In this document: positions 1 to 64,000 of the stretch, piece after piece
Layout of the letters: each line of letters starts with the position of its first letter
Numbering within the stretch: the first letter of the stretch is position 1
The notes under the pieces: generated by a model
What the model was told of the DNA's origin: nothing
Database searches by the model: none
The model's input: only the letters and a program-made list of their open reading frames with translations
Made by a program: the position numbers and the translations under genes
Virus record (IMG/VR): IMGVR_UViG_3300033156_000312
Location: 18,046-82,045 of that record
Origin: a virus
DNA length: 64,000 nt
Strand: one strand, 5' to 3'

Positions 1-2
1 AG

Positions 3-248
3 AAACAAATCAAAGATTTATCTCTCAATATTGGAGGATTTGATGTTATGCACTTTGGTCATTACCATAAATTAAAAGAAAGAGAGATGGCTGATAAGGT
101 ATTGATAAAACAGAATGGATGTTGGATTGAGAAAGATAATTATGCTTTCAAGAAATTCAAAACTTATTCTGTTCCCAAACAGCATTTCTTTGGTTGTTCT
201 CCAAAGCGAGTTGAAACCTGGGGATATAAAATTGACCTAAGGGGTTGA
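3..248 (+). CDS. Calcineurin-like metallophosphoesterase, C-terminal part (5'-truncated by window)
   Basis: Frame open from base 3 (KQIKDLSLNIGGFDVMHFGHYH...NGCW..KDNYA); D..GHxH and NG motifs. Confidence 0.5.
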   Translation, partial: KQIKDLSLNIGGFDVMHFGHYHKLKEREMADKVLIKQNGCWIEKDNYAFKKFKTYSVPKQHFFGCSPKRVETWGYKIDLRG

Positions 249-272
249 GAACAAAGGACTTATGACAAATAA

Positions 273-551
273 ATGCGGACGAAAAATAAGGAGGAAGTAA
301 TGACAAAGTATCCTAAGTTTGAAAAAGTAGATGACCATACTATTCGTATAATTATGGAAAAAGCTAATGAAGTTTCATTAGCGAAGATTATACAAAACAG
401 AGAACAATTATTACAACAAAAGAAAATGGTCGAAGAAGCACTTAAAAATGTAGAAAAAGTGCTTGAAAATGCAAAAAAATTAGGTATAACTCCGAAAGAG
501 GTAACGTCTAATGACAGCCGAGATAATAAAAATTCAAAAAAGACCGAGTAA
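273..551 (+). CDS. Hypothetical coiled-coil protein (start probably 300)
   Basis: ORF track; AGGAGG before ATG 300. Confidence 0.55.
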   Translation: MRTKNKEEVMTKYPKFEKVDDHTIRIIMEKANEVSLAKIIQNREQLLQQKKMVEEALKNVEKVLENAKKLGITPKEVTSNDSRDNKNSKKTE

Positions 552-753
552 ATATGGTGGGTTTTTCTATTTAGTTTGTTTCAAAGGTCTTAATGGACAG
601 AGTTATATTTCGTATATTTATCCCAAAATGCGAAACTATGCACGTTGGAAAAAAGTTTTAGATGTAGGAATAACTTTATCAGGACTTCATTTAGTTAAAG
701 GTAAAAGAAATCTTGTTGACGCAGATAGCCGCTTCGTGAAAGTTGAGGAATAG
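511..753 (+). CDS. Hypothetical protein
   Basis: ORF track; GAGGT SD upstream. Confidence 0.55.
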   Translation: MTAEIIKIQKRPSKYGGFFYLVCFKGLNGQSYISYIYPKMRNYARWKKVLDVGITLSGLHLVKGKRNLVDADSRFVKVEE

Positions 754-755
754 TT

Positions 756-977
756 ATGGCAAGGAGAAAAAGAATGAAACACGTAAAGAAAAATAGGTCA
801 TTTGGACATAGACATAAGCATAACAAGAAAAGCGTAGCCGAACGGAAACGTATTAAAAATCTTTTGAAACGATGGAAAAAACAAGGTCGAGATGACCTTT
901 TAAATCAATACTTTCGTCAACAACAATTAGGAACTTTAGGAATATATGAAGTTCCTATAACTCCAAAAGGAATTTAA
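756..977 (+). CDS. Highly basic hypothetical protein
   Basis: K/R/H-rich ORF packed in operon. Confidence 0.5.
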   Translation: MARRKRMKHVKKNRSFGHRHKHNKKSVAERKRIKNLLKRWKKQGRDDLLNQYFRQQQLGTLGIYEVPITPKGI

Positions 978-978
978 T

Positions 979-2868
979 ATGCAATATAAACAAATAATTC
1001 TATCAAAGCTTATTGACTATTTAAAGTATAAAAAAATCAAATTGAGTCGAGGGCATATAAAGACTTTTTCTTGTCCTTTTTGTGGCAAGACAGCAACATT
1101 ATTACCAAACTCTCATTATGTAAATTGTTTTTTTTGTCGTCCTAAAGAAAATTTTGGAGAATATTTTACAGTTATAGATATTGCAAGAAAATTGGATAAA
1201 CCAGATGCTTCAGATGAAGAAATCTTACAATATCTTAAAGATATATTAAACATTAAAGTAATGACAAAACAAGATGAAGTAAAAGTAGAAGATATATTAA
1301 AGAAATATCAAGAATGGGGGTTCGATTTAGTTCCAATAGTTACTAATGGAAAAATTCCCGCAGAAAAAGAATGGACAAAGAAAACCCATAAAGATATAAA
1401 TGAATGGATGCGATGGATAAAAGACGGTCTTAACATAGGAGTTAAAACGGGAAAAGTAAGCAATATTATTGTAGTGGATATAGACCAAAAACCAATACCA
1501 AATGAAATCAAAAATTTATTAAGAGATGATAGCACTTTTATTCAAGAAACAACAAAGGGCTATCATTTATTTTATAAATATGACTCTGACTTACCAAAAA
1601 CTCGTATAGATGAAATCAAAATAGATATAGAGAATGATGGTGGGCAAGTTGTGATATATCCTTCGAGAATTAAAGATAAGGAAAGAAAAATTCAACAATT
1701 TGGAAAGATAGCAGAAATGCCCGAAGAATTAAAAGAATATCTAAAGAAACAAATGACCGTCCCTCGCAAAACTCAAAGTGAAAAGATAAGTGAAGATATA
1801 CAAACAGAAGATTTTAATTTAGGGGTATTGGGAGAAGGACAAAGAAATTCATCTTTAGTAAGAATAGGTGGAATTTTGAGAAAAGAACTTAATAAAAAAC
1901 AAACCGAGTATACTTTACATATGCTTAATAAAGTTTTATGTAAACGACCTCTCCCCGTCAAAGAAATGCGAGCTATGATAAATAGCTTAGATAAATATAC
2001 TCACTTTGATGAAAAAGAGTTGGCTCATAAAGTATTAGAATATTTGAGAGACATAGAAGAAGCTAATAGAAATGAAATTGCTATGGCAATAGTAGGAACT
2101 AATCGAGGAGAGGAAAAAAAGAGAATAGATAAAGCTCTACAATATTTGGTTAAAGAAAGATATGTATCTAAAATAGGGAGAAGTTATTCCATTCGAAAAA
2201 AAGTAGAATGGAAAGAAACTTTGATTAATATAGGAGTTCCGATTGATTTTCAAATGCCATATTTTTATGATTTAATGCACTTTCATTTTGGAGATTTAAT
2301 TATTATCGGGTCAAGAAACGCTACAGGAAAAACTCATATAGCCATGAATATAGTTAAACAATTAGTTGAACAGAAAATTACTCCTTATTATCTTTCTCTT
2401 GAAGGTGGTTCAAGATGGGCAAAAATAGCACTACAACTCGGATTAAAAGAAAGAGATTTTAAGTGGGAAGAAACTTCTAATCCTAATAATGTAGAATTAG
2501 AACAAAATGCTATTACTATAATTGATTGGTTATGTCCAAAAAGTTATGCAGAAACAGATAAAATATTACAAAACTTAAATGATAAAGTGCGTGAAACTAA
2601 AGGAATATTAATTGTTTTTGTTCAGTTACGAGATAATAACGAATGGTTAGCTAAAGATTTAATAAAACAATTCCCTGCTTTTGCTTGTAGATATATTTAT
2701 GATAATGAAGATAGTGGAGAATATGGCAAATTTAAAATAGACAAATTAAGAGATGCTAAAATACGTATTAAAAGTTATGAATTACCAGCATATTATAATT
2801 GGGAAACTAAAGAACTCATATTAGTTTCAGAATTAGAACAAAAAAAGAAATTAGAAAATGAAGAATAA
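979..2868 (+). CDS. Primase-polymerase (Prim-Pol/AEP) with N-terminal Zn ribbon, PriCT-like region and C-terminal RecA-fold helicase-like domain
   Basis: CPFC..CFFC; NIGVKTG..IIVVDID; TTKGYHLFY; GQVVIYPS; GEGQRN; Walker A-like GSRNATGKT; Walker B-like IIDW. Confidence 0.85.
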   Translation: MQYKQIILSKLIDYLKYKKIKLSRGHIKTFSCPFCGKTATLLPNSHYVNCFFCRPKENFGEYFTVIDIARKLDKPDASDEEILQYLKDILNIKVMTKQDEVKVEDILKKYQEWGFDLVPIVTNGKIPAEKEWTKKTHKDINEWMRWIKDGLNIGVKTGKVSNIIVVDIDQKPIPNEIKNLLRDDSTFIQETTKGYHLFYKYDSDLPKTRIDEIKIDIENDGGQVVIYPSRIKDKERKIQQFGKIAEMPEELKEYLKKQMTVPRKTQSEKISEDIQTEDFNLGVLGEGQRNSSLVRIGGILRKELNKKQTEYTLHMLNKVLCKRPLPVKEMRAMINSLDKYTHFDEKELAHKVLEYLRDIEEANRNEIAMAIVGTNRGEEKKRIDKALQYLVKERYVSKIGRSYSIRKKVEWKETLINIGVPIDFQMPYFYDLMHFHFGDLIIIGSRNATGKTHIAMNIVKQLVEQKITPYYLSLEGGSRWAKIALQLGLKERDFKWEETSNPNNVELEQNAITIIDWLCPKSYAETDKILQNLNDKVRETKGILIVFVQLRDNNEWLAKDLIKQFPAFACRYIYDNEDSGEYGKFKIDKLRDAKIRIKSYELPAYYNWETKELILVSELEQKKKLENEE

Positions 2869-3769
2869 AAAATTAAATCAATATATAATATCAGCTAAAA
2901 AGTTAATCAACATGCCTTATAATCAATTAAATTTAGCTAATTACAAGAAAAAATTTGTTAATATTTATAAATTAAAAAATATACACTTTATAAATACTTC
3001 TTCTAAAAAACCTATTAAATTAATGTCTGGACAATCTAAAAATGCAGGTATTATTGCTTCTTCAATTCCATCTTCCAAAAGAAATATTTATTTAATAGGT
3101 AAGGGGATTTTATTTGATGCAGGAGGATATGATTTAAAATCTTCTGGAAAAATGAATAATATGAAATGTGATATGAGCGGAATGGCAATAGCATTTGCTG
3201 TATCTTCTTATTTTAAAAATAATAATGTAATCGCTTATTGTCCTGTCGCTACAAATTTTATACATAATAACCAAATTACTCCTGGCGATTACATCAAGAT
3301 AGGAAATAAAACTGTAGAAATAACAAATACAGATGCAGAAGGTAGATTAATTTTAGCTGAAGCATTAAGTCAACTTACTGTTGAAAAGAATGATATAATT
3401 ATAACAATAGCTACTTTAACAGGAGTATGTGCTTATGCTATTGGAGAAAAAGCAACCGCTTTTATGACTCCAACTAAAGAATTTACTCATAAATACAAAC
3501 TTGCGAGCAAAAAAGCAAACGAACTTGCTTGGAGACTTCCATTATGGGACTATTTACAAAAATCTTTTAATAAAAAAAGAATAACGAATACTTCTAAGGA
3601 AAAATGTGGGACTATTATGGGGGGAATGTTCCTAAAACAATTTATTCCAAACCCCAAAAATTGGATTCATCTCGATATAGCTTATTCGGCTTATGATAAC
3701 AAAAAAAATAAGGCGACTGGAGAACCTATAATGAGTTTAGTTTACTTTGTTGAGGAGTTATTGAAATGA
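2858..3769 (+). CDS. M17 leucyl aminopeptidase, catalytic domain only
   Basis: GKGILFDAGGYDLK, MKCDMSG, NTDAEGRLILAE, ATLTG, WRLPL, WIHLDIA. Confidence 0.9.
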   Translation: MKNKKLNQYIISAKKLINMPYNQLNLANYKKKFVNIYKLKNIHFINTSSKKPIKLMSGQSKNAGIIASSIPSSKRNIYLIGKGILFDAGGYDLKSSGKMNNMKCDMSGMAIAFAVSSYFKNNNVIAYCPVATNFIHNNQITPGDYIKIGNKTVEITNTDAEGRLILAEALSQLTVEKNDIIITIATLTGVCAYAIGEKATAFMTPTKEFTHKYKLASKKANELAWRLPLWDYLQKSFNKKRITNTSKEKCGTIMGGMFLKQFIPNPKNWIHLDIAYSAYDNKKNKATGEPIMSLVYFVEELLK

Positions 3770-4296
3770 AATATCCAATTAAAAAAATAGAAAAGGCGTT
3801 TAATATCAAATTAAAAAGAAATGCTGTATCTCTTGGATTAGACACCGCCAGCAAATCGGGATATTGTATCGCAAAAACGAATACTAAAACTATCAAATTA
3901 GATATTGGGTTTATTAATATTGATGTAAAAGGGATTAAAGACAGAGTTTTAAAAAATGCTCTTAGATACGAAGAATTATATAGACAATTGAAAAAGCTTA
4001 TAAAATCAAATTATATTGTTGTGATTGAGGACGTTTTTCATTCATTTAATGCTTATACAACTATTTTATTAGCAAGAATAGGAGCAATTGCCTGGACTCT
4101 CGCAAAAGAAATTGACTGTAAGAAGATAATGTGGAAGACAGCCGTTCAAGCCAGGAAAGGTTTGAGCTTACCTTGTAACAAAAAGAAAAAAATAGTAATG
4201 AATGAAATGAACAAAATACTGAATACTAAGATAAAGAACTCTGATATGGTGGACGCATTAATTTTGGCTATTAATGGTCTAATTAAGGAGAAATAA
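3766..4296 (+). CDS. RuvC-like Holliday junction resolvase
   Basis: LGLDTAS..GY, VVIED, DMVDAL acidic tetrad pattern. Confidence 0.75.
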   Translation: MKYPIKKIEKAFNIKLKRNAVSLGLDTASKSGYCIAKTNTKTIKLDIGFINIDVKGIKDRVLKNALRYEELYRQLKKLIKSNYIVVIEDVFHSFNAYTTILLARIGAIAWTLAKEIDCKKIMWKTAVQARKGLSLPCNKKKKIVMNEMNKILNTKIKNSDMVDALILAINGLIKEK

Positions 4297-4460
4297 TGGA
4301 AGAACCGAATAAATTATTTTGGAAAATAGTTTTTATAGCGACAATAAGTTGCTTTCTAAGTTCTACTATGTTATATAGCCATACAGGCTTTTTAATTTTC
4401 AGTTTAAGTGTAGCTGTTATTTTAATATCTTTATTTTATAAAATTATTCGGAGATTTTAA
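4296..4460 (+). CDS. Small membrane protein (54 aa, not in ORF track)
   Basis: AAGGAG SD, TAATG overlap, two hydrophobic stretches. Confidence 0.5.
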   Translation: MEEPNKLFWKIVFIATISCFLSSTMLYSHTGFLIFSLSVAVILISLFYKIIRRF

Positions 4461-4465
4461 ATAAA

Positions 4466-4672
4466 ATGAAACCTATAACCATCTGGACTCGCTATACTAA
4501 ACAGAAAGACGGAACTTATAAATGGGAACATAATCACATTGAAGATGAGCTTATTAGAGGGATAGAACCTATTCCTAATTGTGAGTTTCAATGCAAAGCG
4601 TGGAAAGATGCTCAATGGCGTCGTTGTTGGGGGTATCTCAATGTTCGTAATAAAGTTATTACGTTTATTTAA
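4466..4672 (+). CDS. Hypothetical protein
   Basis: ORF track; GGAG SD. Confidence 0.5.
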   Translation: MKPITIWTRYTKQKDGTYKWEHNHIEDELIRGIEPIPNCEFQCKAWKDAQWRRCWGYLNVRNKVITFI

Positions 4673-4892
4673 GAAATCTAAATGTAATCATATTGTTGGT
4701 ATAAAGCACATTAAATTTGGACATAATGAAGTTGTTTATGAAGATGAATTTATTAATCATAAATGTAAATTTGACGGAGAAATTCTTTGGAAATGCCCTT
4801 TATGTAAGAAAGAAATTTGGGTATGGATTAATAAATATGAACCTGAATTTGGACATTTTCAAGCGAGACAATATGTGGGGTATAAAAGATGA
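4581..4892 (+). CDS. Hypothetical Cys/His-containing protein (start may be 4641)
   Basis: ORF track; CNH and CPLC. Confidence 0.45.
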   Translation: MSFNAKRGKMLNGVVVGGISMFVIKLLRLFKKSKCNHIVGIKHIKFGHNEVVYEDEFINHKCKFDGEILWKCPLCKKEIWVWINKYEPEFGHFQARQYVGYKR

Positions 4893-5110
4893 ATGAATTT
4901 TTTGAGAAATTTCATAAAGAACATTGGCTAAAAATTGAACTGTCTTTTATTGAATGGCTCTATAAATATAAAAATTTTTTAGGTAGATTAAAGTTAGAAG
5001 ATTTTAAACAATTTGATTCGAGAGAAGAAGCTATGAACACTTGGATTAACGAGATAATTCATGAAGTAAGGAGAGAGAAGTATGAAAAGAAGAATAAAAA
5101 GAAAACCTAA
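4889..5110 (+). CDS. Hypothetical protein
   Basis: ATGA overlap with previous ORF. Confidence 0.5.
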   Translation: MNEFFEKFHKEHWLKIELSFIEWLYKYKNFLGRLKLEDFKQFDSREEAMNTWINEIIHEVRREKYEKKNKKKT

Positions 5111-5396
5111 ACTCATAGGTAGATTTCGCCATTCTCATCTTATTAATTGCGGATTAAGAGTTGACCTTCATGAAGATGAAGATGAATGGGGCAGAATGAG
5201 TGAAAGTCTTTGCTATGAAATTCTTGAAGCTTCCAAAGAGAAACTCAAAATCAGAGTTTGGCATATTATTTATGAAGATAATATTGGAGAACAATGCGAA
5301 GATAGTTTAGGAATATTTGAAATAGATTTAACAGCTCCCTACAATAAAAATAATCTAAAGTTTATAAGGAGTGAATTGAAAGATGGAAAAAAATGA
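5082..5396 (+). CDS. Hypothetical protein
   Basis: AGGAG SD; operon packing. Confidence 0.5.
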   Translation: MKRRIKRKPKLIGRFRHSHLINCGLRVDLHEDEDEWGRMSESLCYEILEASKEKLKIRVWHIIYEDNIGEQCEDSLGIFEIDLTAPYNKNNLKFIRSELKDGKK

Positions 5397-6348
5397 AAGA
5401 CTAAATAGAATACTAAAAGAATTAGAGAACAAATATAATATTAAGAAAGCGAAAGATATAGATAAAGAAGATATTATATCTACAGAAATATTTCCTCTTG
5501 ATTATGTGCTATCTGGAGGAATTCATGAAACAGAAGGCGGACATAGAATAGAATTTTTTGGAGCAGAAAGCACAGGCAAATCAACTTTTGCTTTGCATAT
5601 AATTAAGAAATTTCAAGAACAAGGAAAAGTTTGCGTCTATATGGATGCTGAAAATTCCTATGATAAAGAATGGGCTGAGCAAATTGGCGTAGACAATGAA
5701 AAACTTTTAATAGTAAAACCTTCATCTTTAGAAGAAGCTGGAGATTTATTTGTGAAACTTATTCCAGAAGTGGATTTAATTGTTATAGATAGTATAGTAG
5801 GATTAATTCCTGAGGAAGAAATAGATAGAGAAACAAATCAACCTACTATGGGATTACAGGCAAGAGTTAATGCTCTTATTACAAGAAAAATATATAGAGC
5901 AATTGCTCATAAGAAAACCACTATGATATTTATTAATCAACTACGAGAGAAAATAGGGGTTATGTTTGGTAATCCCTATACTACTGGTGGTGGACGAGCA
6001 ATCAAACATATGTATAACACAAGAATAGAATTCAAAACAGGTGCACCTATTGAACATGGGAGTGGACAGAAGAAAGATAGAATTGGCTGGGAAATAAAGA
6101 TGAAATGTATTAAGAATAAAAAAGGAACTCCCTATCGTCAAGCAGTTGTTGATTTCTATTTTGATGGGAGAATAGATAATAAGAAAAGTTTGCTATTCTC
6201 TGCTATAAAGTATGGGATAATTGAACGAGCAGGGTCTTACTATAAATATGATAAAATTAAAGAACAAGGGGCAGAAAAATTCTGTGCAAAATTGGATAAT
6301 AAAGTCTGGAAGAAAATAGAAAAAGAAATATGGAAGAGGATAAAATAA
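5383..6348 (+). CDS. recA: RecA/UvsX recombinase
   Basis: IEFFGAESTGKS, YMDAE, LIVIDS, IFINQLREKIGVMFGNPYTTGGGRA, IKNK. Confidence 0.93.
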   Translation: MEKNERLNRILKELENKYNIKKAKDIDKEDIISTEIFPLDYVLSGGIHETEGGHRIEFFGAESTGKSTFALHIIKKFQEQGKVCVYMDAENSYDKEWAEQIGVDNEKLLIVKPSSLEEAGDLFVKLIPEVDLIVIDSIVGLIPEEEIDRETNQPTMGLQARVNALITRKIYRAIAHKKTTMIFINQLREKIGVMFGNPYTTGGGRAIKHMYNTRIEFKTGAPIEHGSGQKKDRIGWEIKMKCIKNKKGTPYRQAVVDFYFDGRIDNKKSLLFSAIKYGIIERAGSYYKYDKIKEQGAEKFCAKLDNKVWKKIEKEIWKRIK

Positions 6349-6560
6349 TGAAAATCAATACAGAATTTGATGTTAATGAGAAAGTTTTTGATGATTTAAC
6401 AGGCGAAGAAGCTACAGTTATTGGTATAGAATTTAAGAACGGAAAACGTTTTGGAGAATATGCTACTGCTTGTAATACTGTAGGTTATTGGGTAAATAAT
6501 GATTATCTTGGAGGTGGAAGGCATCCCTGGGAATTAAGTAAACTTATGAGGAGTAGATAA
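6330..6560 (+). CDS. Small SH3-like hypothetical protein (start probably 6348)
   Basis: F.V.EKV.D...A.V.G pattern; TAATG overlap with recA stop. Confidence 0.45.
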   Translation: MEEDKIMKINTEFDVNEKVFDDLTGEEATVIGIEFKNGKRFGEYATACNTVGYWVNNDYLGGGRHPWELSKLMRSR

Positions 6561-6704
6561 TGAAAATAACAATAACATATAAATCAAGTGTGCAAATAAG
6601 CCCTGAAGATTTCACTACATTTACTGAAGTTATAGATTGTAATGAAAATGAAACACTAAAAGAATTGCACAAACGGCTTACTGAAAAATGGTCTAATAAA
6701 AAAT

Positions 6705-6959
6705 TTGACGGAGAAATTCATTTTAGAGAAAATTAAAGAGAAGGAAATAAAACTTAATCCACTATTGAAATTTTTGAATAAATATTTAGATGTATTTGAT
6801 AAATTAAGCACAAGAGAACGAGAATTTATATTAACGACGTTAGAAAAATCTTGTTGTATGATAATTACACCAAAAAGAATATTATCTCAAACAGAGATAG
6901 AAGAATTGGGAAATAAATTAGTAAATAATAAAATAATAATCATTAACAAAGAATTATAA
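6705..6959 (+). CDS. Hypothetical protein
   Basis: ORF track; start uncertain. Confidence 0.35.
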   Translation: MTEKFILEKIKEKEIKLNPLLKFLNKYLDVFDKLSTREREFILTTLEKSCCMIITPKRILSQTEIEELGNKLVNNKIIIINKEL

Positions 6960-6969
6960 GGAGAAAATT

Positions 6970-7431
6970 ATGCGTATAAGAGATATTGAGAAGCTTTGTC
7001 AAGATAATGAAACTCTTGACCAAGTAATTGATGAATGTGAAAAATTGTGTAATAGAACAGATTATTGGATGAATTGTATGAAAGACGGATTGCTTTCTTC
7101 CGATAATCCGAAAGAAGTCGTAAATGCTTTACAAGAATTAACAGGCATATTTGGGCTTCTGAATACAGTAGTTGCTGTTGTTGGAACTGAAAAGAAAAAT
7201 AGAGAAGTTAGATATTACAACAAAATTCGTATGGATATGGAAAATGCAGGGAAAAAGTTTGTCTCTACTGTTGGGGAGAAACAAGCCAGTGAACATGTTG
7301 CAGAATATAGAAGAGTAAGAAACTATATACAAGCATATCGAGAATCCTGTGAAAAGGCTATATCAAGTTTACAGAGTATTTTAAAACAAATTCAGGTCGA
7401 AGCCAGATTAACAGGGAAAGAAGAGGGTTAA
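6970..7431 (+). CDS. Helical protein, possibly a UvsY-like recombination mediator
   Basis: All-helical 153 aa protein near recA; resemblance and context only. Confidence 0.4.
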   Translation: MRIRDIEKLCQDNETLDQVIDECEKLCNRTDYWMNCMKDGLLSSDNPKEVVNALQELTGIFGLLNTVVAVVGTEKKNREVRYYNKIRMDMENAGKKFVSTVGEKQASEHVAEYRRVRNYIQAYRESCEKAISSLQSILKQIQVEARLTGKEEG

Positions 7432-7432
7432 T

Positions 7433-7843
7433 ATGGATAGCGGAAATATACATAAGGTCTGGGGAACAAGAAGAAGAATACTTTTAACAAATACTATAGA
7501 ATTAGATTTGCTTCATTTAAAGAAAGATACTTTTTGTAGCACACATTCTCACAAATCTAAAATTAATCTATTTACTGTTATTAAGGGAAAAGTTAGGATT
7601 GAAACGGAGTTTGGAAGAATTATCTTAAAGAAAAATGAATCTTTTGAAGTTAGACCGCCATTAAAACACCGTTTCGTAGCTTTAATGAATAGTATAATGG
7701 TTGAAACTGCTTATGTAAATAATGGAAAGATAGATACAAATGATATTAATAGAAACGTCTTAGGGGGAAGAATTATTAAAGGAAAATATATTAGTATTCC
7801 CGAATTAAGAAAAAAAGGATATTTGGAATTAAATAATGAATAA
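7433..7843 (+). CDS. Cupin-domain protein (sugar isomerase/epimerase-like)
   Basis: HKVWG, CSTHSH..K...F.V..G, P...HRF..E cupin motifs. Confidence 0.75.
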   Translation: MDSGNIHKVWGTRRRILLTNTIELDLLHLKKDTFCSTHSHKSKINLFTVIKGKVRIETEFGRIILKKNESFEVRPPLKHRFVALMNSIMVETAYVNNGKIDTNDINRNVLGGRIIKGKYISIPELRKKGYLELNNE

Positions 7844-8627
7844 ACGACAGAAAAAATATTTAACAAATAAATGTAAAGATTGTGGGAAAACTTGTTGTGA
7901 TGTATCAATAAGATGTAAAAAATGTGCAAATATAAAAGTTAATAAAATGAAAAAATTTAATTTTTCAAAAAAATTATTAGAAAAAGAATATATATTAAAT
8001 AGAAAGTCTTTGAAACAAATTGCGAAAAAATTAAATTGTTCTTCTGCGACAATTGCAAATTATTTAAAATTGTATAATATTAAAACAAGAACTTCTTGGG
8101 AAGGGTCAGAATATAAATCAAAAAAATGTAAATATTGTAAAGGAGAATTCATTTCTGTTTATAAACAACAAAAATATTGCTCTGATATTTGTGCGAGATA
8201 TGATTGGAGAAAAAATAATATAGATAAGATTCGCAAACAACAACGAGAATTCGCCAATAAAAATTATTCTAAATATAAAATAAGAATACAAAAATACGGT
8301 AAAAATTTTCGTAAAAAATATCCATGGATAGTAACCTTTAAAAATATAAATCAAAGATGTAATAATCCGAATAATTCGCATTTTAAATATTATGGAGGTA
8401 GAGGAATAAAAAATCGACTTACAATAAAAGATTTAAAATTTCTTTGGTTTAAAAACAAAGCATATTTAATGAAATGCCCCAGTATTCATAGAATAAATAA
8501 TGATAAAGATTATACATTAAAAAATTGTGAATATATTGAACTATCTAAAAATATTAGTTATCGAAATATAATAAATAATATCAAACGATTAAAGAGGAGA
8601 ATATTAAAATTCAATGCAATTAGTTAA
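7836..8627 (+). CDS. HNH homing endonuclease with Zn-finger and HTH
   Basis: CxxC pairs, SLKQIAKKLNCS HTH, QRC.NPN...Y.YGGRGI, SIHRINNDKDY...NC. Confidence 0.85.
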   Translation: MNKRQKKYLTNKCKDCGKTCCDVSIRCKKCANIKVNKMKKFNFSKKLLEKEYILNRKSLKQIAKKLNCSSATIANYLKLYNIKTRTSWEGSEYKSKKCKYCKGEFISVYKQQKYCSDICARYDWRKNNIDKIRKQQREFANKNYSKYKIRIQKYGKNFRKKYPWIVTFKNINQRCNNPNNSHFKYYGGRGIKNRLTIKDLKFLWFKNKAYLMKCPSIHRINNDKDYTLKNCEYIELSKNISYRNIINNIKRLKRRILKFNAIS

Positions 8628-10830
8628 TATATACAATAAAAATAGAAAAATTTATTTATTTAAACGTAATAATAGAGGAGAATTAACTGTAGAAATCAAT
8701 AATTCGTTTTTTCCTTATTTCTATACTCCTTGTGTTGAGGGAAACTATAAAGGATATAAAGGCGAATCCTTAAAGAAAGTTATTGTCTCTACACCGAAAG
8801 AAGTCGCTAAAAATAGAACAGATAATAGTTACGAATCTGATATAATTTTTACGAGAAGATATTTAATAGACAAAATAGACGAAATAGAAAAGACTGACAT
8901 TAAATATTGCTTTTTAGATATTGAGGTTCAATCTACAAAAAAGCCAAATGTTCAACGAGCCGAATATCCAATTTCTTGTATCTCGGTATACAATTCTTTG
9001 TATAAAAATATACAAACTTTCTTTTTAGCTGATTATGAAGATGAACCCACTATGCTCAATGAATTTATAGTTTATATGAAAAAAGAATCCTTTGATATAT
9101 GGTTCTCTTGGTATATTCGATTTGACTATCATTATCTATCTAATAGGTATAATAATTTGACGGGTATGACATTCGCAGAAGAAATCAGTCCAATAGGCCA
9201 AGTTAGATACGGAGACAAAGAATTATTCTACCCCGCAGGGATTAGTATAGTTGATTATCTAACTTGGTTCAAAATCATAACTCAAAACAGAGAACGTCAA
9301 TATACTCTCGACCATATCGCAGAGAGACATCTGGGAGCGGGTAAAACTCATACAGAAGTCGATTTCTCAAAGTTATCAGAAGAAGTCAAAGAACGTAATA
9401 GAGAAGATGTTGAAATAATGCAACATTTAGAAGAAAAAAAGAAATTAATTCCCTATTTTGACGAAATCAGACGTTTAGCTAAAGTAGAATGGGAGGATTT
9501 AATATACAATTCGAGAATAATTGACGCACTATTGCTTTCGGAGGCAAAACGACAAAATGTCGTGTTGCCAATGCGTCAGAAAGATGTAGAGAAAGAAGAG
9601 TTTGAGGGGGCATACAGAGAAGCATTTAAGACAGGAGCTTTTTGGAATATAGGAAAATACGACTTGTCTTCGGCATATCCAAACGCTATAATTGACTTTT
9701 GTTTAGACCCAGCAAATATAGAAAATTTAAGTAATAAAGCTCAATTAAATGAAATAGATAATAACAAACTACTCCAAATCGAAAATACTTATTTCAAACA
9801 AAACTCTAATGCATTATTACCTACAGTTGTTAAGAAGTTAATAACTTTAAAAACTGAAATTAAGCAAAAGTTGTCAACAACAAGCACAGAAGATAAAATA
9901 TATAAAGATATAAAAAAGATGTATGATGCTATTAAGGCAGTGGTAAACTCTGCCTATGGAGTTTTTGGTTCACCTTATTTTCGCCTTTTTGACCCAAAAG
10001 TAGCTTCTGCAACGACCTATATAGTAAGGAGTATATTACATCATGTTAAAGATAACTGCGAAAAGGACGGTCATAAAGTTATATATGTAGATACGGATTC
10101 TGTCTTTATTCAAAGTTCAGACAATTTAACAGATTATTTAAATAGACTCATAAAAGAATGGTATAAAACAAAATACAACAAAGAAAATCATGGTATAGAA
10201 TTTGAATACGAAGGACAATTTGAGAAGCTTCTTATTTTAACAAAATGCAGATATAAAGGACATTTAAGAAAACCTAACGGGGATTTAGATATAGAAACTA
10301 AAGGAATTGAAAGTAAACGTAAAGATAGTAATCAATTTATTAAAGAATTTCAAACAGAATTAATAGATAAAATTTTTAATAAAGAAGACAAAGAAAGTAT
10401 ATTTGAATGGATTAAATTACAAGTCGAAAAAGTTAAGAACGCTAAATTGGCAGAAATTTCTTTTCCATGTAAGTTAGGAAGAGACCCCAATTTATATAAG
10501 AATACTCCTATATTCTTACGAGCATTACGCAACACTGAAGGATTTGAAAAGAATGTGGGAGACCCATACTATTATATCTTTATGAAAGGAACAGATGAAA
10601 GCGGTAAAGGGTTAGTATTAGCATTTGATGAGAAAAATGACAAACATATTAACAGAGATAAAATAGATTGGGAACAAATGATTAATCGTAATATTTTGAT
10701 GAAATTAGATAGTATTTTTGAAGCTATGAACTGGGACATTGGGGAAGTTATTGAAATAAAACCCAAAAAGAGAAAAAGACGAAAAAAAACAACTAAAAGA
10801 GAGAAAGATGTCAAAAAAGCAGAAGTCTAA
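8614..10830 (+). CDS. Family B DNA polymerase with 3'-5' exonuclease
   Basis: Exo I DIE, Exo II FD, YDLSSAYP, K...NSAYG, YVDTDS, K.RY, KG.E. Confidence 0.95.
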   Translation: MQLVNIYNKNRKIYLFKRNNRGELTVEINNSFFPYFYTPCVEGNYKGYKGESLKKVIVSTPKEVAKNRTDNSYESDIIFTRRYLIDKIDEIEKTDIKYCFLDIEVQSTKKPNVQRAEYPISCISVYNSLYKNIQTFFLADYEDEPTMLNEFIVYMKKESFDIWFSWYIRFDYHYLSNRYNNLTGMTFAEEISPIGQVRYGDKELFYPAGISIVDYLTWFKIITQNRERQYTLDHIAERHLGAGKTHTEVDFSKLSEEVKERNREDVEIMQHLEEKKKLIPYFDEIRRLAKVEWEDLIYNSRIIDALLLSEAKRQNVVLPMRQKDVEKEEFEGAYREAFKTGAFWNIGKYDLSSAYPNAIIDFCLDPANIENLSNKAQLNEIDNNKLLQIENTYFKQNSNALLPTVVKKLITLKTEIKQKLSTTSTEDKIYKDIKKMYDAIKAVVNSAYGVFGSPYFRLFDPKVASATTYIVRSILHHVKDNCEKDGHKVIYVDTDSVFIQSSDNLTDYLNRLIKEWYKTKYNKENHGIEFEYEGQFEKLLILTKCRYKGHLRKPNGDLDIETKGIESKRKDSNQFIKEFQTELIDKIFNKEDKESIFEWIKLQVEKVKNAKLAEISFPCKLGRDPNLYKNTPIFLRALRNTEGFEKNVGDPYYYIFMKGTDESGKGLVLAFDEKNDKHINRDKIDWEQMINRNILMKLDSIFEAMNWDIGEVIEIKPKKRKRRKKTTKREKDVKKAEV

Positions 10831-11041
10831 ATACTGTCAATGTAAAAAAGCCAGAGTTTCTTATACGAATGAAGAAATTGTTTGTTCAAAATGCTGGAAG
10901 CCCATTAAACTCAAAATCAGAAAAATTTGGACTATTAATCCTCACACTCGTATTAAGGAAAGCGATAAAAAATATAATAGAAAGAGAGCAAAAAGAAAAT
11001 TAAGAAAACAATTGGAGGAAGAGAATGGGTATATTCGATAA
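10808..11041 (+). CDS. Basic Zn-binding hypothetical protein
   Basis: CQC and CSKC; K/R-rich. Confidence 0.5.
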   Translation: MSKKQKSKYCQCKKARVSYTNEEIVCSKCWKPIKLKIRKIWTINPHTRIKESDKKYNRKRAKRKLRKQLEEENGYIR

Positions 11042-11303
11042 TTTAAAGTTTGATAAAAGTCAGAAGGAGTATGATGAGAATTATTTGATAGCATTAGTTA
11101 ATGTTAAAAAATTTGACATCTTCTATACATTAGCTAAAGGTCGCAAAAGATTAGCACAGATAATGAACAATCTTTCGACCAAGAAATACTGTGTGTTAGG
11201 AATACAAATGCTTCAAAATGTGAAAGATGTTGATGAATTGATGAAAGACTTGATAGAAGATAATAAAGATGGCGAAATGAACTTTGGCAAAGACGAAGAA
11301 TAA
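11025..11303 (+). CDS. Hypothetical protein
   Basis: GGAGG SD. Confidence 0.55.
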   Translation: MGIFDNLKFDKSQKEYDENYLIALVNVKKFDIFYTLAKGRKRLAQIMNNLSTKKYCVLGIQMLQNVKDVDELMKDLIEDNKDGEMNFGKDEE

Positions 11304-11316
11304 AAGGAGGTAAATT

Positions 11317-11544
11317 GTGATTACGGGCAAAGATGCAAGAATGGAGATTAAGAAAGCTAAAGAAGTTGTAGATTCAGACGCTACTACGGCAGAAAAGCTT
11401 AAAGCTATTATGAAATCCGTAGAAGTAGTCAGTAAAGTTGCATTAAGTATCAGAACCAGCTTGGTTCGTATAATGGATAAGCTCGGCGTTGATAAGATTC
11501 AGAGTAAGCGACCTGCTGAAGATAAGAAAAAAGAGACGAAATAA
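11317..11544 (+). CDS. Hypothetical helical protein
   Basis: AAGGAGGT SD before GTG; followed by hairpin. Confidence 0.6.
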   Translation: MITGKDARMEIKKAKEVVDSDATTAEKLKAIMKSVEVVSKVALSIRTSLVRIMDKLGVDKIQSKRPAEDKKKETK

Positions 11545-11551
11545 TTTTATT

Positions 11552-11581
11552 GCTGGGAGAGAAAAAGAAATCTCTCCCAGC
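11552..11581 (+). terminator. Intergenic stem-loop, probable intrinsic terminator
   Basis: GCTGGGAGAGA-N8-TCTCTCCCAGC perfect 11-bp stem; weak U tract. Confidence 0.6.
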
Positions 11582-11603
11582 TATATCTCTTAGGAGATAA
11601 AAA

Positions 11604-12233
11604 ATGAAGAAGGTTATCTTCGCTGACCCTCATATTTCTGAAAAGTCAATTACAGAACTTGAAACTATTTTTAAAGAAATAGTAAAACAAGATGGAGATA
11701 TTTTGATTATGCTGGGAGATTATTATGACAAAAAAAGACCCACAGCAAAAGAGATTATTTTTGGAACTAAATGGGCTTACTTTTTTAAACGATTATATAA
11801 AAAAGTTATATTTCTTAGAGGTAATCACGATAAGACCAGAGATACAAGTGCAATAGATTATTTACAATATTTAGGAATAGAAGTTGTAGATGAATACATA
11901 GATGATAATAATATTTATTATGGGCATTATATGACTGACCAATCTACTTATGAATATGGCACTCATGAAAAAAAAGCCAAAGATTTAACAAAGTATCAAT
12001 TAGCGATTTTAGGTCATCAACATACTTACCAAAAGTTAGAACGAAACGTATTACATTTAGGGTCTTGTAGATATGTAAATTTTAATGAAGTCAATGATGA
12101 TTATAAATATATGATGATTATGTTAGATGGACTTAACGGGCAAAGAGTAAAATTGAATACTCCAATTCCGATGAAAGATTTTAATTCTGTAACAGAATTA
12201 AAAGAAGAAATTAAAAAATATGAAAACAAATAA
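11604..12233 (+). CDS. Mre11/SbcD-like nuclease, N-terminal phosphoesterase part
   Basis: ADPH, LGDYYD, GNHD, GH, LGHQH, GS...NFNE; Rad50 partner downstream. Confidence 0.85.
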   Translation: MKKVIFADPHISEKSITELETIFKEIVKQDGDILIMLGDYYDKKRPTAKEIIFGTKWAYFFKRLYKKVIFLRGNHDKTRDTSAIDYLQYLGIEVVDEYIDDNNIYYGHYMTDQSTYEYGTHEKKAKDLTKYQLAILGHQHTYQKLERNVLHLGSCRYVNFNEVNDDYKYMMIMLDGLNGQRVKLNTPIPMKDFNSVTELKEEIKKYENK

Positions 12234-12396
12234 AAAAATCTTAATACAAAAATATATAAAAGAGAACAAATTTATGCACAAAATAGCAAAAGAATTGAAT
12301 TGTTGCACAGCTACCATATTTTATAATTTAAGAGCAAACAAAAATCGGGACTATTGGTATGCTTATTTTACTTATATAATGGAGAATTGGAAATGA
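12220..12396 (+). pseudogene. Internally deleted HNH endonuclease remnant (58 aa ORF)
   Basis: N-half KKILIQKY..KIAKELNCCTATIFYNL resembles the HTH of HNH 7836; C-end NRDYWYAYFTYIM resembles the C-end of HNH 20290 (NRDYWFAYCRYII); no catalytic core. Confidence 0.7.
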
Positions 12397-12650
12397 ATAA
12401 AATCCCTTTAAAATGCAGGTTGATTATAAATTCTTATACTCAATTTAAGAACGAGATAAATCAAATCGCACAATATAAAGATAAGTTCTACGAATTTAAA
12501 CTTAAATTAGAATTGGGCAATACTATCTTAAATAAAGAAGATAAAATCGAAGAAACTAAAAGACATAAATTGATAGACGTGTTAAGAGAAGGAATAGAAA
12601 AAATAAAGGATAAGGATGTTAAAGCTCTTTTAAAGGAGATAATAAAATGA
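12393..12650 (+). CDS. Probable C-terminal (capping/Rad50-binding) part of the Mre11/SbcD-like nuclease
   Basis: ATGA overlap with remnant stop; beta-alpha core plus acidic helical tail; position. Confidence 0.5.
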   Translation: MNKIPLKCRLIINSYTQFKNEINQIAQYKDKFYEFKLKLELGNTILNKEDKIEETKRHKLIDVLREGIEKIKDKDVKALLKEIIK

Positions 12651-12892
12651 TAAACAGTAATCTTGATAAAATTAATTGGTGTGTGAGTTGTTATCCAAAT
12701 ATCGTAGGTAAAGAAAAAAAATTAGTGGGAGAATATATATTATATAATAGATGGGTTAGTAGGAAAGATTTAGGGATAGAACCTATTGTAATGATTAGAT
12801 TGCCTATAATTTGTTCATCAAAAAAAGAGAATATAAAACAATTAAAAAAAATATTTGATAAAGTTAAAAAAATGTGGAAGGAGATAAAATGA
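12647..12892 (+). CDS. Hypothetical protein
   Basis: AAGGAG SD, ATGA overlap. Confidence 0.5.
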   Translation: MINSNLDKINWCVSCYPNIVGKEKKLVGEYILYNRWVSRKDLGIEPIVMIRLPIICSSKKENIKQLKKIFDKVKKMWKEIK

Positions 12893-13068
12893 AAAGAAGA
12901 AAAAAATTAAGAACTTACATTGTAACTTATGAACCAGATGATTGTTATGATTATATTACTGTAAGAGCTTCATCTTTAGAAAGAGCGAAAGAAATAGCTA
13001 TGAAAAAAGAACAGTTAGATGAATATCAAATTGTTGATATAGTGCCCAAAGGCAAATGGAGGAAATAA
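12874..13068 (+). CDS. Hypothetical protein
   Basis: Y.V.Y...V.A.S.E.A...A pattern common in small phage proteins. Confidence 0.5.
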   Translation: MEGDKMKRRKKLRTYIVTYEPDDCYDYITVRASSLERAKEIAMKKEQLDEYQIVDIVPKGKWRK

Positions 13069-13952
13069 AAATGAAAAAGGATAAAAAGCAAAGTATGAAA
13101 AAGAATTGTAAACTATGTAATAATTTATTTATTGCTACAGGCAATAATCACAAATATTGTAAAAATTGCTGTCTTTTAAATAATAAAGAAAAAACTAAAA
13201 TATATAATCAAAAATATAGAAAAGAACATAAAAATCCAAATCCTAAACATAAATTTTGGACAAAGCAAGAAGAAAAATATCTTAAAGAAAATTATGAATG
13301 GGGAAATAAAAAGGAAATATTGTCATATTTAAAAAGAAGTTGGTATTCGATTAATCATCATGCTAAATTTCTAAAAATATGTAGATTTAGGAGAAATAGC
13401 AAAATAAAAAATATATTAGGTAATAACTTTAGTTTTCGTATCAATAATCCTGGTGGACATGTTCGTATTAGTAATCCTTCTTTAGGAGTTTATAATCAAT
13501 TAGCTCATAGATATATTTGGGAAAAATATTATAACAAAAAAATACCTAAAGATTGTTATATTCATCATAAAGATGGCAATCCTCAAAATAATAATATTGA
13601 AAATTTAACTTTAGTCAAAATAACTGAACATTTTAATGTAGAAGCAATTAGACGAATTGCTCAAGAATGTTTTGAAATAGCAGATGCTCATGGATTTTGG
13701 AAAAGAAAAAATGGTAAACCTTATAGAAATGTAGGAGAAGCTTTATGTTTAATAGTTTCTGAAGTTAGCGAAGCATTTGAAAGTTATAGAAAAAATCCAA
13801 AGGATAAAGAACATTTTGTAGAAGAATTGGCTGATGTGTTAATACGATTATTAGATTTTAGTTATGGAATGGGATTACATATTGAAAATGCTTTACGAAA
13901 AAAAATGGAAATAAATAAAAAGAGGCCTTATAAACATGGCAAAAGATTCTAA
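13056..13952 (+). CDS. HNH endonuclease fused to MazG-like NTP pyrophosphohydrolase (start probably 13071)
   Basis: AHRYIWE..IHHKDGNPQNN.IENL, then LIVSEVSEAFE..EELADVLIRLLD..KM.IN..RPYKHGK. Confidence 0.85.
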   Translation: MEEIKMKKDKKQSMKKNCKLCNNLFIATGNNHKYCKNCCLLNNKEKTKIYNQKYRKEHKNPNPKHKFWTKQEEKYLKENYEWGNKKEILSYLKRSWYSINHHAKFLKICRFRRNSKIKNILGNNFSFRINNPGGHVRISNPSLGVYNQLAHRYIWEKYYNKKIPKDCYIHHKDGNPQNNNIENLTLVKITEHFNVEAIRRIAQECFEIADAHGFWKRKNGKPYRNVGEALCLIVSEVSEAFESYRKNPKDKEHFVEELADVLIRLLDFSYGMGLHIENALRKKMEINKKRPYKHGKRF

Positions 13953-14077
13953 CTATTGTAAGTGTAAAGTCCCAAAAGAAGCTACTAAAGAAGAAATGCT
14001 ATATCTTATGGGAGGTATAGTAACTGATATTCGTTTATGTAAGATATGTGGCAAGGAGATAAAAAAGGAGAAATAGA

Positions 14078-14386
14078 ATGGATATATTAATTTATGCACA
14101 ACCAGAAAAAGTAGAACATAAAATGAAAGACAAAGTTTCTTCAGATATTATTTATTGCTATTGGACAGTTTCTATTCACCCTAACTTAAAAACTAAAGTT
14201 GTTAATAAAGTCTATTTTTCTGATGGAAATCATATTTATGCTCAAGGAGATTATATTGGTAATGATTATGAATTTACTGATGATGGAGAAAAGAAAGTTA
14301 TATATTTTGAGCCATTAGAGAGAGTTAATCTTAAACAACCTAAAAAACCCCCTACAAGAGGATGGTGTTATATTAATGTTAATTAG
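14078..14386 (+). CDS. Hypothetical protein (possible PUA/ASCH-like fold)
   Basis: AGGAG SD; YW..VYF..RGW.Y pattern. Confidence 0.5.
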   Translation: MDILIYAQPEKVEHKMKDKVSSDIIYCYWTVSIHPNLKTKVVNKVYFSDGNHIYAQGDYIGNDYEFTDDGEKKVIYFEPLERVNLKQPKKPPTRGWCYINVN

Positions 14387-15836
14387 ACGTATAGTATTAA
14401 AAAATTTTAAATGTTTCATAGAAAAAGACGAATATTTCGAACATTCTGTCTTAATTCGTGGTTCTAATGGGTCAGGTAAGAGCACCTTAGCTCTTCAGAG
14501 CATACTTTTTGCATTATACGGGTATTCTCTTTCGGAAACATTAAAAGACTTACCTACACGAAATATAGCGAAATCTTGCTCTGTTGAAATAGAATTTAAG
14601 CATAATAATAAATATTATAGAATTCTTCGGTTATATCCATCCAAGTTGACGATTTTTGAGAATAATAAGCAATTACAATTTACTACTTTAACAGAAGCTC
14701 AAGATTTCATCAATCTTACTTTTGGAGACCGTCTTAATTTTATGAAATTTCGTATAGTGGATGCTTATTCTAAAGATACTAATTTTTTAGATGAAGGGCC
14801 GACAACTCTAAAACAGATTATATTTTCTGCTTCTGAAGATACATTTAATAATATAAGAAAAAAACTCTTACAAATTAAAACAGAGAGAGAAATCTACAGT
14901 AAAAACAGAGCAATAATATATACTCATTATCCCTCCACAAAACGCTTACAACTTATATGTAGTAAATTAGAAGAATTAGAAAAACAAGATAGAGAGTTAA
15001 GAAAGACGATTAGAGATATTGAGATTGGGTTAAACACTGCACAGAGAGAAATTGGAAGATTAGAAGGAGAAAAACAAACTTTAAAGTATAAACGAGATAA
15101 GATGTTATCAAATACTAAATGTTATGCTTGTGGTCAAGCTATTTCAGAAAGTCATCAAAAATCGTTACTTTCCGAAATAGGAGCTCGCACTAAAAAAATC
15201 AATAATCGCATAGGTCATCAGACTACAGAAATTGAATTTTTGAATGATATTATAGGTCAGCATAAAAGAGTTAAAGATAATATAGAGGTAGAAATGGTTG
15301 TTTTAAGAGACTTAAAATTGAAACTTCAAACTCGCATGAAGCAAAGTGATTATAAATATACAGAAAAAGATATATTAATAGTAAAAAGAGCTATACAAGA
15401 AATAGATAGACTGTCTACTTATTATTTAACTGAAAGCGTTAAAATATTAGAACCAATTATAAATGATGTATTAGCAAAAATTAATTTTCAAGTTCGATTT
15501 GAAATAGATGATAAAAATAAATTCAGAATCACTCTACAAAAAGATGAAGTAGAATACAAATACAAAGATTTATCAACGGGACAAAAACTTATATTACAAA
15601 TCGCTTTCAAACTCGCTATATTATTGGAACGAGGAGAGACAGGTCTGATAGTGGCAGATGAAGGGATGTCCTCACTTGACAGAGAAAATCTTGAGCATAT
15701 ATTAGGATTATTTCACAATTTACCTTTTCAATTATTTCTTGTCATCCATCGACTGGATGATATACCTTCTTTTATAAAAGTGATAGATTTGGACAAGGAG
15801 GAAATCAATGATAATAAGAAATCGAATAAAATGTAA
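14376..15836 (+). CDS. Rad50/SbcC-like SMC ATPase
   Basis: LKNFK, Walker A GSNGSGKS, coiled coil with CYAC hook, LSTGQ signature, Walker B IVADE, H-loop. Confidence 0.92.
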   Translation: MLIRRIVLKNFKCFIEKDEYFEHSVLIRGSNGSGKSTLALQSILFALYGYSLSETLKDLPTRNIAKSCSVEIEFKHNNKYYRILRLYPSKLTIFENNKQLQFTTLTEAQDFINLTFGDRLNFMKFRIVDAYSKDTNFLDEGPTTLKQIIFSASEDTFNNIRKKLLQIKTEREIYSKNRAIIYTHYPSTKRLQLICSKLEELEKQDRELRKTIRDIEIGLNTAQREIGRLEGEKQTLKYKRDKMLSNTKCYACGQAISESHQKSLLSEIGARTKKINNRIGHQTTEIEFLNDIIGQHKRVKDNIEVEMVVLRDLKLKLQTRMKQSDYKYTEKDILIVKRAIQEIDRLSTYYLTESVKILEPIINDVLAKINFQVRFEIDDKNKFRITLQKDEVEYKYKDLSTGQKLILQIAFKLAILLERGETGLIVADEGMSSLDRENLEHILGLFHNLPFQLFLVIHRLDDIPSFIKVIDLDKEEINDNKKSNKM

Positions 15837-15981
15837 GCACTGTGGAAGTATAATCGAAAGTAAATATAGACATGACTTTAGAACTTGTAAGTGCAGAAAA
15901 GTCAGTATAGATGGTGGAAAAGATTACCTTCGCAGAATAGGAAAACCCGAAGATTACGAAGACCTCAGTGAAACGGAGTAA
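15808..15981 (+). CDS. Small Zn-binding protein (57 aa, not in ORF track)
   Basis: AGGAGG SD; CKHC..ES..RHDF..CKC..IDGG..YLRR. Confidence 0.7.
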   Translation: MIIRNRIKCKHCGSIIESKYRHDFRTCKCRKVSIDGGKDYLRRIGKPEDYEDLSETE

Positions 15982-15984
15982 TCA

Positions 15985-16266
15985 ATGACAGTAGCATTTG
16001 ATGTAGATGGCACATTAATATATCCCGAAGGAGTCCCTGGTCATGAACCAGATACTCCTCGATATGAAGTAATACAATTATTTCATTTATTTGAAAGATT
16101 TGGATGCACTATGATTATTTGGTCAGGGGGAGGAATTGATTACGCTGAAAGATGGGCAGGTAAATTAGGATTACAGGCCGTCATAGCTGAAAAAGGAAAT
16201 GTAAAAGCTGATATAGTAATTGATGATGAAATTGTAAATTTAGGAAAAGTAAATTTGGAGGTGTAG
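15985..16266 (+). CDS. Minimal HAD-superfamily phosphatase
   Basis: FDVDGTL motif I, WSG motif II, K..D..IDD motif IV. Confidence 0.75.
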   Translation: MTVAFDVDGTLIYPEGVPGHEPDTPRYEVIQLFHLFERFGCTMIIWSGGGIDYAERWAGKLGLQAVIAEKGNVKADIVIDDEIVNLGKVNLEV

Positions 16267-16542
16267 ATAAATGATTAAAAAATTGAAAGAAATCTATTTA
16301 ATAGTAAAAGCTATATTTTTATGGTCAATTTTTACTTTTTTGATGTTAATAGAATGGATGATAAATAAACTATTTGAGAGGTAAAAAATGTGGATTAAAT
16401 TTGATGGAAAATCAAATAAAGTAGAGCTTGCACATTCTTCATGGGATAGCTCCCGAATATTTACTCTTGAAGGTTGGGTGCATATTGTAGAAACATATGA
16501 TAGACTGTATATAGACGGAGAAGACGCAGAGGAGATAAAATA

Positions 16543-16827
16543 ATGTATGGTAAAATAGTTACTTGGCTCTATAAAAAACATGCTGAAAAAACAATGAAAC
16601 AAGCACAGAAACTAAATGAAAAACGCAAAGACGCTGAAAGACAACAAGTGCTTGAACAAATGAGACAACTTTATAGTTTCGTTCAGTTTCTTAATAGACA
16701 GTTTGTAAATCGTAAAGAAAAGAAGAGTTTTTGGCTATCAGTTGCGAAGAATGAAAACGTAATGGAAAATACGATAAAAAAGTTAATCAAAAGAATGAAA
16801 GAATCTAAAAATGACAAAAACGCCTAA
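16543..16827 (+). CDS. Hypothetical helical protein
   Basis: AGGAG SD. Confidence 0.55.
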   Translation: MYGKIVTWLYKKHAEKTMKQAQKLNEKRKDAERQQVLEQMRQLYSFVQFLNRQFVNRKEKKSFWLSVAKNENVMENTIKKLIKRMKESKNDKNA

Positions 16828-16962
16828 AGATGTTCAAACCTTTTTTTGTATGTATTGTGGACATATTTGGCAATTAATTTGCAGAGACAGATTTATTACA
16901 GATGATGAATTTAAAGAATGGATAGAAAACGTCAAAAAAGAACATGAGGAAAATTGCGACAA

Positions 16963-17334
16963 ATGATTTTGTATCACCCATCAGACCGAAAATTCAATAT
17001 TGTAAAAGTAAAATATTTTGGAGAACATTATTATACTTTAAATGACATGAAAATATCTCCAGTTCCTCGAACTTTTTGGTATAACGAATTACCGATTTCA
17101 GAAAATAGATTTAAATCATCTCAATTTATTTATGTAGCAAAAGTGAATAAAAAACGGATTTATGATTTAAGAAAAGATAAAAATAACTTATTAGAGAAAT
17201 TTAGATATAGAGGATTACATGGGCTTTTATTATATTTGAAGAAAAGGTATTTAGGTGTTATATATCAAGTGCAAGAATTTAATTTAGTCGCAATTTTTAA
17301 AGATATAAAACCTATAAGGAGAATAGAAAAATGA
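16963..17334 (+). CDS. Hypothetical protein, possible ADP-ribosyltransferase-like fold
   Basis: LYHPS..YFG..PRTFWY..E..Y....IYDL pattern. Confidence 0.35.
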   Translation: MILYHPSDRKFNIVKVKYFGEHYYTLNDMKISPVPRTFWYNELPISENRFKSSQFIYVAKVNKKRIYDLRKDKNNLLEKFRYRGLHGLLLYLKKRYLGVIYQVQEFNLVAIFKDIKPIRRIEK

Positions 17335-18341
17335 AAAATATTGTTTATGCCCCAGGAGTTTTCGATATGCTTCATATTGGACATATTCAATATCTTCAAA
17401 AAGCAAAAACTCAAGGAGATTATTTAATTGTAGGAGTGCAAAGTGATAAAGGTGTAGAATCTATGAAAGGAACGAAACCTATTCTATCTGAGAATATAAG
17501 AATGCAAACAATAAAAGCTTTAGAATGTGTAGATGATGCTTTTATATATGAAGATACTAATTATATATACCATGCAAAAAGAGCAAATGCTAAAATATTT
17601 TGTTTATCTACTCAACATAAAGAAGCTGAACGTTTTAAAGAATTAGTCAAATATATGAGAGACATAGGAGGGAAAATAGTATATATCTCTCATATGAAAG
17701 GTATATCTTCTACTGCGATTAAAGATAAAGTTAAAAATGAATGGAAATCTGTTTGGGAAAGAGTCGCCTCTTCTGATAAAAATGATATAGAAGTAAATGG
17801 AGGATATAATCAAATAGGAGAAAAAAATGCTGTTAAATTAGCATTATACTTAACTGATAAATTTGCAATTAGACAAGAAGATAAAGTTTTAGATTATGGG
17901 TGTGGAAGTGGAATTATTTTACAGAAATTAAGATGTCAAAAATATGGTATAGATATATCTCCCAGCATGATAGAAAGAGCTATCAAAAATAATCCATCTG
18001 GACTTTTTGCTGTTGGAGATGATATAATAATGAGAGGACATTATAATTATATTATTTGTCATGGCACTGTTCAATATTTCTCTAATACTGTTTACGCTTC
18101 TCATATTTTTTTAGAGATGAAGCGTTATGCAGACTGTGTAATTATTTGTGATATTCCTGACGAAGCAAAAAAAGAACAACGAGAGAGGTATAGAAGAGAA
18201 CGAGGAATGAATTCTTATCCCCCTCATTTATATTATTCTCGTGAGTTTTTTAGAAATTTAGATTTTGAAACTTTTGACAATGAAATATCGATAACAAATA
18301 ATAAAAATTACGGTTTTTATGCAGTGTGGAGACGAAAATGA
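17331..18341 (+). CDS. TagD-like cytidylyltransferase fused to class I SAM methyltransferase
   Basis: GVFDMLHIGH, LIVGVQSD, ISSTAIK; VLDYGCGSG, GIDIS..MI. Confidence 0.88.
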   Translation: MKNIVYAPGVFDMLHIGHIQYLQKAKTQGDYLIVGVQSDKGVESMKGTKPILSENIRMQTIKALECVDDAFIYEDTNYIYHAKRANAKIFCLSTQHKEAERFKELVKYMRDIGGKIVYISHMKGISSTAIKDKVKNEWKSVWERVASSDKNDIEVNGGYNQIGEKNAVKLALYLTDKFAIRQEDKVLDYGCGSGIILQKLRCQKYGIDISPSMIERAIKNNPSGLFAVGDDIIMRGHYNYIICHGTVQYFSNTVYASHIFLEMKRYADCVIICDIPDEAKKEQRERYRRERGMNSYPPHLYYSREFFRNLDFETFDNEISITNNKNYGFYAVWRRK

Positions 18342-18721
18342 TGCGTTATTGGTTATTTATAGGACGTTGGAGTCCTTTTCATAATGGACATAAGTATATA
18401 ATAGATAGTTATGTCAATACAGGGAAACCAGTCTGTATTGCTGTGCGAGATAGCAAAGAAAAATATTCTACTGCATTAAGAAAAATGATGATTGAAGCTG
18501 TTTATAAGAAAGAAATTGAAGAAGAACGAGTAAAAGTCATTATTATTCCTGATATAGAAGGAGTTGCAGTTGGAAGAAAAATTGGATATTCAATCATTCA
18601 AGTTCCTGATAAAATTAAAAATATTTCTGGAACAAAAATCAGAGCTGGACAATTAAATGATGTTCCTTCAGAAGTGCAAAAAATTTTAGATGAATGGAAA
18701 AAATATAACGAATCTCGATAA
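18326..18721 (+). CDS. Small HxGH nucleotidyltransferase (candidate minimal ATP sulfurylase; NadM-like alternative); start probably 18338
   Basis: FIGRWSPFHNGH, VGRKIGY, ISGTKIR. Confidence 0.7.
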   Translation: METKMMRYWLFIGRWSPFHNGHKYIIDSYVNTGKPVCIAVRDSKEKYSTALRKMMIEAVYKKEIEEERVKVIIIPDIEGVAVGRKIGYSIIQVPDKIKNISGTKIRAGQLNDVPSEVQKILDEWKKYNESR

Positions 18722-18756
18722 ATGATTTTATATGAATTATCGAAAAGAGATTTTAA

Positions 18757-19545
18757 ATGAGAAAAAGAATAAATAAATTACCGAGCTTTTTGATTATAGG
18801 AATGGCAAAATGCGGAACAACCAGTTTATATAATATGTTAATTCAACATCCAAAAATTCAACCCGCCAAAAGAAAGGAATTATATTTTTTTGAAAAAGAT
18901 GATATATATGAAAAAGGGATAAATTTTTATAGAAAACAATTTAATTCTTGTGCAGAAGATGAAATTTGTGGAGAAGCGACTCCTTATTACTTATATTACA
19001 AAAAGACTCCTGCAAGAGTTAAAAATCTTCTTCCTAATGTAAAATTGATAGTATTATTAAGAAATCCAATTACTCGAAGTTACTCTCATTTTTATGGATA
19101 TTTAAGATTATGTAAAAAGAAAAAGCAAATTCCCATAGCATTAACTTTGAAAGAATTTTTAGAAAAAATTGAAAAAAATCCAGAAGTTAAACTTAATTAT
19201 AGAGGACAAAATTTTCTGAAGAAAAGTATATATGTAGATATGCTCAAACATTGGTTTAAATATTTTTCAAGAAATCAAATTATGATTATTAAAAGCGAAG
19301 ATTTTTTTAAATCCCCTCAATTGATTACGAATACTGTATTTGAATTTTTAGGTCTGTCAAAATATAACGTAAAAATAAGACATGACTTAAAAACCGAAGA
19401 AATGAATTTGGTATTATTAAAAGTCAGGAGATATGCTAAATTATCACAATTTGTCATAGATTATTTGAAAAATTATTATGCTCAATATAATAAACGACTA
19501 TATCAATTAATTGAACGAGACATGAATTGGGAGAATGAAATATGA
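18757..19545 (+). CDS. PAPS-dependent sulfotransferase (heparan-sulfate-ST-like family)
   Basis: 5'-PSB FLIIGMAKCGTTSL, KE..FF, GEATP.Y, 3'-PB LLRNPITRSYS. Confidence 0.92.
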   Translation: MRKRINKLPSFLIIGMAKCGTTSLYNMLIQHPKIQPAKRKELYFFEKDDIYEKGINFYRKQFNSCAEDEICGEATPYYLYYKKTPARVKNLLPNVKLIVLLRNPITRSYSHFYGYLRLCKKKKQIPIALTLKEFLEKIEKNPEVKLNYRGQNFLKKSIYVDMLKHWFKYFSRNQIMIIKSEDFFKSPQLITNTVFEFLGLSKYNVKIRHDLKTEEMNLVLLKVRRYAKLSQFVIDYLKNYYAQYNKRLYQLIERDMNWENEI

Positions 19546-20285
19546 AACTAAAAAAAATCAATAAAAAAACATTTAGTTGGCAAGGAATAGCTTATAGAAT
19601 TTTCGTTATTGGTGTTAATGCTATATTTTTTAAAGTTGGAGCTAAACAAGCTATGCAACAATATGGTGCTATTGGAGCTTCTTTGATTTGGAATAGTATT
19701 AATATGATATTATATTTTTTATATCATGGAGTATTTTTAAGATTATTTTCTTTACGAATTGAAACTAATGGGACTGTAATTTGGTTTACGGGACTAAGTG
19801 GAAGCGGAAAAACTACGATAAGTGATAAATTAGCACAAGAACTATTACAAAGAGGATATAAAGTCCAAAAATTAGATGGAGATATATTAAGAAAAACAAT
19901 CAATAAAGATTTAGGATTTTCATTGGAAGATAGAAAAATCAACTTAGAACGTGCTATTGCAATTGCTAAAATATTAGCAGAAAATAAAATTATAGTATTA
20001 TGTTCTTTTATTTCTCCTGATAGAAATATAAGAAATAAATTCAGAAAACAAATAAAAAATTTCATAGAGATTTATGTTAATTGTCCTTTATCGATTTGTA
20101 AACAACGAGACCCTAAAGGATTATATCGACAGGCATGTGCAGGGAGAATATCGAATTTTACGGGAATTTCTCAAAAATATGAGCCTCCTTTACATCCACA
20201 TATAGAATTAAAAACTGATTTGGAAAGTATAGAAAATAGCACAAAAAAAATTATGAATTATTTAAGAATTCAAAAATTAATTTGA
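19542..20285 (+). CDS. cysC: Adenylyl-sulfate (APS) kinase with N-terminal membrane domain
   Basis: WFTGLSGSGKTT, LDGD, DLGFS.EDR, SFISP, RDPKGLY, NFTGIS..YEPP; hydrophobic first ~70 aa. Confidence 0.92.
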   Translation: MKLKKINKKTFSWQGIAYRIFVIGVNAIFFKVGAKQAMQQYGAIGASLIWNSINMILYFLYHGVFLRLFSLRIETNGTVIWFTGLSGSGKTTISDKLAQELLQRGYKVQKLDGDILRKTINKDLGFSLEDRKINLERAIAIAKILAENKIIVLCSFISPDRNIRNKFRKQIKNFIEIYVNCPLSICKQRDPKGLYRQACAGRISNFTGISQKYEPPLHPHIELKTDLESIENSTKKIMNYLRIQKLI

Positions 20286-20289
20286 GACA

Positions 20290-20907
20290 GTGATGAAAAC
20301 TAAAAAACGTAATCGCAAAGGCAAAAATAACAGTAATTATATAGATGGAAGATGTTTAAAAAAGCATTACTGTAAAGATTGTGGAAAAAAGATTTCTTTA
20401 CAAACTGCTATATATGGAAAAGGAAAATGTAATTCTTGTTCTCATATAATACACGGAGAATATTTAAAAGTTCATTATTGTATAGATTGTAATAAAGAAA
20501 TAGGAAATAGAGCTACAAGATGTAGAAAATGTGCAGACAAATTACATAGCGAAAGAATGTCAACTAAGTTGAATTATTTTGCTGGAAAACACTTTACAAA
20601 AGAAAAAAACCCGAATTGGCAATATGGACTTTCATTTGAAGAATATGGTGCAGAATTCGATAATGCTCTCAAAGAACAAGTAAGACAAAGAGACCATTAT
20701 AAGTGTAGAATTTGTGGATGTAGTCAAGTAGAGAACGAAAGACAGTTAGATGTTCATCATATTGATTATGATAAGAAAAATAACGATATGAACAATCTTT
20801 TGACTTTATGTGTGCATTGTCATAGAAAGACCAATCACAATCGAGATTATTGGTTTGCTTATTGTCGATATATTATTTCATATTTAAAAAGAAATAAGTT
20901 AATATAA
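20290..20907 (+). CDS. HNH endonuclease with Zn-finger repeats
   Basis: CxxC repeats, RD.Y.C..CG, LDVHHIDYDK.NN...NL.TLC..CH. Confidence 0.9.
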   Translation: MMKTKKRNRKGKNNSNYIDGRCLKKHYCKDCGKKISLQTAIYGKGKCNSCSHIIHGEYLKVHYCIDCNKEIGNRATRCRKCADKLHSERMSTKLNYFAGKHFTKEKNPNWQYGLSFEEYGAEFDNALKEQVRQRDHYKCRICGCSQVENERQLDVHHIDYDKKNNDMNNLLTLCVHCHRKTNHNRDYWFAYCRYIISYLKRNKLI

Positions 20908-21491
20908 TGAATATAACAAACACCAAAAAATTCTTATTTGAAATAGCGGATGTGCTTGAGAAACACAATATAGAATTTTGTATATTTGCAGGCAATCTTT
21001 TAGGTTTAATTAGAGACGGAGATTTCATTCCATGGGATAAAGATATTGATTTAGCAGTGCGAACTCGCTTTTGGAACGATACTAAATTATTCAAAAAAGT
21101 TGCTGAAGATTTAATAAGAAAAAATATTTCACTTGATTATATTTGGAATAATGATATTTTAAGAATAGGAAAATATGGAATTCCTTGTCATATTATTTAC
21201 TTACGAAAAAATAATAAAGAATATTATCAATATGCAAATTCAGGGAAACATAGTTTCCCTTTAGAATGTATGAATACTTTTGATGAAATAAAATTTTGCG
21301 GAAGAAAATTTAAGATTCCTCATAATTCAAAAAAGTTATTAGAAAACACTTTTGGGAAATCATGGAAAATTCCTATGAAAGAATCAGCATGCAAAAGATT
21401 AAATAAAACTAAACTAAATTGGAAATCAGTAATTAATAAAGACAGATTTCATCTGAATTATATTATACCGTTTTTTGAGGAGGAACAATGA
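20907..21491 (+). CDS. LicD-family phosphotransferase
   Basis: GNLLGLIRDGDFIPWDKDIDL; P......L...FG..W..P. Confidence 0.88.
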   Translation: MNITNTKKFLFEIADVLEKHNIEFCIFAGNLLGLIRDGDFIPWDKDIDLAVRTRFWNDTKLFKKVAEDLIRKNISLDYIWNNDILRIGKYGIPCHIIYLRKNNKEYYQYANSGKHSFPLECMNTFDEIKFCGRKFKIPHNSKKLLENTFGKSWKIPMKESACKRLNKTKLNWKSVINKDRFHLNYIIPFFEEEQ

Positions 21492-22117
21492 GATATGTCA
21501 TAGGATTTGGGACAGGAAGAAGCGGAACAGTATCTCTCGCTAAATTGCTTAATGATTGTAAAAATGTAAACGTATCTCATGAATTTAGAGATAGAGGAGT
21601 TTATCATAGATTATCATGGAAGTTTAAGCAAAACGAAGCTAAAGAGAGATTAGATAATTTGAGAAAATTAGAAGGTAAATTAGTAGGAGATGTTGCACAT
21701 TATTATTTGAACTATATAGATTATTTTGTAGAAAAATTAGAAACAGATATTAAATTTGTGCTTCTTGGAAGAGATGCCGAAGAAACTGTCAAATCATTTA
21801 TGAAGAAATCAAGAGGATTCAATCATTGGATGTCTCCTCATACAAAAGTATTTAAAGATGGCAAATACAGACATATAGATTGGGATAGAACATTTCCAAA
21901 ATATAATGATGCCACATCAAAGAGACAAGCTATTTCTTTCTATGTAAATCATTATTATATTAGATGTATGGGATTAATAGGTCTATACCCAAAACGAATA
22001 TTTCTATTAGATATAAAAGAAATAAATAATAAGAAAAAACAAAAAGAACTATTTGATTTTCTTGAAATTCCCGAAGAAGATAGAGTATATCAGAGAATTT
22101 GGGAGAATAAATCATGA
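21488..22117 (+). CDS. Second sulfotransferase-like P-loop protein
   Basis: IGFGTGRSGTVSL, SHE, L.R....V.SF, LFDFL. Confidence 0.75.
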   Translation: MRYVIGFGTGRSGTVSLAKLLNDCKNVNVSHEFRDRGVYHRLSWKFKQNEAKERLDNLRKLEGKLVGDVAHYYLNYIDYFVEKLETDIKFVLLGRDAEETVKSFMKKSRGFNHWMSPHTKVFKDGKYRHIDWDRTFPKYNDATSKRQAISFYVNHYYIRCMGLIGLYPKRIFLLDIKEINNKKKQKELFDFLEIPEEDRVYQRIWENKS

Positions 22118-22680
22118 ATCCTACTATAAAAGATATACAAAAACTAATGAACAATAAAACAATTTGTCTAATTGGCAACTCACGGTCTATATTGAAGAAT
22201 GAAAAAGATATAGATATATATGATGTTATTTGTAGATGTAATAGAGGAAAACCTCAAGGAAAATCTAAATATATAGGTAGTAGAACAGACATATTATTTT
22301 TATCAACGAAAATAGATGGAGTCAGATTACAGAGAAACTTTAATCCCCGATTCATAATCTGGCTCCCCCCTGGGCGAAAGCGAGTTACACCTTTCGTAAA
22401 AAACAATGCCTATTTCGTGCCCAAAGAAGAATGGCAAATATTATACGATAAACTTTCTGGAGAATATCGTCCTTCAACAGGACTTATGGCTTTGAATTTT
22501 ATACTAAATCATCTTGAATTTAAGAAGCTCATTATTTACGGATTTGACTTCTTCAAATCTGGGACATGGTATCATCAAATAAAGAGCGGAGTGCATGAAG
22601 CTCATAATCCAGAAGAAGAGAAAAAGATAATAATAGAAATGATTAAGAATCGACCAAACGTGGAAATGAGAATAGAATGA
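22114..22680 (+). CDS. GT29 (sialyltransferase)-like glycosyltransferase
   Basis: Sialyl-L-like ICLIGNS..ID.YD.ICRCN..GSRTD; S-like PSTGLMA..YGFDFF; VS-like H....E. Confidence 0.8.
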   Translation: MNPTIKDIQKLMNNKTICLIGNSRSILKNEKDIDIYDVICRCNRGKPQGKSKYIGSRTDILFLSTKIDGVRLQRNFNPRFIIWLPPGRKRVTPFVKNNAYFVPKEEWQILYDKLSGEYRPSTGLMALNFILNHLEFKKLIIYGFDFFKSGTWYHQIKSGVHEAHNPEEEKKIIIEMIKNRPNVEMRIE

Positions 22681-23291
22681 TAATAATATCTTATGCAACT
22701 AAAAATACTCCTTATATGCAAGTAATTGAGCAAAGATTAAAACCTACTTTAAAGAAATTTAAGCTTAAATATGATATAGAATATCCAGAAGATTTTGGTT
22801 CATGGCAAGAAAATACTCATTATAAAGCCGAATTTATCAAGAAGATGCTTCTAAGACATAAAGAAGCTGTCTGTTTTATTGATTCTGATGCTACTATAGA
22901 AAAATATCCTAAATTATTATATAAATTACAAGACTACGATATGAGTTTACATTATCTTGATTTTGATTTACAATGGAGAAAAAAATCAGGCACAAAACGA
23001 GAAGCTCTTAGTGGCACTTTATATTTAAATTATAATGAAAAAATGTTGAAATTTCTTGATGACTGGATAGCTGAAAATGAAATCGATGCTCAATGGGAAC
23101 AAAGAAATATGCAAAAAGTATTGGAAAGATGGAAAGATAAATTGAGAATATATCCTCTCCCATACGAATATATAGTTATAGTATATGGGGGAGATAGAAT
23201 ACCTTCTCATATGGTCAAAAAAGAAGATGTAGTAATTCTCCATCATCAAGCGTCCAGACGTTATAGAAATTGGAAACGGAGAAAAAAATGA
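22677..23291 (+). CDS. GT-A nucleotide-diphospho-sugar transferase
   Basis: K..FI..L, DSD (DxD), SG..Y, EQ, LP.EY, HHQASR. Confidence 0.75.
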   Translation: MIIISYATKNTPYMQVIEQRLKPTLKKFKLKYDIEYPEDFGSWQENTHYKAEFIKKMLLRHKEAVCFIDSDATIEKYPKLLYKLQDYDMSLHYLDFDLQWRKKSGTKREALSGTLYLNYNEKMLKFLDDWIAENEIDAQWEQRNMQKVLERWKDKLRIYPLPYEYIVIVYGGDRIPSHMVKKEDVVILHHQASRRYRNWKRRKK

Positions 23292-23653
23292 TTTTAATGA
23301 TATGTGCTATAATAACAAATATAGGAGATTATGTTACTACATTAATAGGATTTCATTTTGGTTGCACTGAAGCAAATCCGTTAGCAAGATGTTTATTTAA
23401 AATTCCGATTATAGCATTTTTGATTAAGATACCATTAGTAACCTATTGGTTAATTACAGGAAATAGTTTATTACATTTAATAGCGACTATTTTGCTCGGT
23501 TTTTGTTGTATTAATAATATAATTCAAATTATGAAAATGAGGAGAGTAATAAAATGGATAAGCCAAGCCAACTCATTATCATTGGGGGCGGCCCGTCTAT
23601 ACGTGAAGGAATTAGTAAGGGTCTATGGCAAAGAATACAAAATAAATTTGTAA
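23270..23653 (+). CDS. Membrane protein (DUF5658-like); start probably 23288
   Basis: D..TT..G....E.NPL motif and three hydrophobic helices. Confidence 0.6.
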   Translation: METEKKMILMICAIITNIGDYVTTLIGFHFGCTEANPLARCLFKIPIIAFLIKIPLVTYWLITGNSLLHLIATILLGFCCINNIIQIMKMRRVIKWISQANSLSLGAARLYVKELVRVYGKEYKINL

Positions 23654-24246
23654 TAGGAATCAATTTCTCCTATAAGTATCACAAAGACCCCACAATTCAA
23701 TGTTTTCTCGATTGGAAATTTTTTCAACAGAATAAAGAAGAAATGTTAAAGCTTCCTTTGATAGTTACAAAAAAACATAACAAGATTTCTGGTAATAATA
23801 TGATTTATTTACGACCTACAACTAATTATCGTAGAGATTTAAGTAGTGGGGCGTGGAAGGGTTCTTTAACAGGTATTTATGCTGTCTCTTTAGGGATTTA
23901 TTTATTAGATGAAGGGACAATTTTTTTGTTGGGCTACGATTTCGATGGCATTTCACAGAAGGATTCAAAAAAACCTCTTACACATTATTTTCAGGGACAA
24001 TATAAACATAATGGGGTAGGAAAAGTGAGTTATTATAGAACTAAAGGCAAAGCTCAAAATGATTTTCATCCGTTCGCTAAAGAGAAAAAAGTTAAGATAT
24101 ATAATGTCTCTCTAAATAGTAAGATACCACAATTTGAGAAGATAAGTTACGATAAATTCTTTTCTCTTTTAAATAATAAAAAATATAATCAAGTAGTATT
24201 ACGAGAGTGGATTAAGAATAAATTAAAAGGAAAACCTGAGAAATAG
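23554..24246 (+). CDS. Maf/DUF115-like (GT29-related fold) transferase
   Basis: IIGGGPSI, VIGIN, F.D, TG..A...A-like, IFLLGYD, IYN.S..S. Confidence 0.65.
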   Translation: MDKPSQLIIIGGGPSIREGISKGLWQRIQNKFVIGINFSYKYHKDPTIQCFLDWKFFQQNKEEMLKLPLIVTKKHNKISGNNMIYLRPTTNYRRDLSSGAWKGSLTGIYAVSLGIYLLDEGTIFLLGYDFDGISQKDSKKPLTHYFQGQYKHNGVGKVSYYRTKGKAQNDFHPFAKEKKVKIYNVSLNSKIPQFEKISYDKFFSLLNNKKYNQVVLREWIKNKLKGKPEK

Positions 24247-24423
24247 TTATATCTAAAGGAGGTAAGAAAATGAATAGAAGAAAAACTGAAAAATTGATGC
24301 GATTAAAAGGATGTGAAGACTGTAAAAATTTAACTTGTCTCTGGAATAGTGAAGTAGCCACTAAAAGTGTGGCAAATGTTTTTACATCTAAATATAATTG
24401 TAATACAAGTAAAAGGAAATAAA

Positions 24424-24894
24424 ATGGAAATAAAAAGAGGAGATTTAATTCTTCTATATTATAGATTCGACCCTATTGCTTGGCTTATTAGAAGAAAAAC
24501 ACATAGCAAATGGAATCATATAGGAGTAGCATTGCATGGAACTAAAATTATAGATTTAAGAGCTACTAAGCTTCGCTATGCAAAGATTTCTCGCTTTACT
24601 AAAAGCTGTATTTATAAAATCAAAATCTTACGCATTAAAAATTTAACTCCAGAAATAAGAGAACATTTAATTAACACTCTTGCGAAACAATCAGAAATAA
24701 GACATTATTTCAAGATGTTGTGGAAATTTTTTCTGATGTTCTTCAATATCCCTACTGATATTTGTCTTAGTTGCTCAGAAGTAATCGCACAAGCATTAAG
24801 AGAGAAGAATATAGACATTTGCTCTGGAAAAGATGTGCGATTGATTACTCCCGAAGATTTTAACAAAAGTAAAGAGGTCTATCATGTCTCCTAA
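24424..24894 (+). CDS. Permuted papain-like (YaeF/YiiX, C92) amidase
   Basis: GDLIL, I...T.S.WNH.G, CSE..A, TPED. Confidence 0.75.
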   Translation: MEIKRGDLILLYYRFDPIAWLIRRKTHSKWNHIGVALHGTKIIDLRATKLRYAKISRFTKSCIYKIKILRIKNLTPEIREHLINTLAKQSEIRHYFKMLWKFFLMFFNIPTDICLSCSEVIAQALREKNIDICSGKDVRLITPEDFNKSKEVYHVS

Positions 24895-25558
24895 AATAGC
24901 AATTCTTGTTCCATGTTACAATGAAGAAAATCATATTAACAATATGATTTCTAAATTAAATAAATTGTCGTTACCTTATTTGTTTGTAAATGATGGTTCT
25001 ACAGATTGCACTCATAAAATTCTACATAGTATTCAATGCCCTTATATTGAGTATTATCCAAACAAAGGCAAAGGATATGCCATAAAAAAAGGAGCTAAAC
25101 ATTTAATAGCTCAAGGATATGATTATATTTTGATTATAGATTCAGACGAACAAAATGATATGAATGATTATTCACAATTTGTGAATGTTTTAAAAATACA
25201 TCCAGATGCAAAAATTGTTATAGGAAATAGATTTCATAACCCTCAAAACATGCCAACTATAAGATATTATACTAATAAATGCATGTCTTGGATTATATCC
25301 AAATTAGCTCATCAAAAAATAACAGATACTCAATGTGGGTTTAGATTAGTGCATAAAGAGGTATTTAAAATAAGAACAAAAAGTTTACGATTTGAATACG
25401 AATCCGAACAATTAATCAAAGCTGGAAGAAAAGGATATAAAATAGTATCGACTCCTATCAAATGTATTTATTTTAAAGATAGAAAATCCAAAATTAGACC
25501 TTTACAAGATACATTCAGATTTTTTAAAATGTTATTAAATATTTATTTAATAAAATAG
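24884..25558 (+). CDS. GT2 glycosyltransferase (DPM1/GtrB-like)
   Basis: VPCYNEE, VNDGSTD, NKGKG.A, DSD.Q, IGNR, DTQCGFR, FE.E.E. Confidence 0.9.
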   Translation: MSPKIAILVPCYNEENHINNMISKLNKLSLPYLFVNDGSTDCTHKILHSIQCPYIEYYPNKGKGYAIKKGAKHLIAQGYDYILIIDSDEQNDMNDYSQFVNVLKIHPDAKIVIGNRFHNPQNMPTIRYYTNKCMSWIISKLAHQKITDTQCGFRLVHKEVFKIRTKSLRFEYESEQLIKAGRKGYKIVSTPIKCIYFKDRKSKIRPLQDTFRFFKMLLNIYLIK

Positions 25559-27678
25559 GGATGAACCCACCAATTTTCATTATATTGAAATGGCAGTGGA
25601 CAATTTGAATGGTCTGTTGATTCGTAATCTATTAATTGAGTTATTGTATATTTTCCCCAAAACCATAAGGAATTATAATCACATCTTGTGTCTCCCCCTC
25701 CTATATAAGTCGGAGCATCTGGACTTTGCCATGCAGAAGAAGGACTATCAGGAGTTACAAAATAGTTATACATATCCAAAGACCAAGGCCAATCATCAGC
25801 GGGACATAAATTTGGAACATTATAATATTTAATTCCTGCGTATATGTTTTTATCTATAGGATAACTTGAATCAGCAAGAATAATATCCCCATTCGCATAA
25901 AATTTACTGATTGTTAATTCTTTACAACAATATTGAATAGTGCCAGTTACTTTTGGAGGCGTTTTGCCATGCACATTATCCCCAAACCATACAGTATCAG
26001 CAAATATCCAATAAACTGTATCTTCTGGCCCATAACTTATCACCTCTCCAGGTTCTATTCTTGTCCATTCTTTTCCTCGAATTGTTACAGTTGCAGATTT
26101 ATCGATAACGTCTGAATGTAATAAAGTTATATGAGTAGTTCCAAATAAATAACTTTCATTATGATATTCTTCTGCCAAATACATAGCCCCATCAGTTTTA
26201 GTCAATATACGATTATAACTTCCTCTGGTTAAAGCATTTTGCCAAGAAAATTCCCATTCCGTTTCATCTAAAACTTGAACGGCCTTATAAGAAGTTCCAA
26301 ACAGTTTGGTCTTTACTGAAGCATATCTGTTTATTTTTTTGTTTCTCTCCAAATTATCCATATCCCATCTATTAGGAACATACATAGTGAATTTATATAC
26401 TGATTTATCTTCTTTTACCGAACCAGCAGAGTTATATAAATTATCAAAACAGTTCATATCTATCGCAGGAGACCATGTTGCCCAAGAATGACATAAATCC
26501 CATTGTCTAATATAACTTTCTCGTTTTATTGAGCTTAATTCATATGTTGGAGTAAATACTCCTATATGCTGATATATTCCTCCGTCTTTATGTTCTAACG
26601 TTACTTGTTTACCTGTTGCAATAGCATCCTCTAAAAACCCGCATCCAACAAAATTACGCTCAGAAAGATTTTGAGGAGAAACTTTATATTCATCTAATTT
26701 AATTTCATTAGGTCGTGCATCGCTGAGAATTGTGATTTGAAGTTTTATATCAGATTCTATAGTATTCCCAGGGAAAAAAGTGCACCATTGGTCAGTTCTG
26801 CTTTCATGTCCTGAATATTTAATAAATTTACCCAAACAATGAGGAATTGGAACAGTATCATCACAACCACAGGCCCAATCGTATCCTCCAATACCATAAT
26901 ATCCCTGTTCAGCACATTTGCCTCCTGAAGCTTCGTAACATCCCTTATCTGTTGGCCCGAAGTATCTTCCTATTTGTTGTTGTAAATAAAAAATCCAATA
27001 ATAATGACAATAAGCATCTCCTGTATGCCAATTCGCCCAATTGAACCACGATAAATTCCCTTTTAAATATCTTGTATTAGCTCGATAAATAATTGCAGGA
27101 ATCATTGGAATTTCAGAAGGGATTGGATGTCTTAAATCTTCAAAATGTATGTTTTGAATTGAACCTTTCCAATTCTTTAAATCGGGAGGAATCCAATCGT
27201 ATTGATAATAGAGGTCGCCCACTGAACGCCTTTCATTTCCTTCATCATCATAATTGAAATATTGTTCTTTAGTAATACCGATACATTCCAATATTTTCTC
27301 TGTAGAATCTCTAATCTCTTGAATTAATTGTTTTGTAACTAAAAAATAGGCAGGGTCTCCTGGAACTAATGATTCGGGAATAGGACTAAATTCTGTTCTT
27401 TCAGAAGTAGGAATTCCTGCATCTATCTCTTGTTGTTTTCTGGCATCTTGGATTTCTTGTAAATGGTCTTTATGTATAACAGTAATCCCAGAATATAACT
27501 GTTTATCATTTAAATCAGTTACATATCCTGGGATTCCATTTAATGTAAGTAAAGGGTCATCTTTCCAAGTATAAATCCCTTGATTACGATAATACTCTCT
27601 TAGAGCTTCATCTGCTATTGGGTCTCCAGAGTTTATTATCCTACTAAAACACACTGGACATCTCTTGACATCTGCCAT
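25543..27678 (-). CDS. Distal tail / receptor-binding protein, Cys/Trp-rich
   Basis: Last gene of tail module; aromatic beta-rich C-terminus. Confidence 0.5.
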   Translation of the reverse strand: MADVKRCPVCFSRIINSGDPIADEALREYYRNQGIYTWKDDPLLTLNGIPGYVTDLNDKQLYSGITVIHKDHLQEIQDARKQQEIDAGIPTSERTEFSPIPESLVPGDPAYFLVTKQLIQEIRDSTEKILECIGITKEQYFNYDDEGNERRSVGDLYYQYDWIPPDLKNWKGSIQNIHFEDLRHPIPSEIPMIPAIIYRANTRYLKGNLSWFNWANWHTGDAYCHYYWIFYLQQQIGRYFGPTDKGCYEASGGKCAEQGYYGIGGYDWACGCDDTVPIPHCLGKFIKYSGHESRTDQWCTFFPGNTIESDIKLQITILSDARPNEIKLDEYKVSPQNLSERNFVGCGFLEDAIATGKQVTLEHKDGGIYQHIGVFTPTYELSSIKRESYIRQWDLCHSWATWSPAIDMNCFDNLYNSAGSVKEDKSVYKFTMYVPNRWDMDNLERNKKINRYASVKTKLFGTSYKAVQVLDETEWEFSWQNALTRGSYNRILTKTDGAMYLAEEYHNESYLFGTTHITLLHSDVIDKSATVTIRGKEWTRIEPGEVISYGPEDTVYWIFADTVWFGDNVHGKTPPKVTGTIQYCCKELTISKFYANGDIILADSSYPIDKNIYAGIKYYNVPNLCPADDWPWSLDMYNYFVTPDSPSSAWQSPDAPTYIGGGDTRCDYNSLWFWGKYTITQLIDYESTDHSNCPLPFQYNENWWVHPYFIK

Positions 27679-27688
27679 ACCTTACTCC

Positions 27689-28390
27689 TTACGCTGTCGG
27701 GTCATATTCTGAATATGTTGCAAATAATCTCCAACACCTTGCATTTTTATCCCACGTTATAGCATTTTTAGAGCCATCTTCATTGTATAAAGGACTTCGT
27801 TTTGGATTTCCATTTTCGTCATTTACTATATTTCCGTTAGAGTCTCTTTCAACAAAATAACACGATTTAATATCAATTTCAATTGCTTTTACTCCCCAAC
27901 TTTTTGTTTTTGCATCAAAATCTAAATGAAGTGGCCCTATCATTTGAACACCGTCTAATCCATGTTCATTTTCATTAGATAATTTTATATTTGGTTCTTC
28001 TGTCCAAAATTGTTGAGTGTGAGGGTTATAATCTGTCATATCTTCATATTCTACAATTTCTAATTGTTCTGAAATTAAAGCTCCTCCTGACCATCTTGTA
28101 TGAGAATGTTTATTATAAGCTTTATTGGGAGTTGCATCAGGAGCTATTGCCCCATAGCTGGGATATAATAATTCTAAATCATTCCAAGCTAACAGTCCCC
28201 CGTAAATCCCCCCAGCTCCACTTCCAGGCTCAACGGGCCCAGATAAACTTCTGTCTCGAATACCTCCTACTTTAGAATACGGAACTGGTTCGTCATGTTC
28301 TTCTGTATCTGATAACTGTCTTAATTTTGCTTTTAAATTGACTATTTCTTGTTCTAACAATTCAATTCGTTGATTTAGTGTCAACTTCAT
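27689..28390 (-). CDS. Putative tail tip protein
   Basis: N-terminal coiled coil; position. Confidence 0.45.
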   Translation of the reverse strand: MKLTLNQRIELLEQEIVNLKAKLRQLSDTEEHDEPVPYSKVGGIRDRSLSGPVEPGSGAGGIYGGLLAWNDLELLYPSYGAIAPDATPNKAYNKHSHTRWSGGALISEQLEIVEYEDMTDYNPHTQQFWTEEPNIKLSNENEHGLDGVQMIGPLHLDFDAKTKSWGVKAIEIDIKSCYFVERDSNGNIVNDENGNPKRSPLYNEDGSKNAITWDKNARCWRLFATYSEYDPTA

Positions 28391-28399
28391 ATATTCTCC

Positions 28400-31192
28400 T
28401 TACTCACCATGATAAGGTAAACTGACTGTTCGTATAAAACTCCTATCATTTTTAAGTTGTAAAGTTACTTTAAAAGTATTCAAATTATAAGACATTGACT
28501 GTATATTTAATGACTGTTCCAACATTTCTGGGACATATATTCTATTTGTTAAATCAATATTATAAAAACAAACAGCATCTATTATTAAATCTATCGTTCC
28601 TTCTATAGTTTTATCACAAGTTTTACTTAATTGCCAATTAGCATAATCATGAGCAAAAGGCTTATCATCCCATGAAGGAACATGCACTGCTCTCCCATCT
28701 GAATCTACATACCAGCCTCCTGTTTGGGCATTGAGATTTGTTAAAGATAACTGTCCTACTATTGTCGTAGGATAACTTCCCATTTTAGATGTTACAAATT
28801 TTAGTGGATGTTCATCGTCTCCTGGGGGTGGAGGAGGTGATAATTCAGGGTCTTCACTTGGGTCTTCTGTTCTTGAATAATATTTTTTCTTCCACAATTT
28901 TAACCTAATTCCAGGAGCTCTAACCGATGTAATTTCGCCATAGTCATTCATTTTATATAAATATATAGGGTCATTAAATGTAAGAATTCCGTCTTTATAA
29001 TCTATAGTAAATCCATCTCGCAATTTGCCATCTGGTTCTGTCTTTGTATAATCACTGGCTCCATCAGGTAAAAATACGTATACTCCAGGAGTAAAAACAT
29101 CCGTCCACTCTTCTAAGTTAGGGTCTAAAGGAGGCAGTTTGTATCGTCTGAATACGTTTTTGTATTGATTTGCCATATGAGATGGGTGATAATTCCACCC
29201 ATAACCATGACCTCCATCTTTTCTTACTAATACTTCATTTGCTGAGTCCCAATCTGGAATAGCAGATATAGCAACAAAATTATACATGTATCCTTCATAA
29301 GTTTTATATCTGTCTTCATATCTTCCATTATCTTCGTTATACCATCTAAATCGTCTAACTACCCAGTTACCCATTGTAACTCTTAATTTATTTACAATAT
29401 TTGCAACTGATTCGGTAATATTATGAGATAATACTTGATATATATTAAGATTTGTTCCTATTTTCTGTCTTTCTAATGTAATTATGCTTCCATTTCCAGC
29501 TCTCCATAACTTTCTATTTTCATCAACATCATAAAACCAACCAAAGTTCCCTGCTTCTTGAACTAATTGACTAATACAATCTGATGTTCCAATACCAAAA
29601 CAATTTATTGACTGTGGTATAAAATCTCCTATTCCAGGATTCCATCCACAAGCACTTAATCCTGCTGAAATAGTAGAATAATATACTTCTTTGGCATCGC
29701 TGGGTTTGTGCCCTATATAAAAATATTGATTATCACGATTATCTAACCAATATTTATCTTGACAATTTACACTTATTGTGTCTGGAGTATCAGTGGGCAT
29801 AATATCTACCACATATCCACTATATAATGTAAAATATCCACTCCAATCAGAATAATAATAGCGAATTGAGACTGAGGATTCTACTGAAGGTTTAGTGTCA
29901 TCATAAGGTCTTCCAAGAGTAAACGAAGCAGTATGAGAAGTGTTTAATGCTTTTGTAATAATGATAGAATCTATATCTGCATCAGTTTGTTCAACTCCAT
30001 TAATAAAAACTTTAATGAATTCTTTGCCTTGAGATTGAAATCCTGCATCTCCTGGAGTCATCCATTCTGCTATCATTCTGAAATCGTTAGTTACATCATA
30101 AATTTGTCTTCCAATTGTTCTAATATCATTATCAACATCATATTCTTTAGCATAAGCCATATTGACCGTGTTTATACAAGTCCCTAATACTCTTTTAACA
30201 GTGTTTATTTTGTTATTTATGACTTCAAGAACAGTTTTTACGAAATTAAATTTGTTTAATGTGTCAGAAAGAACCTGAATAACAGTGTTAATTTTACTGT
30301 CTATATCATATCGTTTTTGAATAACCATACGAAAATCGTTATCTATATCGTCTACAGTTCCAGATACAATTTCATCACTAAATAATATAGTATCTGCTGG
30401 TTCTATTTTTTCTCTCGAAACATTCAAATAGATGTCATCACTTAATTGTATAGTATCATGTTCAAATACTTCTTTAGCAAACGTAATCTCATCAGAAATA
30501 TTTAAAATATCTGAGAGTTCTTTCTTAAAGAGCGGATAATTAAGATAAATATCATCAGAAATATTTAATGTATCAGATAAAAATATTTCTATTTTCTGTT
30601 CCATATTTTCAGTGCGAGCAGTATAAGTTGAAGCCCCAGAAGCTTTACCATGTGAAAATCCAGCATATAAATAACGATAAGTAGTATTATTACATGTTAT
30701 TATGAGAGTATCTACTATATTCGTATCATTTGCTCTATCCGTCGAAGAAGAATATATTTTACACGTAGCCGTAGTGCCACTTCGAGAGACTTTAAGATAA
30801 TAAGTCGTATATTTTGATAACCAGTCGGTAGAATCTGTTTGTCCGTTTGCCGCATCTTTAAGACTTATTTTTATTTGGGTAGCTCCGTTTTTATTAATAG
30901 TAGATACAATCAATCCATTGGACATACTTAAATAATAATTTAAATCATTAGAAATACCCCAATGACCATGTATATTATAATCTCCTGTAGCACCTGTTAC
31001 TATATCAGGATATATATCAAAATCAAAGGTTACATCTCCAAAGTATCCAGCCCCAAAATCTTTATAGACATAAGTGCTATCTTTAATTTCTAATGAGCCT
31101 TGACAAGATAAACCATCTGTAGATATATCCCATGTGCTATTATTACCTGTCGGGTCATAGACAGTGTATGTTTGAAAGTTCTCGTAAGCCAT
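28400..31192 (-). CDS. Tail hub/baseplate-like protein with N-terminal lectin-like domain and short repeats
   Basis: LSDTLNISD and DND.R repeats; hub-like beta core; downstream of tape measure. Confidence 0.6.
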   Translation of the reverse strand: MAYENFQTYTVYDPTGNNSTWDISTDGLSCQGSLEIKDSTYVYKDFGAGYFGDVTFDFDIYPDIVTGATGDYNIHGHWGISNDLNYYLSMSNGLIVSTINKNGATQIKISLKDAANGQTDSTDWLSKYTTYYLKVSRSGTTATCKIYSSSTDRANDTNIVDTLIITCNNTTYRYLYAGFSHGKASGASTYTARTENMEQKIEIFLSDTLNISDDIYLNYPLFKKELSDILNISDEITFAKEVFEHDTIQLSDDIYLNVSREKIEPADTILFSDEIVSGTVDDIDNDFRMVIQKRYDIDSKINTVIQVLSDTLNKFNFVKTVLEVINNKINTVKRVLGTCINTVNMAYAKEYDVDNDIRTIGRQIYDVTNDFRMIAEWMTPGDAGFQSQGKEFIKVFINGVEQTDADIDSIIITKALNTSHTASFTLGRPYDDTKPSVESSVSIRYYYSDWSGYFTLYSGYVVDIMPTDTPDTISVNCQDKYWLDNRDNQYFYIGHKPSDAKEVYYSTISAGLSACGWNPGIGDFIPQSINCFGIGTSDCISQLVQEAGNFGWFYDVDENRKLWRAGNGSIITLERQKIGTNLNIYQVLSHNITESVANIVNKLRVTMGNWVVRRFRWYNEDNGRYEDRYKTYEGYMYNFVAISAIPDWDSANEVLVRKDGGHGYGWNYHPSHMANQYKNVFRRYKLPPLDPNLEEWTDVFTPGVYVFLPDGASDYTKTEPDGKLRDGFTIDYKDGILTFNDPIYLYKMNDYGEITSVRAPGIRLKLWKKKYYSRTEDPSEDPELSPPPPPGDDEHPLKFVTSKMGSYPTTIVGQLSLTNLNAQTGGWYVDSDGRAVHVPSWDDKPFAHDYANWQLSKTCDKTIEGTIDLIIDAVCFYNIDLTNRIYVPEMLEQSLNIQSMSYNLNTFKVTLQLKNDRSFIRTVSLPYHGE

Positions 31193-31218
31193 ACTTAATT
31201 CCTCTTAGATATTTAGTA

Positions 31219-31746
31219 TTATGCTCCTGCAACTGTAATAGTTATCTTTACATACAAATCAGTATCGTTATCAACAGATTTGGCATTAAATACGAATCTA
31301 TCAAGCATTATAGAACCTGTTACTGTTCCACTATCAAAAATTCCAGCTTCTTTAATATCATAAGATTCACCTGTGCCAAAACTGAAAGTTTTCTCGAAAG
31401 TGCATTTATAATCTGCTAAATATGCACGAGTTGCCTCTTCTCTTGCAACTTCATTCTTTAAAGCTGTATCACCAGCCACGACTGAATCGCCTGTTTCACT
31501 AATTCCAACAGCTATATGAGTAAATTCAGTTATACCTGTTCCTATTCCGCCAAGCAATTTTGCGACGTGTTCTTTACCAGTATTAACTATCATATTTTTA
31601 ACTTCTTCATGTTCTACAACAGTGCCATCTTTCTTTCTGGTTTCGATTATTGCATCGCCTATAAGAATTATCCCGTCTTTCATTTTACGTTTCCTCCTCA
31701 GATTCATTTCTATTTTATCTCGTAATACAAATTTTTCTTTTTTCAT
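31219..31746 (-). CDS. Tail structural protein
   Basis: N.IVN.G, HIAVG..D.AL.NE..R, I.EAGIF..G.M pattern typical of tail proteins. Confidence 0.7.
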   Translation of the reverse strand: MKKEKFVLRDKIEMNLRRKRKMKDGIILIGDAIIETRKKDGTVVEHEEVKNMIVNTGKEHVAKLLGGIGTGITEFTHIAVGISETGDSVVAGDTALKNEVAREEATRAYLADYKCTFEKTFSFGTGESYDIKEAGIFDSGTVTGSIMLDRFVFNAKSVDNDTDLYVKITITVAGA

Positions 31747-31747
31747 A

Positions 31748-32176
31748 TTATCTCCATCCAGCAGGATTTAATCCTACGATTTTCCTATCATTTATGTCAA
31801 AGTCTCTTCTGACTATATCCCCAATTTTATATCTACTGTCTAAAGTCTGAAAAAGAGTTATACGATAGCTCACTACTTTTTTTCCTTTACGTCCCATGAT
31901 GTAAGCATATTCAATTCTGGGTTTATTATTAAGCTTTTCTATTGTCTTCCCGATTCTCGCCCAATCTTTTGTAGCTTCTATCATGTGATAATATTCATCA
32001 TAACCATGTAAAGTCAAATAATTACCGTCAGGTAATCTATAAAATATTCTTTTAATTTTCTTATCGGGCATATCATTCCAACCAGTGTTGAAATAACTTT
32101 TACCCCCTTCATACGCACTTCCATCGCTGAAAATTACTTGATAAAGAGCTTGATTTTTTTTATCACTCTTTTTCAT
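31748..32176 (-). CDS. Hypothetical protein
   Basis: ORF track, operon packing. Confidence 0.55.
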   Translation of the reverse strand: MKKSDKKNQALYQVIFSDGSAYEGGKSYFNTGWNDMPDKKIKRIFYRLPDGNYLTLHGYDEYYHMIEATKDWARIGKTIEKLNNKPRIEYAYIMGRKGKKVVSYRITLFQTLDSRYKIGDIVRRDFDINDRKIVGLNPAGWR

Positions 32177-32616
32177 TATTTTATCTCCTTTACAGTTATA
32201 CCTTTAATGATTGTTACAAGCGATTTCAAATTATATATTGCTTTCATAAGAATTCTTTTTCCTTTTCTCTTAGCTTCGCATAATCCACAAGCTTCAGTTG
32301 TTTTAATGAAAGTTCTTAGTTCCAACTCTATAGACTTACCATTAACATCGATATTTGCTTTTAATGAAACTTGATAGCGATTTTTTCGTCTATCAAGTCG
32401 CTTTCTATTTAATTCTTTGAATCTTTGTTGAACTTTTGCTGGAATTGGTTCCTCACGTTTTTCAAGAACAATATTACATTTGTTACATTTCATTGTTGCT
32501 ACTTGTGAAATAGCCTTAATAACTTCAAATTGATTCTGCTCTTTCTGTTCAACTTTGGATTTCATTTCCTGAATCAAAATGAAGTTTTGTCTATTACCGC
32601 ATTTTGGACATTGCAT
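32176..32616 (-). CDS. Zn-ribbon hypothetical protein
   Basis: CPKC and CNKC. Confidence 0.55.
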   Translation of the reverse strand: MQCPKCGNRQNFILIQEMKSKVEQKEQNQFEVIKAISQVATMKCNKCNIVLEKREEPIPAKVQQRFKELNRKRLDRRKNRYQVSLKANIDVNGKSIELELRTFIKTTEACGLCEAKRKGKRILMKAIYNLKSLVTIIKGITVKEIK

Positions 32617-32646
32617 TATTATCTCCTTTGTTTATAATCAATTATC

Positions 32647-33312
32647 TTAATTCCAGGTATATCTACATGTTAATACAAAAGTTTCAACTGCTGGAGTTCC
32701 GTAACCTGCTGGGATTACAATTTTGAGATTAGCATAAAGATTTCTCTCTGATTCACCAGTTGATAAACTTATAGCTCCATTACCATCATTCAATTGTAAC
32801 ACTCTTGCAGAATCATCACCAGCTATCGCAGTTCCAGTCCAATCTACACCAGGAAGTGAAGAAGTTGTGCAAATAGCCTTAATCATAGAATTTGCAGGTG
32901 TTCCATTACCAAGAACATGTTTAGCATATGTAGTATGATTATCATCATCCCATGCTTCTAATTGAGGTTCAGAAGCAGTATCTCCATCAAAAGCAAAATT
33001 AAAAACATATCTCTTATTTTCACCCATACCAATAACTTTATGAGTATAATATGAACCTCCAACATCATGAGAATAATCCATTAACAAACAGAGAGCTACT
33101 GTAACATCTACAGACGCATCTATAATAGTTGCCGCTTCATTTAACTCTGTCGGAGTGGGTTCAGAAGTCATTAAATCTTTGACTATTGCACTCCCTGCCG
33201 TCCAAATCAGATAATCGTGGTCAAGGTCTAAAGCAATATACCCTGCACCAGTATCTTCATAAGCTAAATCTGCATCCACATAATTTACTCTTACTGTTAG
33301 ATTTGTTGCCAT
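32647..33312 (-). CDS. Tail structural protein
   Basis: Acidic beta-rich protein, AGGAGG SD, position. Confidence 0.55.
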   Translation of the reverse strand: MATNLTVRVNYVDADLAYEDTGAGYIALDLDHDYLIWTAGSAIVKDLMTSEPTPTELNEAATIIDASVDVTVALCLLMDYSHDVGGSYYTHKVIGMGENKRYVFNFAFDGDTASEPQLEAWDDDNHTTYAKHVLGNGTPANSMIKAICTTSSLPGVDWTGTAIAGDDSARVLQLNDGNGAISLSTGESERNLYANLKIVIPAGYGTPAVETFVLTCRYTWN

Positions 33313-33348
33313 CGTATTCCTCCTACTGATTTCTTTTTCGTATATCCA

Positions 33349-33771
33349 TTAATACGCTAATACTAAAAATGCTACTCTATACTCTTGAACTCCCACTCTC
33401 ATTGATTGTGGAAATTCTATCTCTGATATTCTTCTGACCGTATAAGACCAGTCTGTAGTCCATGCACCCCCAGTAATAGGTCTATGCTTTAAAGTTAATG
33501 TAGCAACATCAGTTGTAATATTTGAACGCATAGTATTCATCAAAGTAGTTATATCTTCATAACCATCAGCATCATATAACTTTCCTCTGACTTCAATTGT
33601 CTGACTTTTTTTACCTCCAGGAATTACTATAGCACCATCTCCTCTATTACCTTGAATAATTGTAGCTTTCATTCCTTCTTTAGGGTCAGTTACATGAAAT
33701 ACATATGGTAAATCATAATCATGAGTGCCATCATCAAAATTTACTACTACTTCATAATCTTGATATGCCAT
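33349..33771 (-). CDS. Distal tail (Dit-like) protein
   Basis: Immediately after tape measure; size and beta pattern. Confidence 0.55.
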   Translation of the reverse strand: MAYQDYEVVVNFDDGTHDYDLPYVFHVTDPKEGMKATIIQGNRGDGAIVIPGGKKSQTIEVRGKLYDADGYEDITTLMNTMRSNITTDVATLTLKHRPITGGAWTTDWSYTVRRISEIEFPQSMRVGVQEYRVAFLVLAY

Positions 33772-33784
33772 ATATTATCTCCTC

Positions 33785-36568
33785 TTACATAAATTTTCTT
33801 GTTTGGTCAGCAAAGCGTTTTTGGAATCTCTGGTCTTCTAATAGTTTTTGTTTGATTTGCTTTCCAATAGAATCTGCTATTTCTTCTGCTGTTTCACCTT
33901 CTGCTGTGAACGTCATATCACCGATACTAATTTCTATTCGTCTTTCTCGTGTTCTTTCTGCTTCTATCATTCCACGTCTTACACCTTCAGCAATATTTTC
34001 TGCTGTTAATTTTTCTGGAGGAATTAATGCTTGTGAAGGGAACAATTCAGAATATAACTCTCCCATTACTGCTCCACCTAACTCTCTGGCTCTACGTTTG
34101 CGTTGAACTTCTCTCCAATCTATTCTTGTCTCTTCCCATGTTTCTCCATATCCTCCAGTTACTATTGCTCGTTTGCTTCCTTCTTCAATTCCTTGTGCGG
34201 TAGCATCAGAAAACATTTGAGTAAAGATTTCTCTCATTCGTCCTTCCAATTCAGTAGTCCATTCTGTTCCCAAATCTTTAAAAGATTGTCTCCAAATTCT
34301 CATATGCTCTTCAACTTTACTTTTTGTTTCATCTGCACCTAATATGGGAGTTGCTTCTCCTCTATCAGCTCTCTTTAATTCACTTACAATATCTCTCCAT
34401 TGTTTTCTAAAATCTTCAAGAGCTGGAGGGATTCCTTCAGTCCAAACTTTCCAAAATTCGTTAGCAGTTTTTGGGAAGCTTTCATCGAATATTTCAATAT
34501 CAGGCAATCTCCACAAGGATTTGCGAATATCATTAACAGCTTCTTGACCTTTTTTAGAAAAATGACTAAAATATTGGTCAATCAAAGTTCTATCTTCTAT
34601 ATCTCTTCTATATCTTCCAGCCAATTGTTCTGGAGTTAATTTCATTAATTCCATTACTCTTCGTAGTTTATTTCGTTCATATTTATCAGCTTGTGCGAAA
34701 GATGTATATAAACCTCTAATGGCTTCTCTTTGTCGTTGTCTTATGTTAAGTTGTTCTAATTGAACTTGATTCATCATTTTAGCAACATTGACTAATTCTT
34801 TTTCTGTAATAACATGAGCTTGTGTAATTCTTAATACTTCAGCCCAATCTTGTTTTAAAACGGCAATTAGTAATTTTTGCTTGTTAACTTCTATTCCTTG
34901 ATTTTTTAAAGATTCAGTTACAGCATCAACATAATCGAGTAATTTTTGTTGAGATATTTGCATTTCATCATATCCCAATATCTCTAACTTGCGATAATTA
35001 ATTAAATCTTCTTGTAATTGTAATCGCATTTTAATAGCTTCATCAATTTCATATTCTGCATTCATCTGTGCTTCTAATTCTTTTAGTTCTTCTTCTCGCT
35101 GTTTCTCAAGTTCTTCTAATCTTGCTCTTCTTCTATCAAACCATTCTTCTCCAGCTTTAGCCCCTGCCCCAACAACAGTTTCTAATCCTTGTTTCTTTAA
35201 TTCATCTTGATAGCGTTTCATCATTTTTGGTAGTGCGGCAAATGGGAATAAAGATTCTATTATTTGCTCTCCTTTTGTTTTGGGAGTCATAGCTAATAGA
35301 CCTCTCCAAACCGCTTTAATTCCTTTGCCCACTTCTCCTAATTGTGCTCCTGCAATTGTGGCATTTAATGACATTCTTTCAAGCCATTTATTTACATCTT
35401 TTAAAGCTTCAACAAAATCATCTGTTCGAGTTATTCCGATAACAAAATCTTTAATTAACATGTTAAAATTATCTCTCATATTTTCTAATTGAACTTCAGG
35501 GGTATTATCTCGAATTTCTAATAACGCATCTGCCATCCCTTTTGAATTTTTCTGTAAATCTACTAAAGTTTCATTGAATCTTTCACCCATAGCAACCATG
35601 GCTCGAATTATACGTTTAGAACGTATATTAAATATTTTACTAAGTCTTTTTTCAATTTCTGGCGTTGTTTTACCCATTTTTCTAAAAGTATCTATTAATT
35701 CTTTTAAAATGTCGAACCAATCTAAAGCTCGTTTTGGGTCAAATGCTTTTCCTAATTCTTTTTCTACTGCTGGAAGTTTTTGTGCTAATTCATCTAAACT
35801 TCGCCCAAATAGACGACCAGACCTTCCACCTTTCAATAAAGCATCGTGAGATACTGCTAATACTGCAACTAATTCAGTCATACTAAGACCAAAAGCTTTT
35901 GCTTGCCCACCAACATTGGCGATAGCTTGAGCCAATTCATTCATTTCTATTTCATGGTCTGACCAAGCTCTTGCCAAAACATCGGCAATTTTTCTCATTT
36001 TCTCTTGTTTTGTGGTAACTCCTTCTATATTATCTCCTAATAGACGATACATAGCAGATACAGTTTTTGCAGTCATAGCTACATCACCATAAGTTCCTTT
36101 AGCTAATGTTACCGCAGGGATTGTTGCCATAATAGCATCTCTAAATGTCAGACCCGATGTGCCCATTCGATAGTAAGCTTCTATAACTTCTTTTGAAGTT
36201 CCTGCATGGGTTCTTGCAAATGTTTCGGCAAGTCCTCTCAATTCTTCCATAGCTCTTGCCATTCCTTCAGGTGCTCCTGATGTAACAGCAGAAGCTCTTG
36301 CTATCGCAGATTCTAACTCTACCCAATATCTCACTCCCTGACTTATAGTATTAAAGACCGCCATCATAGCTTGTCTAAATGCAAACCAAACAGGAACAAC
36401 TATAGCTACTCTTTTCAAAGCTTTGATAAATTGCCCTGTCATTCCTGTAGCTCTTTTAGTAGTTTTACCTGTCTTATCTATCTGTTTTTCTATACTTCTG
36501 ATTTGCGTCATAGCGACCTTGCCGCCTTTGACTGTTACCAGAAATGATATTAGATATTTTTTATCCAT
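33785..36568 (-). CDS. Tail tape measure protein (TP901-like core)
   Basis: 927 aa helical, Ala-rich; A.A.G.S..E..A....L....L.G...G pattern. Confidence 0.9.
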   Translation of the reverse strand: MDKKYLISFLVTVKGGKVAMTQIRSIEKQIDKTGKTTKRATGMTGQFIKALKRVAIVVPVWFAFRQAMMAVFNTISQGVRYWVELESAIARASAVTSGAPEGMARAMEELRGLAETFARTHAGTSKEVIEAYYRMGTSGLTFRDAIMATIPAVTLAKGTYGDVAMTAKTVSAMYRLLGDNIEGVTTKQEKMRKIADVLARAWSDHEIEMNELAQAIANVGGQAKAFGLSMTELVAVLAVSHDALLKGGRSGRLFGRSLDELAQKLPAVEKELGKAFDPKRALDWFDILKELIDTFRKMGKTTPEIEKRLSKIFNIRSKRIIRAMVAMGERFNETLVDLQKNSKGMADALLEIRDNTPEVQLENMRDNFNMLIKDFVIGITRTDDFVEALKDVNKWLERMSLNATIAGAQLGEVGKGIKAVWRGLLAMTPKTKGEQIIESLFPFAALPKMMKRYQDELKKQGLETVVGAGAKAGEEWFDRRRARLEELEKQREEELKELEAQMNAEYEIDEAIKMRLQLQEDLINYRKLEILGYDEMQISQQKLLDYVDAVTESLKNQGIEVNKQKLLIAVLKQDWAEVLRITQAHVITEKELVNVAKMMNQVQLEQLNIRQRQREAIRGLYTSFAQADKYERNKLRRVMELMKLTPEQLAGRYRRDIEDRTLIDQYFSHFSKKGQEAVNDIRKSLWRLPDIEIFDESFPKTANEFWKVWTEGIPPALEDFRKQWRDIVSELKRADRGEATPILGADETKSKVEEHMRIWRQSFKDLGTEWTTELEGRMREIFTQMFSDATAQGIEEGSKRAIVTGGYGETWEETRIDWREVQRKRRARELGGAVMGELYSELFPSQALIPPEKLTAENIAEGVRRGMIEAERTRERRIEISIGDMTFTAEGETAEEIADSIGKQIKQKLLEDQRFQKRFADQTRKFM

Positions 36569-36571
36569 TTT

Positions 36572-36916
36572 TTAATGTTTCTCCTTAAAAATTACTGATG
36601 GCAAATTACCTGAAGTATCTCTTTGTCTCTTTTGTTGTTTTGAAGATTTGGGTTTCTCTTCCTCCTGCGATTTATATAATAGATATGCCTCTGTTCTCAT
36701 CTCGTCATCTATTACCTCTTGAGAAATATATGATTTTTTCATCTGTAAGTCATCATATAATACATTATATATCTGAAGCCATTTGAGAAATAATAATTGT
36801 AATCGAGAAAAGTCTATATTATTATAAAACAGATTAATATTACTCATTTCTTTGGCTCTACGATATAGAAATTGATACTGATATGATTTTGCCAACTTTC
36901 TTACAAATTTTTCCAT
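36572..36916 (-). CDS. Probable tail assembly chaperone (second)
   Basis: Between tail tube and tape measure genes. Confidence 0.5.
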   Translation of the reverse strand: MEKFVRKLAKSYQYQFLYRRAKEMSNINLFYNNIDFSRLQLLFLKWLQIYNVLYDDLQMKKSYISQEVIDDEMRTEAYLLYKSQEEEKPKSSKQQKRQRDTSGNLPSVIFKEKH

Positions 36917-36928
36917 ACTTAACTCCTA

Positions 36929-37564
36929 TTACAGAGTAGGAGCAAAAACTAAGTAATTGACATAATAAAAAGTTTTATTAATCAATTCAGAATCAGAAGA
37001 ATTTGCAAATTCTTTATAGCCTCTAAATACTTTCTCCCATTTATCTTCCCCGACTTTCTTTTCCAACACCAAATAAGCATAATAAGAATTAACTTCCAAA
37101 GTCAACTGGTCTTCTATAGAGTAACTAAGTAAATCTGTTTTCTCTATATTAATAGTCATTTGTTGCACTCGAAGCTCACTTATATCATTTTTTAACTTTT
37201 CAATATCTTTTTTATTGTTGGTCTTAGCCAATCTTATCTGAAGCTTCTCTATATCATCTTGCAATCTTATCATCTTCTGTTCCATTTCAGGAATGTCAAT
37301 ACCTTTTTTCTGATATTTTTCAACCCACTGTCTTCTGAAAAACATATCATCATCATCAACATATTTAGCATACGTTTTTCTTCTATGCTTCTCAATATCT
37401 AACTGTTCAGCGTAAGTAGGTTTTCTTACTCTATATACTTGCTCTTTGACTTTAAAAGCTATCTTATTATCTTTTAGTAATTGTTCTATTTCTTTGCCCT
37501 TTTCAAGCTCTGAAATAGTCTTAACCATCTCTTTATTAATTTCTTTCTTGTCCTTACCCATCAC
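36929..37564 (-). CDS. Probable tail assembly chaperone
   Basis: Position; Y.VR.PT..E; coiled coil. Confidence 0.55.
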   Translation of the reverse strand: MMGKDKKEINKEMVKTISELEKGKEIEQLLKDNKIAFKVKEQVYRVRKPTYAEQLDIEKHRRKTYAKYVDDDDMFFRRQWVEKYQKKGIDIPEMEQKMIRLQDDIEKLQIRLAKTNNKKDIEKLKNDISELRVQQMTINIEKTDLLSYSIEDQLTLEVNSYYAYLVLEKKVGEDKWEKVFRGYKEFANSSDSELINKTFYYVNYLVFAPTL

Positions 37565-37605
37565 TTACCTCCTCTTTAGGATAAAAAATACCCGATTCAG
37601 ACAAA

Positions 37606-37830
37606 TTATTTCTGTCTTTCGGGCTTAATTCTAAATTCGACACGACCAATTTCTATAAGTTTCTTCGTAACTCTACTCTGTTCATATATAATTTCTTTAG
37701 CTAAGTCCTTATATAGCTTAGGGTTCAGAGCTTTATTCTTATCCAAAACCTCTATACGTTTACATAAAATTCCGACTAATACCTTTGCTTGGTCGTCTAT
37801 TAGTTTAAATAATCTCTCATACTTTTCCAT
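37606..37830 (-). CDS. Hypothetical protein
   Basis: GAGGT SD. Confidence 0.55.
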   Translation of the reverse strand: MEKYERLFKLIDDQAKVLVGILCKRIEVLDKNKALNPKLYKDLAKEIIYEQSRVTKKLIEIGRVEFRIKPERQK

Positions 37831-37855
37831 TTCTTACCTCTTCTTACTCTAATAA

Positions 37856-37908
37856 GGGGCAGAGAAGCTCTCTAATGAATGTAGCTCAAAGAGAGCAATC
37901 TCTCCCCA
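37856..37908 (-). terminator. Long stem-loop after major tail gene
   Basis: - strand GGGGAGAGA..GCTCTCT-loop-AGAGAGC..CTCTGCCCC followed by TTATT. Confidence 0.55.
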
Positions 37909-37919
37909 TTAGATTAGTA

Positions 37920-39179
37920 TTATATACCGATTTTTGTTGAATCGGCAGATATTATCAAATTTTCACCTTCAAGAGTGTTATCCTGAGTAACATACTCATT
38001 AACACTTGCCCCGCCACGTAATTCAGTAGGCGATAAGCCAGCGGCTTTAAAACCATATTTAAATGAACTCTTGGTGTTATCATCAAAAATCTTAATTATC
38101 AAAGTTGCTTCATCAGTTAAATTCTCGACATCAATTATCCCGAAGTCGGGAGCTTCTCCTGCCAGCACTTCTTCGATAGTGAAATCCTCAAGAATTCTGC
38201 CTAACGTTACCGTTACGGTAGAATCAGTAATACCTCTTGCCACGACATCTTTATTTCCAATTTCTCTTATATCTTCTCTATCAAACGCAACGTCAAGAGT
38301 TACGCTTTGTAAACGATAGATATAATCAGAAGCACTTGGCTTACCTGACGCAGGTATATACAAGTAGATAGAAACACTATCTCCAATTATACCAGCGACA
38401 TCAGAATCGTTTAATGAGAATATCGTAGCAGGAGCCGTTCCAGATGTATAATAAATTTTATATACATCGCCGATTGCGGCCTCATGAACTGTCAACATTT
38501 TCAATGATGGTGTATATTCATACTCTTCACTTGAAGAACCTTCTGATAGCTCTTTACTGGAACCACTTCTAACTCGAACAACTCTCTGCATATACTTATC
38601 AGCAGTATTCGGGTCTTCAGCAGGTTCTCTTGTGCTAAGGTCTATCTCAACATCATTACCTGTAAGCAAATCGCCAGTTTCAACCTCTGCTCGGTGATAA
38701 ATGAAATACTTATTATCTCCTTGCAGAATTCTGGCTTGCTCTCCTACAAAGTCAAAACTTCTTTCAACGATTGCCTGTGGGTCTCCTATGGTAATTGAGA
38801 AGCCAGAGCATCTCAATGCAGGATACCATGCAGTGCCTTTAAATGTGCCATCATCATCAGTCAGATATGCACATATATCGAAGTAAGGAGTTTTAAAATC
38901 TGCCAGGTCAATTTCATCTTCACCAACAGCACCTTTTACATCACTATTGACTAACTTCTGCCAAAATTCAATATTTCCATACTCGTATTGGGTTAATGTA
39001 TACCCAATCGTCGGACTCTTTTTCAGATACCCTACAGCACCATCTCGCCCTATCTCCTCAACCTTCTCTCTATTGAGAGTGATTGTTGGGTCAATTGCTT
39101 GTGCTCTGTCAATCTCGGCATCAGCAACGTCGTCCAATATAGGGAAGATTCTCGGTCTGTAATATGAACTGTGGATCAT
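37920..39179 (-). CDS. Major tail tube protein
   Basis: Strong SD, codon usage like capsid gene, two E.G.....G tube-like halves, upstream of chaperones and tape measure. Confidence 0.7.
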   Translation of the reverse strand: MIHSSYYRPRIFPILDDVADAEIDRAQAIDPTITLNREKVEEIGRDGAVGYLKKSPTIGYTLTQYEYGNIEFWQKLVNSDVKGAVGEDEIDLADFKTPYFDICAYLTDDDGTFKGTAWYPALRCSGFSITIGDPQAIVERSFDFVGEQARILQGDNKYFIYHRAEVETGDLLTGNDVEIDLSTREPAEDPNTADKYMQRVVRVRSGSSKELSEGSSSEEYEYTPSLKMLTVHEAAIGDVYKIYYTSGTAPATIFSLNDSDVAGIIGDSVSIYLYIPASGKPSASDYIYRLQSVTLDVAFDREDIREIGNKDVVARGITDSTVTVTLGRILEDFTIEEVLAGEAPDFGIIDVENLTDEATLIIKIFDDNTKSSFKYGFKAAGLSPTELRGGASVNEYVTQDNTLEGENLIISADSTKIGI

Positions 39180-39215
39180 TGTGTCCTCCTTTGACTATTT
39201 TTCCGACATTATCTT

Positions 39216-39500
39216 TTAATCATTTTTATGACGCTCCTCACAAATTGCATCTCTTTTAATTATCGCTTTTTCTATTTTTCCTAATCTTCTATAAACCTTT
39301 TTCATCTCTTCATAAAGTTTGTCTTTAGATTCATTACTTTCTTTTTGTAATATTTTTACATCTTCTATAACATGTTTTAAGTCATTTTCTCTTATTTTAG
39401 TTGACACTATCTTGCCCACTATAAAATTAAAAACACTGAAGAAAAATGATACTACTGCTATTATAAAGCCCCAAAATCGCCAATCTTTTAGAATTTCCAT
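39216..39500 (-). CDS. Single-TM coiled-coil protein (holin/spanin-like?)
   Basis: N-terminal TM helix, coiled coil, C-terminal CEERH. Confidence 0.45.
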   Translation of the reverse strand: MEILKDWRFWGFIIAVVSFFFSVFNFIVGKIVSTKIRENDLKHVIEDVKILQKESNESKDKLYEEMKKVYRRLGKIEKAIIKRDAICEERHKND

Positions 39501-39501
39501 G

Positions 39502-39981
39502 TTATACTTCTATCCTCCCAAGACTACAGGTTAAAGTAAGAAGATGGCGGTATCGGTCATGAACATCGAGCTTACTTTTCTCAATATCGAAATCTATTGG
39601 AGTATCATCTATATTTGTTATTCTAATTCTTCCATTCGCCACTTTGCTCGTAATTTGTCCATTTGTTATCGTATAATCATAATAAGTGCATCCACTCTTT
39701 AATTTTTCTATCAAAAAATCTTTTAAATCCAATCTTTGTCCATCACTTTTCGCAAATATATCTATTAATACTGACGGTGTTCTTACTGTAGAATTCCCAC
39801 CGATTTCCGCTGGGTCATGAGATGTGATTCCACATCTTATACAAATAACAGGTAAATCTATATTATAAACTCTTGAAAATGTTTTCTCTATATTGACATC
39901 ACTCCAAGACCCAATTAATTCGCTTTCAAGATATTGTATAATACTGGCTTCGATATTCCGAGATATTCTATATACTCCCAT
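39502..39981 (-). CDS. Tail terminator-like protein
   Basis: LPVI.I, IDIFA..D.QR.DL; position before tail tube. Confidence 0.6.
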   Translation of the reverse strand: MGVYRISRNIEASIIQYLESELIGSWSDVNIEKTFSRVYNIDLPVICIRCGITSHDPAEIGGNSTVRTPSVLIDIFAKSDGQRLDLKDFLIEKLKSGCTYYDYTITNGQITSKVANGRIRITNIDDTPIDFDIEKSKLDVHDRYRHLLTLTCSLGRIEV

Positions 39982-40535
39982 TATTGTCCTCTTTTTAGTG
40001 CCTGTAAAATTTTAGTGAGTTCCAATTCCATTTTTACTTGACTCGCTTGTATATAGTTAATTGGTCTAATTGGATGAGTAGGCCATATTCCACTTCCTGC
40101 TCCAGATTGATAATCAAAATGTTCTCTTCCTTTGCCAGCATATTCAGCTTTTGGTCTTCCGTCTCCACCTCTAAAATAGCCAGGAACGAATCCGCCACGA
40201 GCTGGGATATATGGGCTTCCACTTACTGTTTTGCCGGAATTCACAACATACCAATATGGGGCTCTTGTATTTAATCTGTCCAAACTACCAATTCCCCAAA
40301 ATATTCTTCCCAATCCTGCACCAGCTTCTTTTACAAAATCAACGGATTTTGCTAAATTACCACTCCCACCTTCTCTTTTTCTATTAGCATTTATATATGA
40401 TTTCATATATCGTAATGTTCTATAGCCTAACACTAAAGCTCGCTCTTGAAATTTGAACCAATCTTTTTGAACAGTTTCATCCCAGAGTTTCTTAGTCTTG
40501 AATCTGGGAGTTACTTTCATTTTAAATTCTGGCAT
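39981..40535 (-). CDS. Neck / tail-completion protein
   Basis: SGNLAKS, APYW..VN.G, P.NY pattern. Confidence 0.6.
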   Translation of the reverse strand: MPEFKMKVTPRFKTKKLWDETVQKDWFKFQERALVLGYRTLRYMKSYINANRKREGGSGNLAKSVDFVKEAGAGLGRIFWGIGSLDRLNTRAPYWYVVNSGKTVSGSPYIPARGGFVPGYFRGGDGRPKAEYAGKGREHFDYQSGAGSGIWPTHPIRPINYIQASQVKMELELTKILQALKRGQ

Positions 40536-40725
40536 TTTCTATCTCCAATCCTAATTTCAAAAACCCTAATTTTATTTGTGCTTTTTTATTACATTCTTCG
40601 TTGGAACAAATTATCAAAAATCTATTACTTTTATTTGCTATGCAGTAAGTAGTAGCTTGAGCCTTGCAAAAGAAACACTTATGTCGCTTAAAATAAGATT
40701 TATACTTCCTTTTTGATATAGACAT
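40522..40725 (-). CDS. Small Zn-finger protein
   Basis: CFFC and C....C. Confidence 0.5.
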   Translation of the reverse strand: MSISKRKYKSYFKRHKCFFCKAQATTYCIANKSNRFLIICSNEECNKKAQIKLGFLKLGLEIENARI

Positions 40726-41053
40726 AACAACGAAGATAATTTCCTTCCTCTCTTATCTGCATACGTCCTGAAACTTTCCATCCATAAAAAATTTCTCCAT
40801 CTATCAAAATTTTATAAGAAGCTTCAATGAGAGAGCGATGTTTTTTTTCGATAATTATCTCTTTTGCTTTAGTTACACTAATTCCTATCATTTTCCATTG
40901 AGCTTGTGTTGCAGTTAAATCAGAAACAATTGCTCTTATCGGAAGAGGATTTAATTCGCTATAGTCAACATTTTTCTCGAAAGGGTCTTGAATTTCCTCT
41001 TGTGCCATTATAATCCCAATTGATTGTGCTTGTTCCTGAAATAATTTATCCAT
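40700..41053 (-). CDS. Head-closure (stopper)-like protein
   Basis: Size, beta pattern, I.IDG..Y; position. Confidence 0.55.
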   Translation of the reverse strand: MDKLFQEQAQSIGIIMAQEEIQDPFEKNVDYSELNPLPIRAIVSDLTATQAQWKMIGISVTKAKEIIIEKKHRSLIEASYKILIDGEIFYGWKVSGRMQIREEGNYLRCYVYIKKEV

Positions 41054-41056
41054 AAT

Positions 41057-43477
41057 TTAGTCCCAAAGTTCCGCCACACCGTGTAGCTTGAGTTTTTTAT
41101 TGTTAAATGTTTGCATTTTCCATTTCATATTAGTGCCACTAATACCTGTTGTTTCAAATTCTTTTATACCACTTAATACACGTTTATTATTATCGTAATC
41201 GCCTTCATCTGTCAAAGTAACTTGTTCCCAAGTAGTTCCTCCATCTTTACTTACATAAGCTTTTAGGTCTGTATTAATTGTAATTGTGTCAATATCTTCT
41301 TCAAATAACACCAATCGTGCAGTATCTGGTTCTGTATCAGCAGTAAATGATTCTGAAATTAAAATCATATTAGAAGGGTCAGATTCAGCGTATATATTAT
41401 CTATATAGAAAGTATTAGTAGCATCTGCGTTAGTTACTTTAATTTTTATCCAGTCTATATCATCTTTATTAGCGTCTGAAATAGCTGATATATCCCAAGT
41501 TTTAGTTTCCCAAGTATTAGCTGAACTTACTGCTATATTATAAGTAGAAGTAGTTCCTCCACTATCGTGTATTTGTAATTGTAAATTAGTCCCTGTTCTT
41601 GAAGCGTATATATCAAATTTTATTCTGTCATATGAAGATAAATCTTTATAACTCCCAGTGCTATATTCGTGAGTAAGTGTTTCATTTAAAGAATCAGTAG
41701 CATCTGCAACTATTTTGAGAGAATATGAGCCTTGTTGTTTTATTGTTGATTCTGAATATGACTGAAGTCCACCTTCTCCATAAGCTTGTGTTGGAACTGT
41801 TATAGTATCTGTATTACCAGTAGAAGGAGAAGCATTAAAGATATTAGAATGTTGTATTCTTATTTCATCCATATAGCCATTAAAATAATAGTATCCTGGA
41901 ATTCCCCCTATAAATAATTCATCCGCAATTGTCAATGTTGAATTATCTTGAACATAGTTTACTTGATTACCGTCTTTGTATATAGCATATTCATTACCTA
42001 CTTTACAAAGGGCTATATGATGCCAATTAGTATCTGTTATTTCTCCTCCATAACCTGTATTAATTATATCATCACTATCACGTAAACGAAATCTTATCCC
42101 ACTTCCATCAGCATGATTAAATTGCCAAAAAGAAGTTCCATCTCCTTGTTGTATATAAATCTCAGTTCCAGCATGGTCAGTATGTTTTACCCAAAAATCT
42201 ATAGTCCAATCATCTGAATTTGAATCGCATATATCCCAATCTGCACTATCCGAAAAAGACATATAATCAGAATCACCATCAAATTTGTAAGATGCTGTGC
42301 CCCATTTTTTATTAGCAGTATCTAATTGCATAGTTCCATGAAATGTAGGAATATGATAATTTCCACTTCCACCGTCCCCAGAAACATCTTGTGTATTCAT
42401 ATGCAATAATAATTTCGTATTAGAATCTGAACTATGTTCTGTTGTTGGAACTGTTATAGTATCTGTATTACCAGTAGAAGGAGAAGCATTAAAGATATTA
42501 GAATGTTGTATTCTTATTTCATCCATATAGCCATCGAAAAAGTAAGAATAGCCTGAAGCTAAATTCCCTATTAATAAATCTCCAGCAAAAGTATCTATAT
42601 CACTATCATTAAGATACCCTCCTTGTGTCCCATCAAGATAAATTCCGTAATCGTTTCCCACTTTACAAAGGGCTATATGATGCCAATTAGTATCTGTTAT
42701 TGTCGAACCATTAAAATCAACAATCCAAACGTTTGCTGAACGTATCGCAAATCTTAATCCAGCAGTATCGCTGTGAGTTAAAATCCATCTATTCTCAACA
42801 TCTTCAAACTGTGCCATGTAATATTGCAATCCAGTAATATTATTATGTTTTACCCAGAAATCTATAGTAAAATTAGTGGAAATATCCCAATCAGCACTAT
42901 CAGGTATAGATAAATAATCACTATCACCATCAAAGTAACAAGAAGAAGAACCCCACTTTTTATTGTCTGTTTTCAATTGTGCCGTTTCGTTTTGAGTTAC
43001 TACATGTCCTGTATTTCCAGAATCTATAATTTCTTTTCCACCATCTTGACCATCTCCATGAAGAAGTAATTTTGTATCAGAATCTAAACCGCCAACTACA
43101 GAAGTTTCCCAATTTGCTTGTGCCGAAGCGTCAGAGGAATATTCGCAATAATCTATTTCTAAATCTGCTATAGAAGAAGGTTCATAATAATCATCAGTAG
43201 AATTATAAGTTTGCCCTGAACTTCCACCTGTTCCAGTATCTACACCACTCTCATCAGTAAATACATCTCTAATACCGTCTATCATTTCATGTTTTGTAAA
43301 TGAATTTTGAACAGCTATATCAAAGGCATTAAGCATAGTATTTAATTCTATTCTATCCGCTATTTTAGCTTTGTTATTCTCTATTTTTAGAGTAAAATCA
43401 TCTATTTTATCTGCCAGATAACCTGGAGATGTATCACTTGAATTAGCTTGAAATTTATTACTTTCATGTTTTGGCAT
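41057..43477 (-). CDS. Virion protein with two LamG/ConA-like domains
   Basis: TKLLLH, FDGDSDY, FTIDFWV, WHHIAL, GYMDEIRI each present twice. Confidence 0.85.
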   Translation of the reverse strand: MPKHESNKFQANSSDTSPGYLADKIDDFTLKIENNKAKIADRIELNTMLNAFDIAVQNSFTKHEMIDGIRDVFTDESGVDTGTGGSSGQTYNSTDDYYEPSSIADLEIDYCEYSSDASAQANWETSVVGGLDSDTKLLLHGDGQDGGKEIIDSGNTGHVVTQNETAQLKTDNKKWGSSSCYFDGDSDYLSIPDSADWDISTNFTIDFWVKHNNITGLQYYMAQFEDVENRWILTHSDTAGLRFAIRSANVWIVDFNGSTITDTNWHHIALCKVGNDYGIYLDGTQGGYLNDSDIDTFAGDLLIGNLASGYSYFFDGYMDEIRIQHSNIFNASPSTGNTDTITVPTTEHSSDSNTKLLLHMNTQDVSGDGGSGNYHIPTFHGTMQLDTANKKWGTASYKFDGDSDYMSFSDSADWDICDSNSDDWTIDFWVKHTDHAGTEIYIQQGDGTSFWQFNHADGSGIRFRLRDSDDIINTGYGGEITDTNWHHIALCKVGNEYAIYKDGNQVNYVQDNSTLTIADELFIGGIPGYYYFNGYMDEIRIQHSNIFNASPSTGNTDTITVPTQAYGEGGLQSYSESTIKQQGSYSLKIVADATDSLNETLTHEYSTGSYKDLSSYDRIKFDIYASRTGTNLQLQIHDSGGTTSTYNIAVSSANTWETKTWDISAISDANKDDIDWIKIKVTNADATNTFYIDNIYAESDPSNMILISESFTADTEPDTARLVLFEEDIDTITINTDLKAYVSKDGGTTWEQVTLTDEGDYDNNKRVLSGIKEFETTGISGTNMKWKMQTFNNKKLKLHGVAELWD
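41789..42534. repeat. 92-bp exact direct repeat (41789-41880 and 42443-42534) inside LamG gene
   Basis: Both copies encode GYMDEIRIQHSNIFNASPSTGNTDTITVPT; a second ~40-bp identity at 42001 and 42661. Confidence 0.9.
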
Positions 43478-43483
43478 AATTTA

Positions 43484-43660
43484 TTACCTCTGCTTTGGGA
43501 CTATTTGAATCATAGGAACTGTAATTAAATCTAAATCATATTTTTCAAGAATAGTTCTAATTTCTTTATCTGCTTTTTGTATCTTTTTTTGCAATAATTG
43601 TTGAGCTTTAATCTGTAACTCTTGTTCTGTTAAACGTTCACTTTTTTTCTTCTTAAACAT
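43484..43660 (-). CDS. Small helical protein (58 aa, not in ORF track), possible fibre chaperone
   Basis: AGGAGG SD; MFKKKKSERL...IVPKQR. Confidence 0.55.
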   Translation of the reverse strand: MFKKKKSERLTEQELQIKAQQLLQKKIQKADKEIRTILEKYDLDLITVPMIQIVPKQR

Positions 43661-43671
43661 CTCCTACCTCC

Positions 43672-45261
43672 TTAAGTTAATTCTACTCCCACAACATCTC
43701 CACTTCCTCTTCTAAATAATAAATAAATACGATTTGAATCATCAGTATCTTTCCATATTGCCATATAATCATCAGCATTTAAAGTTGGTTCAGAAGCTTG
43801 AGCGTATATTTTTATTTTTAATTCCCCTGTTATTTCTTGTTTTCCGTTTATTTTTACATATTCATTATCAAATTCTCCATAAATTAAAGGAACAGACCCA
43901 GTAACCTTTCCATCATTTTCAATATATAACTTATTTGAACCTGTTTCATTATAACCTGCATGATTTCCAATGAAAACATTCTTGTTACCTGAAATATTAT
44001 TACGTCCTGACCCTGCACCTATGAACACATTATACTCTCCTTCTGTGTTCTGATTTCCTGCCGCATGCCCTACAAAAGTATTTTGCTGGCCTCCTATATT
44101 GTTTTCCCCTGCATTTACACCTATAAAAGTATTATAAATTCCTGTTGTATTAAGTCGTCCAGAGTATCTTCCTATAAACGTATTTCCATATCCAGTGCAT
44201 CCTCCTGTAATATCTTGCCCTTGTCCTGCCGCATGCCCTACAAAAGTATTATACTCTCCTGTTGTATTCCAATACCCCGCCTTCATACCTATAAAAGTAT
44301 TAAAATCGGCTATATTTTGACAACCAGATAACTGACCTACAAAAGTATTATACTCTCCTTCTGTGTTCTGATTTCCTGCCGCTTGCCCTATAAAAGTATT
44401 ATGCTCTCCTGTTGTATTCTGATTTCCTGCTCCATGTCCTATAAAAGTATTGTTACTTGCTATTGTATTTTTTTGACCTGACTTTACCCCTACAAAAGTG
44501 TTGTTATATCCTGATGTATTGTCTATACCTGCCCAAGCACCTATAAAAGTATTATAATTGCTGGTAGCATTTTGACCTGCTCGTGCACCTATAAAAGTGT
44601 TATAAGTTTCTGAAGTAATTGCTTGTCCTGCATAAGCACCTATAAAAGTATTATAAATTCCTGAAGTAAAATTATAACCAGCTCTTATTCCTACAAAAGT
44701 GCCTTCAGTTCCCGTTGAAAGTCCACTTTGTCCTTTGCCTGCTTCTTTACCTATAAAAGTGTTCTTATCCCCTGTATTATATAATCCTGCTTCTTTACCT
44801 AAAACTATCCCATCTGTATTTAATTCTTTCAGGAAATCATAACCAGTGTATCTATAAGCTCCTATTTTTAAATCTAAACCATTAGAATCGAATCTTGTTA
44901 TCTCATTGTTATCTACTACATTAGTAATATAACTCCCGCCAGTTATGTCTACAACTTCAACTTTTGAATCGTCTTCTTCTATTTTATCGGTATTTATTAC
45001 AAGTGCTTCCGCTTTCCATTTTGAAGAAGCTGAATCATATCTCATTATATAATCGTCTTGAGGAGTTCCAGTATCAAAATCTACATCACTTAAATCATTC
45101 AATTGATTTACAGAGCCAGAACCAGCGACCCATTCAAATTTGCTTTGACCAGAAGCTTTACGAATATAATAATTATCCTGAATAGCATTAATAGCTTCAA
45201 TATCATCTGGTAGAATACTTCTAATTTGAGAATGCCTAACTCTTGTATTTCTTTCCGCCAT
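43672..45261 (-). CDS. Fibre protein with tandem 14-aa NTFIG..AG..N..G repeats
   Basis: Long run of 42-nt repeat units at ~43950-44810; LNDLSDV fibre motif. Confidence 0.8.
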   Translation of the reverse strand: MAERNTRVRHSQIRSILPDDIEAINAIQDNYYIRKASGQSKFEWVAGSGSVNQLNDLSDVDFDTGTPQDDYIMRYDSASSKWKAEALVINTDKIEEDDSKVEVVDITGGSYITNVVDNNEITRFDSNGLDLKIGAYRYTGYDFLKELNTDGIVLGKEAGLYNTGDKNTFIGKEAGKGQSGLSTGTEGTFVGIRAGYNFTSGIYNTFIGAYAGQAITSETYNTFIGARAGQNATSNYNTFIGAWAGIDNTSGYNNTFVGVKSGQKNTIASNNTFIGHGAGNQNTTGEHNTFIGQAAGNQNTEGEYNTFVGQLSGCQNIADFNTFIGMKAGYWNTTGEYNTFVGHAAGQGQDITGGCTGYGNTFIGRYSGRLNTTGIYNTFIGVNAGENNIGGQQNTFVGHAAGNQNTEGEYNVFIGAGSGRNNISGNKNVFIGNHAGYNETGSNKLYIENDGKVTGSVPLIYGEFDNEYVKINGKQEITGELKIKIYAQASEPTLNADDYMAIWKDTDDSNRIYLLFRRGSGDVVGVELT

Positions 45262-45273
45262 ATATTCCTCTTG

Positions 45274-45468
45274 TTACAAATTTAAATTCTTTAAGATAAA
45301 TAGAATTAACCTACTTAACTTCTTTAGATAGTTTTTAGCCGAATTAAGGTTAGTTATATTATTATCAATATAATTATTAATTTGTTGTGGCGATAAATTA
45401 TCAATCCAAGATAATTTAATTTCTCTTATCGCTTCTCGCTGTTTGTCTGATTTGAGTCGTTCTGGCAT
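45274..45468 (-). CDS. Hypothetical protein
   Basis: ORF track. Confidence 0.5.
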   Translation of the reverse strand: MPERLKSDKQREAIREIKLSWIDNLSPQQINNYIDNNITNLNSAKNYLKKLSRLILFILKNLNL

Positions 45469-45469
45469 T

Positions 45470-45670
45470 TTATAGTTCCTCTCTTACAAATGCGGATATT
45501 TTAAAATCAAATTTATAATCCTGAAAGCACTTCTTACAAGTTACTTTATAACTGTTTAATTTATAGGTAAAATCATTTGAATTTACTTTTTCTGTTATTG
45601 GACTGATATAAAAATCATCATGTCCACAGAACCGACAATAAAAGTTCATTTTAGTAACTAAAGTGCTCAT
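45470..45670 (-). CDS. Zn-ribbon protein
   Basis: CRFC and CKKC. Confidence 0.55.
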   Translation of the reverse strand: MSTLVTKMNFYCRFCGHDDFYISPITEKVNSNDFTYKLNSYKVTCKKCFQDYKFDFKISAFVREEL

Positions 45671-45913
45671 TTATTTTTCTTCTTTCTTTTCTTCTGGGGG
45701 CATTAATAATTCATTAATAAACAGAATAATTCCTTCTAACTTTGCCACTTGAAATTGTATTTGTTTTATTGCATTTTCGCCTTTTTTCTTTTCGGCTTTC
45801 GCCCACTTTAATTTACCTTCTATAATTCCACGAAGATTATTAGAGTCTATCTGGCGATTCTTTTTCATACGTTTTAAAGTTTCTTTCTGTTTTTTATTCA
45901 TTTTTTTCCTCAT
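45671..45913 (-). CDS. Basic coiled-coil hypothetical protein
   Basis: AAGGAG SD. Confidence 0.5.
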   Translation of the reverse strand: MRKKMNKKQKETLKRMKKNRQIDSNNLRGIIEGKLKWAKAEKKKGENAIKQIQFQVAKLEGIILFINELLMPPEEKKEEK

Positions 45914-45982
45914 TTTATACTCCTTACTTTAATAATTATAGTTAACGTGTTTTTGGGTTCTACATTAAGAAACTAAATTGTT

Positions 45983-47008
45983 TTAGTCCTTAACGTAGTA
46001 AGCAATTACAATATCGCCTGAAACAGGGTCAGTCGCAAAACTAACCGTAGTTCCAGAAAGCGTATAATCTTTACCAGTTCCTTCCTGCTGAACTAAACCG
46101 TTCAAGAACACCATAAGTGTTCCAGAAGCAGGGGTGTTACTGAGAGTAAAATCTCCAGCATAACCAGTATCGTCTATCTGAGAAGAAACATCTTCTTTAA
46201 CAACATCAGCTTCTACTAAATAATCTTTCTTAACACTAAGAGTATCTCCAGTAATCTGAAGAGTATCATCATCTACATTAACTGCCAAAACTCCAGCAGA
46301 AGCACTTAATCCATCACCAGCAAAAGCAGTTGCTAAATCAGCAATAGATTCTAACTTAGCTTTATCAACACCAGTAGATTTATCAAGAAACATAATCTCA
46401 TCACTACCAACATCTACTACTCCTGCATCTAAATCTACCACTACATCTTCTAAATAACCCGCAGTATCTCCAGATTGAGCTTTAACTTTTTCATCAGTGT
46501 CAACAATATCATAAAACTCTAATCCATCGGGTGTAGCATTAACTCTAACTCCTTTACCAGCTTGACCAGCATAAGAACCAGGAGTATCTGTTAATCCTAA
46601 GAATGTATCAGTATCACTTGGGGTTGCCCAAGCTATACTGCCACCAGTTTGTAATTGCAAATACTGACCTGCCGAGCCAGCACCTGCATTAAACTGAGTG
46701 TCATCCAAAGAATCATCAGCTACCTTGATACCAGAAGCTGAACGAGCAATAGTTGAACCATCAAGTTTTACTTGAAGATTCTCACTGCCATCATCTTCTA
46801 AACCTTCGCCAGCGAAATCAGAAACATCAATAGCTAACTGATTGGCACTGTTTTGAATACCGTCGCCAGCTATAGCAGTAGCAATATCAGCCCAAGCATC
46901 TTGCTTCATCACGCCATCAGCATCAATAAAAGCTAACTTATCACCAATAGCAAAGACTTCTTCGCTTAAACTAATTTGAGCTCCACGAATTCTTGTATTT
47001 AACGCCAT
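45983..47008 (-). CDS. Head decoration / head fibre protein
   Basis: AGDGL.....L.V..D repeats, FLGLTDTP.SY.GQAG, C-terminal VFLNG..Q..G.DY domain; strong SD. Confidence 0.7.
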   Translation of the reverse strand: MALNTRIRGAQISLSEEVFAIGDKLAFIDADGVMKQDAWADIATAIAGDGIQNSANQLAIDVSDFAGEGLEDDGSENLQVKLDGSTIARSASGIKVADDSLDDTQFNAGAGSAGQYLQLQTGGSIAWATPSDTDTFLGLTDTPGSYAGQAGKGVRVNATPDGLEFYDIVDTDEKVKAQSGDTAGYLEDVVVDLDAGVVDVGSDEIMFLDKSTGVDKAKLESIADLATAFAGDGLSASAGVLAVNVDDDTLQITGDTLSVKKDYLVEADVVKEDVSSQIDDTGYAGDFTLSNTPASGTLMVFLNGLVQQEGTGKDYTLSGTTVSFATDPVSGDIVIAYYVKD

Positions 47009-47154
47009 GTTTGTCCTCCTTAATTATAAGATTTTCAAATTTCATGACGCATTTCAAATTTCAGTCCCTTTCGGGCACATTGTCGCATTTAACCCTGCGA
47101 CCACGATAACTATCATGTTACATTTTCATGTCGACATGAAGTAAAAATTTTTTC

Positions 47155-47427
47155 TTATTTACTATTTGTATATCCCGAACCTCCGCAAGAGCAGTTTTTA
47201 TAACCGCCTCTAACGGAGTGTCCACAATTCGATTTCTTAATTAATCCTTCTTGTTCTAATTTCTTGAAAAGTTTATTTAAATTATTGTAAAAATAGTCCA
47301 TAACTTGACTTTTAGCATATTTAAAGTCAGCCGTGCGTTTATCCATCTTGAATCCAATAAGGTCAAGCACCTTTTTCATTGTATCTAACGTCTGCAAATA
47401 TATATTTTTGGCCACCTGTATTTTCAT
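47155..47427 (-). CDS. Hypothetical Zn-binding protein
   Basis: CGH..R.GY..C.CGGSG. Confidence 0.55.
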   Translation of the reverse strand: MKIQVAKNIYLQTLDTMKKVLDLIGFKMDKRTADFKYAKSQVMDYFYNNLNKLFKKLEQEGLIKKSNCGHSVRGGYKNCSCGGSGYTNSK

Positions 47428-47436
47428 ATTATCACC

Positions 47437-47895
47437 TTATGATTTCTTTATATAATTAACTATTACTGAATCCGTAATAACAGTATCAATTGGAAGTGAA
47501 AATTTGGTATCTGAGATAATTGTTACATCACTACTTAATAATTTTAGTCCATTTAGAAATACTTCCAAACTTTCTGTTCTAAAAGCATGTGTCGTAGTAT
47601 ATGGGTCTCCTGCTGTAACAGGAGGCAAAGGGTTTACTGTCTCGTTCTGAACTGCATAAGAATCGATAATTACATTTATTTCTTTATTGACCCAATAACC
47701 ATTTTCCCACACTAATATCTGGTCGGTTAAAGGGCTTATGATAGTAGTATCAAGCAATTCTGAAAGATATTTCTTAACGCCACCAATTCTATCCACAACA
47801 GAAAAATTAACTTCAAAAATTTCTTTTTCGATTAGTGTGATATTAAACGTTTGTTTTTCTGTTATATTTACTTTTAATTGTTCTGTCAGTGCCAT
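47437..47895 (-). CDS. Virion structural protein
   Basis: LSELLD..I, L.W....W.N, VFLNG domain. Confidence 0.6.
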   Translation of the reverse strand: MALTEQLKVNITEKQTFNITLIEKEIFEVNFSVVDRIGGVKKYLSELLDTTIISPLTDQILVWENGYWVNKEINVIIDSYAVQNETVNPLPPVTAGDPYTTTHAFRTESLEVFLNGLKLLSSDVTIISDTKFSLPIDTVITDSVIVNYIKKS

Positions 47896-47907
47896 AACGA
47901 ATTCCTA

Positions 47908-48285
47908 TTAGTTTGTTCTTTGTGTTACTGGTTCAGTAATTCGTAATCGACCAATCGCTATCACATGTCTGTTATTTTCATCATCTTCAACTGTTATATC
48001 GTAGTAATAGATTCCATGCTCTATGTCTGTATCAGATGTAGACAGGTTTATATCTGAAACCCCATCAACTGGGTCATCATGGTCATAATCACATCCAGTT
48101 GCAGAACCTATAGTATGTTTAATAATTGCGACACTATCAGCGTCTTTCATGTTCTTTTTGACAGTGAAATATACTATCCAGTTCGAAATGTCTTCTCTTG
48201 AACCTTCTGTTGAGAAGATTAACTCATACGATTTACTGGTTTTTTTATAGATTTCTAAATCTTTCCAATTTGGTCTTATTGCCAT
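47908..48285 (-). CDS. BppU-like Ig-fold virion protein
   Basis: DIS....FTVK..D..A.I..G...L...DT....G.YYYD...G.L.I. Confidence 0.65.
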   Translation of the reverse strand: MAIRPNWKDLEIYKKTSKSYELIFSTEGSREDISNWIVYFTVKKNMKDADSVAIIKHTIGSATGCDYDHDDPVDGVSDINLSTSDTDIEHGIYYYDITVEDDENNRHVIAIGRLRITEPVTQRTN

Positions 48286-48309
48286 GACTTATTCTCCTTT
48301 ATCTTTGGA

Positions 48310-48873
48310 TTAATCCCAACTCAGGACATCCATTACTCCCAATCCAAATTTATAACGATTAACTAATTTTTCTATTTTTTCTTCTTTATCCATAGTTTTA
48401 GGATAACGCACTGTAACATTAGGCAATCTGTATTCGCTGTAATCTGGTTTAATTAAAATTGAAGAAACGATTGCAATTAAATCCATACTTCTATTATCAG
48501 GAGCTGGAAATATATCTCCATTCTCTATTTCAAAATCTGACTGTTGATAATCAAAAATACTAATCCACGTCAAAGCTCCTTTGACGTATTCAGTTAATTC
48601 TGAATCGCTATACTTATAATAAGTATATTTTACTACTATATTATCTCCTTTGCTTAGTCCCGTTACACTTAAAGTAATTTCGTTGTTGATAGAATCATAA
48701 CTATATTCGCCAGTGTCTAATTCGACTCCGTTTAGTGTAACTTTGATTATAGATTCAATATTTTCTTCTGCTAAAGTAAATACAGGAGAAGTAGTATAAG
48801 AAAATGCCTCAAAACTTGATTTTTCTAAGTCTTCAATTAAAGCTCTAATTTTAGGACGGATTTCGGAAATCAC
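48310..48873 (-). CDS. Head-tail adaptor-like protein (GTG start at 48873)
   Basis: AAGGAGG before GTG; IR.LI.D, YSD.EL; downstream of capsid. Confidence 0.6.
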   Translation of the reverse strand: MISEIRPKIRALIEDLEKSSFEAFSYTTSPVFTLAEENIESIIKVTLNGVELDTGEYSYDSINNEITLSVTGLSKGDNIVVKYTYYKYSDSELTEYVKGALTWISIFDYQQSDFEIENGDIFPAPDNRSMDLIAIVSSILIKPDYSEYRLPNVTVRYPKTMDKEEKIEKLVNRYKFGLGVMDVLSWD

Positions 48874-49330
48874 AATATTCCTCCTTATCTTTTTCTTCTT
48901 TAATATATTTTCGGCAGAGGAGTATCTCTTTTCCTCTATCTCCGACAAATTTAAAATTATTGTGAAGTAATACTTTTCTAAATGGATGATTTTTCTTTAT
49001 TTTAGCAAATAAATCGCATCCAACATGCCATAGAAGCACTTTAAGTAATCTATCTCCAGCTTCTGCATCTTTTATTAATGGTTTAATATAAATTCTTTTA
49101 GAATTGTCTGAAAATCCTGTTACAAAAATTATACCGTCTTTCATACTATAAACTATCTTATCACCTTTCTCTAAGTAGTCATACAATATATGTGAATTGT
49201 CTTTTATAAATAATCTAAGATTACTTCTTGTTATATAAAAATCACTATAGACATCAAGAGTTTCTTGTATAATATCTTCTATCACTTTTTTTTCTTTACT
49301 TCCTACTTTTCCTGACTTGAATATAAGCAT
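48851..49330 (-). CDS. Hypothetical protein, possible GNAT fold
   Basis: YIK....G..LL..L, N.....L....F...G pattern. Confidence 0.35.
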   Translation of the reverse strand: MLIFKSGKVGSKEKKVIEDIIQETLDVYSDFYITRSNLRLFIKDNSHILYDYLEKGDKIVYSMKDGIIFVTGFSDNSKRIYIKPLIKDAEAGDRLLKVLLWHVGCDLFAKIKKNHPFRKVLLHNNFKFVGDRGKEILLCRKYIKEEKDKEEYCDFRNPS

Positions 49331-49354
49331 TGTCTTTCTCCTTACTGTTAGAAA

Positions 49355-49395
49355 GTGAAAGGGGGTTTAAGGGGTTACCTGTCGCCCCCTCTCAC
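49355..49395 (-). terminator. Stem-loop terminator after major capsid gene
   Basis: - strand GTGAGAGGGGG...CCCCCTTTCAC followed by TTTCT. Confidence 0.7.
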
Positions 49396-49410
49396 GAATT
49401 GTTCTATAGC

Positions 49411-50412
49411 TTAGACTGCCAACGTAGCATCTGATGTGCAGATTGCTAACGGATTGACAATAGCCATCACTAAACTTTCATAGGCATAAACACCATAAGC
49501 GAGCAAGTTAGAAACTGCTCCACCAGTGGTTGTGCCAGCTATGACAGGAGTAGGATTTACGATTGTTGCTCTTTGAGTATTATCGACCTCCGCACCCATT
49601 AGCTTCGCTATTTCGGGAGAAATTCTCCTTCTAACGAACTTTACGGGTTTGCCCTGTGCCAACCTTGAATTCTTCGCAACCATTATCATGTGCTTTTTAT
49701 TAAGAATCTGCGTGTCGGCCTGTGCCCCACCAGCTACATCAGCTTTAACTTTACCGAATACTTTGATAACCTGTATGCCCTGTGTTCTTAGCATCTCGTC
49801 AAGACCGACACGATAATTGAAAGTAGAAGCGTTCTCTTTCGCATAAAGGTCAATCTTTTCTTTAACTGTATTACCAACTAAAAGAACATATCCGTCACCA
49901 TAGTCTTCGAGCTTATGTTTCATAGCCATTATAACATCATATAGGTCTTCTCCCGTTTCGGCATCTCTTGACTGAATTGACGCACCAGACGGTAGATTAC
50001 TTTCAAAACTTCCCGTATCAGCAGTGGCTTCTATCGCATTGATAAGAAGCAAAAGCTCTCTCTTATCGAGACCACGAGTAATTTTCTCTTTCTTTCTTGC
50101 TAATACCTGAGTATCAGGACTACCAAGAACACTATCTACCAGCACGAATTCGAGTCTTGAATTGAAGCCAGCGAAACTGATTTCAGTATCTCCTATAGGG
50201 TCTTTCTTGATAGGATTTATTTTCCCATCGCCATCAACCGCAAGGATAACCTCAGCTTCGTCATCAACAGAAGAATGTATCCAAACCTTTTCACCAGGTT
50301 CTGCGGGTGGCAGAACGTCTGCTATCGCCGATAATTCAAACGATACAGGTTTTCTGGTATCAATAGGTTCGCCTATTAATCTTGCTATTTCAAGAGTTAT
50401 GTTTTTATCCAT
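49411..50412 (-). CDS. Major capsid protein
   Basis: 333 aa, directly after protease/scaffold, higher-GC high-expression codon usage, followed by terminator. Confidence 0.75.
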   Translation of the reverse strand: MDKNITLEIARLIGEPIDTRKPVSFELSAIADVLPPAEPGEKVWIHSSVDDEAEVILAVDGDGKINPIKKDPIGDTEISFAGFNSRLEFVLVDSVLGSPDTQVLARKKEKITRGLDKRELLLLINAIEATADTGSFESNLPSGASIQSRDAETGEDLYDVIMAMKHKLEDYGDGYVLLVGNTVKEKIDLYAKENASTFNYRVGLDEMLRTQGIQVIKVFGKVKADVAGGAQADTQILNKKHMIMVAKNSRLAQGKPVKFVRRRISPEIAKLMGAEVDNTQRATIVNPTPVIAGTTTGGAVSNLLAYGVYAYESLVMAIVNPLAICTSDATLAV

Positions 50413-50486
50413 GATTTTAACCTTTTACTATAAATTTCTTTGTCAAACTATCTTCTTTGACTATTTATCTTTTAGTCTTATCTTTA

Positions 50487-52970
50487 TTATTCTTTATATC
50501 CAAAGGCATCTTTGTCAATTTGGTCGTGCATCTTCTTGTAGTAATCATCATCTTTCTTCTTTGACCCAACGACATCAGTGCCTGTTTCAAGTTTTGCCCT
50601 TAAACTTGCATTTTCCATCTCTACTTTGGCTTTAGAGAACTTATCGTCATTAAGAATATCCTCATCAGATATTTCATAATCACCAAGTTCTGCTCGCCTT
50701 TTGAGAATTTCTTGAGCTTTTTCAGCATAAAGCTTTATTTTCTTTTTGGCTTCTATTAATTCTTTTGCCAATTTATTAATACCAGCTTTATGTCTCTCTA
50801 AAAGAGATTTCATCTTTAACTGTCTTGCTCTGCGTAGAATTTTTCTTCTCACAGACTCAACAGATACTCCCAATCTCTTTAGCGTAGCTTTGGGCTTAGG
50901 TTGTCCAAGTCTTGCTAAAGCATTTCTTACATGAGCTTCATCATGTATTGGGAACATTCTAATCTTTCTCATTTTGCCAGTTTTCTTGTTCTTAACCTTT
51001 ACTACTACTGCAAACATTTTATCAGAAATTCCTTTTCGTTCCTGATATGTCAATTTCTTTGCTTCATCTTCTTTCTTAGCTTGTCCTGGGCCTGGGCGGT
51101 CTGCTCGCCTCATTTGTCCACCACATTTAGCACATTTTAAATCTTTACAATGTTTATCAGTCGTTATCTTATATCCGCATTTGATACATGAACAGTCAAA
51201 TTTTTGACTAACTTCAATGTCTTCAAATTCTTCGTTATCTATTATCTCATATTCAAATCGAGCTTCTACTGGCTCTTCAACTTTAGACTCCTCTTTCTTC
51301 TCTTCAGCAGGTTTTTCTTCAGTCTTCTCTTCGACTTTAGTTTCTTCTGCTTTTTCGGGAGTCTTTTCATCTTCTGTTTCTTCGGCTTTAGGAGCTTCCT
51401 TTGCCTCTTCAGCTTTCGGTTCTTCAGTCTTTTCGACCTTCTCTTCTTTAGCTTTTTCGGCTTCTGGTTGCTCTTTCTTCGCCTCTTCAGCTTTATCCTC
51501 GGTCTTTGGAGTCTCTTCTTTCTTCGGCTCTTCGACTGTCGGCTTTTCAACTTTTTCTTCTTTAGGTTCTGCTTTGGCTTCTGTTGGCTTTTCTTCTGCC
51601 TTAGCTTCTTCCTTTTTAGCTTCAGCTTTTCGTTCAGAAATAACTTTCTTATTCTCTTCTTCAGAGCTTTTCAGGAAATCATGCTCTTTCTTTTCATCTT
51701 TTTTCTCAGAAGCCGTAACTTTTTTCTCATCTTTCATTTCTTTTCCTCCTTCTTCCGAAGTTTCTTTCTTATCTGCGATAATTATCTCTTCTATTTTACT
51801 TATTTGTTTATATGATTCTTTAGTAATATCATACGAATATTCTAAACCACATCTCTTACATTTTACAGTTTTTATCTTTAATTTGGATGAACCTACGACC
51901 TCGTTTACTTTACCGCACTGTAAACAAGTAGTTCTACCCATATATATAAAATTCATATTTTGAACTAATTCATTCACTTTCTTTTTAGCCCAAGTAACTT
52001 TGTATTCTTTTGCACAATGCAAACATCTTAATTTTGCACCCGTTTCAGTTTTTTGTAATAATCTCCAACTACTGGTATGACAACTTGGACACATCACCTT
52101 AAAATCAATTAATTGAGGAGGATATATCATTTTACCAGATTTACCAAGAATAGCAAAACATTTAGGACATTTAATGTCTCCCAATAATTTAGGTTCAAAC
52201 TCTTCACCACAATTTTCGCATTTGATTTTTGTAGAAACTTGAGTAGTTATAGTGTTATCTGATTTAGGAGTTTCTTCTGAACTTGTAGTCATATCATCAC
52301 CAATCCAACACGTTTCACCATTGCAAGTTATGATGTCTTCGGCATCATATTTTTTGGCAAATATTAAATTCTCTTCTATTGCTTCAGAATTTTTCTTTGC
52401 TAATTCTAACACTTTAGCATCTTCAAAGGCAGGTTCTTCTTTGAAAAGCAATGCTCCTCCTGCGATTTCTTGCTGAAGTAACTCAAAAGTGCCATCTTTT
52501 AATTTTCTTTTTTTATTTTTCGGACACCAAATTTCATAAGAAGTTGCCAGTTTTTTGGCTTTGAAGAGCTTTTTAGCTTCTTCCCACTCTTCGCCAAAAT
52601 TAGCTTTATAAAATACGCCATAGGCAACAACCATATCTTCCTTTTGTTTATATCTATAATCAATATAATGACCTATTACATACCTTCTTTGATGGTCAAT
52701 ATCAACTGGTTTACCAATCATACTTGGTAAAGCTTTGAGTAATGCCTTTTTTGGTAGACGGGTTCGATTTTTGTTTGCTTTATCTGCAAACGTGTAAATA
52801 GTCTTAAACCCTGCTAAAGCTTTATTGTTTTTTAAATTTATACCTTTTGCTTTAGCTATCTCTATAAGTTCGTCTTTTTCTTTACCCTCTTCAAGAATTT
52901 CTGTCTCTGAATGTTGTTCATAATCCTTTAAAAACTCTATTGCATCTACATTAGTGATTCTATTATTCAT
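50487..52970 (-). CDS. Prohead protease/scaffold with Zn ribbons, E/K-rich linker and DUF6582-like domain
   Basis: NKN..L..MIGKPVDIDH..VIGH, TSYE, GGALL..PAF..A; multiple CxxC pairs; LT..ERK.I...F..RMFPIHDEAHVRNALAR. Confidence 0.8.
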   Translation of the reverse strand: MNNRITNVDAIEFLKDYEQHSETEILEEGKEKDELIEIAKAKGINLKNNKALAGFKTIYTFADKANKNRTRLPKKALLKALPSMIGKPVDIDHQRRYVIGHYIDYRYKQKEDMVVAYGVFYKANFGEEWEEAKKLFKAKKLATSYEIWCPKNKKRKLKDGTFELLQQEIAGGALLFKEEPAFEDAKVLELAKKNSEAIEENLIFAKKYDAEDIITCNGETCWIGDDMTTSSEETPKSDNTITTQVSTKIKCENCGEEFEPKLLGDIKCPKCFAILGKSGKMIYPPQLIDFKVMCPSCHTSSWRLLQKTETGAKLRCLHCAKEYKVTWAKKKVNELVQNMNFIYMGRTTCLQCGKVNEVVGSSKLKIKTVKCKRCGLEYSYDITKESYKQISKIEEIIIADKKETSEEGGKEMKDEKKVTASEKKDEKKEHDFLKSSEEENKKVISERKAEAKKEEAKAEEKPTEAKAEPKEEKVEKPTVEEPKKEETPKTEDKAEEAKKEQPEAEKAKEEKVEKTEEPKAEEAKEAPKAEETEDEKTPEKAEETKVEEKTEEKPAEEKKEESKVEEPVEARFEYEIIDNEEFEDIEVSQKFDCSCIKCGYKITTDKHCKDLKCAKCGGQMRRADRPGPGQAKKEDEAKKLTYQERKGISDKMFAVVVKVKNKKTGKMRKIRMFPIHDEAHVRNALARLGQPKPKATLKRLGVSVESVRRKILRRARQLKMKSLLERHKAGINKLAKELIEAKKKIKLYAEKAQEILKRRAELGDYEISDEDILNDDKFSKAKVEMENASLRAKLETGTDVVGSKKKDDDYYKKMHDQIDKDAFGYKE

Positions 52971-52994
52971 TTTACTTCCTCCTCAGAATTTTTA

Positions 52995-53426
52995 TTAATA
53001 ATTTTCTAAATTTATTCCTTGTTCTAAAAATAAATTATTAAATTTCGTTACTTGTTCTTCCATTAATTTTTGTTGAGAATATAAATAGTCTCTTATCGTT
53101 TTGATTTCCGCAAAATTTCGATATTGTAATTCAGTAATAAAACTTGGTGCTTCTTTAGCAAGTTCAAGTCTTTCGATGGGATTAAATTCTTTAGCAAAAT
53201 TATGTAAAAAGAATTCTATCGAAAAATTATCTTCTGCAAAAATCTTTTTAATTGTAGGACAATTTTCATCACATTTCCCTATTGCAGTTCTTTTTAAATA
53301 TTTTTTATTTTGATTGTCATAAAAAATAATTGTTTCTTCGCTATTATCATCTACAAATAAATGCTCTTCGTCTTTTCCATAAATAATAATACTCAAATTG
53401 TGAATGTCGCAATAAATCGTTTTCAT
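52995..53426 (-). CDS. Hypothetical protein
   Basis: ORF track, AAGGA SD. Confidence 0.5.
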   Translation of the reverse strand: MKTIYCDIHNLSIIIYGKDEEHLFVDDNSEETIIFYDNQNKKYLKRTAIGKCDENCPTIKKIFAEDNFSIEFFLHNFAKEFNPIERLELAKEAPSFITELQYRNFAEIKTIRDYLYSQQKLMEEQVTKFNNLFLEQGINLENY

Positions 53427-53441
53427 ACATTTTATTCCTTA

Positions 53442-53978
53442 TTATTTTTCGCTGATTTCAACATCATCAAACAAGAACGAATAACTTGTGCTATAATTGT
53501 TACCGCCAATACCTACATATCCAGAAATAATGCTATGGTCAGTATCTTCAACAGTTGTTATTAAATTCCAAGTCCCACTTATATATTCTTCTACTGATAA
53601 TTGAAATCCATCTACTCTAAATCTTGTCTTAACATAAATATTATAACCTTGATAAGAAATTACCTGACTTAATAACGTAGCAACCCCATTAACAATACGA
53701 TATATTGCATATTTTCTATAATTTGTATAGGCATATATCATTAGTTTATAGTAATTGTAAATAGAATCATCTGAACGAAGTATCATTGCACCAACTTGCC
53801 TGCCACCGTTTTCATTAGTCCAGGGTTTTATAGTTGCAACTACTTCACAATCAGTCAAATTATTTCGAGCATTCCATAACATATATTTAGTGCCAGATAA
53901 TTGACATCTTTTTGAGCCTCCGACATCTATGACTGCTTGTCCTCCGTTACCTGATATATTCCAATTTGATTTTCCCAT
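53442..53978 (-). CDS. ConA/lectin-like beta-sandwich virion protein
   Basis: LR..D..NYY, SGYVGIG, FDDVEI. Confidence 0.6.
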   Translation of the reverse strand: MGKSNWNISGNGGQAVIDVGGSKRCQLSGTKYMLWNARNNLTDCEVVATIKPWTNENGGRQVGAMILRSDDSIYNYYKLMIYAYTNYRKYAIYRIVNGVATLLSQVISYQGYNIYVKTRFRVDGFQLSVEEYISGTWNLITTVEDTDHSIISGYVGIGGNNYSTSYSFLFDDVEISEK

Positions 53979-53994
53979 TTTTGCCTCTCAATTA

Positions 53995-54423
53995 TTACGT
54001 TTCGTCCCAACTCGTATCTTCAAAGTCTTCTATAAATAAAGATACAAACACATTATTAACAAACCAATTATTTTCAAAATTATCTATAAATAATTGTGTA
54101 AAAATATTATCAGCAAACCATTCATTCTCAAATAAATCTTCAAATAATTTTGTAAAAGTATTGTCGACAAACCATTCATCTTCAAAGCTATCGAAAAATA
54201 TTGTAGGCAAATTATCGGGAATTGAACCGACCTCATTTTGCCATTTATAATACCATTTATCCTCAGATTTAATATAAAATTCGATTCTTTTTCTTTCAGT
54301 GTTATAACCCATCACATTTTCAGATGGATGTGCTATTCTTGTTGTATCTGTCCAAGTGCGAGATAAATAATTTGTATTATTTTCTTGTAAATATTTTAAT
54401 TTTCCAGCTAAACTATTTCTCAT
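53995..54423 (-). CDS. Virion protein with 18-aa F.D.FE..WF repeats
   Basis: WT..TR.A.P....GYNT....EF N-terminus; three and a half acidic/aromatic repeats. Confidence 0.6.
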   Translation of the reverse strand: MRNSLAGKLKYLQENNTNYLSRTWTDTTRIAHPSENVMGYNTERKRIEFYIKSEDKWYYKWQNEVGSIPDNLPTIFFDSFEDEWFVDNTFTKLFEDLFENEWFADNIFTQLFIDNFENNWFVNNVFVSLFIEDFEDTSWDET

Positions 54424-54432
54424 AATCCATTC

Positions 54433-55659
54433 CTATTTCTGAATTATTATTTTTGCTCTTCCAATAGCTACTGCACTTCCACTATCATTATAAAGTCTAA
54501 TATTATTTGCATCGTGATAAATAATAGTAAACACACCTTCTCCATTAATCCACTGGTCTTGATAAGTTCCAGCAGAAGGTTTAAACATTACAGTAGCTTG
54601 AACAAATTGTTTCCCTAATCCGTGATTTATTGTTTCAAAGTTTGCTCCGTCTGCTTGCAATTCTATTGTATTTGTGTAAACATCGGATATTAAATTATCT
54701 AAAGCCTCTTTAATAGTGTCTCCTGCAACTGAAGAATCGTTCTTAATTGACTCTCCTTCTGTTAAATGAGATAAAATAGGATTCCCTATTAAAGTTAAAC
54801 TGTTAGGATAAGATATACTATCAAAATCAGCGTATAAAGAAGAATCTGTAAATTTTTCAATTGTAGTAGCTCCTTGCAGAAAAGACCCAACACAAGATAA
54901 ATATAAACCATCAGTAGCTCCTACTGTCTTTGCAATTGTAGTTCCATAAAATTGACTTGATTCTATTATATAATAACTACCATATCCACTATAGTCATAT
55001 ACAGGATTATCTACAGTAATATAACTATTTCCCCATGTAGATACTCCATGATAAAGAACATAAGTATTTTTTATATCTAAATTCCCCGCTAAAAATACCG
55101 TATCATATACTTGGAAATAATCTCTTGCCATTCCTTTGCCATGAAATATAACATCTCCTCTTATATTACATCCAGACAATTCAAAAACACAATAATTGGA
55201 TAAAGGCGTTATAATAGTTCTTAACACTTTAATCAAATTAATAGTAGAATAATCTGTTCTACTAATCGTTATATTTTTAAACCCAGTATACCCGTCTTCT
55301 TGGCCGCTACCATCTTGAGCGTTCCATATTAAACTTCTACCTGGCCTGACTTTTATTACTGAACTTTGCATTTGATAACCTTCTACAAAAACGCATGTTT
55401 TGATTGGTAAATCAGAGTCTGGTTCAACAGTTTTACCTAAAATTTTAATAACATATCTTTTAGTTATTGAGTTATCGTTTATAGAAGATACTGCATCGAA
55501 ATAAGTTTTATACGGTTTATATTCACTTCCATCAGCAGTATAAGAGTCAGTTCTATAACCATCTACATATATAATAGTAGAATTCGTCAAAAAACTGTTA
55601 TCTAACATTTTTTGTCGTCTACCTGTGTATGGATTAAATACATATTTATATTCTTTCAT
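54433..55659 (-). CDS. Beta-helix (pectin-lyase-like) virion protein
   Basis: FNPYTG, IYVD..R.D.Y..DGS..KPYKT...A; NDSSV.G.T.K.ALD.L; NHGLG. Confidence 0.65.
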   Translation of the reverse strand: MKEYKYVFNPYTGRRQKMLDNSFLTNSTIIYVDGYRTDSYTADGSEYKPYKTYFDAVSSINDNSITKRYVIKILGKTVEPDSDLPIKTCVFVEGYQMQSSVIKVRPGRSLIWNAQDGSGQEDGYTGFKNITISRTDYSTINLIKVLRTIITPLSNYCVFELSGCNIRGDVIFHGKGMARDYFQVYDTVFLAGNLDIKNTYVLYHGVSTWGNSYITVDNPVYDYSGYGSYYIIESSQFYGTTIAKTVGATDGLYLSCVGSFLQGATTIEKFTDSSLYADFDSISYPNSLTLIGNPILSHLTEGESIKNDSSVAGDTIKEALDNLISDVYTNTIELQADGANFETINHGLGKQFVQATVMFKPSAGTYQDQWINGEGVFTIIYHDANNIRLYNDSGSAVAIGRAKIIIQK

Positions 55660-55671
55660 TTTATTCCTCTT

Positions 55672-55957
55672 TTATAATTTAGAGTAAACTTTATACTCTA
55701 ATGCAGTCCGATTTTCCCAAACACCTGTAGCATATCTATATTCTGAAAGGTCTGACTTCTCTCTCATAATTATTGTCTGTCCTTTTGGATGAACATATCT
55801 ATAATAATTATAAGTTTCTCCTGTTTCTTCTCCAGCTTCATTTTCAGTTACATCATGAAATATATAATCTGTTAATGGGGCTTTCTTCCAATCTGTTCTA
55901 CCTACTGCCCCCCCCCCCCTCTATGAAAAAATTTATAATTTTTTGAATTATACTCAT
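55672..55957 (-). pseudogene. Small virion-type gene frameshifted at a G12 tract
   Basis: ATG 55957 after GAGG SD reads MSIIQKIINFFIEGGGGSR*; deleting one G gives a 94-aa ORF ending W.NR.AL.Y..YSKL that fills the whole gap. Confidence 0.75.
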
Positions 55958-55958
55958 A

Positions 55959-57791
55959 TTATCCTCTCTTATTCTTTTTGTCAAAAGCTTGTTCTATTTC
56001 TGCCTTTTCTATCTCTTCAATTATTTCTACTATTTGGGCTTTAGTTAAACTCTTTTTTCTTATCCACTTCTTACCACTTTTCTTATATTTAAGTTTAACA
56101 TTCCTCCAAGCACTTTGTCTTGCTTTGTTTTCATCTTTAGTTTCTCTATAAACAGCATTAAAAGTTTTTATCCATATTCTTCTTGCCCCTACTGGGAGAC
56201 TTTTTAATTGTGCAGGGTAATTTTTTAAAGTATAAGGAGCCGTTATTAAATCAGGATTTTTGCTTTTGATTAAATCTATTTGAGTTACAGCTTTTCCACA
56301 TTTAGGACATTTAACCCAGCCCATTCCTGCTTCAGTTTCAGTAAGCATATCAAAAATATTTCCGCATTTTTTGCATTTTGCAAATGCTTCCATTTTTCCA
56401 ATATCATAATTTTTCTTTTCTGGGCCTTTCTTATCATCAGGAATTTCATCTTCTTCTGTATCTAAATCGGCAGGTAAATCTATCCCTTGACCTTCTCGAT
56501 TTTCTCTCACAGGAGGATATAATTTTTCGCTAATGCCTTCCGCCTCTTCCTTCTCTCTTCTATGAACCTCTGTTTTGAAATCAACTTCAGCAATCAATTC
56601 TACTGCCGTTTGAGATGATATTCTACCTCTATCATAAAGAGAACGAATAAGAGTTTTGAAATCTTCAGTCATAAACCCTTTAACGGGAGAAGAACTTATA
56701 TAGAAATTACCATTCATATATTTTATGTGACTTTTGTTTTTTTCTATGATTAGAAGCACTAATTGTTTTAGAATCTGTTTAAAATCTTCTACACCAGTTT
56801 TTACTTCTTCTATAAATACTCTTGGATTTAGGACACTTTCTCTTCTTGATGTCGAAACTGCTTCTACTACATCTATAAATCCAAGTCCTGCAAGTATATT
56901 CTTTTCTGCTACTACAAATAAATCTCTATTAAATAATTTTGCCAAATCTGGAATTACATCTTCAATCGTTTCATCAAATTGAGTAACTCTCATAGGAGAT
57001 TTTACATTTTTTTCTCCTATCTTTGTAGTTTTCAAATCATTCATTAAATCTTGGAATTGTTTTTTAACTTGTAGTAATTCTTCATCACTATAAATTTTGA
57101 TATTATTTCTTGCTAATTCTGCTGAACCCTTTTTAATCAATCTCATATAAGGAATTACCTGTTCAAGCAATTCTATCTCTTTGTTTTTTAGAGATTGTAT
57201 AATTTTCCAGTTGTGATAAACGCCTCTCTTTATTAGATATGGAGTAGGGTATTTATCAAACCATCTCCCATAAGGTCGAGAGAAGATATAACCATTATCC
57301 ATTTTAGTCTCCATACTCTTCCCTAAATAATAATCATAGCTTCCAATAGTCAATACGTCATCATCTTTCACATCTTTAGCGTGAATACTCTCTCCATCCA
57401 CAAAAAACATCTTTGTAGGAAGAATAATTCCATTCTTAGTAGATTCCCATTTAGAGACTCGAAGAACTGGAAAGGAAGAATATTTCCATCGTTCTTTAAA
57501 ATATTCTTTTGCTAAAGGCTTGATTCCTACAGGAGTTTTACCATTATACCCTTTATTAAGAACAAATAACCACTCCTCTAATATTTTGGTAAATCTTTCA
57601 TTATCTGTTTCAATATTAAAGTCCACACAAGCAGTATTTACCGCAAAATCTGTCAAAGAATCAACCAACCCAGAGACATCATCTTCTTGCATTGTTCTCA
57701 CAACTTTTACTTGATTGTGATAATCACTGGGCACAGTGATTTTCTTTAACATCATTGATAATACATAATTAAGATATAAAGAAGTATCCAT
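55959..57791 (-). CDS. Portal protein with C-terminal Zn ribbon and ChaB-like domain (ATG 57791)
   Basis: Directly after terminase; AGGAG SD; CKKC..CPKC; LP.GAR.IW..TFN.VY....DE..A...AW..VK..YKK....W. Confidence 0.75.
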   Translation of the reverse strand: MDTSLYLNYVLSMMLKKITVPSDYHNQVKVVRTMQEDDVSGLVDSLTDFAVNTACVDFNIETDNERFTKILEEWLFVLNKGYNGKTPVGIKPLAKEYFKERWKYSSFPVLRVSKWESTKNGIILPTKMFFVDGESIHAKDVKDDDVLTIGSYDYYLGKSMETKMDNGYIFSRPYGRWFDKYPTPYLIKRGVYHNWKIIQSLKNKEIELLEQVIPYMRLIKKGSAELARNNIKIYSDEELLQVKKQFQDLMNDLKTTKIGEKNVKSPMRVTQFDETIEDVIPDLAKLFNRDLFVVAEKNILAGLGFIDVVEAVSTSRRESVLNPRVFIEEVKTGVEDFKQILKQLVLLIIEKNKSHIKYMNGNFYISSSPVKGFMTEDFKTLIRSLYDRGRISSQTAVELIAEVDFKTEVHRREKEEAEGISEKLYPPVRENREGQGIDLPADLDTEEDEIPDDKKGPEKKNYDIGKMEAFAKCKKCGNIFDMLTETEAGMGWVKCPKCGKAVTQIDLIKSKNPDLITAPYTLKNYPAQLKSLPVGARRIWIKTFNAVYRETKDENKARQSAWRNVKLKYKKSGKKWIRKKSLTKAQIVEIIEEIEKAEIEQAFDKKNKRG

Positions 57792-57804
57792 ACTTTGTCT
57801 CCTT

Positions 57805-59424
57805 TTAAAAGTCTGTTCCCAATCCCCAACTCGAATTTGTGGGAGGGATGTCTTCAAAATCTCTGATTTTCCAAATTATTATTGCCAACACACGAAAAGC
57901 GTCAAATAAATGGTCTCCTATACCACTTGGACATATATACATCTTTCGTGTTCCAGATATTTTAGAGATAACGGCATTGAGTTGTTTATCGAATCTATAG
58001 TCAAGAGGAATTCTGAATTTTTTATCATAGAGAAGTTTTTTTAATCTTCTCACAGACCACTCTGACATATATTCAGTTTTATAAACAGGTTTTCCGTTTT
58101 TGAAAACTATATTATCTTCTTCATCTTTTTCAAAACCAACATTAACTTTCATTGTGCCTGCATAACGAATAACGTGTTTTACTCCATAAATTTTTTCAAA
58201 ATCATCTGCGAGCGTTCTTCCAAGAGCTTCTCCACATTCTACCCCTATAATATTAGCTTGAACGCTATCTATGATATATTTAAAAATTTCAAGTTGTTCA
58301 TCATGCTTTAGATTATAAAGAGTAATATTATATAAATAATTGTATATTTCTTTTACTTCTGATATTACAATAATTTCAGTTCCGCCTGCACCATCTCCAA
58401 CATCAGCACATACAAAAATCTGATTAGCGTTTTTTGGTCTCTCTACAACTATCAAGTCTCTAAATCTCTTATATCTTGTTTTAGGAATCTCAAATCGCTT
58501 GATGTCCTTTTTTTCAATGTAACATTCTCGAACTCTATCCATATCGAATTCCGAGACACCTTCTTCAACTATCTCGCCCTCTACAAAAATACGATAATCA
58601 ATAGAATCTTCTCCACCGTAATGCTCTACTCTGTCTTTTTTTTCTTCTTTGTCCCAATGAGGATTGACATATTGAGGAAGATTAATAACTTTGCCTCGAT
58701 TTTTTAAATCATAGAACATCTGCCCAGCAGGCATATATTTTGTAAAATTAGTCATACCTGCAAATCGTTCTATGACTCCAAGCTCTGAAGCAGATTCTTT
58801 TCGTTTATTAAAAACTTCCTCTGTTTCAAAACTCATTTCTTCACCCCAGAGTTTCTTAAAGTGCTTTTGAAAGAACTGGTCGCCTGGGTCTTTTTTGGCT
58901 TTCAGATTCATATTTACGCCGTCAAGCATCCATCCATTCTTTGCTTCTATATGATAATTAGGATAAGTTCTAATCTGTCCCTGTCTCCATTGTTTAAGAA
59001 TAGGATGCTTATCTATCCCGTGTTTTATAAAGTCTAATACTCCACGTAAATGAATTAAGTCCATAGAGGTGAATCCACAAGGATAACCATCGTCATGAAG
59101 CATAGATAGAGGAACATCTAACTTCTCCGTGCACAGTGTCTTTCCATATTTACGGCCACCAAAATTATATACATCTGCTACATTTTTTCTTAATCGAAAT
59201 TCTTGTTTTTTAGAAAGACTGTAATGTTTTGCGATTCCTTCGAAATCAATTAATGATTCAAATGAAATCATTGGTAATTGATAATTTCTTAATCGCCCAA
59301 ATACATCTTCACGAAATTCAGAAATATTATCAAAATTAGAAAAAAGACATTCAATCAGACATACTGGATTATGCCATGCTTTCATGAAAGACAAATTTTC
59401 TTCATTGATTTTTTCTAAAACCAT
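57805..59424 (-). CDS. Terminase large subunit
   Basis: LR.YQ adenine-binding, GGRKYGKT Walker A, WGEE Walker B-like, NP.W, CADVG nuclease Asp, DHLFDA. Confidence 0.85.
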   Translation of the reverse strand: MVLEKINEENLSFMKAWHNPVCLIECLFSNFDNISEFREDVFGRLRNYQLPMISFESLIDFEGIAKHYSLSKKQEFRLRKNVADVYNFGGRKYGKTLCTEKLDVPLSMLHDDGYPCGFTSMDLIHLRGVLDFIKHGIDKHPILKQWRQGQIRTYPNYHIEAKNGWMLDGVNMNLKAKKDPGDQFFQKHFKKLWGEEMSFETEEVFNKRKESASELGVIERFAGMTNFTKYMPAGQMFYDLKNRGKVINLPQYVNPHWDKEEKKDRVEHYGGEDSIDYRIFVEGEIVEEGVSEFDMDRVRECYIEKKDIKRFEIPKTRYKRFRDLIVVERPKNANQIFVCADVGDGAGGTEIIVISEVKEIYNYLYNITLYNLKHDEQLEIFKYIIDSVQANIIGVECGEALGRTLADDFEKIYGVKHVIRYAGTMKVNVGFEKDEEDNIVFKNGKPVYKTEYMSEWSVRRLKKLLYDKKFRIPLDYRFDKQLNAVISKISGTRKMYICPSGIGDHLFDAFRVLAIIIWKIRDFEDIPPTNSSWGLGTDF

Positions 59425-59468
59425 ATTTTCCTTGTTTATAGGGAATTAATCAGAAACTACTGGAAGGA

Positions 59469-60125
59469 TTACTCTTCTGGAAAAATCTTTTTCTCTAACC
59501 AAGTAATGTAATCGATAGGAGTGCCAAGCACATCCGCAACTTCTTTCTTCGTGAGTTTCCCCTCTTTATATAATTTCCAAAGGGCTTCATTCGCCAAAAA
59601 TCTGTCTTTGAAGAAAGTATGTTTCTGTGCCTCATAAACATCACTTTTAATACGTAACATAATAAGTTTTGAACAATGTGGACACGGAAATGTTCGAGAT
59701 GCTGAATTTTCGTCTAACCATTTCTGAAACTTTCTCTTGAGAATTTGTATATGATTGAAAGCATCATCTACGTTCTTGTCTTCAAATAAACCTAATTTTT
59801 CCCTTAATGTCAATATTTGTTGTAAATTCTGGTCGAGAGCATAGGTAAGGGATTTAGGAGCTACATCTGTTTTTTTATCTGACCCTTTAGCTCTCGCTTT
59901 TTTATAGTCTGTTTCTATTTTTTCTATTTTCTTCTTATATCTCTCTTGTAGCATTTCCCTGAATACTAATTCAGACAAGAGAGTTAAATCGGCAAGAGAT
60001 TCTATGTGATATTTTTCTTTATATTGCTCAAATCTTTTTTTGCCTTTAAATTTCTCTCCTCTATTTAATCCTATACCTTCAAATTCATAGCTTCCTGCTT
60101 TAGATATGTTATTTTTTTCGTTCAT
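59469..60125 (-). CDS. Probable terminase small subunit (ATG 60125)
   Basis: Upstream of TerL; helical D...L..L...E..L...LGL core; CPHC; C-terminal HTH. Confidence 0.6.
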   Translation of the reverse strand: MNEKNNISKAGSYEFEGIGLNRGEKFKGKKRFEQYKEKYHIESLADLTLLSELVFREMLQERYKKKIEKIETDYKKARAKGSDKKTDVAPKSLTYALDQNLQQILTLREKLGLFEDKNVDDAFNHIQILKRKFQKWLDENSASRTFPCPHCSKLIMLRIKSDVYEAQKHTFFKDRFLANEALWKLYKEGKLTKKEVADVLGTPIDYITWLEKKIFPEE

Positions 60126-60259
60126 ATAATTCCTTACCAATAAAGAGGTTACAGTTAGTGAATCTGAAAAAACCACTCAATAGAGTGGTTAACTTATTTA
60201 TTTATAAAGAGTTAGATAAATGTTAAACAAAAAAAAGATAGTTTTAGACATAGATTCAC

Positions 60260-60327
60260 CTCTACTATAAGTATATCATATAAGTATAGGCACTGTCAAG
60301 TAAGACAAGAGTCTTTTTCAAAAAAAA
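60260..60327 (-). promoter_or_regulatory. Sigma70-type promoter, copy 1 (drives terminase/structural arm)
   Basis: - strand TTGACA-N18-TATACT with extended TGn; near-identical copy at 62671. Confidence 0.8.
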
Positions 60328-60360
60328 TAAGAGGAGTTAGTTTTACCTAACCCCTCTTAT
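60327..60360 (-). terminator. Intrinsic terminator just upstream of promoter copy 1
   Basis: - strand ATAAGAGGGGTTAG...CTAACTCCTCTTAT followed by T run. Confidence 0.75.
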
Positions 60361-60388
60361 TATCATAAGTTACGTGAATTTTCAACTT

Positions 60389-60568
60389 TTATCTGAAAAT
60401 TTTTCCAAAAATTCCTTTAACTTCTTCATAAAGCCACTCTATAAACTGTCTTATATATTCAATCGCTTTTCCTATATACTCGACGGCTTTTTCGAGATAA
60501 CCTATAATTTTTTCGAGCATTTCTCTGGAAAATAACTCTCGAAGAAATTCTTTTAATTTATCAAGCAT
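60389..60568 (-). CDS. Amphipathic helical peptide (59 aa, not in ORF track)
   Basis: GGAGG SD; MLDKLKEFLRR..KAVEYIGKAIEYIRQFIEWLYEEVKGIFGKIFR. Confidence 0.6.
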   Translation of the reverse strand: MLDKLKEFLRELFSREMLEKIIGYLEKAVEYIGKAIEYIRQFIEWLYEEVKGIFGKIFR

Positions 60569-60603
60569 GCTATTCCTCCAATTGTGAGATTTGGTCGACC
60601 TAT

Positions 60604-61257
60604 CTACTTAGTCTTACTATACGAACAATTTAAAATTTTTACAATAGTGCGTAATTTCTTGCTTCTATATAAATCCCAAGGAGTTACAAATCCTGGAGTC
60701 GTTGCTGACCAGAGAGATTCAACATGATACAAATAAGCCAAATGCACTAATTCTGAACAAATAAACTTTATCTTGCTATCCCAAGGATTTTGCCAAATTC
60801 TTTTGATAAAATATTTAAGTCTGGGGTTTTCTATGAGTTCAAGTAAAAAGTATCTACCGAGAATAGCAAATGCTTGTCCCCAATCATAAGGATGTCCATC
60901 TTGCTTCAATAGCCAACGTTCCATTCTGACACGTTTCCAATGTTCAAAAGCTCCTCGATACCTTTTGATAACAATATTTGCTTTCGGATGTTTTGCCCAT
61001 AATCTTAATGGCTTAATTTTTACACCCGTAAAAGCAGATTGAATTATTTTACATTCATTTATGTCGTTATGAGTTTCAATAACTATACCTATATGATTGG
61101 GCACGAAACGGTCTTCTGGATGTTTGCCTCCATTTTCTACAATTCTAATGGCTCGACCTAATATATTCCATGAAGACCTTCCATCAATAAAGACAATATC
61201 ACCAAATTGAAGCTTCTGATGTATGCTTTCAGTCCATTCGATTTTTCTTTCGTGCAT
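60604..61257 (-). CDS. Permuted papain-like (YaeF/YiiX, C92) amidase
   Basis: GDIVF, NHIGIV, G.PYD, FICSELV..AY, TP.DL. Confidence 0.85.
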   Translation of the reverse strand: MHERKIEWTESIHQKLQFGDIVFIDGRSSWNILGRAIRIVENGGKHPEDRFVPNHIGIVIETHNDINECKIIQSAFTGVKIKPLRLWAKHPKANIVIKRYRGAFEHWKRVRMERWLLKQDGHPYDWGQAFAILGRYFLLELIENPRLKYFIKRIWQNPWDSKIKFICSELVHLAYLYHVESLWSATTPGFVTPWDLYRSKKLRTIVKILNCSYSKTK

Positions 61258-61258
61258 A

Positions 61259-62104
61259 TTACACTAAACCTTTTTTTCTAAGTTTTCTTCTCTTTCTTAA
61301 AGTAAGATTCGCAACTCGAAGTATAATAGTATTCTTAAATTCTTCAGGGTCATCAATGTCTATCATTTGGATAGCATCCATTAATGTGCGACGCATTTCC
61401 TTGTATGAAAGAAAACCATATCCATTTTGACCCCAACCTGTTCCCCAAGAATTTTTGAACTTATATAATTTTGTTTCATCATCATAACCTACAAGAGCTA
61501 TAGCATGTCCTCCAAGATACCCTTGAATTCTCTCACACCAATTAGCGTCAGGGATATGACCATTTTTCTGTCTATACCAATTTCTATATACTAAAACTCC
61601 AATATGAAGAGGCCCAAATTTTACTAATGAAGCTTTCAGTTCCTTTTCATTTGTAATTCTAACATATACAGGTTCTATCTTATACTTTAAAGCGTTATGA
61701 TAAGCTCCTGAATATGCTTGTCTTGGCTTGTTTGCTTCATAAGGCCAAAATTTTTCTTCACAAATTCCTTTATCAACTAATACTTTAGCGACAGCTTTTA
61801 AAGTAGTTCCTTCTTTATGTCCGCTGATTTTTTTCGCTTCTTCATATAAAAAACGTTCTGATAAATCTATATATCTATCATAATCATGAAATTCCATCCA
61901 CTCTTTAATTGCTGTTCCTGCAAAACCTGCACATGCCCCTTCTCCGCCTTGATTTCTAACTTCAGACATTTCAGCAGTATAATCTATTTTACTTGGCAAT
62001 TTATCTATAATATCACTAACAAGTGTTGTTACCAAATAGTCTCTCTTGTCAAATGGGGATTTATATAATCCCAATCGGCTTTGTAAATACTTGGTTTTTC
62101 TCAT
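61259..62104 (-). CDS. Papain-family (C1A) cysteine peptidase
   Basis: D.RDY, NQGGEGACAGFA, LSERFLY, GGHAI..VGYD, KNSWG..WG..GY. Confidence 0.92.
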   Translation of the reverse strand: MRKTKYLQSRLGLYKSPFDKRDYLVTTLVSDIIDKLPSKIDYTAEMSEVRNQGGEGACAGFAGTAIKEWMEFHDYDRYIDLSERFLYEEAKKISGHKEGTTLKAVAKVLVDKGICEEKFWPYEANKPRQAYSGAYHNALKYKIEPVYVRITNEKELKASLVKFGPLHIGVLVYRNWYRQKNGHIPDANWCERIQGYLGGHAIALVGYDDETKLYKFKNSWGTGWGQNGYGFLSYKEMRRTLMDAIQMIDIDDPEEFKNTIILRVANLTLRKRRKLRKKGLV

Positions 62105-62319
62105 TCTTCTTTATTCTCCTCAATTGGAGAAGTCGGAGTTAATGATTTCTCCTCTTTCTTTTCTTTCTTGAATTTGTATTTGATTATCTTCTCTTTAGGT
62201 AGAGCGAAAAGAGATGGGAAAGATTTGCCTTTCTCACGAAGAGTTTTAAATCTCTCCCAACGCTTACGCACTGTTCTATGGTCATTATTATTGCTTTTAA
62301 AGGAAGGATGTATAGACAT
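62101..62319 (-). CDS. Basic hypothetical protein
   Basis: ORF track; ATGA overlap. Confidence 0.5.
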   Translation of the reverse strand: MSIHPSFKSNNNDHRTVRKRWERFKTLREKGKSFPSLFALPKEKIIKYKFKKEKKEEKSLTPTSPIEENKEE

Positions 62320-62455
62320 ATTACTTTCTCTTGCGTTTATTTGGAATAGACCTCAAAGCAAGATATTTAATCTTACGAAATAGCTTAATAGCATTCCATG
62401 TAGTTTTATCAAGTTTTAAAGCTCTATAAAATTTGTTTTTTCCATCTCTCATATA

Positions 62456-62575
62456 TTACCTATAAGGTTTACTTACAGCCCATATCAGCACAGGAATCCA
62501 AAAGACAACTAATACAGGGCATAAAGCTGTTAAAATACTTGCTACCCATATTAACAATATTTTTAGTATCTGCAT
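62456..62575 (-). CDS. Small hydrophobic membrane peptide (39 aa, not in ORF track)
   Basis: MQILKILLIWVASILTALCPVLVVFWIPVLIWAVSKPYR. Confidence 0.4.
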   Translation of the reverse strand: MQILKILLIWVASILTALCPVLVVFWIPVLIWAVSKPYR

Positions 62576-62670
62576 ATTATCACTATTCTTTTGTTAAGAG
62601 CAGTTAGGGAATAGTAATAGTTTTCTATTGGACATACACCAACGTTCTCACCCTCTTTTATCATCATCTG

Positions 62671-62737
62671 CTCTACTATAAGTATATCACATAGAGTAGA
62701 GCAGTGTCAAGTAAGACAAGGGTCTTTTTCAAAAAAA
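62671..62737 (-). promoter_or_regulatory. Sigma70-type promoter, copy 2 (head of - strand arm)
   Basis: - strand TTGACA-N18-TATACT; flanks match copy 1, spacer diverged. Confidence 0.8.
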
Positions 62738-63673
62738 TTTTTGGCTACGCCACCACTCTACTCTCTACTGTATCAAAGTAGCTACTTTTGACCCTTCGGG
62801 TCAGTTCCACTCTTTATTGTAGCGTATACCATAGTGATAATATTCTTAATAAACTCACTTCAATACCGATAGCCATAATTGAAGAAATAGAGCATTTATT
62901 TTAATAATCGAAACCATTATTTACATTTCGTAGTAGTTATCATAGATAGTGATAATCTTATCTATAATAGTAACCCTATATTGTTGTCAGAAAAAATGTA
63001 TAGTTTTTCTGATAGAAATGTTTCATTTTATAGGATAGTATACACGATTACTGTATAATAAATGCACGATTAAGTCAGTAAATGTCATAATATATAGCGA
63101 ATTTCAGGTTAAGTCCTTATTGTAAAAGGACTTAGCTGGAAAATTGATGATTTCCAGCGTTAGAAAGAGTGTTTTGGAGCTGTGAGATACAGCGACTTAG
63201 AGCATAGATAGGGCGACTTAGACATAGGTTAGGACGAGATAGGACGACAATAGAGCTACTTATATAGCGATTTTTTCTGTTTGCTAATTAAGACCCTATA
63301 GTCATAACTATTGATAAATAAAGAAGTTAGATAAATTGATTAGAGTGATAATAGTATATTATCGCTTTATACAGCAATAAATGAGTGATATTGCATAAAA
63401 AAGCGACTGCACTATTAACTATCTCGACATAGTATGACTATTAACTATTTCGTCTATTATAAGCAATAATTAAAAATGTTATTGTATTTGTTTTTTTATA
63501 ATGTATAGTATGATAATGTAATAATAGTATAGTATAACATAAAGATATTATAGATAGTTATTAACAGATAATTTTTAGTTAATAATGTATCAAAAGGTAG
63601 TTTTAAAGCGAATACTGAATTATTAACAAAATAACATTGTAAATGTTAGATAGACAAAAGATAGTTTTTTTAT

Positions 63674-63702
63674 TTGCTTTTAATGTTTTTTTATGCTATA
63701 CT
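63674..63702 (+). promoter_or_regulatory. Sigma70-type promoter for divergent early region
   Basis: TTGCTT-N17-TATACT with TGn extension; AAGGAG SD before ATG 63732. Confidence 0.6.
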
Positions 63703-63731
63703 TGTATTAGCAAACAGAAAGGAGATTTAAA

Positions 63732-63953
63732 ATGAAAGCGATAATCAACAGATTTAATGATGATGAGATTAAATTTTTGATTAGTTTAATCAACAGATAT
63801 ACAGATGATATAATTGCAAGTAAAGATAATTTAAAGTATTTTAATGACTGTTATGTATTATCACTCGTAAATAAAGTCTTGTCAAAAAGTCTTGTCAAAA
63901 CAGACTATATAACGCTTGTCAAAAGTATTCAGAGAAAACTAACAACAATATAA
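63732..63953 (+). CDS. Putative early protein, no Gly/Pro/Trp
   Basis: Promoter and SD upstream. Confidence 0.6.
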   Translation: MKAIINRFNDDEIKFLISLINRYTDDIIASKDNLKYFNDCYVLSLVNKVLSKSLVKTDYITLVKSIQRKLTTI

Positions 63954-64000
63954 TATTAGCAAAACAATAAAAAGACTTAACAAGTTTAGAGTATATAAGT

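Follow-up and report, generated by a model that had tools for sequence, protein, structure and literature searches.

What chemistry is encoded by a compact run of donor-forming and transferase genes in a tailed virus, and on which molecule would it act? These questions are raised by positions 17331-25558 of a 64,000-nucleotide stretch of IMG/VR record IMGVR_UViG_3300033156_000312 (positions 18,046 to 82,045 of the record; hereafter the window). Judging from the sequences of its products, this block most likely supplies its own activated sulfate and decorates a sugar chain with sulfate and phospho-alcohol groups.

A variable island behind a conserved ATPase gene

The tight, operon-like organization of the block claimed in the original prediction is confirmed: 13 co-directional ORFs are found at the predicted coordinates, all on the plus strand, and overlap for the most part, the 12 junctions measuring, 5′ to 3′, -16, +35, -4, +4, -1, -4, -4, -4, -22, -100, +120 and -11 nt (Table 1). 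The predicted gene list was largely right but missed two ORFs, namely an HNH endonuclease, which matches ten PHROG HNH families (best 1.5e-14), and a C92-like protein. The latter shares 32% identity (2e-27) with a Peptidase_C92 ORF of the relative G002 that likewise stands 5′ of a GT2 gene; its true start is probably near 24424. The ORF immediately 5′ of the block, to judge by its overlap with the first gene, appears to belong to the operon.

The tape measure and tail proteins detected in the PHROGs search support the virus identity of the record. Its terminase has 311 homologues at E <= 0.001, of which 42 IMG/VR loci were fetched; the clade comparison set consists of 18 genomes, 17 of them long relatives. 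The island-bearing clade comprises tailed viruses of 80-105 kb, the record itself being an 82-kb contig. In all eight genomes with a visible flank, the glycan island lies 3′ of the same SbcC-like ATPase gene: the ATPase of the window shares 51% and 49% identity with the ORFs directly 5′ of the G001 and G002 islands, respectively, and SMC_N or Rad50-type ORFs border the islands of G004, G007, G008, G009 and G016 as well. The content of the island differs among relatives, with sulfation, phosphonate, ribitol-phosphate or capsule-type genes represented. A GT2 is found in 14 of the 18 genomes, and among the 17 long relatives an APS kinase over the cut-off is present in five, a Sulfotransfer_1 match in six and LicD in four. 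The G004 island encodes a PEP mutase-cytidylyltransferase fusion, a TPP decarboxylase, an aminotransferase and two LicD proteins, and that of G016 an IspD, an SDR and a LicD-GT2 fusion. The block is one virus's version (allele) of a hypervariable glycan-building island. The original prediction had staked itself on co-occurrence of the genes in related viruses, and they do co-occur. On the other side, a convergent structural module adjoins the island, starting at 25543, and the record encodes a Laminin_G_3 structural protein at 41057-43477.

Table 1. Features of the block and its left flank
Position	Strand	Feature	Evidence
14376..15836	+	SbcC/SMC-like ATPase, conserved left flank of island	Pfam SMC_N 1.1e-12
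16954..17334	+	126-aa ORF, TTG start, 4-nt overlap with next gene	no family match in Pfam, PHROGs or NCBIfam
17331..18341	+	Fusion of cytidylyl/adenylyl-transferase (residues 6-132) and class I SAM methyltransferase (about 177-253)	
18326..18721	+	Mini HIGH-motif nucleotidyltransferase, 131 aa	motifs GRWSPFHNGH, ISGTKIR; APS kinase association
18757..19545	+	PAPS-type carbohydrate sulfotransferase ST1	Sulfotransfer_1 6.5e-16
19542..20285	+	APS kinase with 70-aa hydrophobic, DUF2061-like N-terminal extension	PF01583 3.1e-55
20290..20907	+	HNH homing-type endonuclease, inserted within operon	PF01844 1.7e-4
20907..21491	+	LicD-family phosphotransferase	PF04991 5.4e-14
21488..22117	+	Second sulfotransferase ST2, probable	Sulfotransfer_4 1.5e-4
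22114..22680	+	Short GT29-like (sialyltransferase-motif) protein	PF00777 3e-8
22677..23291	+	Nucleotid_trans-type GT-A glycosyltransferase	ESM Atlas only
23270..23653	+	DUF5658 small membrane protein	PF18902 5e-8; phrog_7761
23554..24246	+	Rossmann-type putative sialyl/Kdo-type transferase, Maf/MptE-like, weak	phrog_4603
24367..24894	+	C92-like permuted papain-fold protein	homology to G002 ORF
24884..25558	+	Polyprenyl-phosphate-type GT2 (GtrB/AglJ/PpgS)	PF00535 (Glycos_transf_2) 7e-17

Predicted phospho-alcohol transfer, glycosyltransferases and the likely target

The first gene of the block encodes a fusion with CTP_transf_like (PF01467, 1e-17) and Methyltransf_31 (1.3e-7) matches in Pfam, an architecture that is rare, both domains occurring together in 11 other proteins. 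Its best PDB match is the human ethanolamine-phosphate cytidylyltransferase (3elb, 4.5e-18), followed by choline-phosphate cytidylyltransferase and TagD; no specific PDB relative was found for the methyltransferase part, and the NCBIfam score for rfaE_dom_II (93.5 bits) is below the cut-off. The LicD-family protein gives its best NCBIfam match, also below the cut-off, to the Mf1 cholinephosphotransferase (3.1e-22). The pairing of cytidylyltransferase and LicD initially proposed recurs in the clade, all four LicD-bearing relatives also having a cytidylyltransferase-type gene. Such pairs are known from TagD/LicC-LicD phospho-alcohol decoration and from PntC-Ppm phosphonate tailoring; unlike in those systems, the cytidylyltransferase of the window is fused to a methyltransferase. 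The fusion is a candidate LicD donor synthase that would form an NDP-activated alcohol, perhaps methylated, from which LicD would move the phospho-alcohol onto the glycan.

Four or five glycosyltransferases would contribute to the same glycan, one of them, of the GtrB/AglJ type, presumably loading a sugar on polyprenyl phosphate. This last protein of the block matches phrog_841 ‘GtrB-like O-antigen conversion’ (3.6e-24) and, below the respective cut-offs, AglJ (1.2e-22) and PpgS (2.8e-20). The GT-A protein has no Pfam match at 0.01; in the ESM Atlas it is assigned with a score of 0.99 and a structure TM of 0.92 to PF03407 clusters, mostly viral. The GT29 and Maf/DUF115 assignments made originally are weak. 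The Glyco_transf_29 match (33.8 bits) spans residues 19-65 (47 residues) only, and the similarity of this protein to ST3Gal-I (2wml) is weak and divided between two stretches, which we take to be sialylmotifs L and S. The Maf-like ORF has no Pfam match, even at an E of 1, and shows similarity to phrog_4603 ‘alpha-2,3-sialyltransferase’ (7e-8) and, weakly and over a local stretch (2e-4), to the MptE-like ORF of G001; its annotated start, which produces the 100-nt overlap with the preceding ORF, may have to be placed further 3′. The description of the pathway as self-contained is only partly borne out: neither a CMP-sugar synthetase nor NeuB, both of which were sought, is encoded.

Phage glycosyltransferases are known to alter surface glycans in Gtr-type O-antigen conversion and virions in the glycosylation systems of mycobacteriophages. 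The block resembles the Gtr systems in its GtrB-like last gene but contains no detectable GtrA or GtrC homologue; compared with both kinds of system it is far larger and adds donor synthesis, sulfation and phospho-alcohol transfer, and in the literature searched no sulfation is described for either. Several features suggest that the target is a glycan of the host envelope, linked to lipid: the kinase carries a membrane anchor (see below), one glycosyltransferase is of the polyprenyl-phosphate type, and LicD and capsule-type genes occur in relatives. Virion proteins are the second candidate. Placement of the glycan on the virus's own structural proteins, as in mycobacteriophages, would fit the adjoining structural module, the Laminin_G_3 structural protein and a Laminin_G_3 lectin-type ORF within the G002 island. 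This alternative carries appreciable weight but appears rather unlikely: the GT2 and the membrane-anchored kinase suit lipid-linked envelope polymers better, and LicD together with the KpsC/S-type capsule genes and KDO8P synthase present in relatives favours such polymers.

Proposed sulfate activation and transfer

ST1 aligns over its full length to heparan sulfate 3-O-sulfotransferase 5 (PDB 3bd9, 6.5e-26) and retains the 5′-PSB (AKCGTTS), the 3′-PB (LRNPITRSYS) and a Glu aligned to the EKSP motif; some of its 2062 homologues are named from Bacillus, cyanobacteria and Brocadiaceae. The ‘proteoglycan-like’ glycan proposed earlier has this likeness of one enzyme as its sole basis. ST2 falls slightly below the Sulfotransfer_4 cut-off (22.1 versus 22.8 bits) and has no PDB sequence relative; a GTGRSGT motif is readable near its N-terminus. 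The papers found in the literature searched only list viral sulfotransferases as auxiliary genes of unclear function, in line with the original remark that no described phage glycan-sulfation system is known.

The small nucleotidyltransferase, to which the original prediction assigned no role, probably provides the missing APS-forming step. It scores below the CTP_transf_like cut-off (19.7 versus 21 bits). All five clade genomes that encode a whole APS kinase also encode this protein, and it is missing from the 12 relatives in which no APS kinase exceeds the cut-off (a single 1e-3 match inside a 650-aa ORF in the clade set was counted as noise). Fusion or adjacency of the two genes spans viruses, bacteria and archaea. 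Among the best 150 representatives of its homologues, 66 are 219 aa or longer, and 61 of these contain an APS kinase part, which follows the nucleotidyltransferase in 17 proteins and precedes it in 44; of 52 fusions scanned with Pfam, 48 were confirmed to contain APS_kinase. In 71 of 80 cellular loci, an APS kinase is found no more than 300 nt from the nucleotidyltransferase (in the same frame in 60); of 80 viral loci, 56 have one within 5 kb and 50 within 300 nt. No APS kinase is nearby in 8 cellular and 24 viral loci. Of 18 cellular loci with the fusion, 9 have flanking sulfotransferase genes, and one of these loci also has a CysQ-type phosphatase gene; in 6 of 17 viral loci, sulfotransferases are encoded within 3 kb. 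Of 20 cellular genomes carrying the pair, 14 encode neither Sat nor CysD, among them all nine haloarchaeal isolates and one complete chromosome; the other six carry Sat, CysD or a CysD-like gene, so that complementarity is imperfect.

The nearest solved relatives of this protein are the adenylyltransferases NMNAT and PPAT, the closest being archaeal NMNATs (MJ0541; PDB 1f9a, 1ej2; profile match 1.3e-13), with which it shares the G-R-x-x-P-x-H-x-G-H and I-S-x-T-x-x-R motifs. Unlike the NMNATs, the family is marked by invariant IAIRD and GRxVGY motifs of its own; the protein of the window scores 24.7 bits against an NMNAT cut-off of 181 and falls short of the matched NMNAT chains (168-181 aa) by about 50 residues, and the match is confined to the N-terminal part of the profile (78 of 123 positions). 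It has no PF01747 (Sat) match in Pfam, no Sat structure occurs among the 60 listed of its 88 PDB profile matches, and PF01747 matches are marginal and confined to 2 of the 52 scanned fusions. ATP sulfurylases catalyse an unfavourable reaction and habitually occur fused to, or in complex with, APS kinase. We infer that the small nucleotidyltransferase is a candidate non-canonical, NMNAT-derived ATP sulfurylase; it looks like a hitherto unrecognised enzyme of the first sulfate-activation step. The arrangement would parallel the bifunctional PAPS synthases (metazoan PAPSS, Aquifex Sat-CysC 2gks, CysNC), in which fusion or coupling of the sulfate-adenylylating enzyme to APS kinase pulls the unfavourable first step forward. 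In those enzymes, however, the partner is a Sat fold of ~390 aa with a PUA-like domain, or a CysD/CysN pair, whereas here it is an NMNAT-like HIGH nucleotidyltransferase of 120-130 aa, the fusions being only about 270-320 aa long.

Alternatively, sulfation could be real and the nucleotidyltransferase could serve NAD or another nucleotide cofactor, with APS coming from the ATP sulfurylase of the host. The kinship with NMNATs, the NAD synthase gene inside the G002 island and the Sat or CysD-type genes in the six cellular genomes are compatible with this, as is G004, which encodes two sulfotransferases but neither the kinase nor the nucleotidyltransferase, so that host PAPS can suffice. We nevertheless consider such a role improbable. 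It explains neither the fusion to APS kinase in both orders nor why, within the clade, the protein strictly co-occurs with the kinase; a true NMNAT is separately encoded in each of the nine haloarchaeal isolates carrying the pair, and the NMNAT match is limited to the ATP-binding half.

The membrane-anchored kinase passes the TIGR00455 cut-off (209 versus 138.7 bits) and matches the Synechocystis adenylyl-sulfate kinase structure (PDB 5cb6) with 167.5 bits (E 3.5e-48) and bifunctional PAPS synthase chains with 1e-34 to 1e-40 in the PDB search. Its N-terminal extension, conserved in G001, G002 and G014, aligns to the DUF2061 part of a viral DUF2061-APS kinase, with no DUF2061 match in Pfam itself. 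In the Cj1415-Cj1418 O-methyl phosphoramidate pathway of C. jejuni, as described in the available text, a nucleotidyltransferase and an APS kinase homologue produce a 3′-phosphorylated capsule donor, CDP-phosphoramidate 3′-phosphate (PMC11800397). By the same chemistry, nucleotidyl transfer followed by 3′-phosphorylation, the viral pair could yield a PAPS analogue (NDP-X 3′-phosphate) from which the sulfotransferase-fold enzymes transfer X instead of sulfate. This is very unlikely given the kinase scores, the end-to-end alignment of ST1 with PAPS-using heparan sulfate sulfotransferases and its conserved PAPS motifs, the use of ATP rather than CTP by the nearest relatives of the nucleotidyltransferase, and the PiT/PHO4 transporter gene adjoining the kinase in G008. 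Furthermore, unlike the C. jejuni pathway, the 14 ORFs contain no glutamine-kinase-type or amidohydrolase-type domain (Pfam, NCBIfam).

Neither Sat nor PAPS_reduct (CysH/CysD) was matched in the 82-kb record or in any of the 18 clade genomes, that is, no canonical ATP sulfurylase and no PAPS reductase, and hence the role of the APS kinase lies in sulfation, as originally predicted. Adenylylsulfate kinase is named as a viral auxiliary gene in the available text of several metagenome papers, but an ordinary auxiliary gene boosting host sulfur assimilation, with glycan neighbours by coincidence, is hardly credible here, considering that in each of G000, G001, G002, G008, G014 and G017 at least one sulfotransferase stands beside the kinase.

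The block as a whole

PAPS supply lies beside carbohydrate sulfotransferases and glycosyltransferases in the rhizobial NodPQ-NodH glycan-sulfation cassette. The same arrangement is seen in the sulfated capsule clusters of Vibrio sp. KMM 8419 and Cobetia marina, as far as the available descriptions go. The present block is similar, but unlike the bacterial cassettes it is viral, its candidate first-step enzyme is non-canonical, and it includes a LicD branch and is an allele of a hypervariable island. Overall, the original interpretation is partly supported. In the sulfation module, the HIGH nucleotidyltransferase would adenylylate sulfate to APS, the kinase, with its family well established and its activity predicted, would convert APS to PAPS, and the two PAPS-type sulfotransferases, one of them heparan-sulfate 3-O-sulfotransferase-like, would sulfate the sugar chain. 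The explanation that best accounts for the whole locus, and that we regard as fairly probable, is a hypervariable island in which the sulfation, phospho-alcohol and glycosyltransferase modules would jointly assemble or modify an anionic glycan in the course of infection.

Composition of the glycan gene block

The virus record is 82,045 bp long (30.6% G+C; 87% complete according to CheckV), and the window is its final 64 kb. The replication module (prim-pol/helicase, family B polymerase, RecA and RuvC) lies on the + strand and the structural module (tape measure, tail and baseplate proteins) on the - strand; between them sit 13 + strand ORFs (17331-25558), most of which overlap their neighbors by 1-22 nt, and a fourteenth ORF overlaps the first of these. 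No tRNA genes were detected in the window, and a scan for promoters and terminators yielded no more signals than shuffled sequence. The gene list of the original prediction was mostly confirmed by profile searches, with two ORFs of the block, those for the HNH endonuclease and the C92-like protein, having been overlooked.

Block genes and other features (positions refer to the window unless a fetched locus, L, of a relative or another genome is named)
Feature	Position	Strand	Remark
ORF without assigned function	16954-17334	+	Fourteenth ORF of the block; 4-nt overlap with the first gene
Cytidylyltransferase-like domain fused to SAM methyltransferase		+	First gene of the 13-ORF block; profile search
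Small nucleotidyltransferase	18326-18721	+	131 aa, HIGH motif
Sulfotransferase ST1	18757-19545	+	
APS kinase (cysC)	19542-20285	+	
HNH endonuclease	20290-20907	+	Profile search
Probable second sulfotransferase, ST2	21488-22117	+	
C92-like papain-fold ORF	24367-24894	+	
DUF5658 membrane protein		+	Profile search
Protein matching the PHROG family named sialyltransferase		+	Profile search
GtrB/AglJ-like GT2		+	Profile search
Nucleotid_trans GT-A, 204 aa		+	ESM Atlas; no Pfam match
M17 leucyl aminopeptidase	2858-3769		Also encoded in G004
Small cupin ORF	7433-7843		
632-aa protein, C-terminal ChaB domain	55959-57857		Adjoins terminase
Papain-family C1 peptidase	61259-62104		Adjacent to C92 amidase
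NUMOD3/endonuclease I ORF, G001	L072:11128-11850		
B12-binding radical SAM and methyltransferase genes, G001	L072:15376-18256		
Phosphonate pathway genes, G004	L074:7362-12241		
Small cupin ORF, G008	L075:4195-4596		
PHO4/PiT-family transporter, G008	L075:14701-15648		
NUMOD3-HTH ORF, G007	L078:3878-4861		
LAGLIDADG domain within LicD-GT2 gene, G009	L079:7723-10026		
DUF4915 propeller gene, Lewinellaceae	L141:3006-4097		

The sulfation enzymes ST1 and APS kinase look real. ST1 scores 58.9 bits against Sulfotransfer_1 (cut-off 22), and residues 5-258 of its 262 align with heparan sulfate 3-O-sulfotransferase 5 (3bd9; 6.5e-26). In this alignment both PAPS-binding motifs are kept (AKCGTTS over RKGGTRA and LRNPITRSYS over VREPTTRAIS), and the Glu of GEATPYY falls over the Glu of IEKSPAYF, the catalytic Glu position; we take these elements to be the 5'-phosphosulfate-binding loop (K-x-G-T-T/S), the 3'-phosphate-binding R...S motif and the catalytic base, respectively. 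The ST1 family comprises 2062 matches, with bacterial members about 40% identical. ST2 scores marginally below the Sulfotransfer_4 cut-off (22.1 versus 22.8 bits) and contains the P-loop-like GTGRSGT; the PDB search found no sequence relative for it. Sulfotransferases are listed among the auxiliary genes of predicted Patescibacteria viruses in one report (PMC12285232), and another (PMC10580990) states that what these enzymes do in phages "remains unclear". Among the literature matches listed, no paper combined the terms sulfotransferase and virion glycosylation.

The APS kinase is a clear member of its family (TIGR00455, 209 bits, cut-off 138.7; P-loop GLSGSGKTT), matching the Synechocystis enzyme 5cb6 at 3.5e-48 (167.5 bits). 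Its 70-aa hydrophobic N-terminal extension, which is kept in three relatives, aligns to the DUF2061 portion of another viral DUF2061-APS kinase; the Pfam search made no DUF2061 call on the extension itself. Among GenBank phages, the kinase matches seven records, including a 462-kb uncultured phage (LR756500.1) whose APS kinase is 47% identical, and ST1 matches one Vibrio phage, weakly.

The nearest relatives of the first gene's transferase domain are the cytidylyltransferases for ethanolamine-phosphate and choline-phosphate, together with RfaE domain II and TagD, and LicD is well above the Pfam cut-off (53.3 versus 22.6 bits). The coupling of the two that had been proposed from the sequence is supported by the presence of a cytidylyltransferase-type partner of LicD not only in the window but also in all four LicD-bearing relatives. 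The cytidylyltransferase-methyltransferase fusion is rare (11 other proteins with both domains) and its methyltransferase has only generic PDB relatives; a role in converting phosphoethanolamine to phosphocholine is unsupported, the phosphoethanolamine N-methyltransferase match having an E-value of 0.21.

A GT29 sialyltransferase would be expected to show sialylmotifs L, S and VS across a complete catalytic domain and to use a CMP-nonulosonate donor; the GT29-like protein (188 aa) exceeds the Pfam cut-off, yet across just 47 residues, and has stretches resembling motifs L and S that can be aligned with 2wml. Neither a CMP-sugar synthetase nor NeuB was found in the genome, so any nonulosonate or Kdo donor must be host-derived, and the pathway is not as fully self-contained as originally predicted. 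Gtr O-antigen conversion involves the flippase GtrA, GtrB and a serotype-specific GtrC, whereas the block has the GtrB-like GT2 alone, with no match to the GtrA and GtrC families among the 14 ORFs. DNA hypermodification was set aside as the role of the block because no gene in it except the HNH endonuclease resembles a DNA-acting enzyme.

A variable island in the terminase clade

GenBank phages hold nothing close to this virus: megablast of the block and tblastn of the terminase gave zero matches. IMG/VR scans with single proteins, ST1 or the terminase, likewise gave no match. The terminase has 311 metagenome homologues, some with inteins, and an alignment of 24 of these retrieved 42 IMG/VR loci, from which 17 long relatives (G001-G017; nine at least 90% complete) were examined. 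Among the 17, APS kinase is above cut-off in five, while Sulfotransfer_1 has matches in six and LicD in four; GT2 is present in 14 of the 18 genomes, the window's own included. The genes of the block thus do co-occur in related phages, a pattern on which the original prediction of glycan sulfation depended.

The islands of nine relatives were fetched and scanned. The same SbcC-like ATPase gene precedes the island in all eight genomes with a visible flank (the window's, G001, G002, G004, G007, G008, G009 and G016); the contigs of G014 and G017 begin within the island. Downstream of this fixed boundary the content differs widely. The G001 island encodes the kinase, an MptE-like protein, a KpsC/S-type Capsule_synth protein, a sulfotransferase, two radical SAM enzymes and a pyruvyl transferase, and that of G002 the kinase, UDP-glucose dehydrogenase, GT1, three or four sulfotransferases, and a C92-like protein with GT2. 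G008 carries the small nucleotidyltransferase, a PRK-like kinase, a PiT/PHO4 transporter, APS kinase, sulfotransferases, Capsule_synth and KDO8P synthase; G014 and G017 carry the nucleotidyltransferase, the kinase, three sulfotransferases and an 880-aa triple glycosyltransferase. The islands of G007 and G009 encode an SDR, DUF2284, a TagD-like enzyme and a LicD-GT2 fusion, and that of G016 encodes IspD, an SDR and a LicD-GT2 fusion. In G004, two sulfotransferases and two LicD genes accompany a PEP mutase-cytidylyltransferase fusion, a TPP decarboxylase and an aminotransferase; this phosphonate pathway, which also includes an OCD-like enzyme, adjoins the LicD and sulfotransferase pairs in a genome that lacks APS kinase.

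The comparison of gene content shows that this glycan locus is hypervariable and that the window carries one of its alleles. Sulfate, phosphonate, ribitol-phosphate and capsule-type chemistries replace one another at a single fixed position in the clade, which points to strong selection on a surface glycan in virus-host recognition. Homing endonucleases or inteins occur in several islands (those of the window, G001, G007 and G009 are included in the table), and such mobile endonucleases may drive cassette exchange at the site. A small cupin ORF is another repeated feature of the clade; its position beside the KDO8P synthase gene in G008 suggests that it acts as a sugar-phosphate isomerase.

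The small nucleotidyltransferase and its association with APS kinase

Among the PDB matches listed, the nearest relatives of the small nucleotidyltransferase are archaeal NMNATs, followed by PPATs. The archaeal NMNAT match rises from 3e-3 with the single sequence to 1.3e-13 with the family profile, and the alignment spans the N-terminal 78 of 123 profile positions and no further. Membership in the archaeal-type NMN adenylyltransferase family was rejected, given that only the N-terminal half aligns and that the score against the archaeal NMNAT model TIGR01527 (24.7 bits) is far below its cut-off (181.2). Forty single-domain members share the motifs GRWQPxHxGH, IAIRD, IPDI, GRxVGY and ISGTxIR and four invariant arginines. 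The protein does not match PF01747 (Sat, ATP sulfurylase), and no Sat chain is among the matches listed (60 of 88 PDB profile matches); PF01747 is marginal in just two of 52 scanned fusions (1.6e-4 and 1.8e-4), and the protein is therefore not classed as Sat. In the ESM Atlas, the stored model adjoins the nucleotidyltransferase domain of Thermoplasmatota and Methanobacteriota APS kinase fusions (automatic names only).

Within the clade, the genomes with the small nucleotidyltransferase are precisely those five that have a complete APS kinase (the window's own, G001, G002, G008 and G014; the G017 contig starts within the kinase gene and is not counted); none of the 12 relatives without an APS kinase above cut-off has it. 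A search over 1.84 billion representatives gave 587 matches; among the best 150 of these, 66 are at least 219 aa long and 61 of the 66 contain an APS kinase part. The nucleotidyltransferase is the leading domain in 17 of these, and the kinase in the other 44. Pfam APS_kinase was confirmed in 48 of 52 fusions scanned. The genome and IMG/VR scans employed a narrower family alignment (A3), the broader one (A2) being too diverse for a pattern scan. Across 185,579 species genomes, 105 relatives were detected. Of the 80 loci counted, 71 have an APS kinase no more than 300 nt away, and in 60 of the 80 it shares the reading frame; the carriers include Omnitrophota, Planctomycetota, cultured Halobacteriales, Saccharibacteria, Poseidoniia, Acidobacteriota and Chlamydiia. 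IMG/VR contains 184 relatives; 56 of the 80 loci counted have an APS kinase no more than 5 kb away, and in 50 the distance is at most 300 nt.

Twenty cellular genomes with the pair were searched for other ATP sulfurylases: Sat is present in two, CysD above cut-off in two and a CysD-like gene in two, and no ATP sulfurylase of known type was found in the remaining 14. All nine haloarchaeal isolates fall into this group, as does one complete chromosome. Each of the nine haloarchaea has a separate NMNAT (252-263 bits), so the small nucleotidyltransferase is not required for NAD synthesis. Sulfotransferase genes flank the fusion in nine of 18 cellular loci, in one of them together with a CysQ-type phosphatase gene, and lie within 3 kb in six of 17 viral loci. 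Sulfate adenylylation is a strongly unfavorable reaction, and known ATP sulfurylases are recurrently fused to or complexed with APS kinase. Taken together, the comparative evidence indicates that the small nucleotidyltransferase is probably coupled functionally to APS kinase and occurs where other ATP sulfurylases are absent.

Several other genes lie near the pair. In all five haloarchaeal loci scanned, a sulfotransferase-domain gene (407-434 aa) lies upstream of the fusion, immediately in four and with one ORF between in L129, and a YqcI/YcgG-family gene follows the fusion in four (L120, L121, L130 and L131). B12-binding radical SAM enzymes and methyltransferases recur beside the pair in Omnitrophota (L099 and L112) and in the viral G001, and in one Lewinellaceae genome an APS kinase-nucleotidyltransferase fusion is preceded, at a distance of two genes (~1.3 kb), by a DUF4915 propeller gene.

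Donor supply, glycan target and implications

The simplest reading of these observations is that the small nucleotidyltransferase makes APS, working like an ATP sulfurylase without being a member of Sat. Alternatively, APS could be supplied by the host; this is possible because G004, with two sulfotransferases, is predicted to sulfate without either APS kinase or the small nucleotidyltransferase. The nucleotidyltransferase and kinase could also make a PAPS analogue, by analogy with the Campylobacter phosphoramidate pathway, in which CDP-phosphoramidate 3'-phosphate is the joint product of a nucleotidyltransferase and a homologue of APS kinase (PMC11800397). However, APS kinase and ST1 resemble true sulfate enzymes, and the nearest relatives of the small nucleotidyltransferase are adenylyltransferases. 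Furthermore, the MeOPN pathway needs glutamine kinase and gamma-glutamyl-phosphoramidate hydrolase, whereas neither domain is present in any ORF of the block, two of which have no family. The PiT-type transporter gene that directly adjoins APS kinase in G008 also speaks against an analogue; it possibly encodes a viral sulfate permease, and CysP, the sulfate permease of Bacillus subtilis, belongs to the PiT family. The fusions to APS kinase are not accounted for by an ordinary NMNAT role.

Production of APS by the small nucleotidyltransferase would make this 120-130 aa, NMNAT-derived protein a new, third kind of ATP sulfurylase and, with APS kinase, a minimal PAPS synthase of ~290 aa that supplies glycan sulfation, a proposal that we hold with moderate confidence. 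Among the papers listed for ATP sulfurylase-APS kinase fusions and haloarchaeal PAPS in the open literature, none describes this protein in its title or abstract.

The glycan target may be a lipid-linked envelope polymer, with which several features fit: the polyprenyl-phosphate type GT2, LicD and the membrane-anchored kinase of the block, and the capsule-type and Kdo genes of relatives. The virion itself may be decorated instead, considering that the block adjoins tail genes and that lectin-type structural proteins are present. The bacterial-type RecA and RuvC and the C92 and NlpC/P60-type proteins, together with KDO8P synthase and KpsC/S-type genes of the relatives, hint at a low-G+C diderm bacterium as the host.

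Neither Sat (PF01747) nor the PAPS_reduct family (CysH/CysD) is found in any of the 18 clade genomes, in agreement with the original proposal that cysC here serves sulfation rather than sulfur assimilation. In the window and in many other viral contigs, cysC is located in sugar-decorating loci; should the present reading hold, the view of viral cysC genes as helpers of sulfur assimilation would have to be given up. A two-domain PAPS synthase of 290 aa would also be of use in enzymatic sulfation. Haloarchaea carry sulfated surface glycans and exemplify APS kinase carriers without a recognized ATP sulfurylase. If the proposal is true, the ~290-aa pair would supply glycan sulfation across many viruses, haloarchaea, Thermoplasmatota, Omnitrophota, Planctomycetota and candidate-phyla bacteria, filling the gap of "APS kinase without ATP sulfurylase" in their genomes with a testable candidate for the route to PAPS.

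Follow-up and report, generated by a model that had tools for sequence, protein, structure and literature searches.

A NadM-like nucleotidyltransferase coupled to APS kinase in phage and cellular genomes is a candidate ATP sulfurylase of a third, minimal type

A 127-residue putative nucleotidyltransferase with a HIGH motif, encoded by a phage and given here the working name NT as a candidate minimal ATP sulfurylase, is probably an ATP sulfurylase of a third, minimal type, supplying the phage APS kinase (CysC) and sulfotransferases, as judged from genomic context, sequence comparisons and a structural model. Because nearly all members of its family are fused to APS kinase or encoded beside it, and most of the genomes concerned lack a recognised ATP sulfurylase, NT probably makes APS for sulfation. 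The initial annotation had proposed a minimal ATP sulfurylase at this locus; the proposed function is supported by a very strong linkage to cysC, but profile and fold comparisons argue against a reduced Sat. For the family as a whole, the balance leans towards an independently evolved third class of ATP sulfurylase, a NadM-derived module of ~110 residues that would activate sulfate both for numerous tailed phages and in lineages whose annotation lacks this step (SAR11, Marinimicrobia, Omnitrophota, CPR bacteria, DPANN and other archaea, and some haloarchaea).

The window (the whole stretch of DNA analysed, 64,000 nucleotides, to which all coordinates refer) is part of a phage record of 82,045 bases with a CheckV completeness of 87%. 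The features around NT are as follows.

17331 to 18341, + strand: TagD/RfaE-type cytidylyltransferase-like domain fused to a SAM methyltransferase (profile match, 65 bits)
18328 to 18331, + strand: GGAG, Shine-Dalgarno-like, 6 nt 5′ of the ATG at 18338 (read from the sequence)
18338 to 18721, + strand: NT gene, 127-aa putative HIGH-motif nucleotidyltransferase (ORF, homologues, fold model)
18757 to 19545, + strand: sulfotransferase (Sulfotransfer_1/3), a PAPS consumer (Sulfotransfer_1, 58.9 bits)
19542 to 20285, + strand: APS kinase CysC (PF01583, 186.8 bits; TIGR00455, 209 bits against a cut-off of 138.7)
21488 to 22117, + strand: second sulfotransferase-like gene (Sulfotransfer_4, 22.1 bits, just under the cut-off of 22.8)

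The NT orf runs on the + strand from either a GTG at 18326 or an ATG at 18338 to a stop codon ending at 18721. The ATG shares the sequence ATGA with the TGA (18339-18341) of the upstream gene, an overlap that suggests translational coupling of NT to that gene. The overlap, the preceding GGAG and the start points of homologues make this ATG the likely start; the GTG is disfavoured by the homologues and the overlap. From the ATG the product has 127 residues, the approximate length first given for it and, as also claimed, a third that of Sat. The three motifs that had been read by eye are all present in the translation: GRWSPFHNGH at residues 9-18, VGRKIG (in VGRKIGY) at 78-83 and ISGTKIR at 96-102. 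The orf is no chance frame, given the relatives found and an AlphaFold2 model with a mean pLDDT of 94.3; that it might be a gene fragment or pseudogene was rejected on the grounds that a length of 113-135 aa is kept across hundreds of relatives.

The NT family is widespread and has no name. At E ≤ 1e-3, a word-indexed search found 137 relatives (best 8e-72) and an exhaustive search 584; a tblastn search with NT of 50,697 GenBank phage records gave no match at E ≤ 1e-5. Full-text searches of the literature on small, novel, alternative or missing ATP sulfurylases and on phage PAPS synthesis yielded no description of the family, and those on an NMNAT or cytidylyltransferase together with APS kinase likewise gave no paper on it. 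Seven residues are invariant in the family (R10, H15, H18, R37, R80, G83 and R102), and H15, H18, S97/T99 and R102 vary little or not at all across the 137 sequences. On the evidence of sequence, R10, H15, H18, S97/T99 and R102 are the predicted catalytic HIGH and SxTxxR motifs, while the invariant arginines R37 and R80 are specific to the NT family.

NT directly precedes the sulfotransferase gene (18757-19545) and cysC (19542-20285), as first described. The cysC gene begins 821 bases past the NT stop codon, with the sulfotransferase gene in between, which places the phage NT among the members that are linked to an APS kinase by fusion or within ~1 kb; the same gene order is found in a relative with 87% identity. 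The initial annotation had also reported no Sat or CysDN, and this holds across the whole 82,045-base record, in which neither Sat (PF01747) nor CysD (TIGR02039) has a match. The kinase domain of the phage CysC occupies residues ~75-247, and ahead of it a hydrophobic N-terminal extension (residues 1-~72) matches no Pfam family and gives no BLASTP alignment with a DUF2061 neighbour protein. A predicted complex of the CysC kinase domain (72-247) with NT (score 0.00, mark 0.32) is uninformative either way. The TagD/RfaE-type gene upstream is a second, different nucleotidyltransferase of the operon.

In the proposed pathway, NT would be a catalytically competent adenylyltransferase of the HIGH-signature superfamily, derived from NadM by loss of the segment that accommodates a large acceptor. 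Sulfate is the most likely acceptor (ATP + sulfate -> APS + PPi), with R37 and R80 as putative anion-binding residues, and it is sulfate as acceptor that would make NT a third kind of ATP sulfurylase. CysC, whose gene lies 0.8 kb downstream, would receive the APS, and the resulting PAPS would serve one or two sulfotransferases of the glycan-modification operon. The equilibrium of ATP sulfurylase is unfavourable, and a kinase that is fused to NT, or translationally coupled with it, may pull the reaction forward. Against the proposal stand the closeness of NT to NMNAT and PPAT rather than to Sat, the loci below that lack a kinase, the genomes below that have Sat or CysD as well as NT, the divergence or truncation of many partner kinases, and the possibility in principle that the phage host supplies APS.

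Coupling to APS kinase extends throughout the family. All 56 of the longer NT relatives (224-2000 aa) contain PF01583 (APS_kinase), and among 319 fetched family proteins an APS-kinase domain is present in 118 of the 123 that are at least 200 aa long, in the order kinase-NT in 60 and NT-kinase in 58; on a phylogenetic tree, the two architectures need at least four and at least seven well-supported changes. The APS-kinase motifs LDGDxxR, LGFSxxDRxxNxxR, KGxYxKA and FTGxxxPYExP occur in at least 60% of the fused kinases. A kinase-domain HMM match lies within 1 kb of NT at 204 of 240 loci (76/80 viral, 69/80 genome and 59/80 metagenome), and tblastn finds a kinase near NT at 69/80 viral and 73/80 genome loci (68/80 genome loci within 1 kb). 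Sulfotransferase clusters recur beside NT, and one Methanosarcinales locus encodes a CysQ-like phosphatase, an NT-CysC fusion and a CysC, with sulfotransferase-like matches upstream.

The distribution of known ATP sulfurylases is complementary to that of NT. Among 50 NT-bearing genomes, which are mostly MAGs or single-cell assemblies and have no completeness figures behind the tally, four have Sat, seven have CysD, ten have either and 40 have neither. Sulfotransfer_3 is found in 30 of the 50, and a cross-tally gives 23 with NT and a sulfotransferase but no Sat or CysD. In a control sample of 151 Acidobacteriota genomes of at least 90% completeness, tallied by hand, 97 combine a strong APS kinase with the absence of NT, and all but one of them (96) possess Sat or CysD; both enzymes are missing from the two genomes of the sample that carry NT. 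A sole control genome has an APS-kinase match but no Sat, CysD or NT; its kinase, a divergent one, belongs to a different gene cluster and is joined to an N-terminal part that by eye resembles a glutamine amidotransferase, and it was treated as a different system. All five NT-bearing bacterial genomes tested have NadD and CoaD above cut-off, so both functions are already provided for in them. The linkage to cysC that had been named as a check is thus upheld by fusions in both orders, by neighbourhood and by complementarity with Sat and CysD, and on the strength of this family-wide linkage the sulfurylase proposal is now the best-supported reading.

The coupling observed is to the kinase, sulfate being the proposed acceptor, and NT might belong to the PAPS pathway in another capacity than sulfurylase, either as a nucleotide-binding partner that regulates or scaffolds APS kinase or as an enzyme that adenylylates another small anion to give a product that a CysC-like kinase then 3′-phosphorylates. 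A regulatory NT would have an analogy in fungal ATP sulfurylase, in which a non-catalytic APS-kinase-like domain is in service. Many of the partner kinases in viruses and SAR11 share only ~30% identity with CysC, which would suit such roles; others among them are truncated (that of Pelagibacter has 135 aa and scores 38.5 bits). At one locus, moreover, a further CysC with a higher score (218 bits) comes after the NT-CysC fusion. Nevertheless such roles are unlikely: the phage CysC passes the apsK equivalog cut-off, the near-invariance of H15, H18, S97/T99 and R102 in 137 sequences would be unusual for a purely regulatory domain, and a regulatory NT would leave the missing Sat and CysD unexplained.

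Loci without a kinase bear on another possibility, namely that NT acts on a different acceptor of a glycan pathway (an alcohol, sugar or polyol phosphate, for later use by LicD-type transferases) while the host gives APS to CysC. No kinase is found anywhere in 27 of the 240 loci, 18 of which have room on both sides; among the neighbours in four such loci that were scanned are a methyltransferase, a GT2, a radical-SAM protein and unknowns. The 18 roomy loci would suit this alternative, as would the LicD, GT29-like and GT2 genes in the NT operon and the match of a small glycerol-3-phosphate cytidylyltransferase (2b7l) to the NT model at Z 7.2. It is nonetheless quite improbable, for the operon already has a cytidylyltransferase of TagD/RfaE type, and neither the APS-kinase fusions in nearly all long family members nor the absence of Sat and CysD from NT-bearing genomes would be explained.

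If NT is an ATP sulfurylase, as preferred here, its descent would be separate from that of Sat: by profile and predicted fold, NT is an offshoot of the NadM-type NMN adenylyltransferases and not a shrunken Sat. Its nearest relatives are archaeal NadM NMNATs such as MJ0541 (1f9a) and that of M. thermautotrophicus (1ej2), with a profile E of 2.6e-13. When the predicted structure was compared with Sat and NadM, a check named beforehand, the AlphaFold2 model matched NMNAT 1f9a at Z 12.8 (122 residues aligned, rmsd 3.3) and, second, the PPAT 4nah at Z 12.4. All 18 chains at Z ≥ 8 are nucleotidyltransferases of the HIGH-signature superfamily, to which the Rossmann-like fold of the model and its HxGH after strand 1 also assign NT. 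The Sat matches, from Z 8.7 to 5.2, all rank under NMNAT and PPAT at Z 10-12.8 (1v47 of Thermus thermophilus, 8.7 with 118 residues aligned and rmsd 3.1; 2gks, 7.6; 4dnx, 6.5; yeast 1j70, 6.0). NT scores 19.9 bits with PF01467 (CTP_transf_like), just under the cut-off of 21, and relatives do carry this domain.

Sequence comparison with Sat gives little: PF01747 has no match in NT at E ≤ 0.01, no Sat chain appears at E < 1 in a profile search of PDB sequences, and hhalign of the NT family against 14 Sat catalytic domains reaches a probability of 56% (E 1e-4) over 61 columns only. A truncated Sat was rejected, since these profile and fold results point to NadM. In the Sat alignment, R27, N28, H31, H34 and I117-A123 (IVGRDHA) are invariant and the next G nearly so; when GRWxPFHxGH and GRxVGY of the NT family are set against QxRNPxHxxH and GRDHAG of Sat, only the two histidines and one G-R correspond. 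Of the Sat counterparts first proposed, therefore, HxGH for HxxH is retained by alignment, but VGRKIG for VGRDHAG and ISGTKIR for ISGTxxR were not recovered residue by residue. The remark that the first and last motifs also fit NadM proved apt, as GRWSPFHNGH and ISGTKIR align to both NMNATs.

NT departs from NadM in several respects. The phage protein is ~40 residues shorter; profile positions 78-87 correspond to MJ0541 residues 76-110, so that NT lacks ~25 residues between IPDIE (strand 3) and GY, which a GRxVGY loop replaces. The missing segment is presumably the NMN-binding part of NadM. R37 lies at the position of a Gly in the GIGSA stretch of NadM. The scores of NT fall far below every NMNAT cut-off (NF002243, 33.7 bits against 127; TIGR01527, 24.8 against 181.2), with a match limited to residues 6-77, and true NadM proteins of haloarchaea match the NT family model at positions 4-75 only. 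The genomic partner of NT is APS kinase rather than any NAD gene. A role as an ordinary adenylyltransferase for NMN (or NaMN), raising NAD synthesis during infection, is very improbable for NT: although NadM proteins are its best sequence and fold matches, share the GRxxPFHxGH and SGTxxR motifs and lend their name (nicotinamide mononucleotide adenylyltransferase) to many relatives in the JGI labels, the low score, the alignment of the N-terminal half alone, the shortened IPDIE-GY stretch, the lack of NAD-salvage genes among recurrent neighbours and the presence of NadD in the five genomes tested speak against it, and the APS-kinase fusions would have no explanation.

With Sat, NT would share its proposed reaction and the HUP/HIGH nucleotidyltransferase fold, as well as a G-R loop after a strand and, by eye, SGTxxR; it is without the PUA-like N-terminal domain, QTRNP and GRDHAG. 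Bifunctional PAPS synthases (Sat-CysC fusions, among them Aquifex 2gks and human PAPSS1 1x6v) likewise fuse an adenylyltransferase and an APS kinase in either order, but the adenylyltransferase module of the NT family is a NadM-like domain of ~110 aa in place of Sat, so NT-CysC fusions are only ~280-330 aa long; in the phage, unlike these synthases, NT and CysC have a gene each, and the sulfotransferase gene separates them. CoaD and dephospho-CoA kinase, which transfer an adenylyl group and then phosphorylate the adenosine at the 3′ position, are analogous to NT and APS kinase; however, the partner of NT is of APS-kinase type (PF01583), not CoaE, and CoaD is present separately in the five genomes tested. 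CysDN, a PAPS-reductase-like ATP pyrophosphatase with a GTPase, is coupled to GTP hydrolysis and has a fold unrelated to that of NT, which is proposed for the same pathway step.

ATP sulfurylase is the entry point to all sulfate assimilation and sulfation, and to our knowledge only two types, Sat and CysDN, are recognised. If the proposal is correct, a third and very small type would alter pathway reconstruction: the PAPS hole would be closed in the 40 of 50 NT-bearing genomes that combine APS kinase-like genes with a lack of Sat and CysD (a sulfotransferase is present in 23 of them), and sulfation capacity would prove systematically under-annotated in such organisms. The extra domain so frequent on phage 'cysC' genes would be explained, many of these viral auxiliary genes would be complete PAPS synthases, and phages would be seen to have a self-contained sulfation pathway for use at the cell surface or on the virion. 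NT with APS kinase would be the smallest known PAPS synthase and a compact PAPS-regeneration module for biotechnology, and the family would represent a cofactor adenylyltransferase pared down to take an inorganic anion. Fused homologues of NT, among them a CysC-NT gene, occur in a cultured haloarchaeon, Halocatena pleomorpha.

The source virus record (82,045 bases, 87% complete according to CheckV) is that of a tailed phage whose G+C content is about 30% and whose genes include those of a primase, a DNA polymerase, an SbcC-like protein and a tape-measure protein. The HIGH-motif nucleotidyltransferase (NT) gene ends at 18721 and has candidate starts at GTG 18326, ATG 18338 and ATG 18341. The product is taken to be 127 aa long because ATG 18338 shares bases with the upstream gene's TGA (ATGA), follows GGAG by six bases, and matches the residue at which homologues begin. 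The features of the locus are as follows (window coordinates).

17331-25558, tightly packed glycan-modification operon
17331-18341, cytidylyltransferase-methyltransferase fusion, upstream neighbour of NT
18338-18721, + strand, NT
18757-19545, sulfotransferase, neighbour of NT
19542-20285, bona fide APS kinase CysC (TIGR00455, 209 bits against a cut-off of 138.7)
19542-19757, hydrophobic N-terminal extension of CysC, about 72 aa, apparently two helices
20290-20907, HNH endonuclease orf within the operon, between cysC and licD

The other neighbours of NT are LicD, a sub-threshold Sulfotransfer_4-like gene, a GT29-like gene and a GT2 gene; the operon also encodes a DUF5658 membrane protein. A Pfam search with the CysC extension found no match. 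A second HNH domain, fused to a MazG-like domain (13056-13952), lies farther upstream of the operon. The operon's predicted product is a sulfated, phospho-substituted glycan, the target of which may be the host surface or the virion.

The initial annotation proposed that NT is a minimal ATP sulfurylase with counterparts of Sat motifs, filling a missing step of PAPS synthesis. All three motifs were found (GRWSPFHNGH at residues 9-18, VGRKIG at 78-83, ISGTKIR at 96-102), but the nearest relatives in sequence and fold are other enzymes. In Pfam, NT matches CTP_transf_like alone, below threshold (19.9 bits versus 21), and in NCBIfam its N-terminal half weakly matches NadM-type NMN adenylyltransferase (NMNAT; 33.7 bits versus a cut-off of 127). 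Relatives numbered 137 in an indexed search (best 8e-72) and 584 in an exhaustive search of representatives. Alignment of 137 stand-alone members showed R10, H15, H18, R37, R80, G83 and R102 to be invariant and G9, G17, P71, D72, G79, Y84, S97 and T99 nearly so. Searched against PDB sequences, a profile of the alignment retrieved archaeal NMNATs at the top (MJ0541, E 2.6e-13), then NadM-Nudix enzymes and PPATs, and no Sat at E < 1. When NT was compared by hhalign with 14 Sat catalytic domains drawn from the genomes sampled in this analysis, PFHNGH paired with NPMHRAH, as did the next two strands, with a probability of only 56% over 61 columns. The AlphaFold2 model of NT (pLDDT 94.3) resembles NMNAT 1f9a (Z 12.8), PPAT 4nah (12.4) and NadM 2qjo (11.9) more than Sat chains (8.7 for 1v47, then 7.6, 6.5 and 6.0), an order with which Foldseek concurs. 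Together, the profile, fold and hhalign results indicate that NT is no reduced Sat and place it, on aligned sequences and a predicted model, in the HIGH nucleotidyltransferase superfamily as an offshoot of the NadM branch. About 25 NadM residues that separate strand 3 (IPDIE) from the GY position, presumably the part that holds NMN in NMNAT structures, are missing from NT, which has a GRxVGY loop instead; the invariant R37 of NT is glycine in NadM. Synthesis of NAD and CoA does not require NT in the five NT-bearing bacterial genomes tested, in all of which NadD and CoaD scored above cut-off.

The co-occurrence of NT with cysC was borne out across the family. An APS-kinase domain (PF01583) is present in 56/56 relatives of 224-2000 aa and, among 319 family proteins fetched, in 118 of the 123 that are at least 200 aa long, with the kinase first in 60 fusions and NT first in 58. 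The APS-kinase signatures LDGDxxR, LGFSxxDRxxNxxR, KGxYxKA and FTGxxxPYExP are conserved in at least 60% of the fused kinases. In a quick-search maximum-likelihood tree built from 303 NT domains over 114 columns, with many forks unresolved, well-supported branches force at least four and at least seven changes for the two fused architectures, indicating repeated fusion or fission. When loci were scanned with a kinase-domain HMM, a kinase was found within 1 kb of NT in 204 of 240 (76/80 viral, 69/80 genome, 59/80 metagenome) and farther away in nine; it was absent from 27, nine of which are at a contig edge. In the other 18, which have room on either side, the HMM finds no recognisable kinase; a methyltransferase, GT2, a radical-SAM protein and unknown genes are among the neighbours in four such loci scanned.

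Sulfotransferases recur beside NT, in one cluster of 22 viral loci and one genome locus and in another of eight Omnitrophota loci. The window's NT-sulfotransferase-CysC order recurs in the nearest relative with context (locus L162, 87% identical); the isolate Halocatena pleomorpha has a sulfotransferase, an unknown orf and then a CysC-NT fusion; and a complete Pyrinomonadaceae chromosome has CysC, NT, and then on the opposite strand a GNAT gene and a weak, sub-threshold sulfotransferase-like gene. A Methanosarcinales MAG (L106:7198-9498) encodes a CysQ-like protein of the inositol-monophosphatase family, an NT-CysC fusion (304 aa) and a second, stand-alone APS kinase (218 bits), and upstream of these lie sulfotransferase-like matches; beside the second CysC, the fused kinase may be regulatory. 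Other recurrent neighbours are polysaccharide-synthesis genes and a DUF2061 membrane protein, whose orf lies no more than about 6 kb from NT in 15 viral loci (directly downstream in the representative L031) and whose domain is fused to NT in relatives P0274 and P0265. Together with the hydrophobic extension of CysC, the DUF2061 fusions and neighbours hint at membrane-localised PAPS synthesis.

In Pelagibacteraceae (L141-L160, e.g. L159:7552-8330), an NT of 124-135 aa adjoins a truncated P-loop protein of 135 aa whose match to APS_kinase is confined to the model's first ~90 positions (38.5 bits). These loci are flanked by fatty-acid-oxidation-type genes, not glycan genes, and several of the genomes have Sulfotransfer_3 genes and lack Sat and CysD. 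In the metagenomic protein P0259 (432 aa), NT is fused to a region weakly matching DHHA1 (E 7e-5, below cut-off). Among DHH/DHHA1 phosphoesterases are pAp phosphatases and family II pyrophosphatases, and an enzyme of either kind would fit a sulfate-activation pathway.

Fifty NT-holding genomes of unstated completeness, by record title from groups including Omnitrophota, Planctomycetota, Marinimicrobia, SAR11, CPR, DPANN, Bathyarchaeota, Acidobacteriota, Bacteroidota, Chlamydiae and haloarchaea, were searched for the known ATP sulfurylases. Sat was found in four and CysD in seven at E <= 1e-59 (three exceeding the cut-off), so that ten have one or the other and 40 have neither; among the latter are the complete Pyrinomonadaceae chromosome (G023), the Halocatena isolate (G009) and Pelagibacter HIMB2226 (G048). 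At least one Sulfotransfer_3 gene is present in 30/50, and 23/50 combine a sulfotransferase and NT with neither Sat nor CysD. As a control, 151 Acidobacteriota genomes at least 90% complete were tallied by hand, counting the unpublished G098 as Sat-positive. APS kinase (E <= 1e-30) was found in 98, Sat in 84 of these, and CysD in 12 of the remaining 14; the last two are G023, an NT carrier, and G070, whose fused kinase is of a different, divergent kind. NT matches only G023 and G083 in this set, both lacking Sat and CysD. Thus a canonical sulfurylase is present in 96/97 NT-free genomes that have APS kinase versus 10/51 NT-bearing genomes. The G070 kinase (C150; L161:~2700-3807) has an N-terminal part that by eye resembles class-I glutamine amidotransferase, beside PEP-utilising-enzyme-like and NTP-transferase-like orfs (translations also judged by eye). 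The genome has no Sat, CysD or NT match, and the cluster probably belongs to a different pathway.

Because its partner enzyme acts on APS as a kinase, PAPS is consumed by PAPS-dependent sulfotransferases and another APS source is usually absent, the simplest chemistry for NT would be ATP + sulfate -> APS + PPi. HxGH, SxTxxR and R10 are ATP-binding and transition-state residues of the superfamily, established for NMNAT and PPAT; the shortened IPDIE-GY stretch and the gain, on the acceptor side, of two invariant arginines would fit a small anionic acceptor. Which acceptor is used, what R37 and R80 do and whether there is channelling are matters of inference. APS formation is strongly unfavourable, which would account for NT being almost always coupled to APS kinase, physically or in translation, much as Sat is joined to CysC in canonical PAPS synthases. 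Against a sulfurylase count the fold, which resembles NMNAT and PPAT more closely than Sat, the 18 roomy loci without a kinase, the divergent or truncated partner kinases of many viral and SAR11 NTs, and the ten NT genomes with Sat or CysD. Alternatively, the host could supply APS to the phage CysC, the only strong APS-kinase match in the virus record; the absence of Sat and CysD noted in the window extends to the whole record. As a sulfurylase, NT would have a known reaction and superfamily, and its family and architecture appear unrecognised, in that the portion of the full-text literature covered by our search described neither a small nor an alternative ATP sulfurylase, nor an NT-APS-kinase architecture.

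Public names for the family are "cytidylyltransferase-like domain-containing protein", "NMN adenylyltransferase" and "adenylylsulfate kinase". Among 120 listed, six stand-alone NTs that lack a kinase domain and are 116-126 aa long (P0006, P0015, P0022, P0028, P0060, P0065) bear the last name at JGI, presumably carried over from fusions. Where viral "cysC" auxiliary genes are counted by such names, the totals may be inflated or may hide a second domain. The PHROGs label of the fused family is "kinase".
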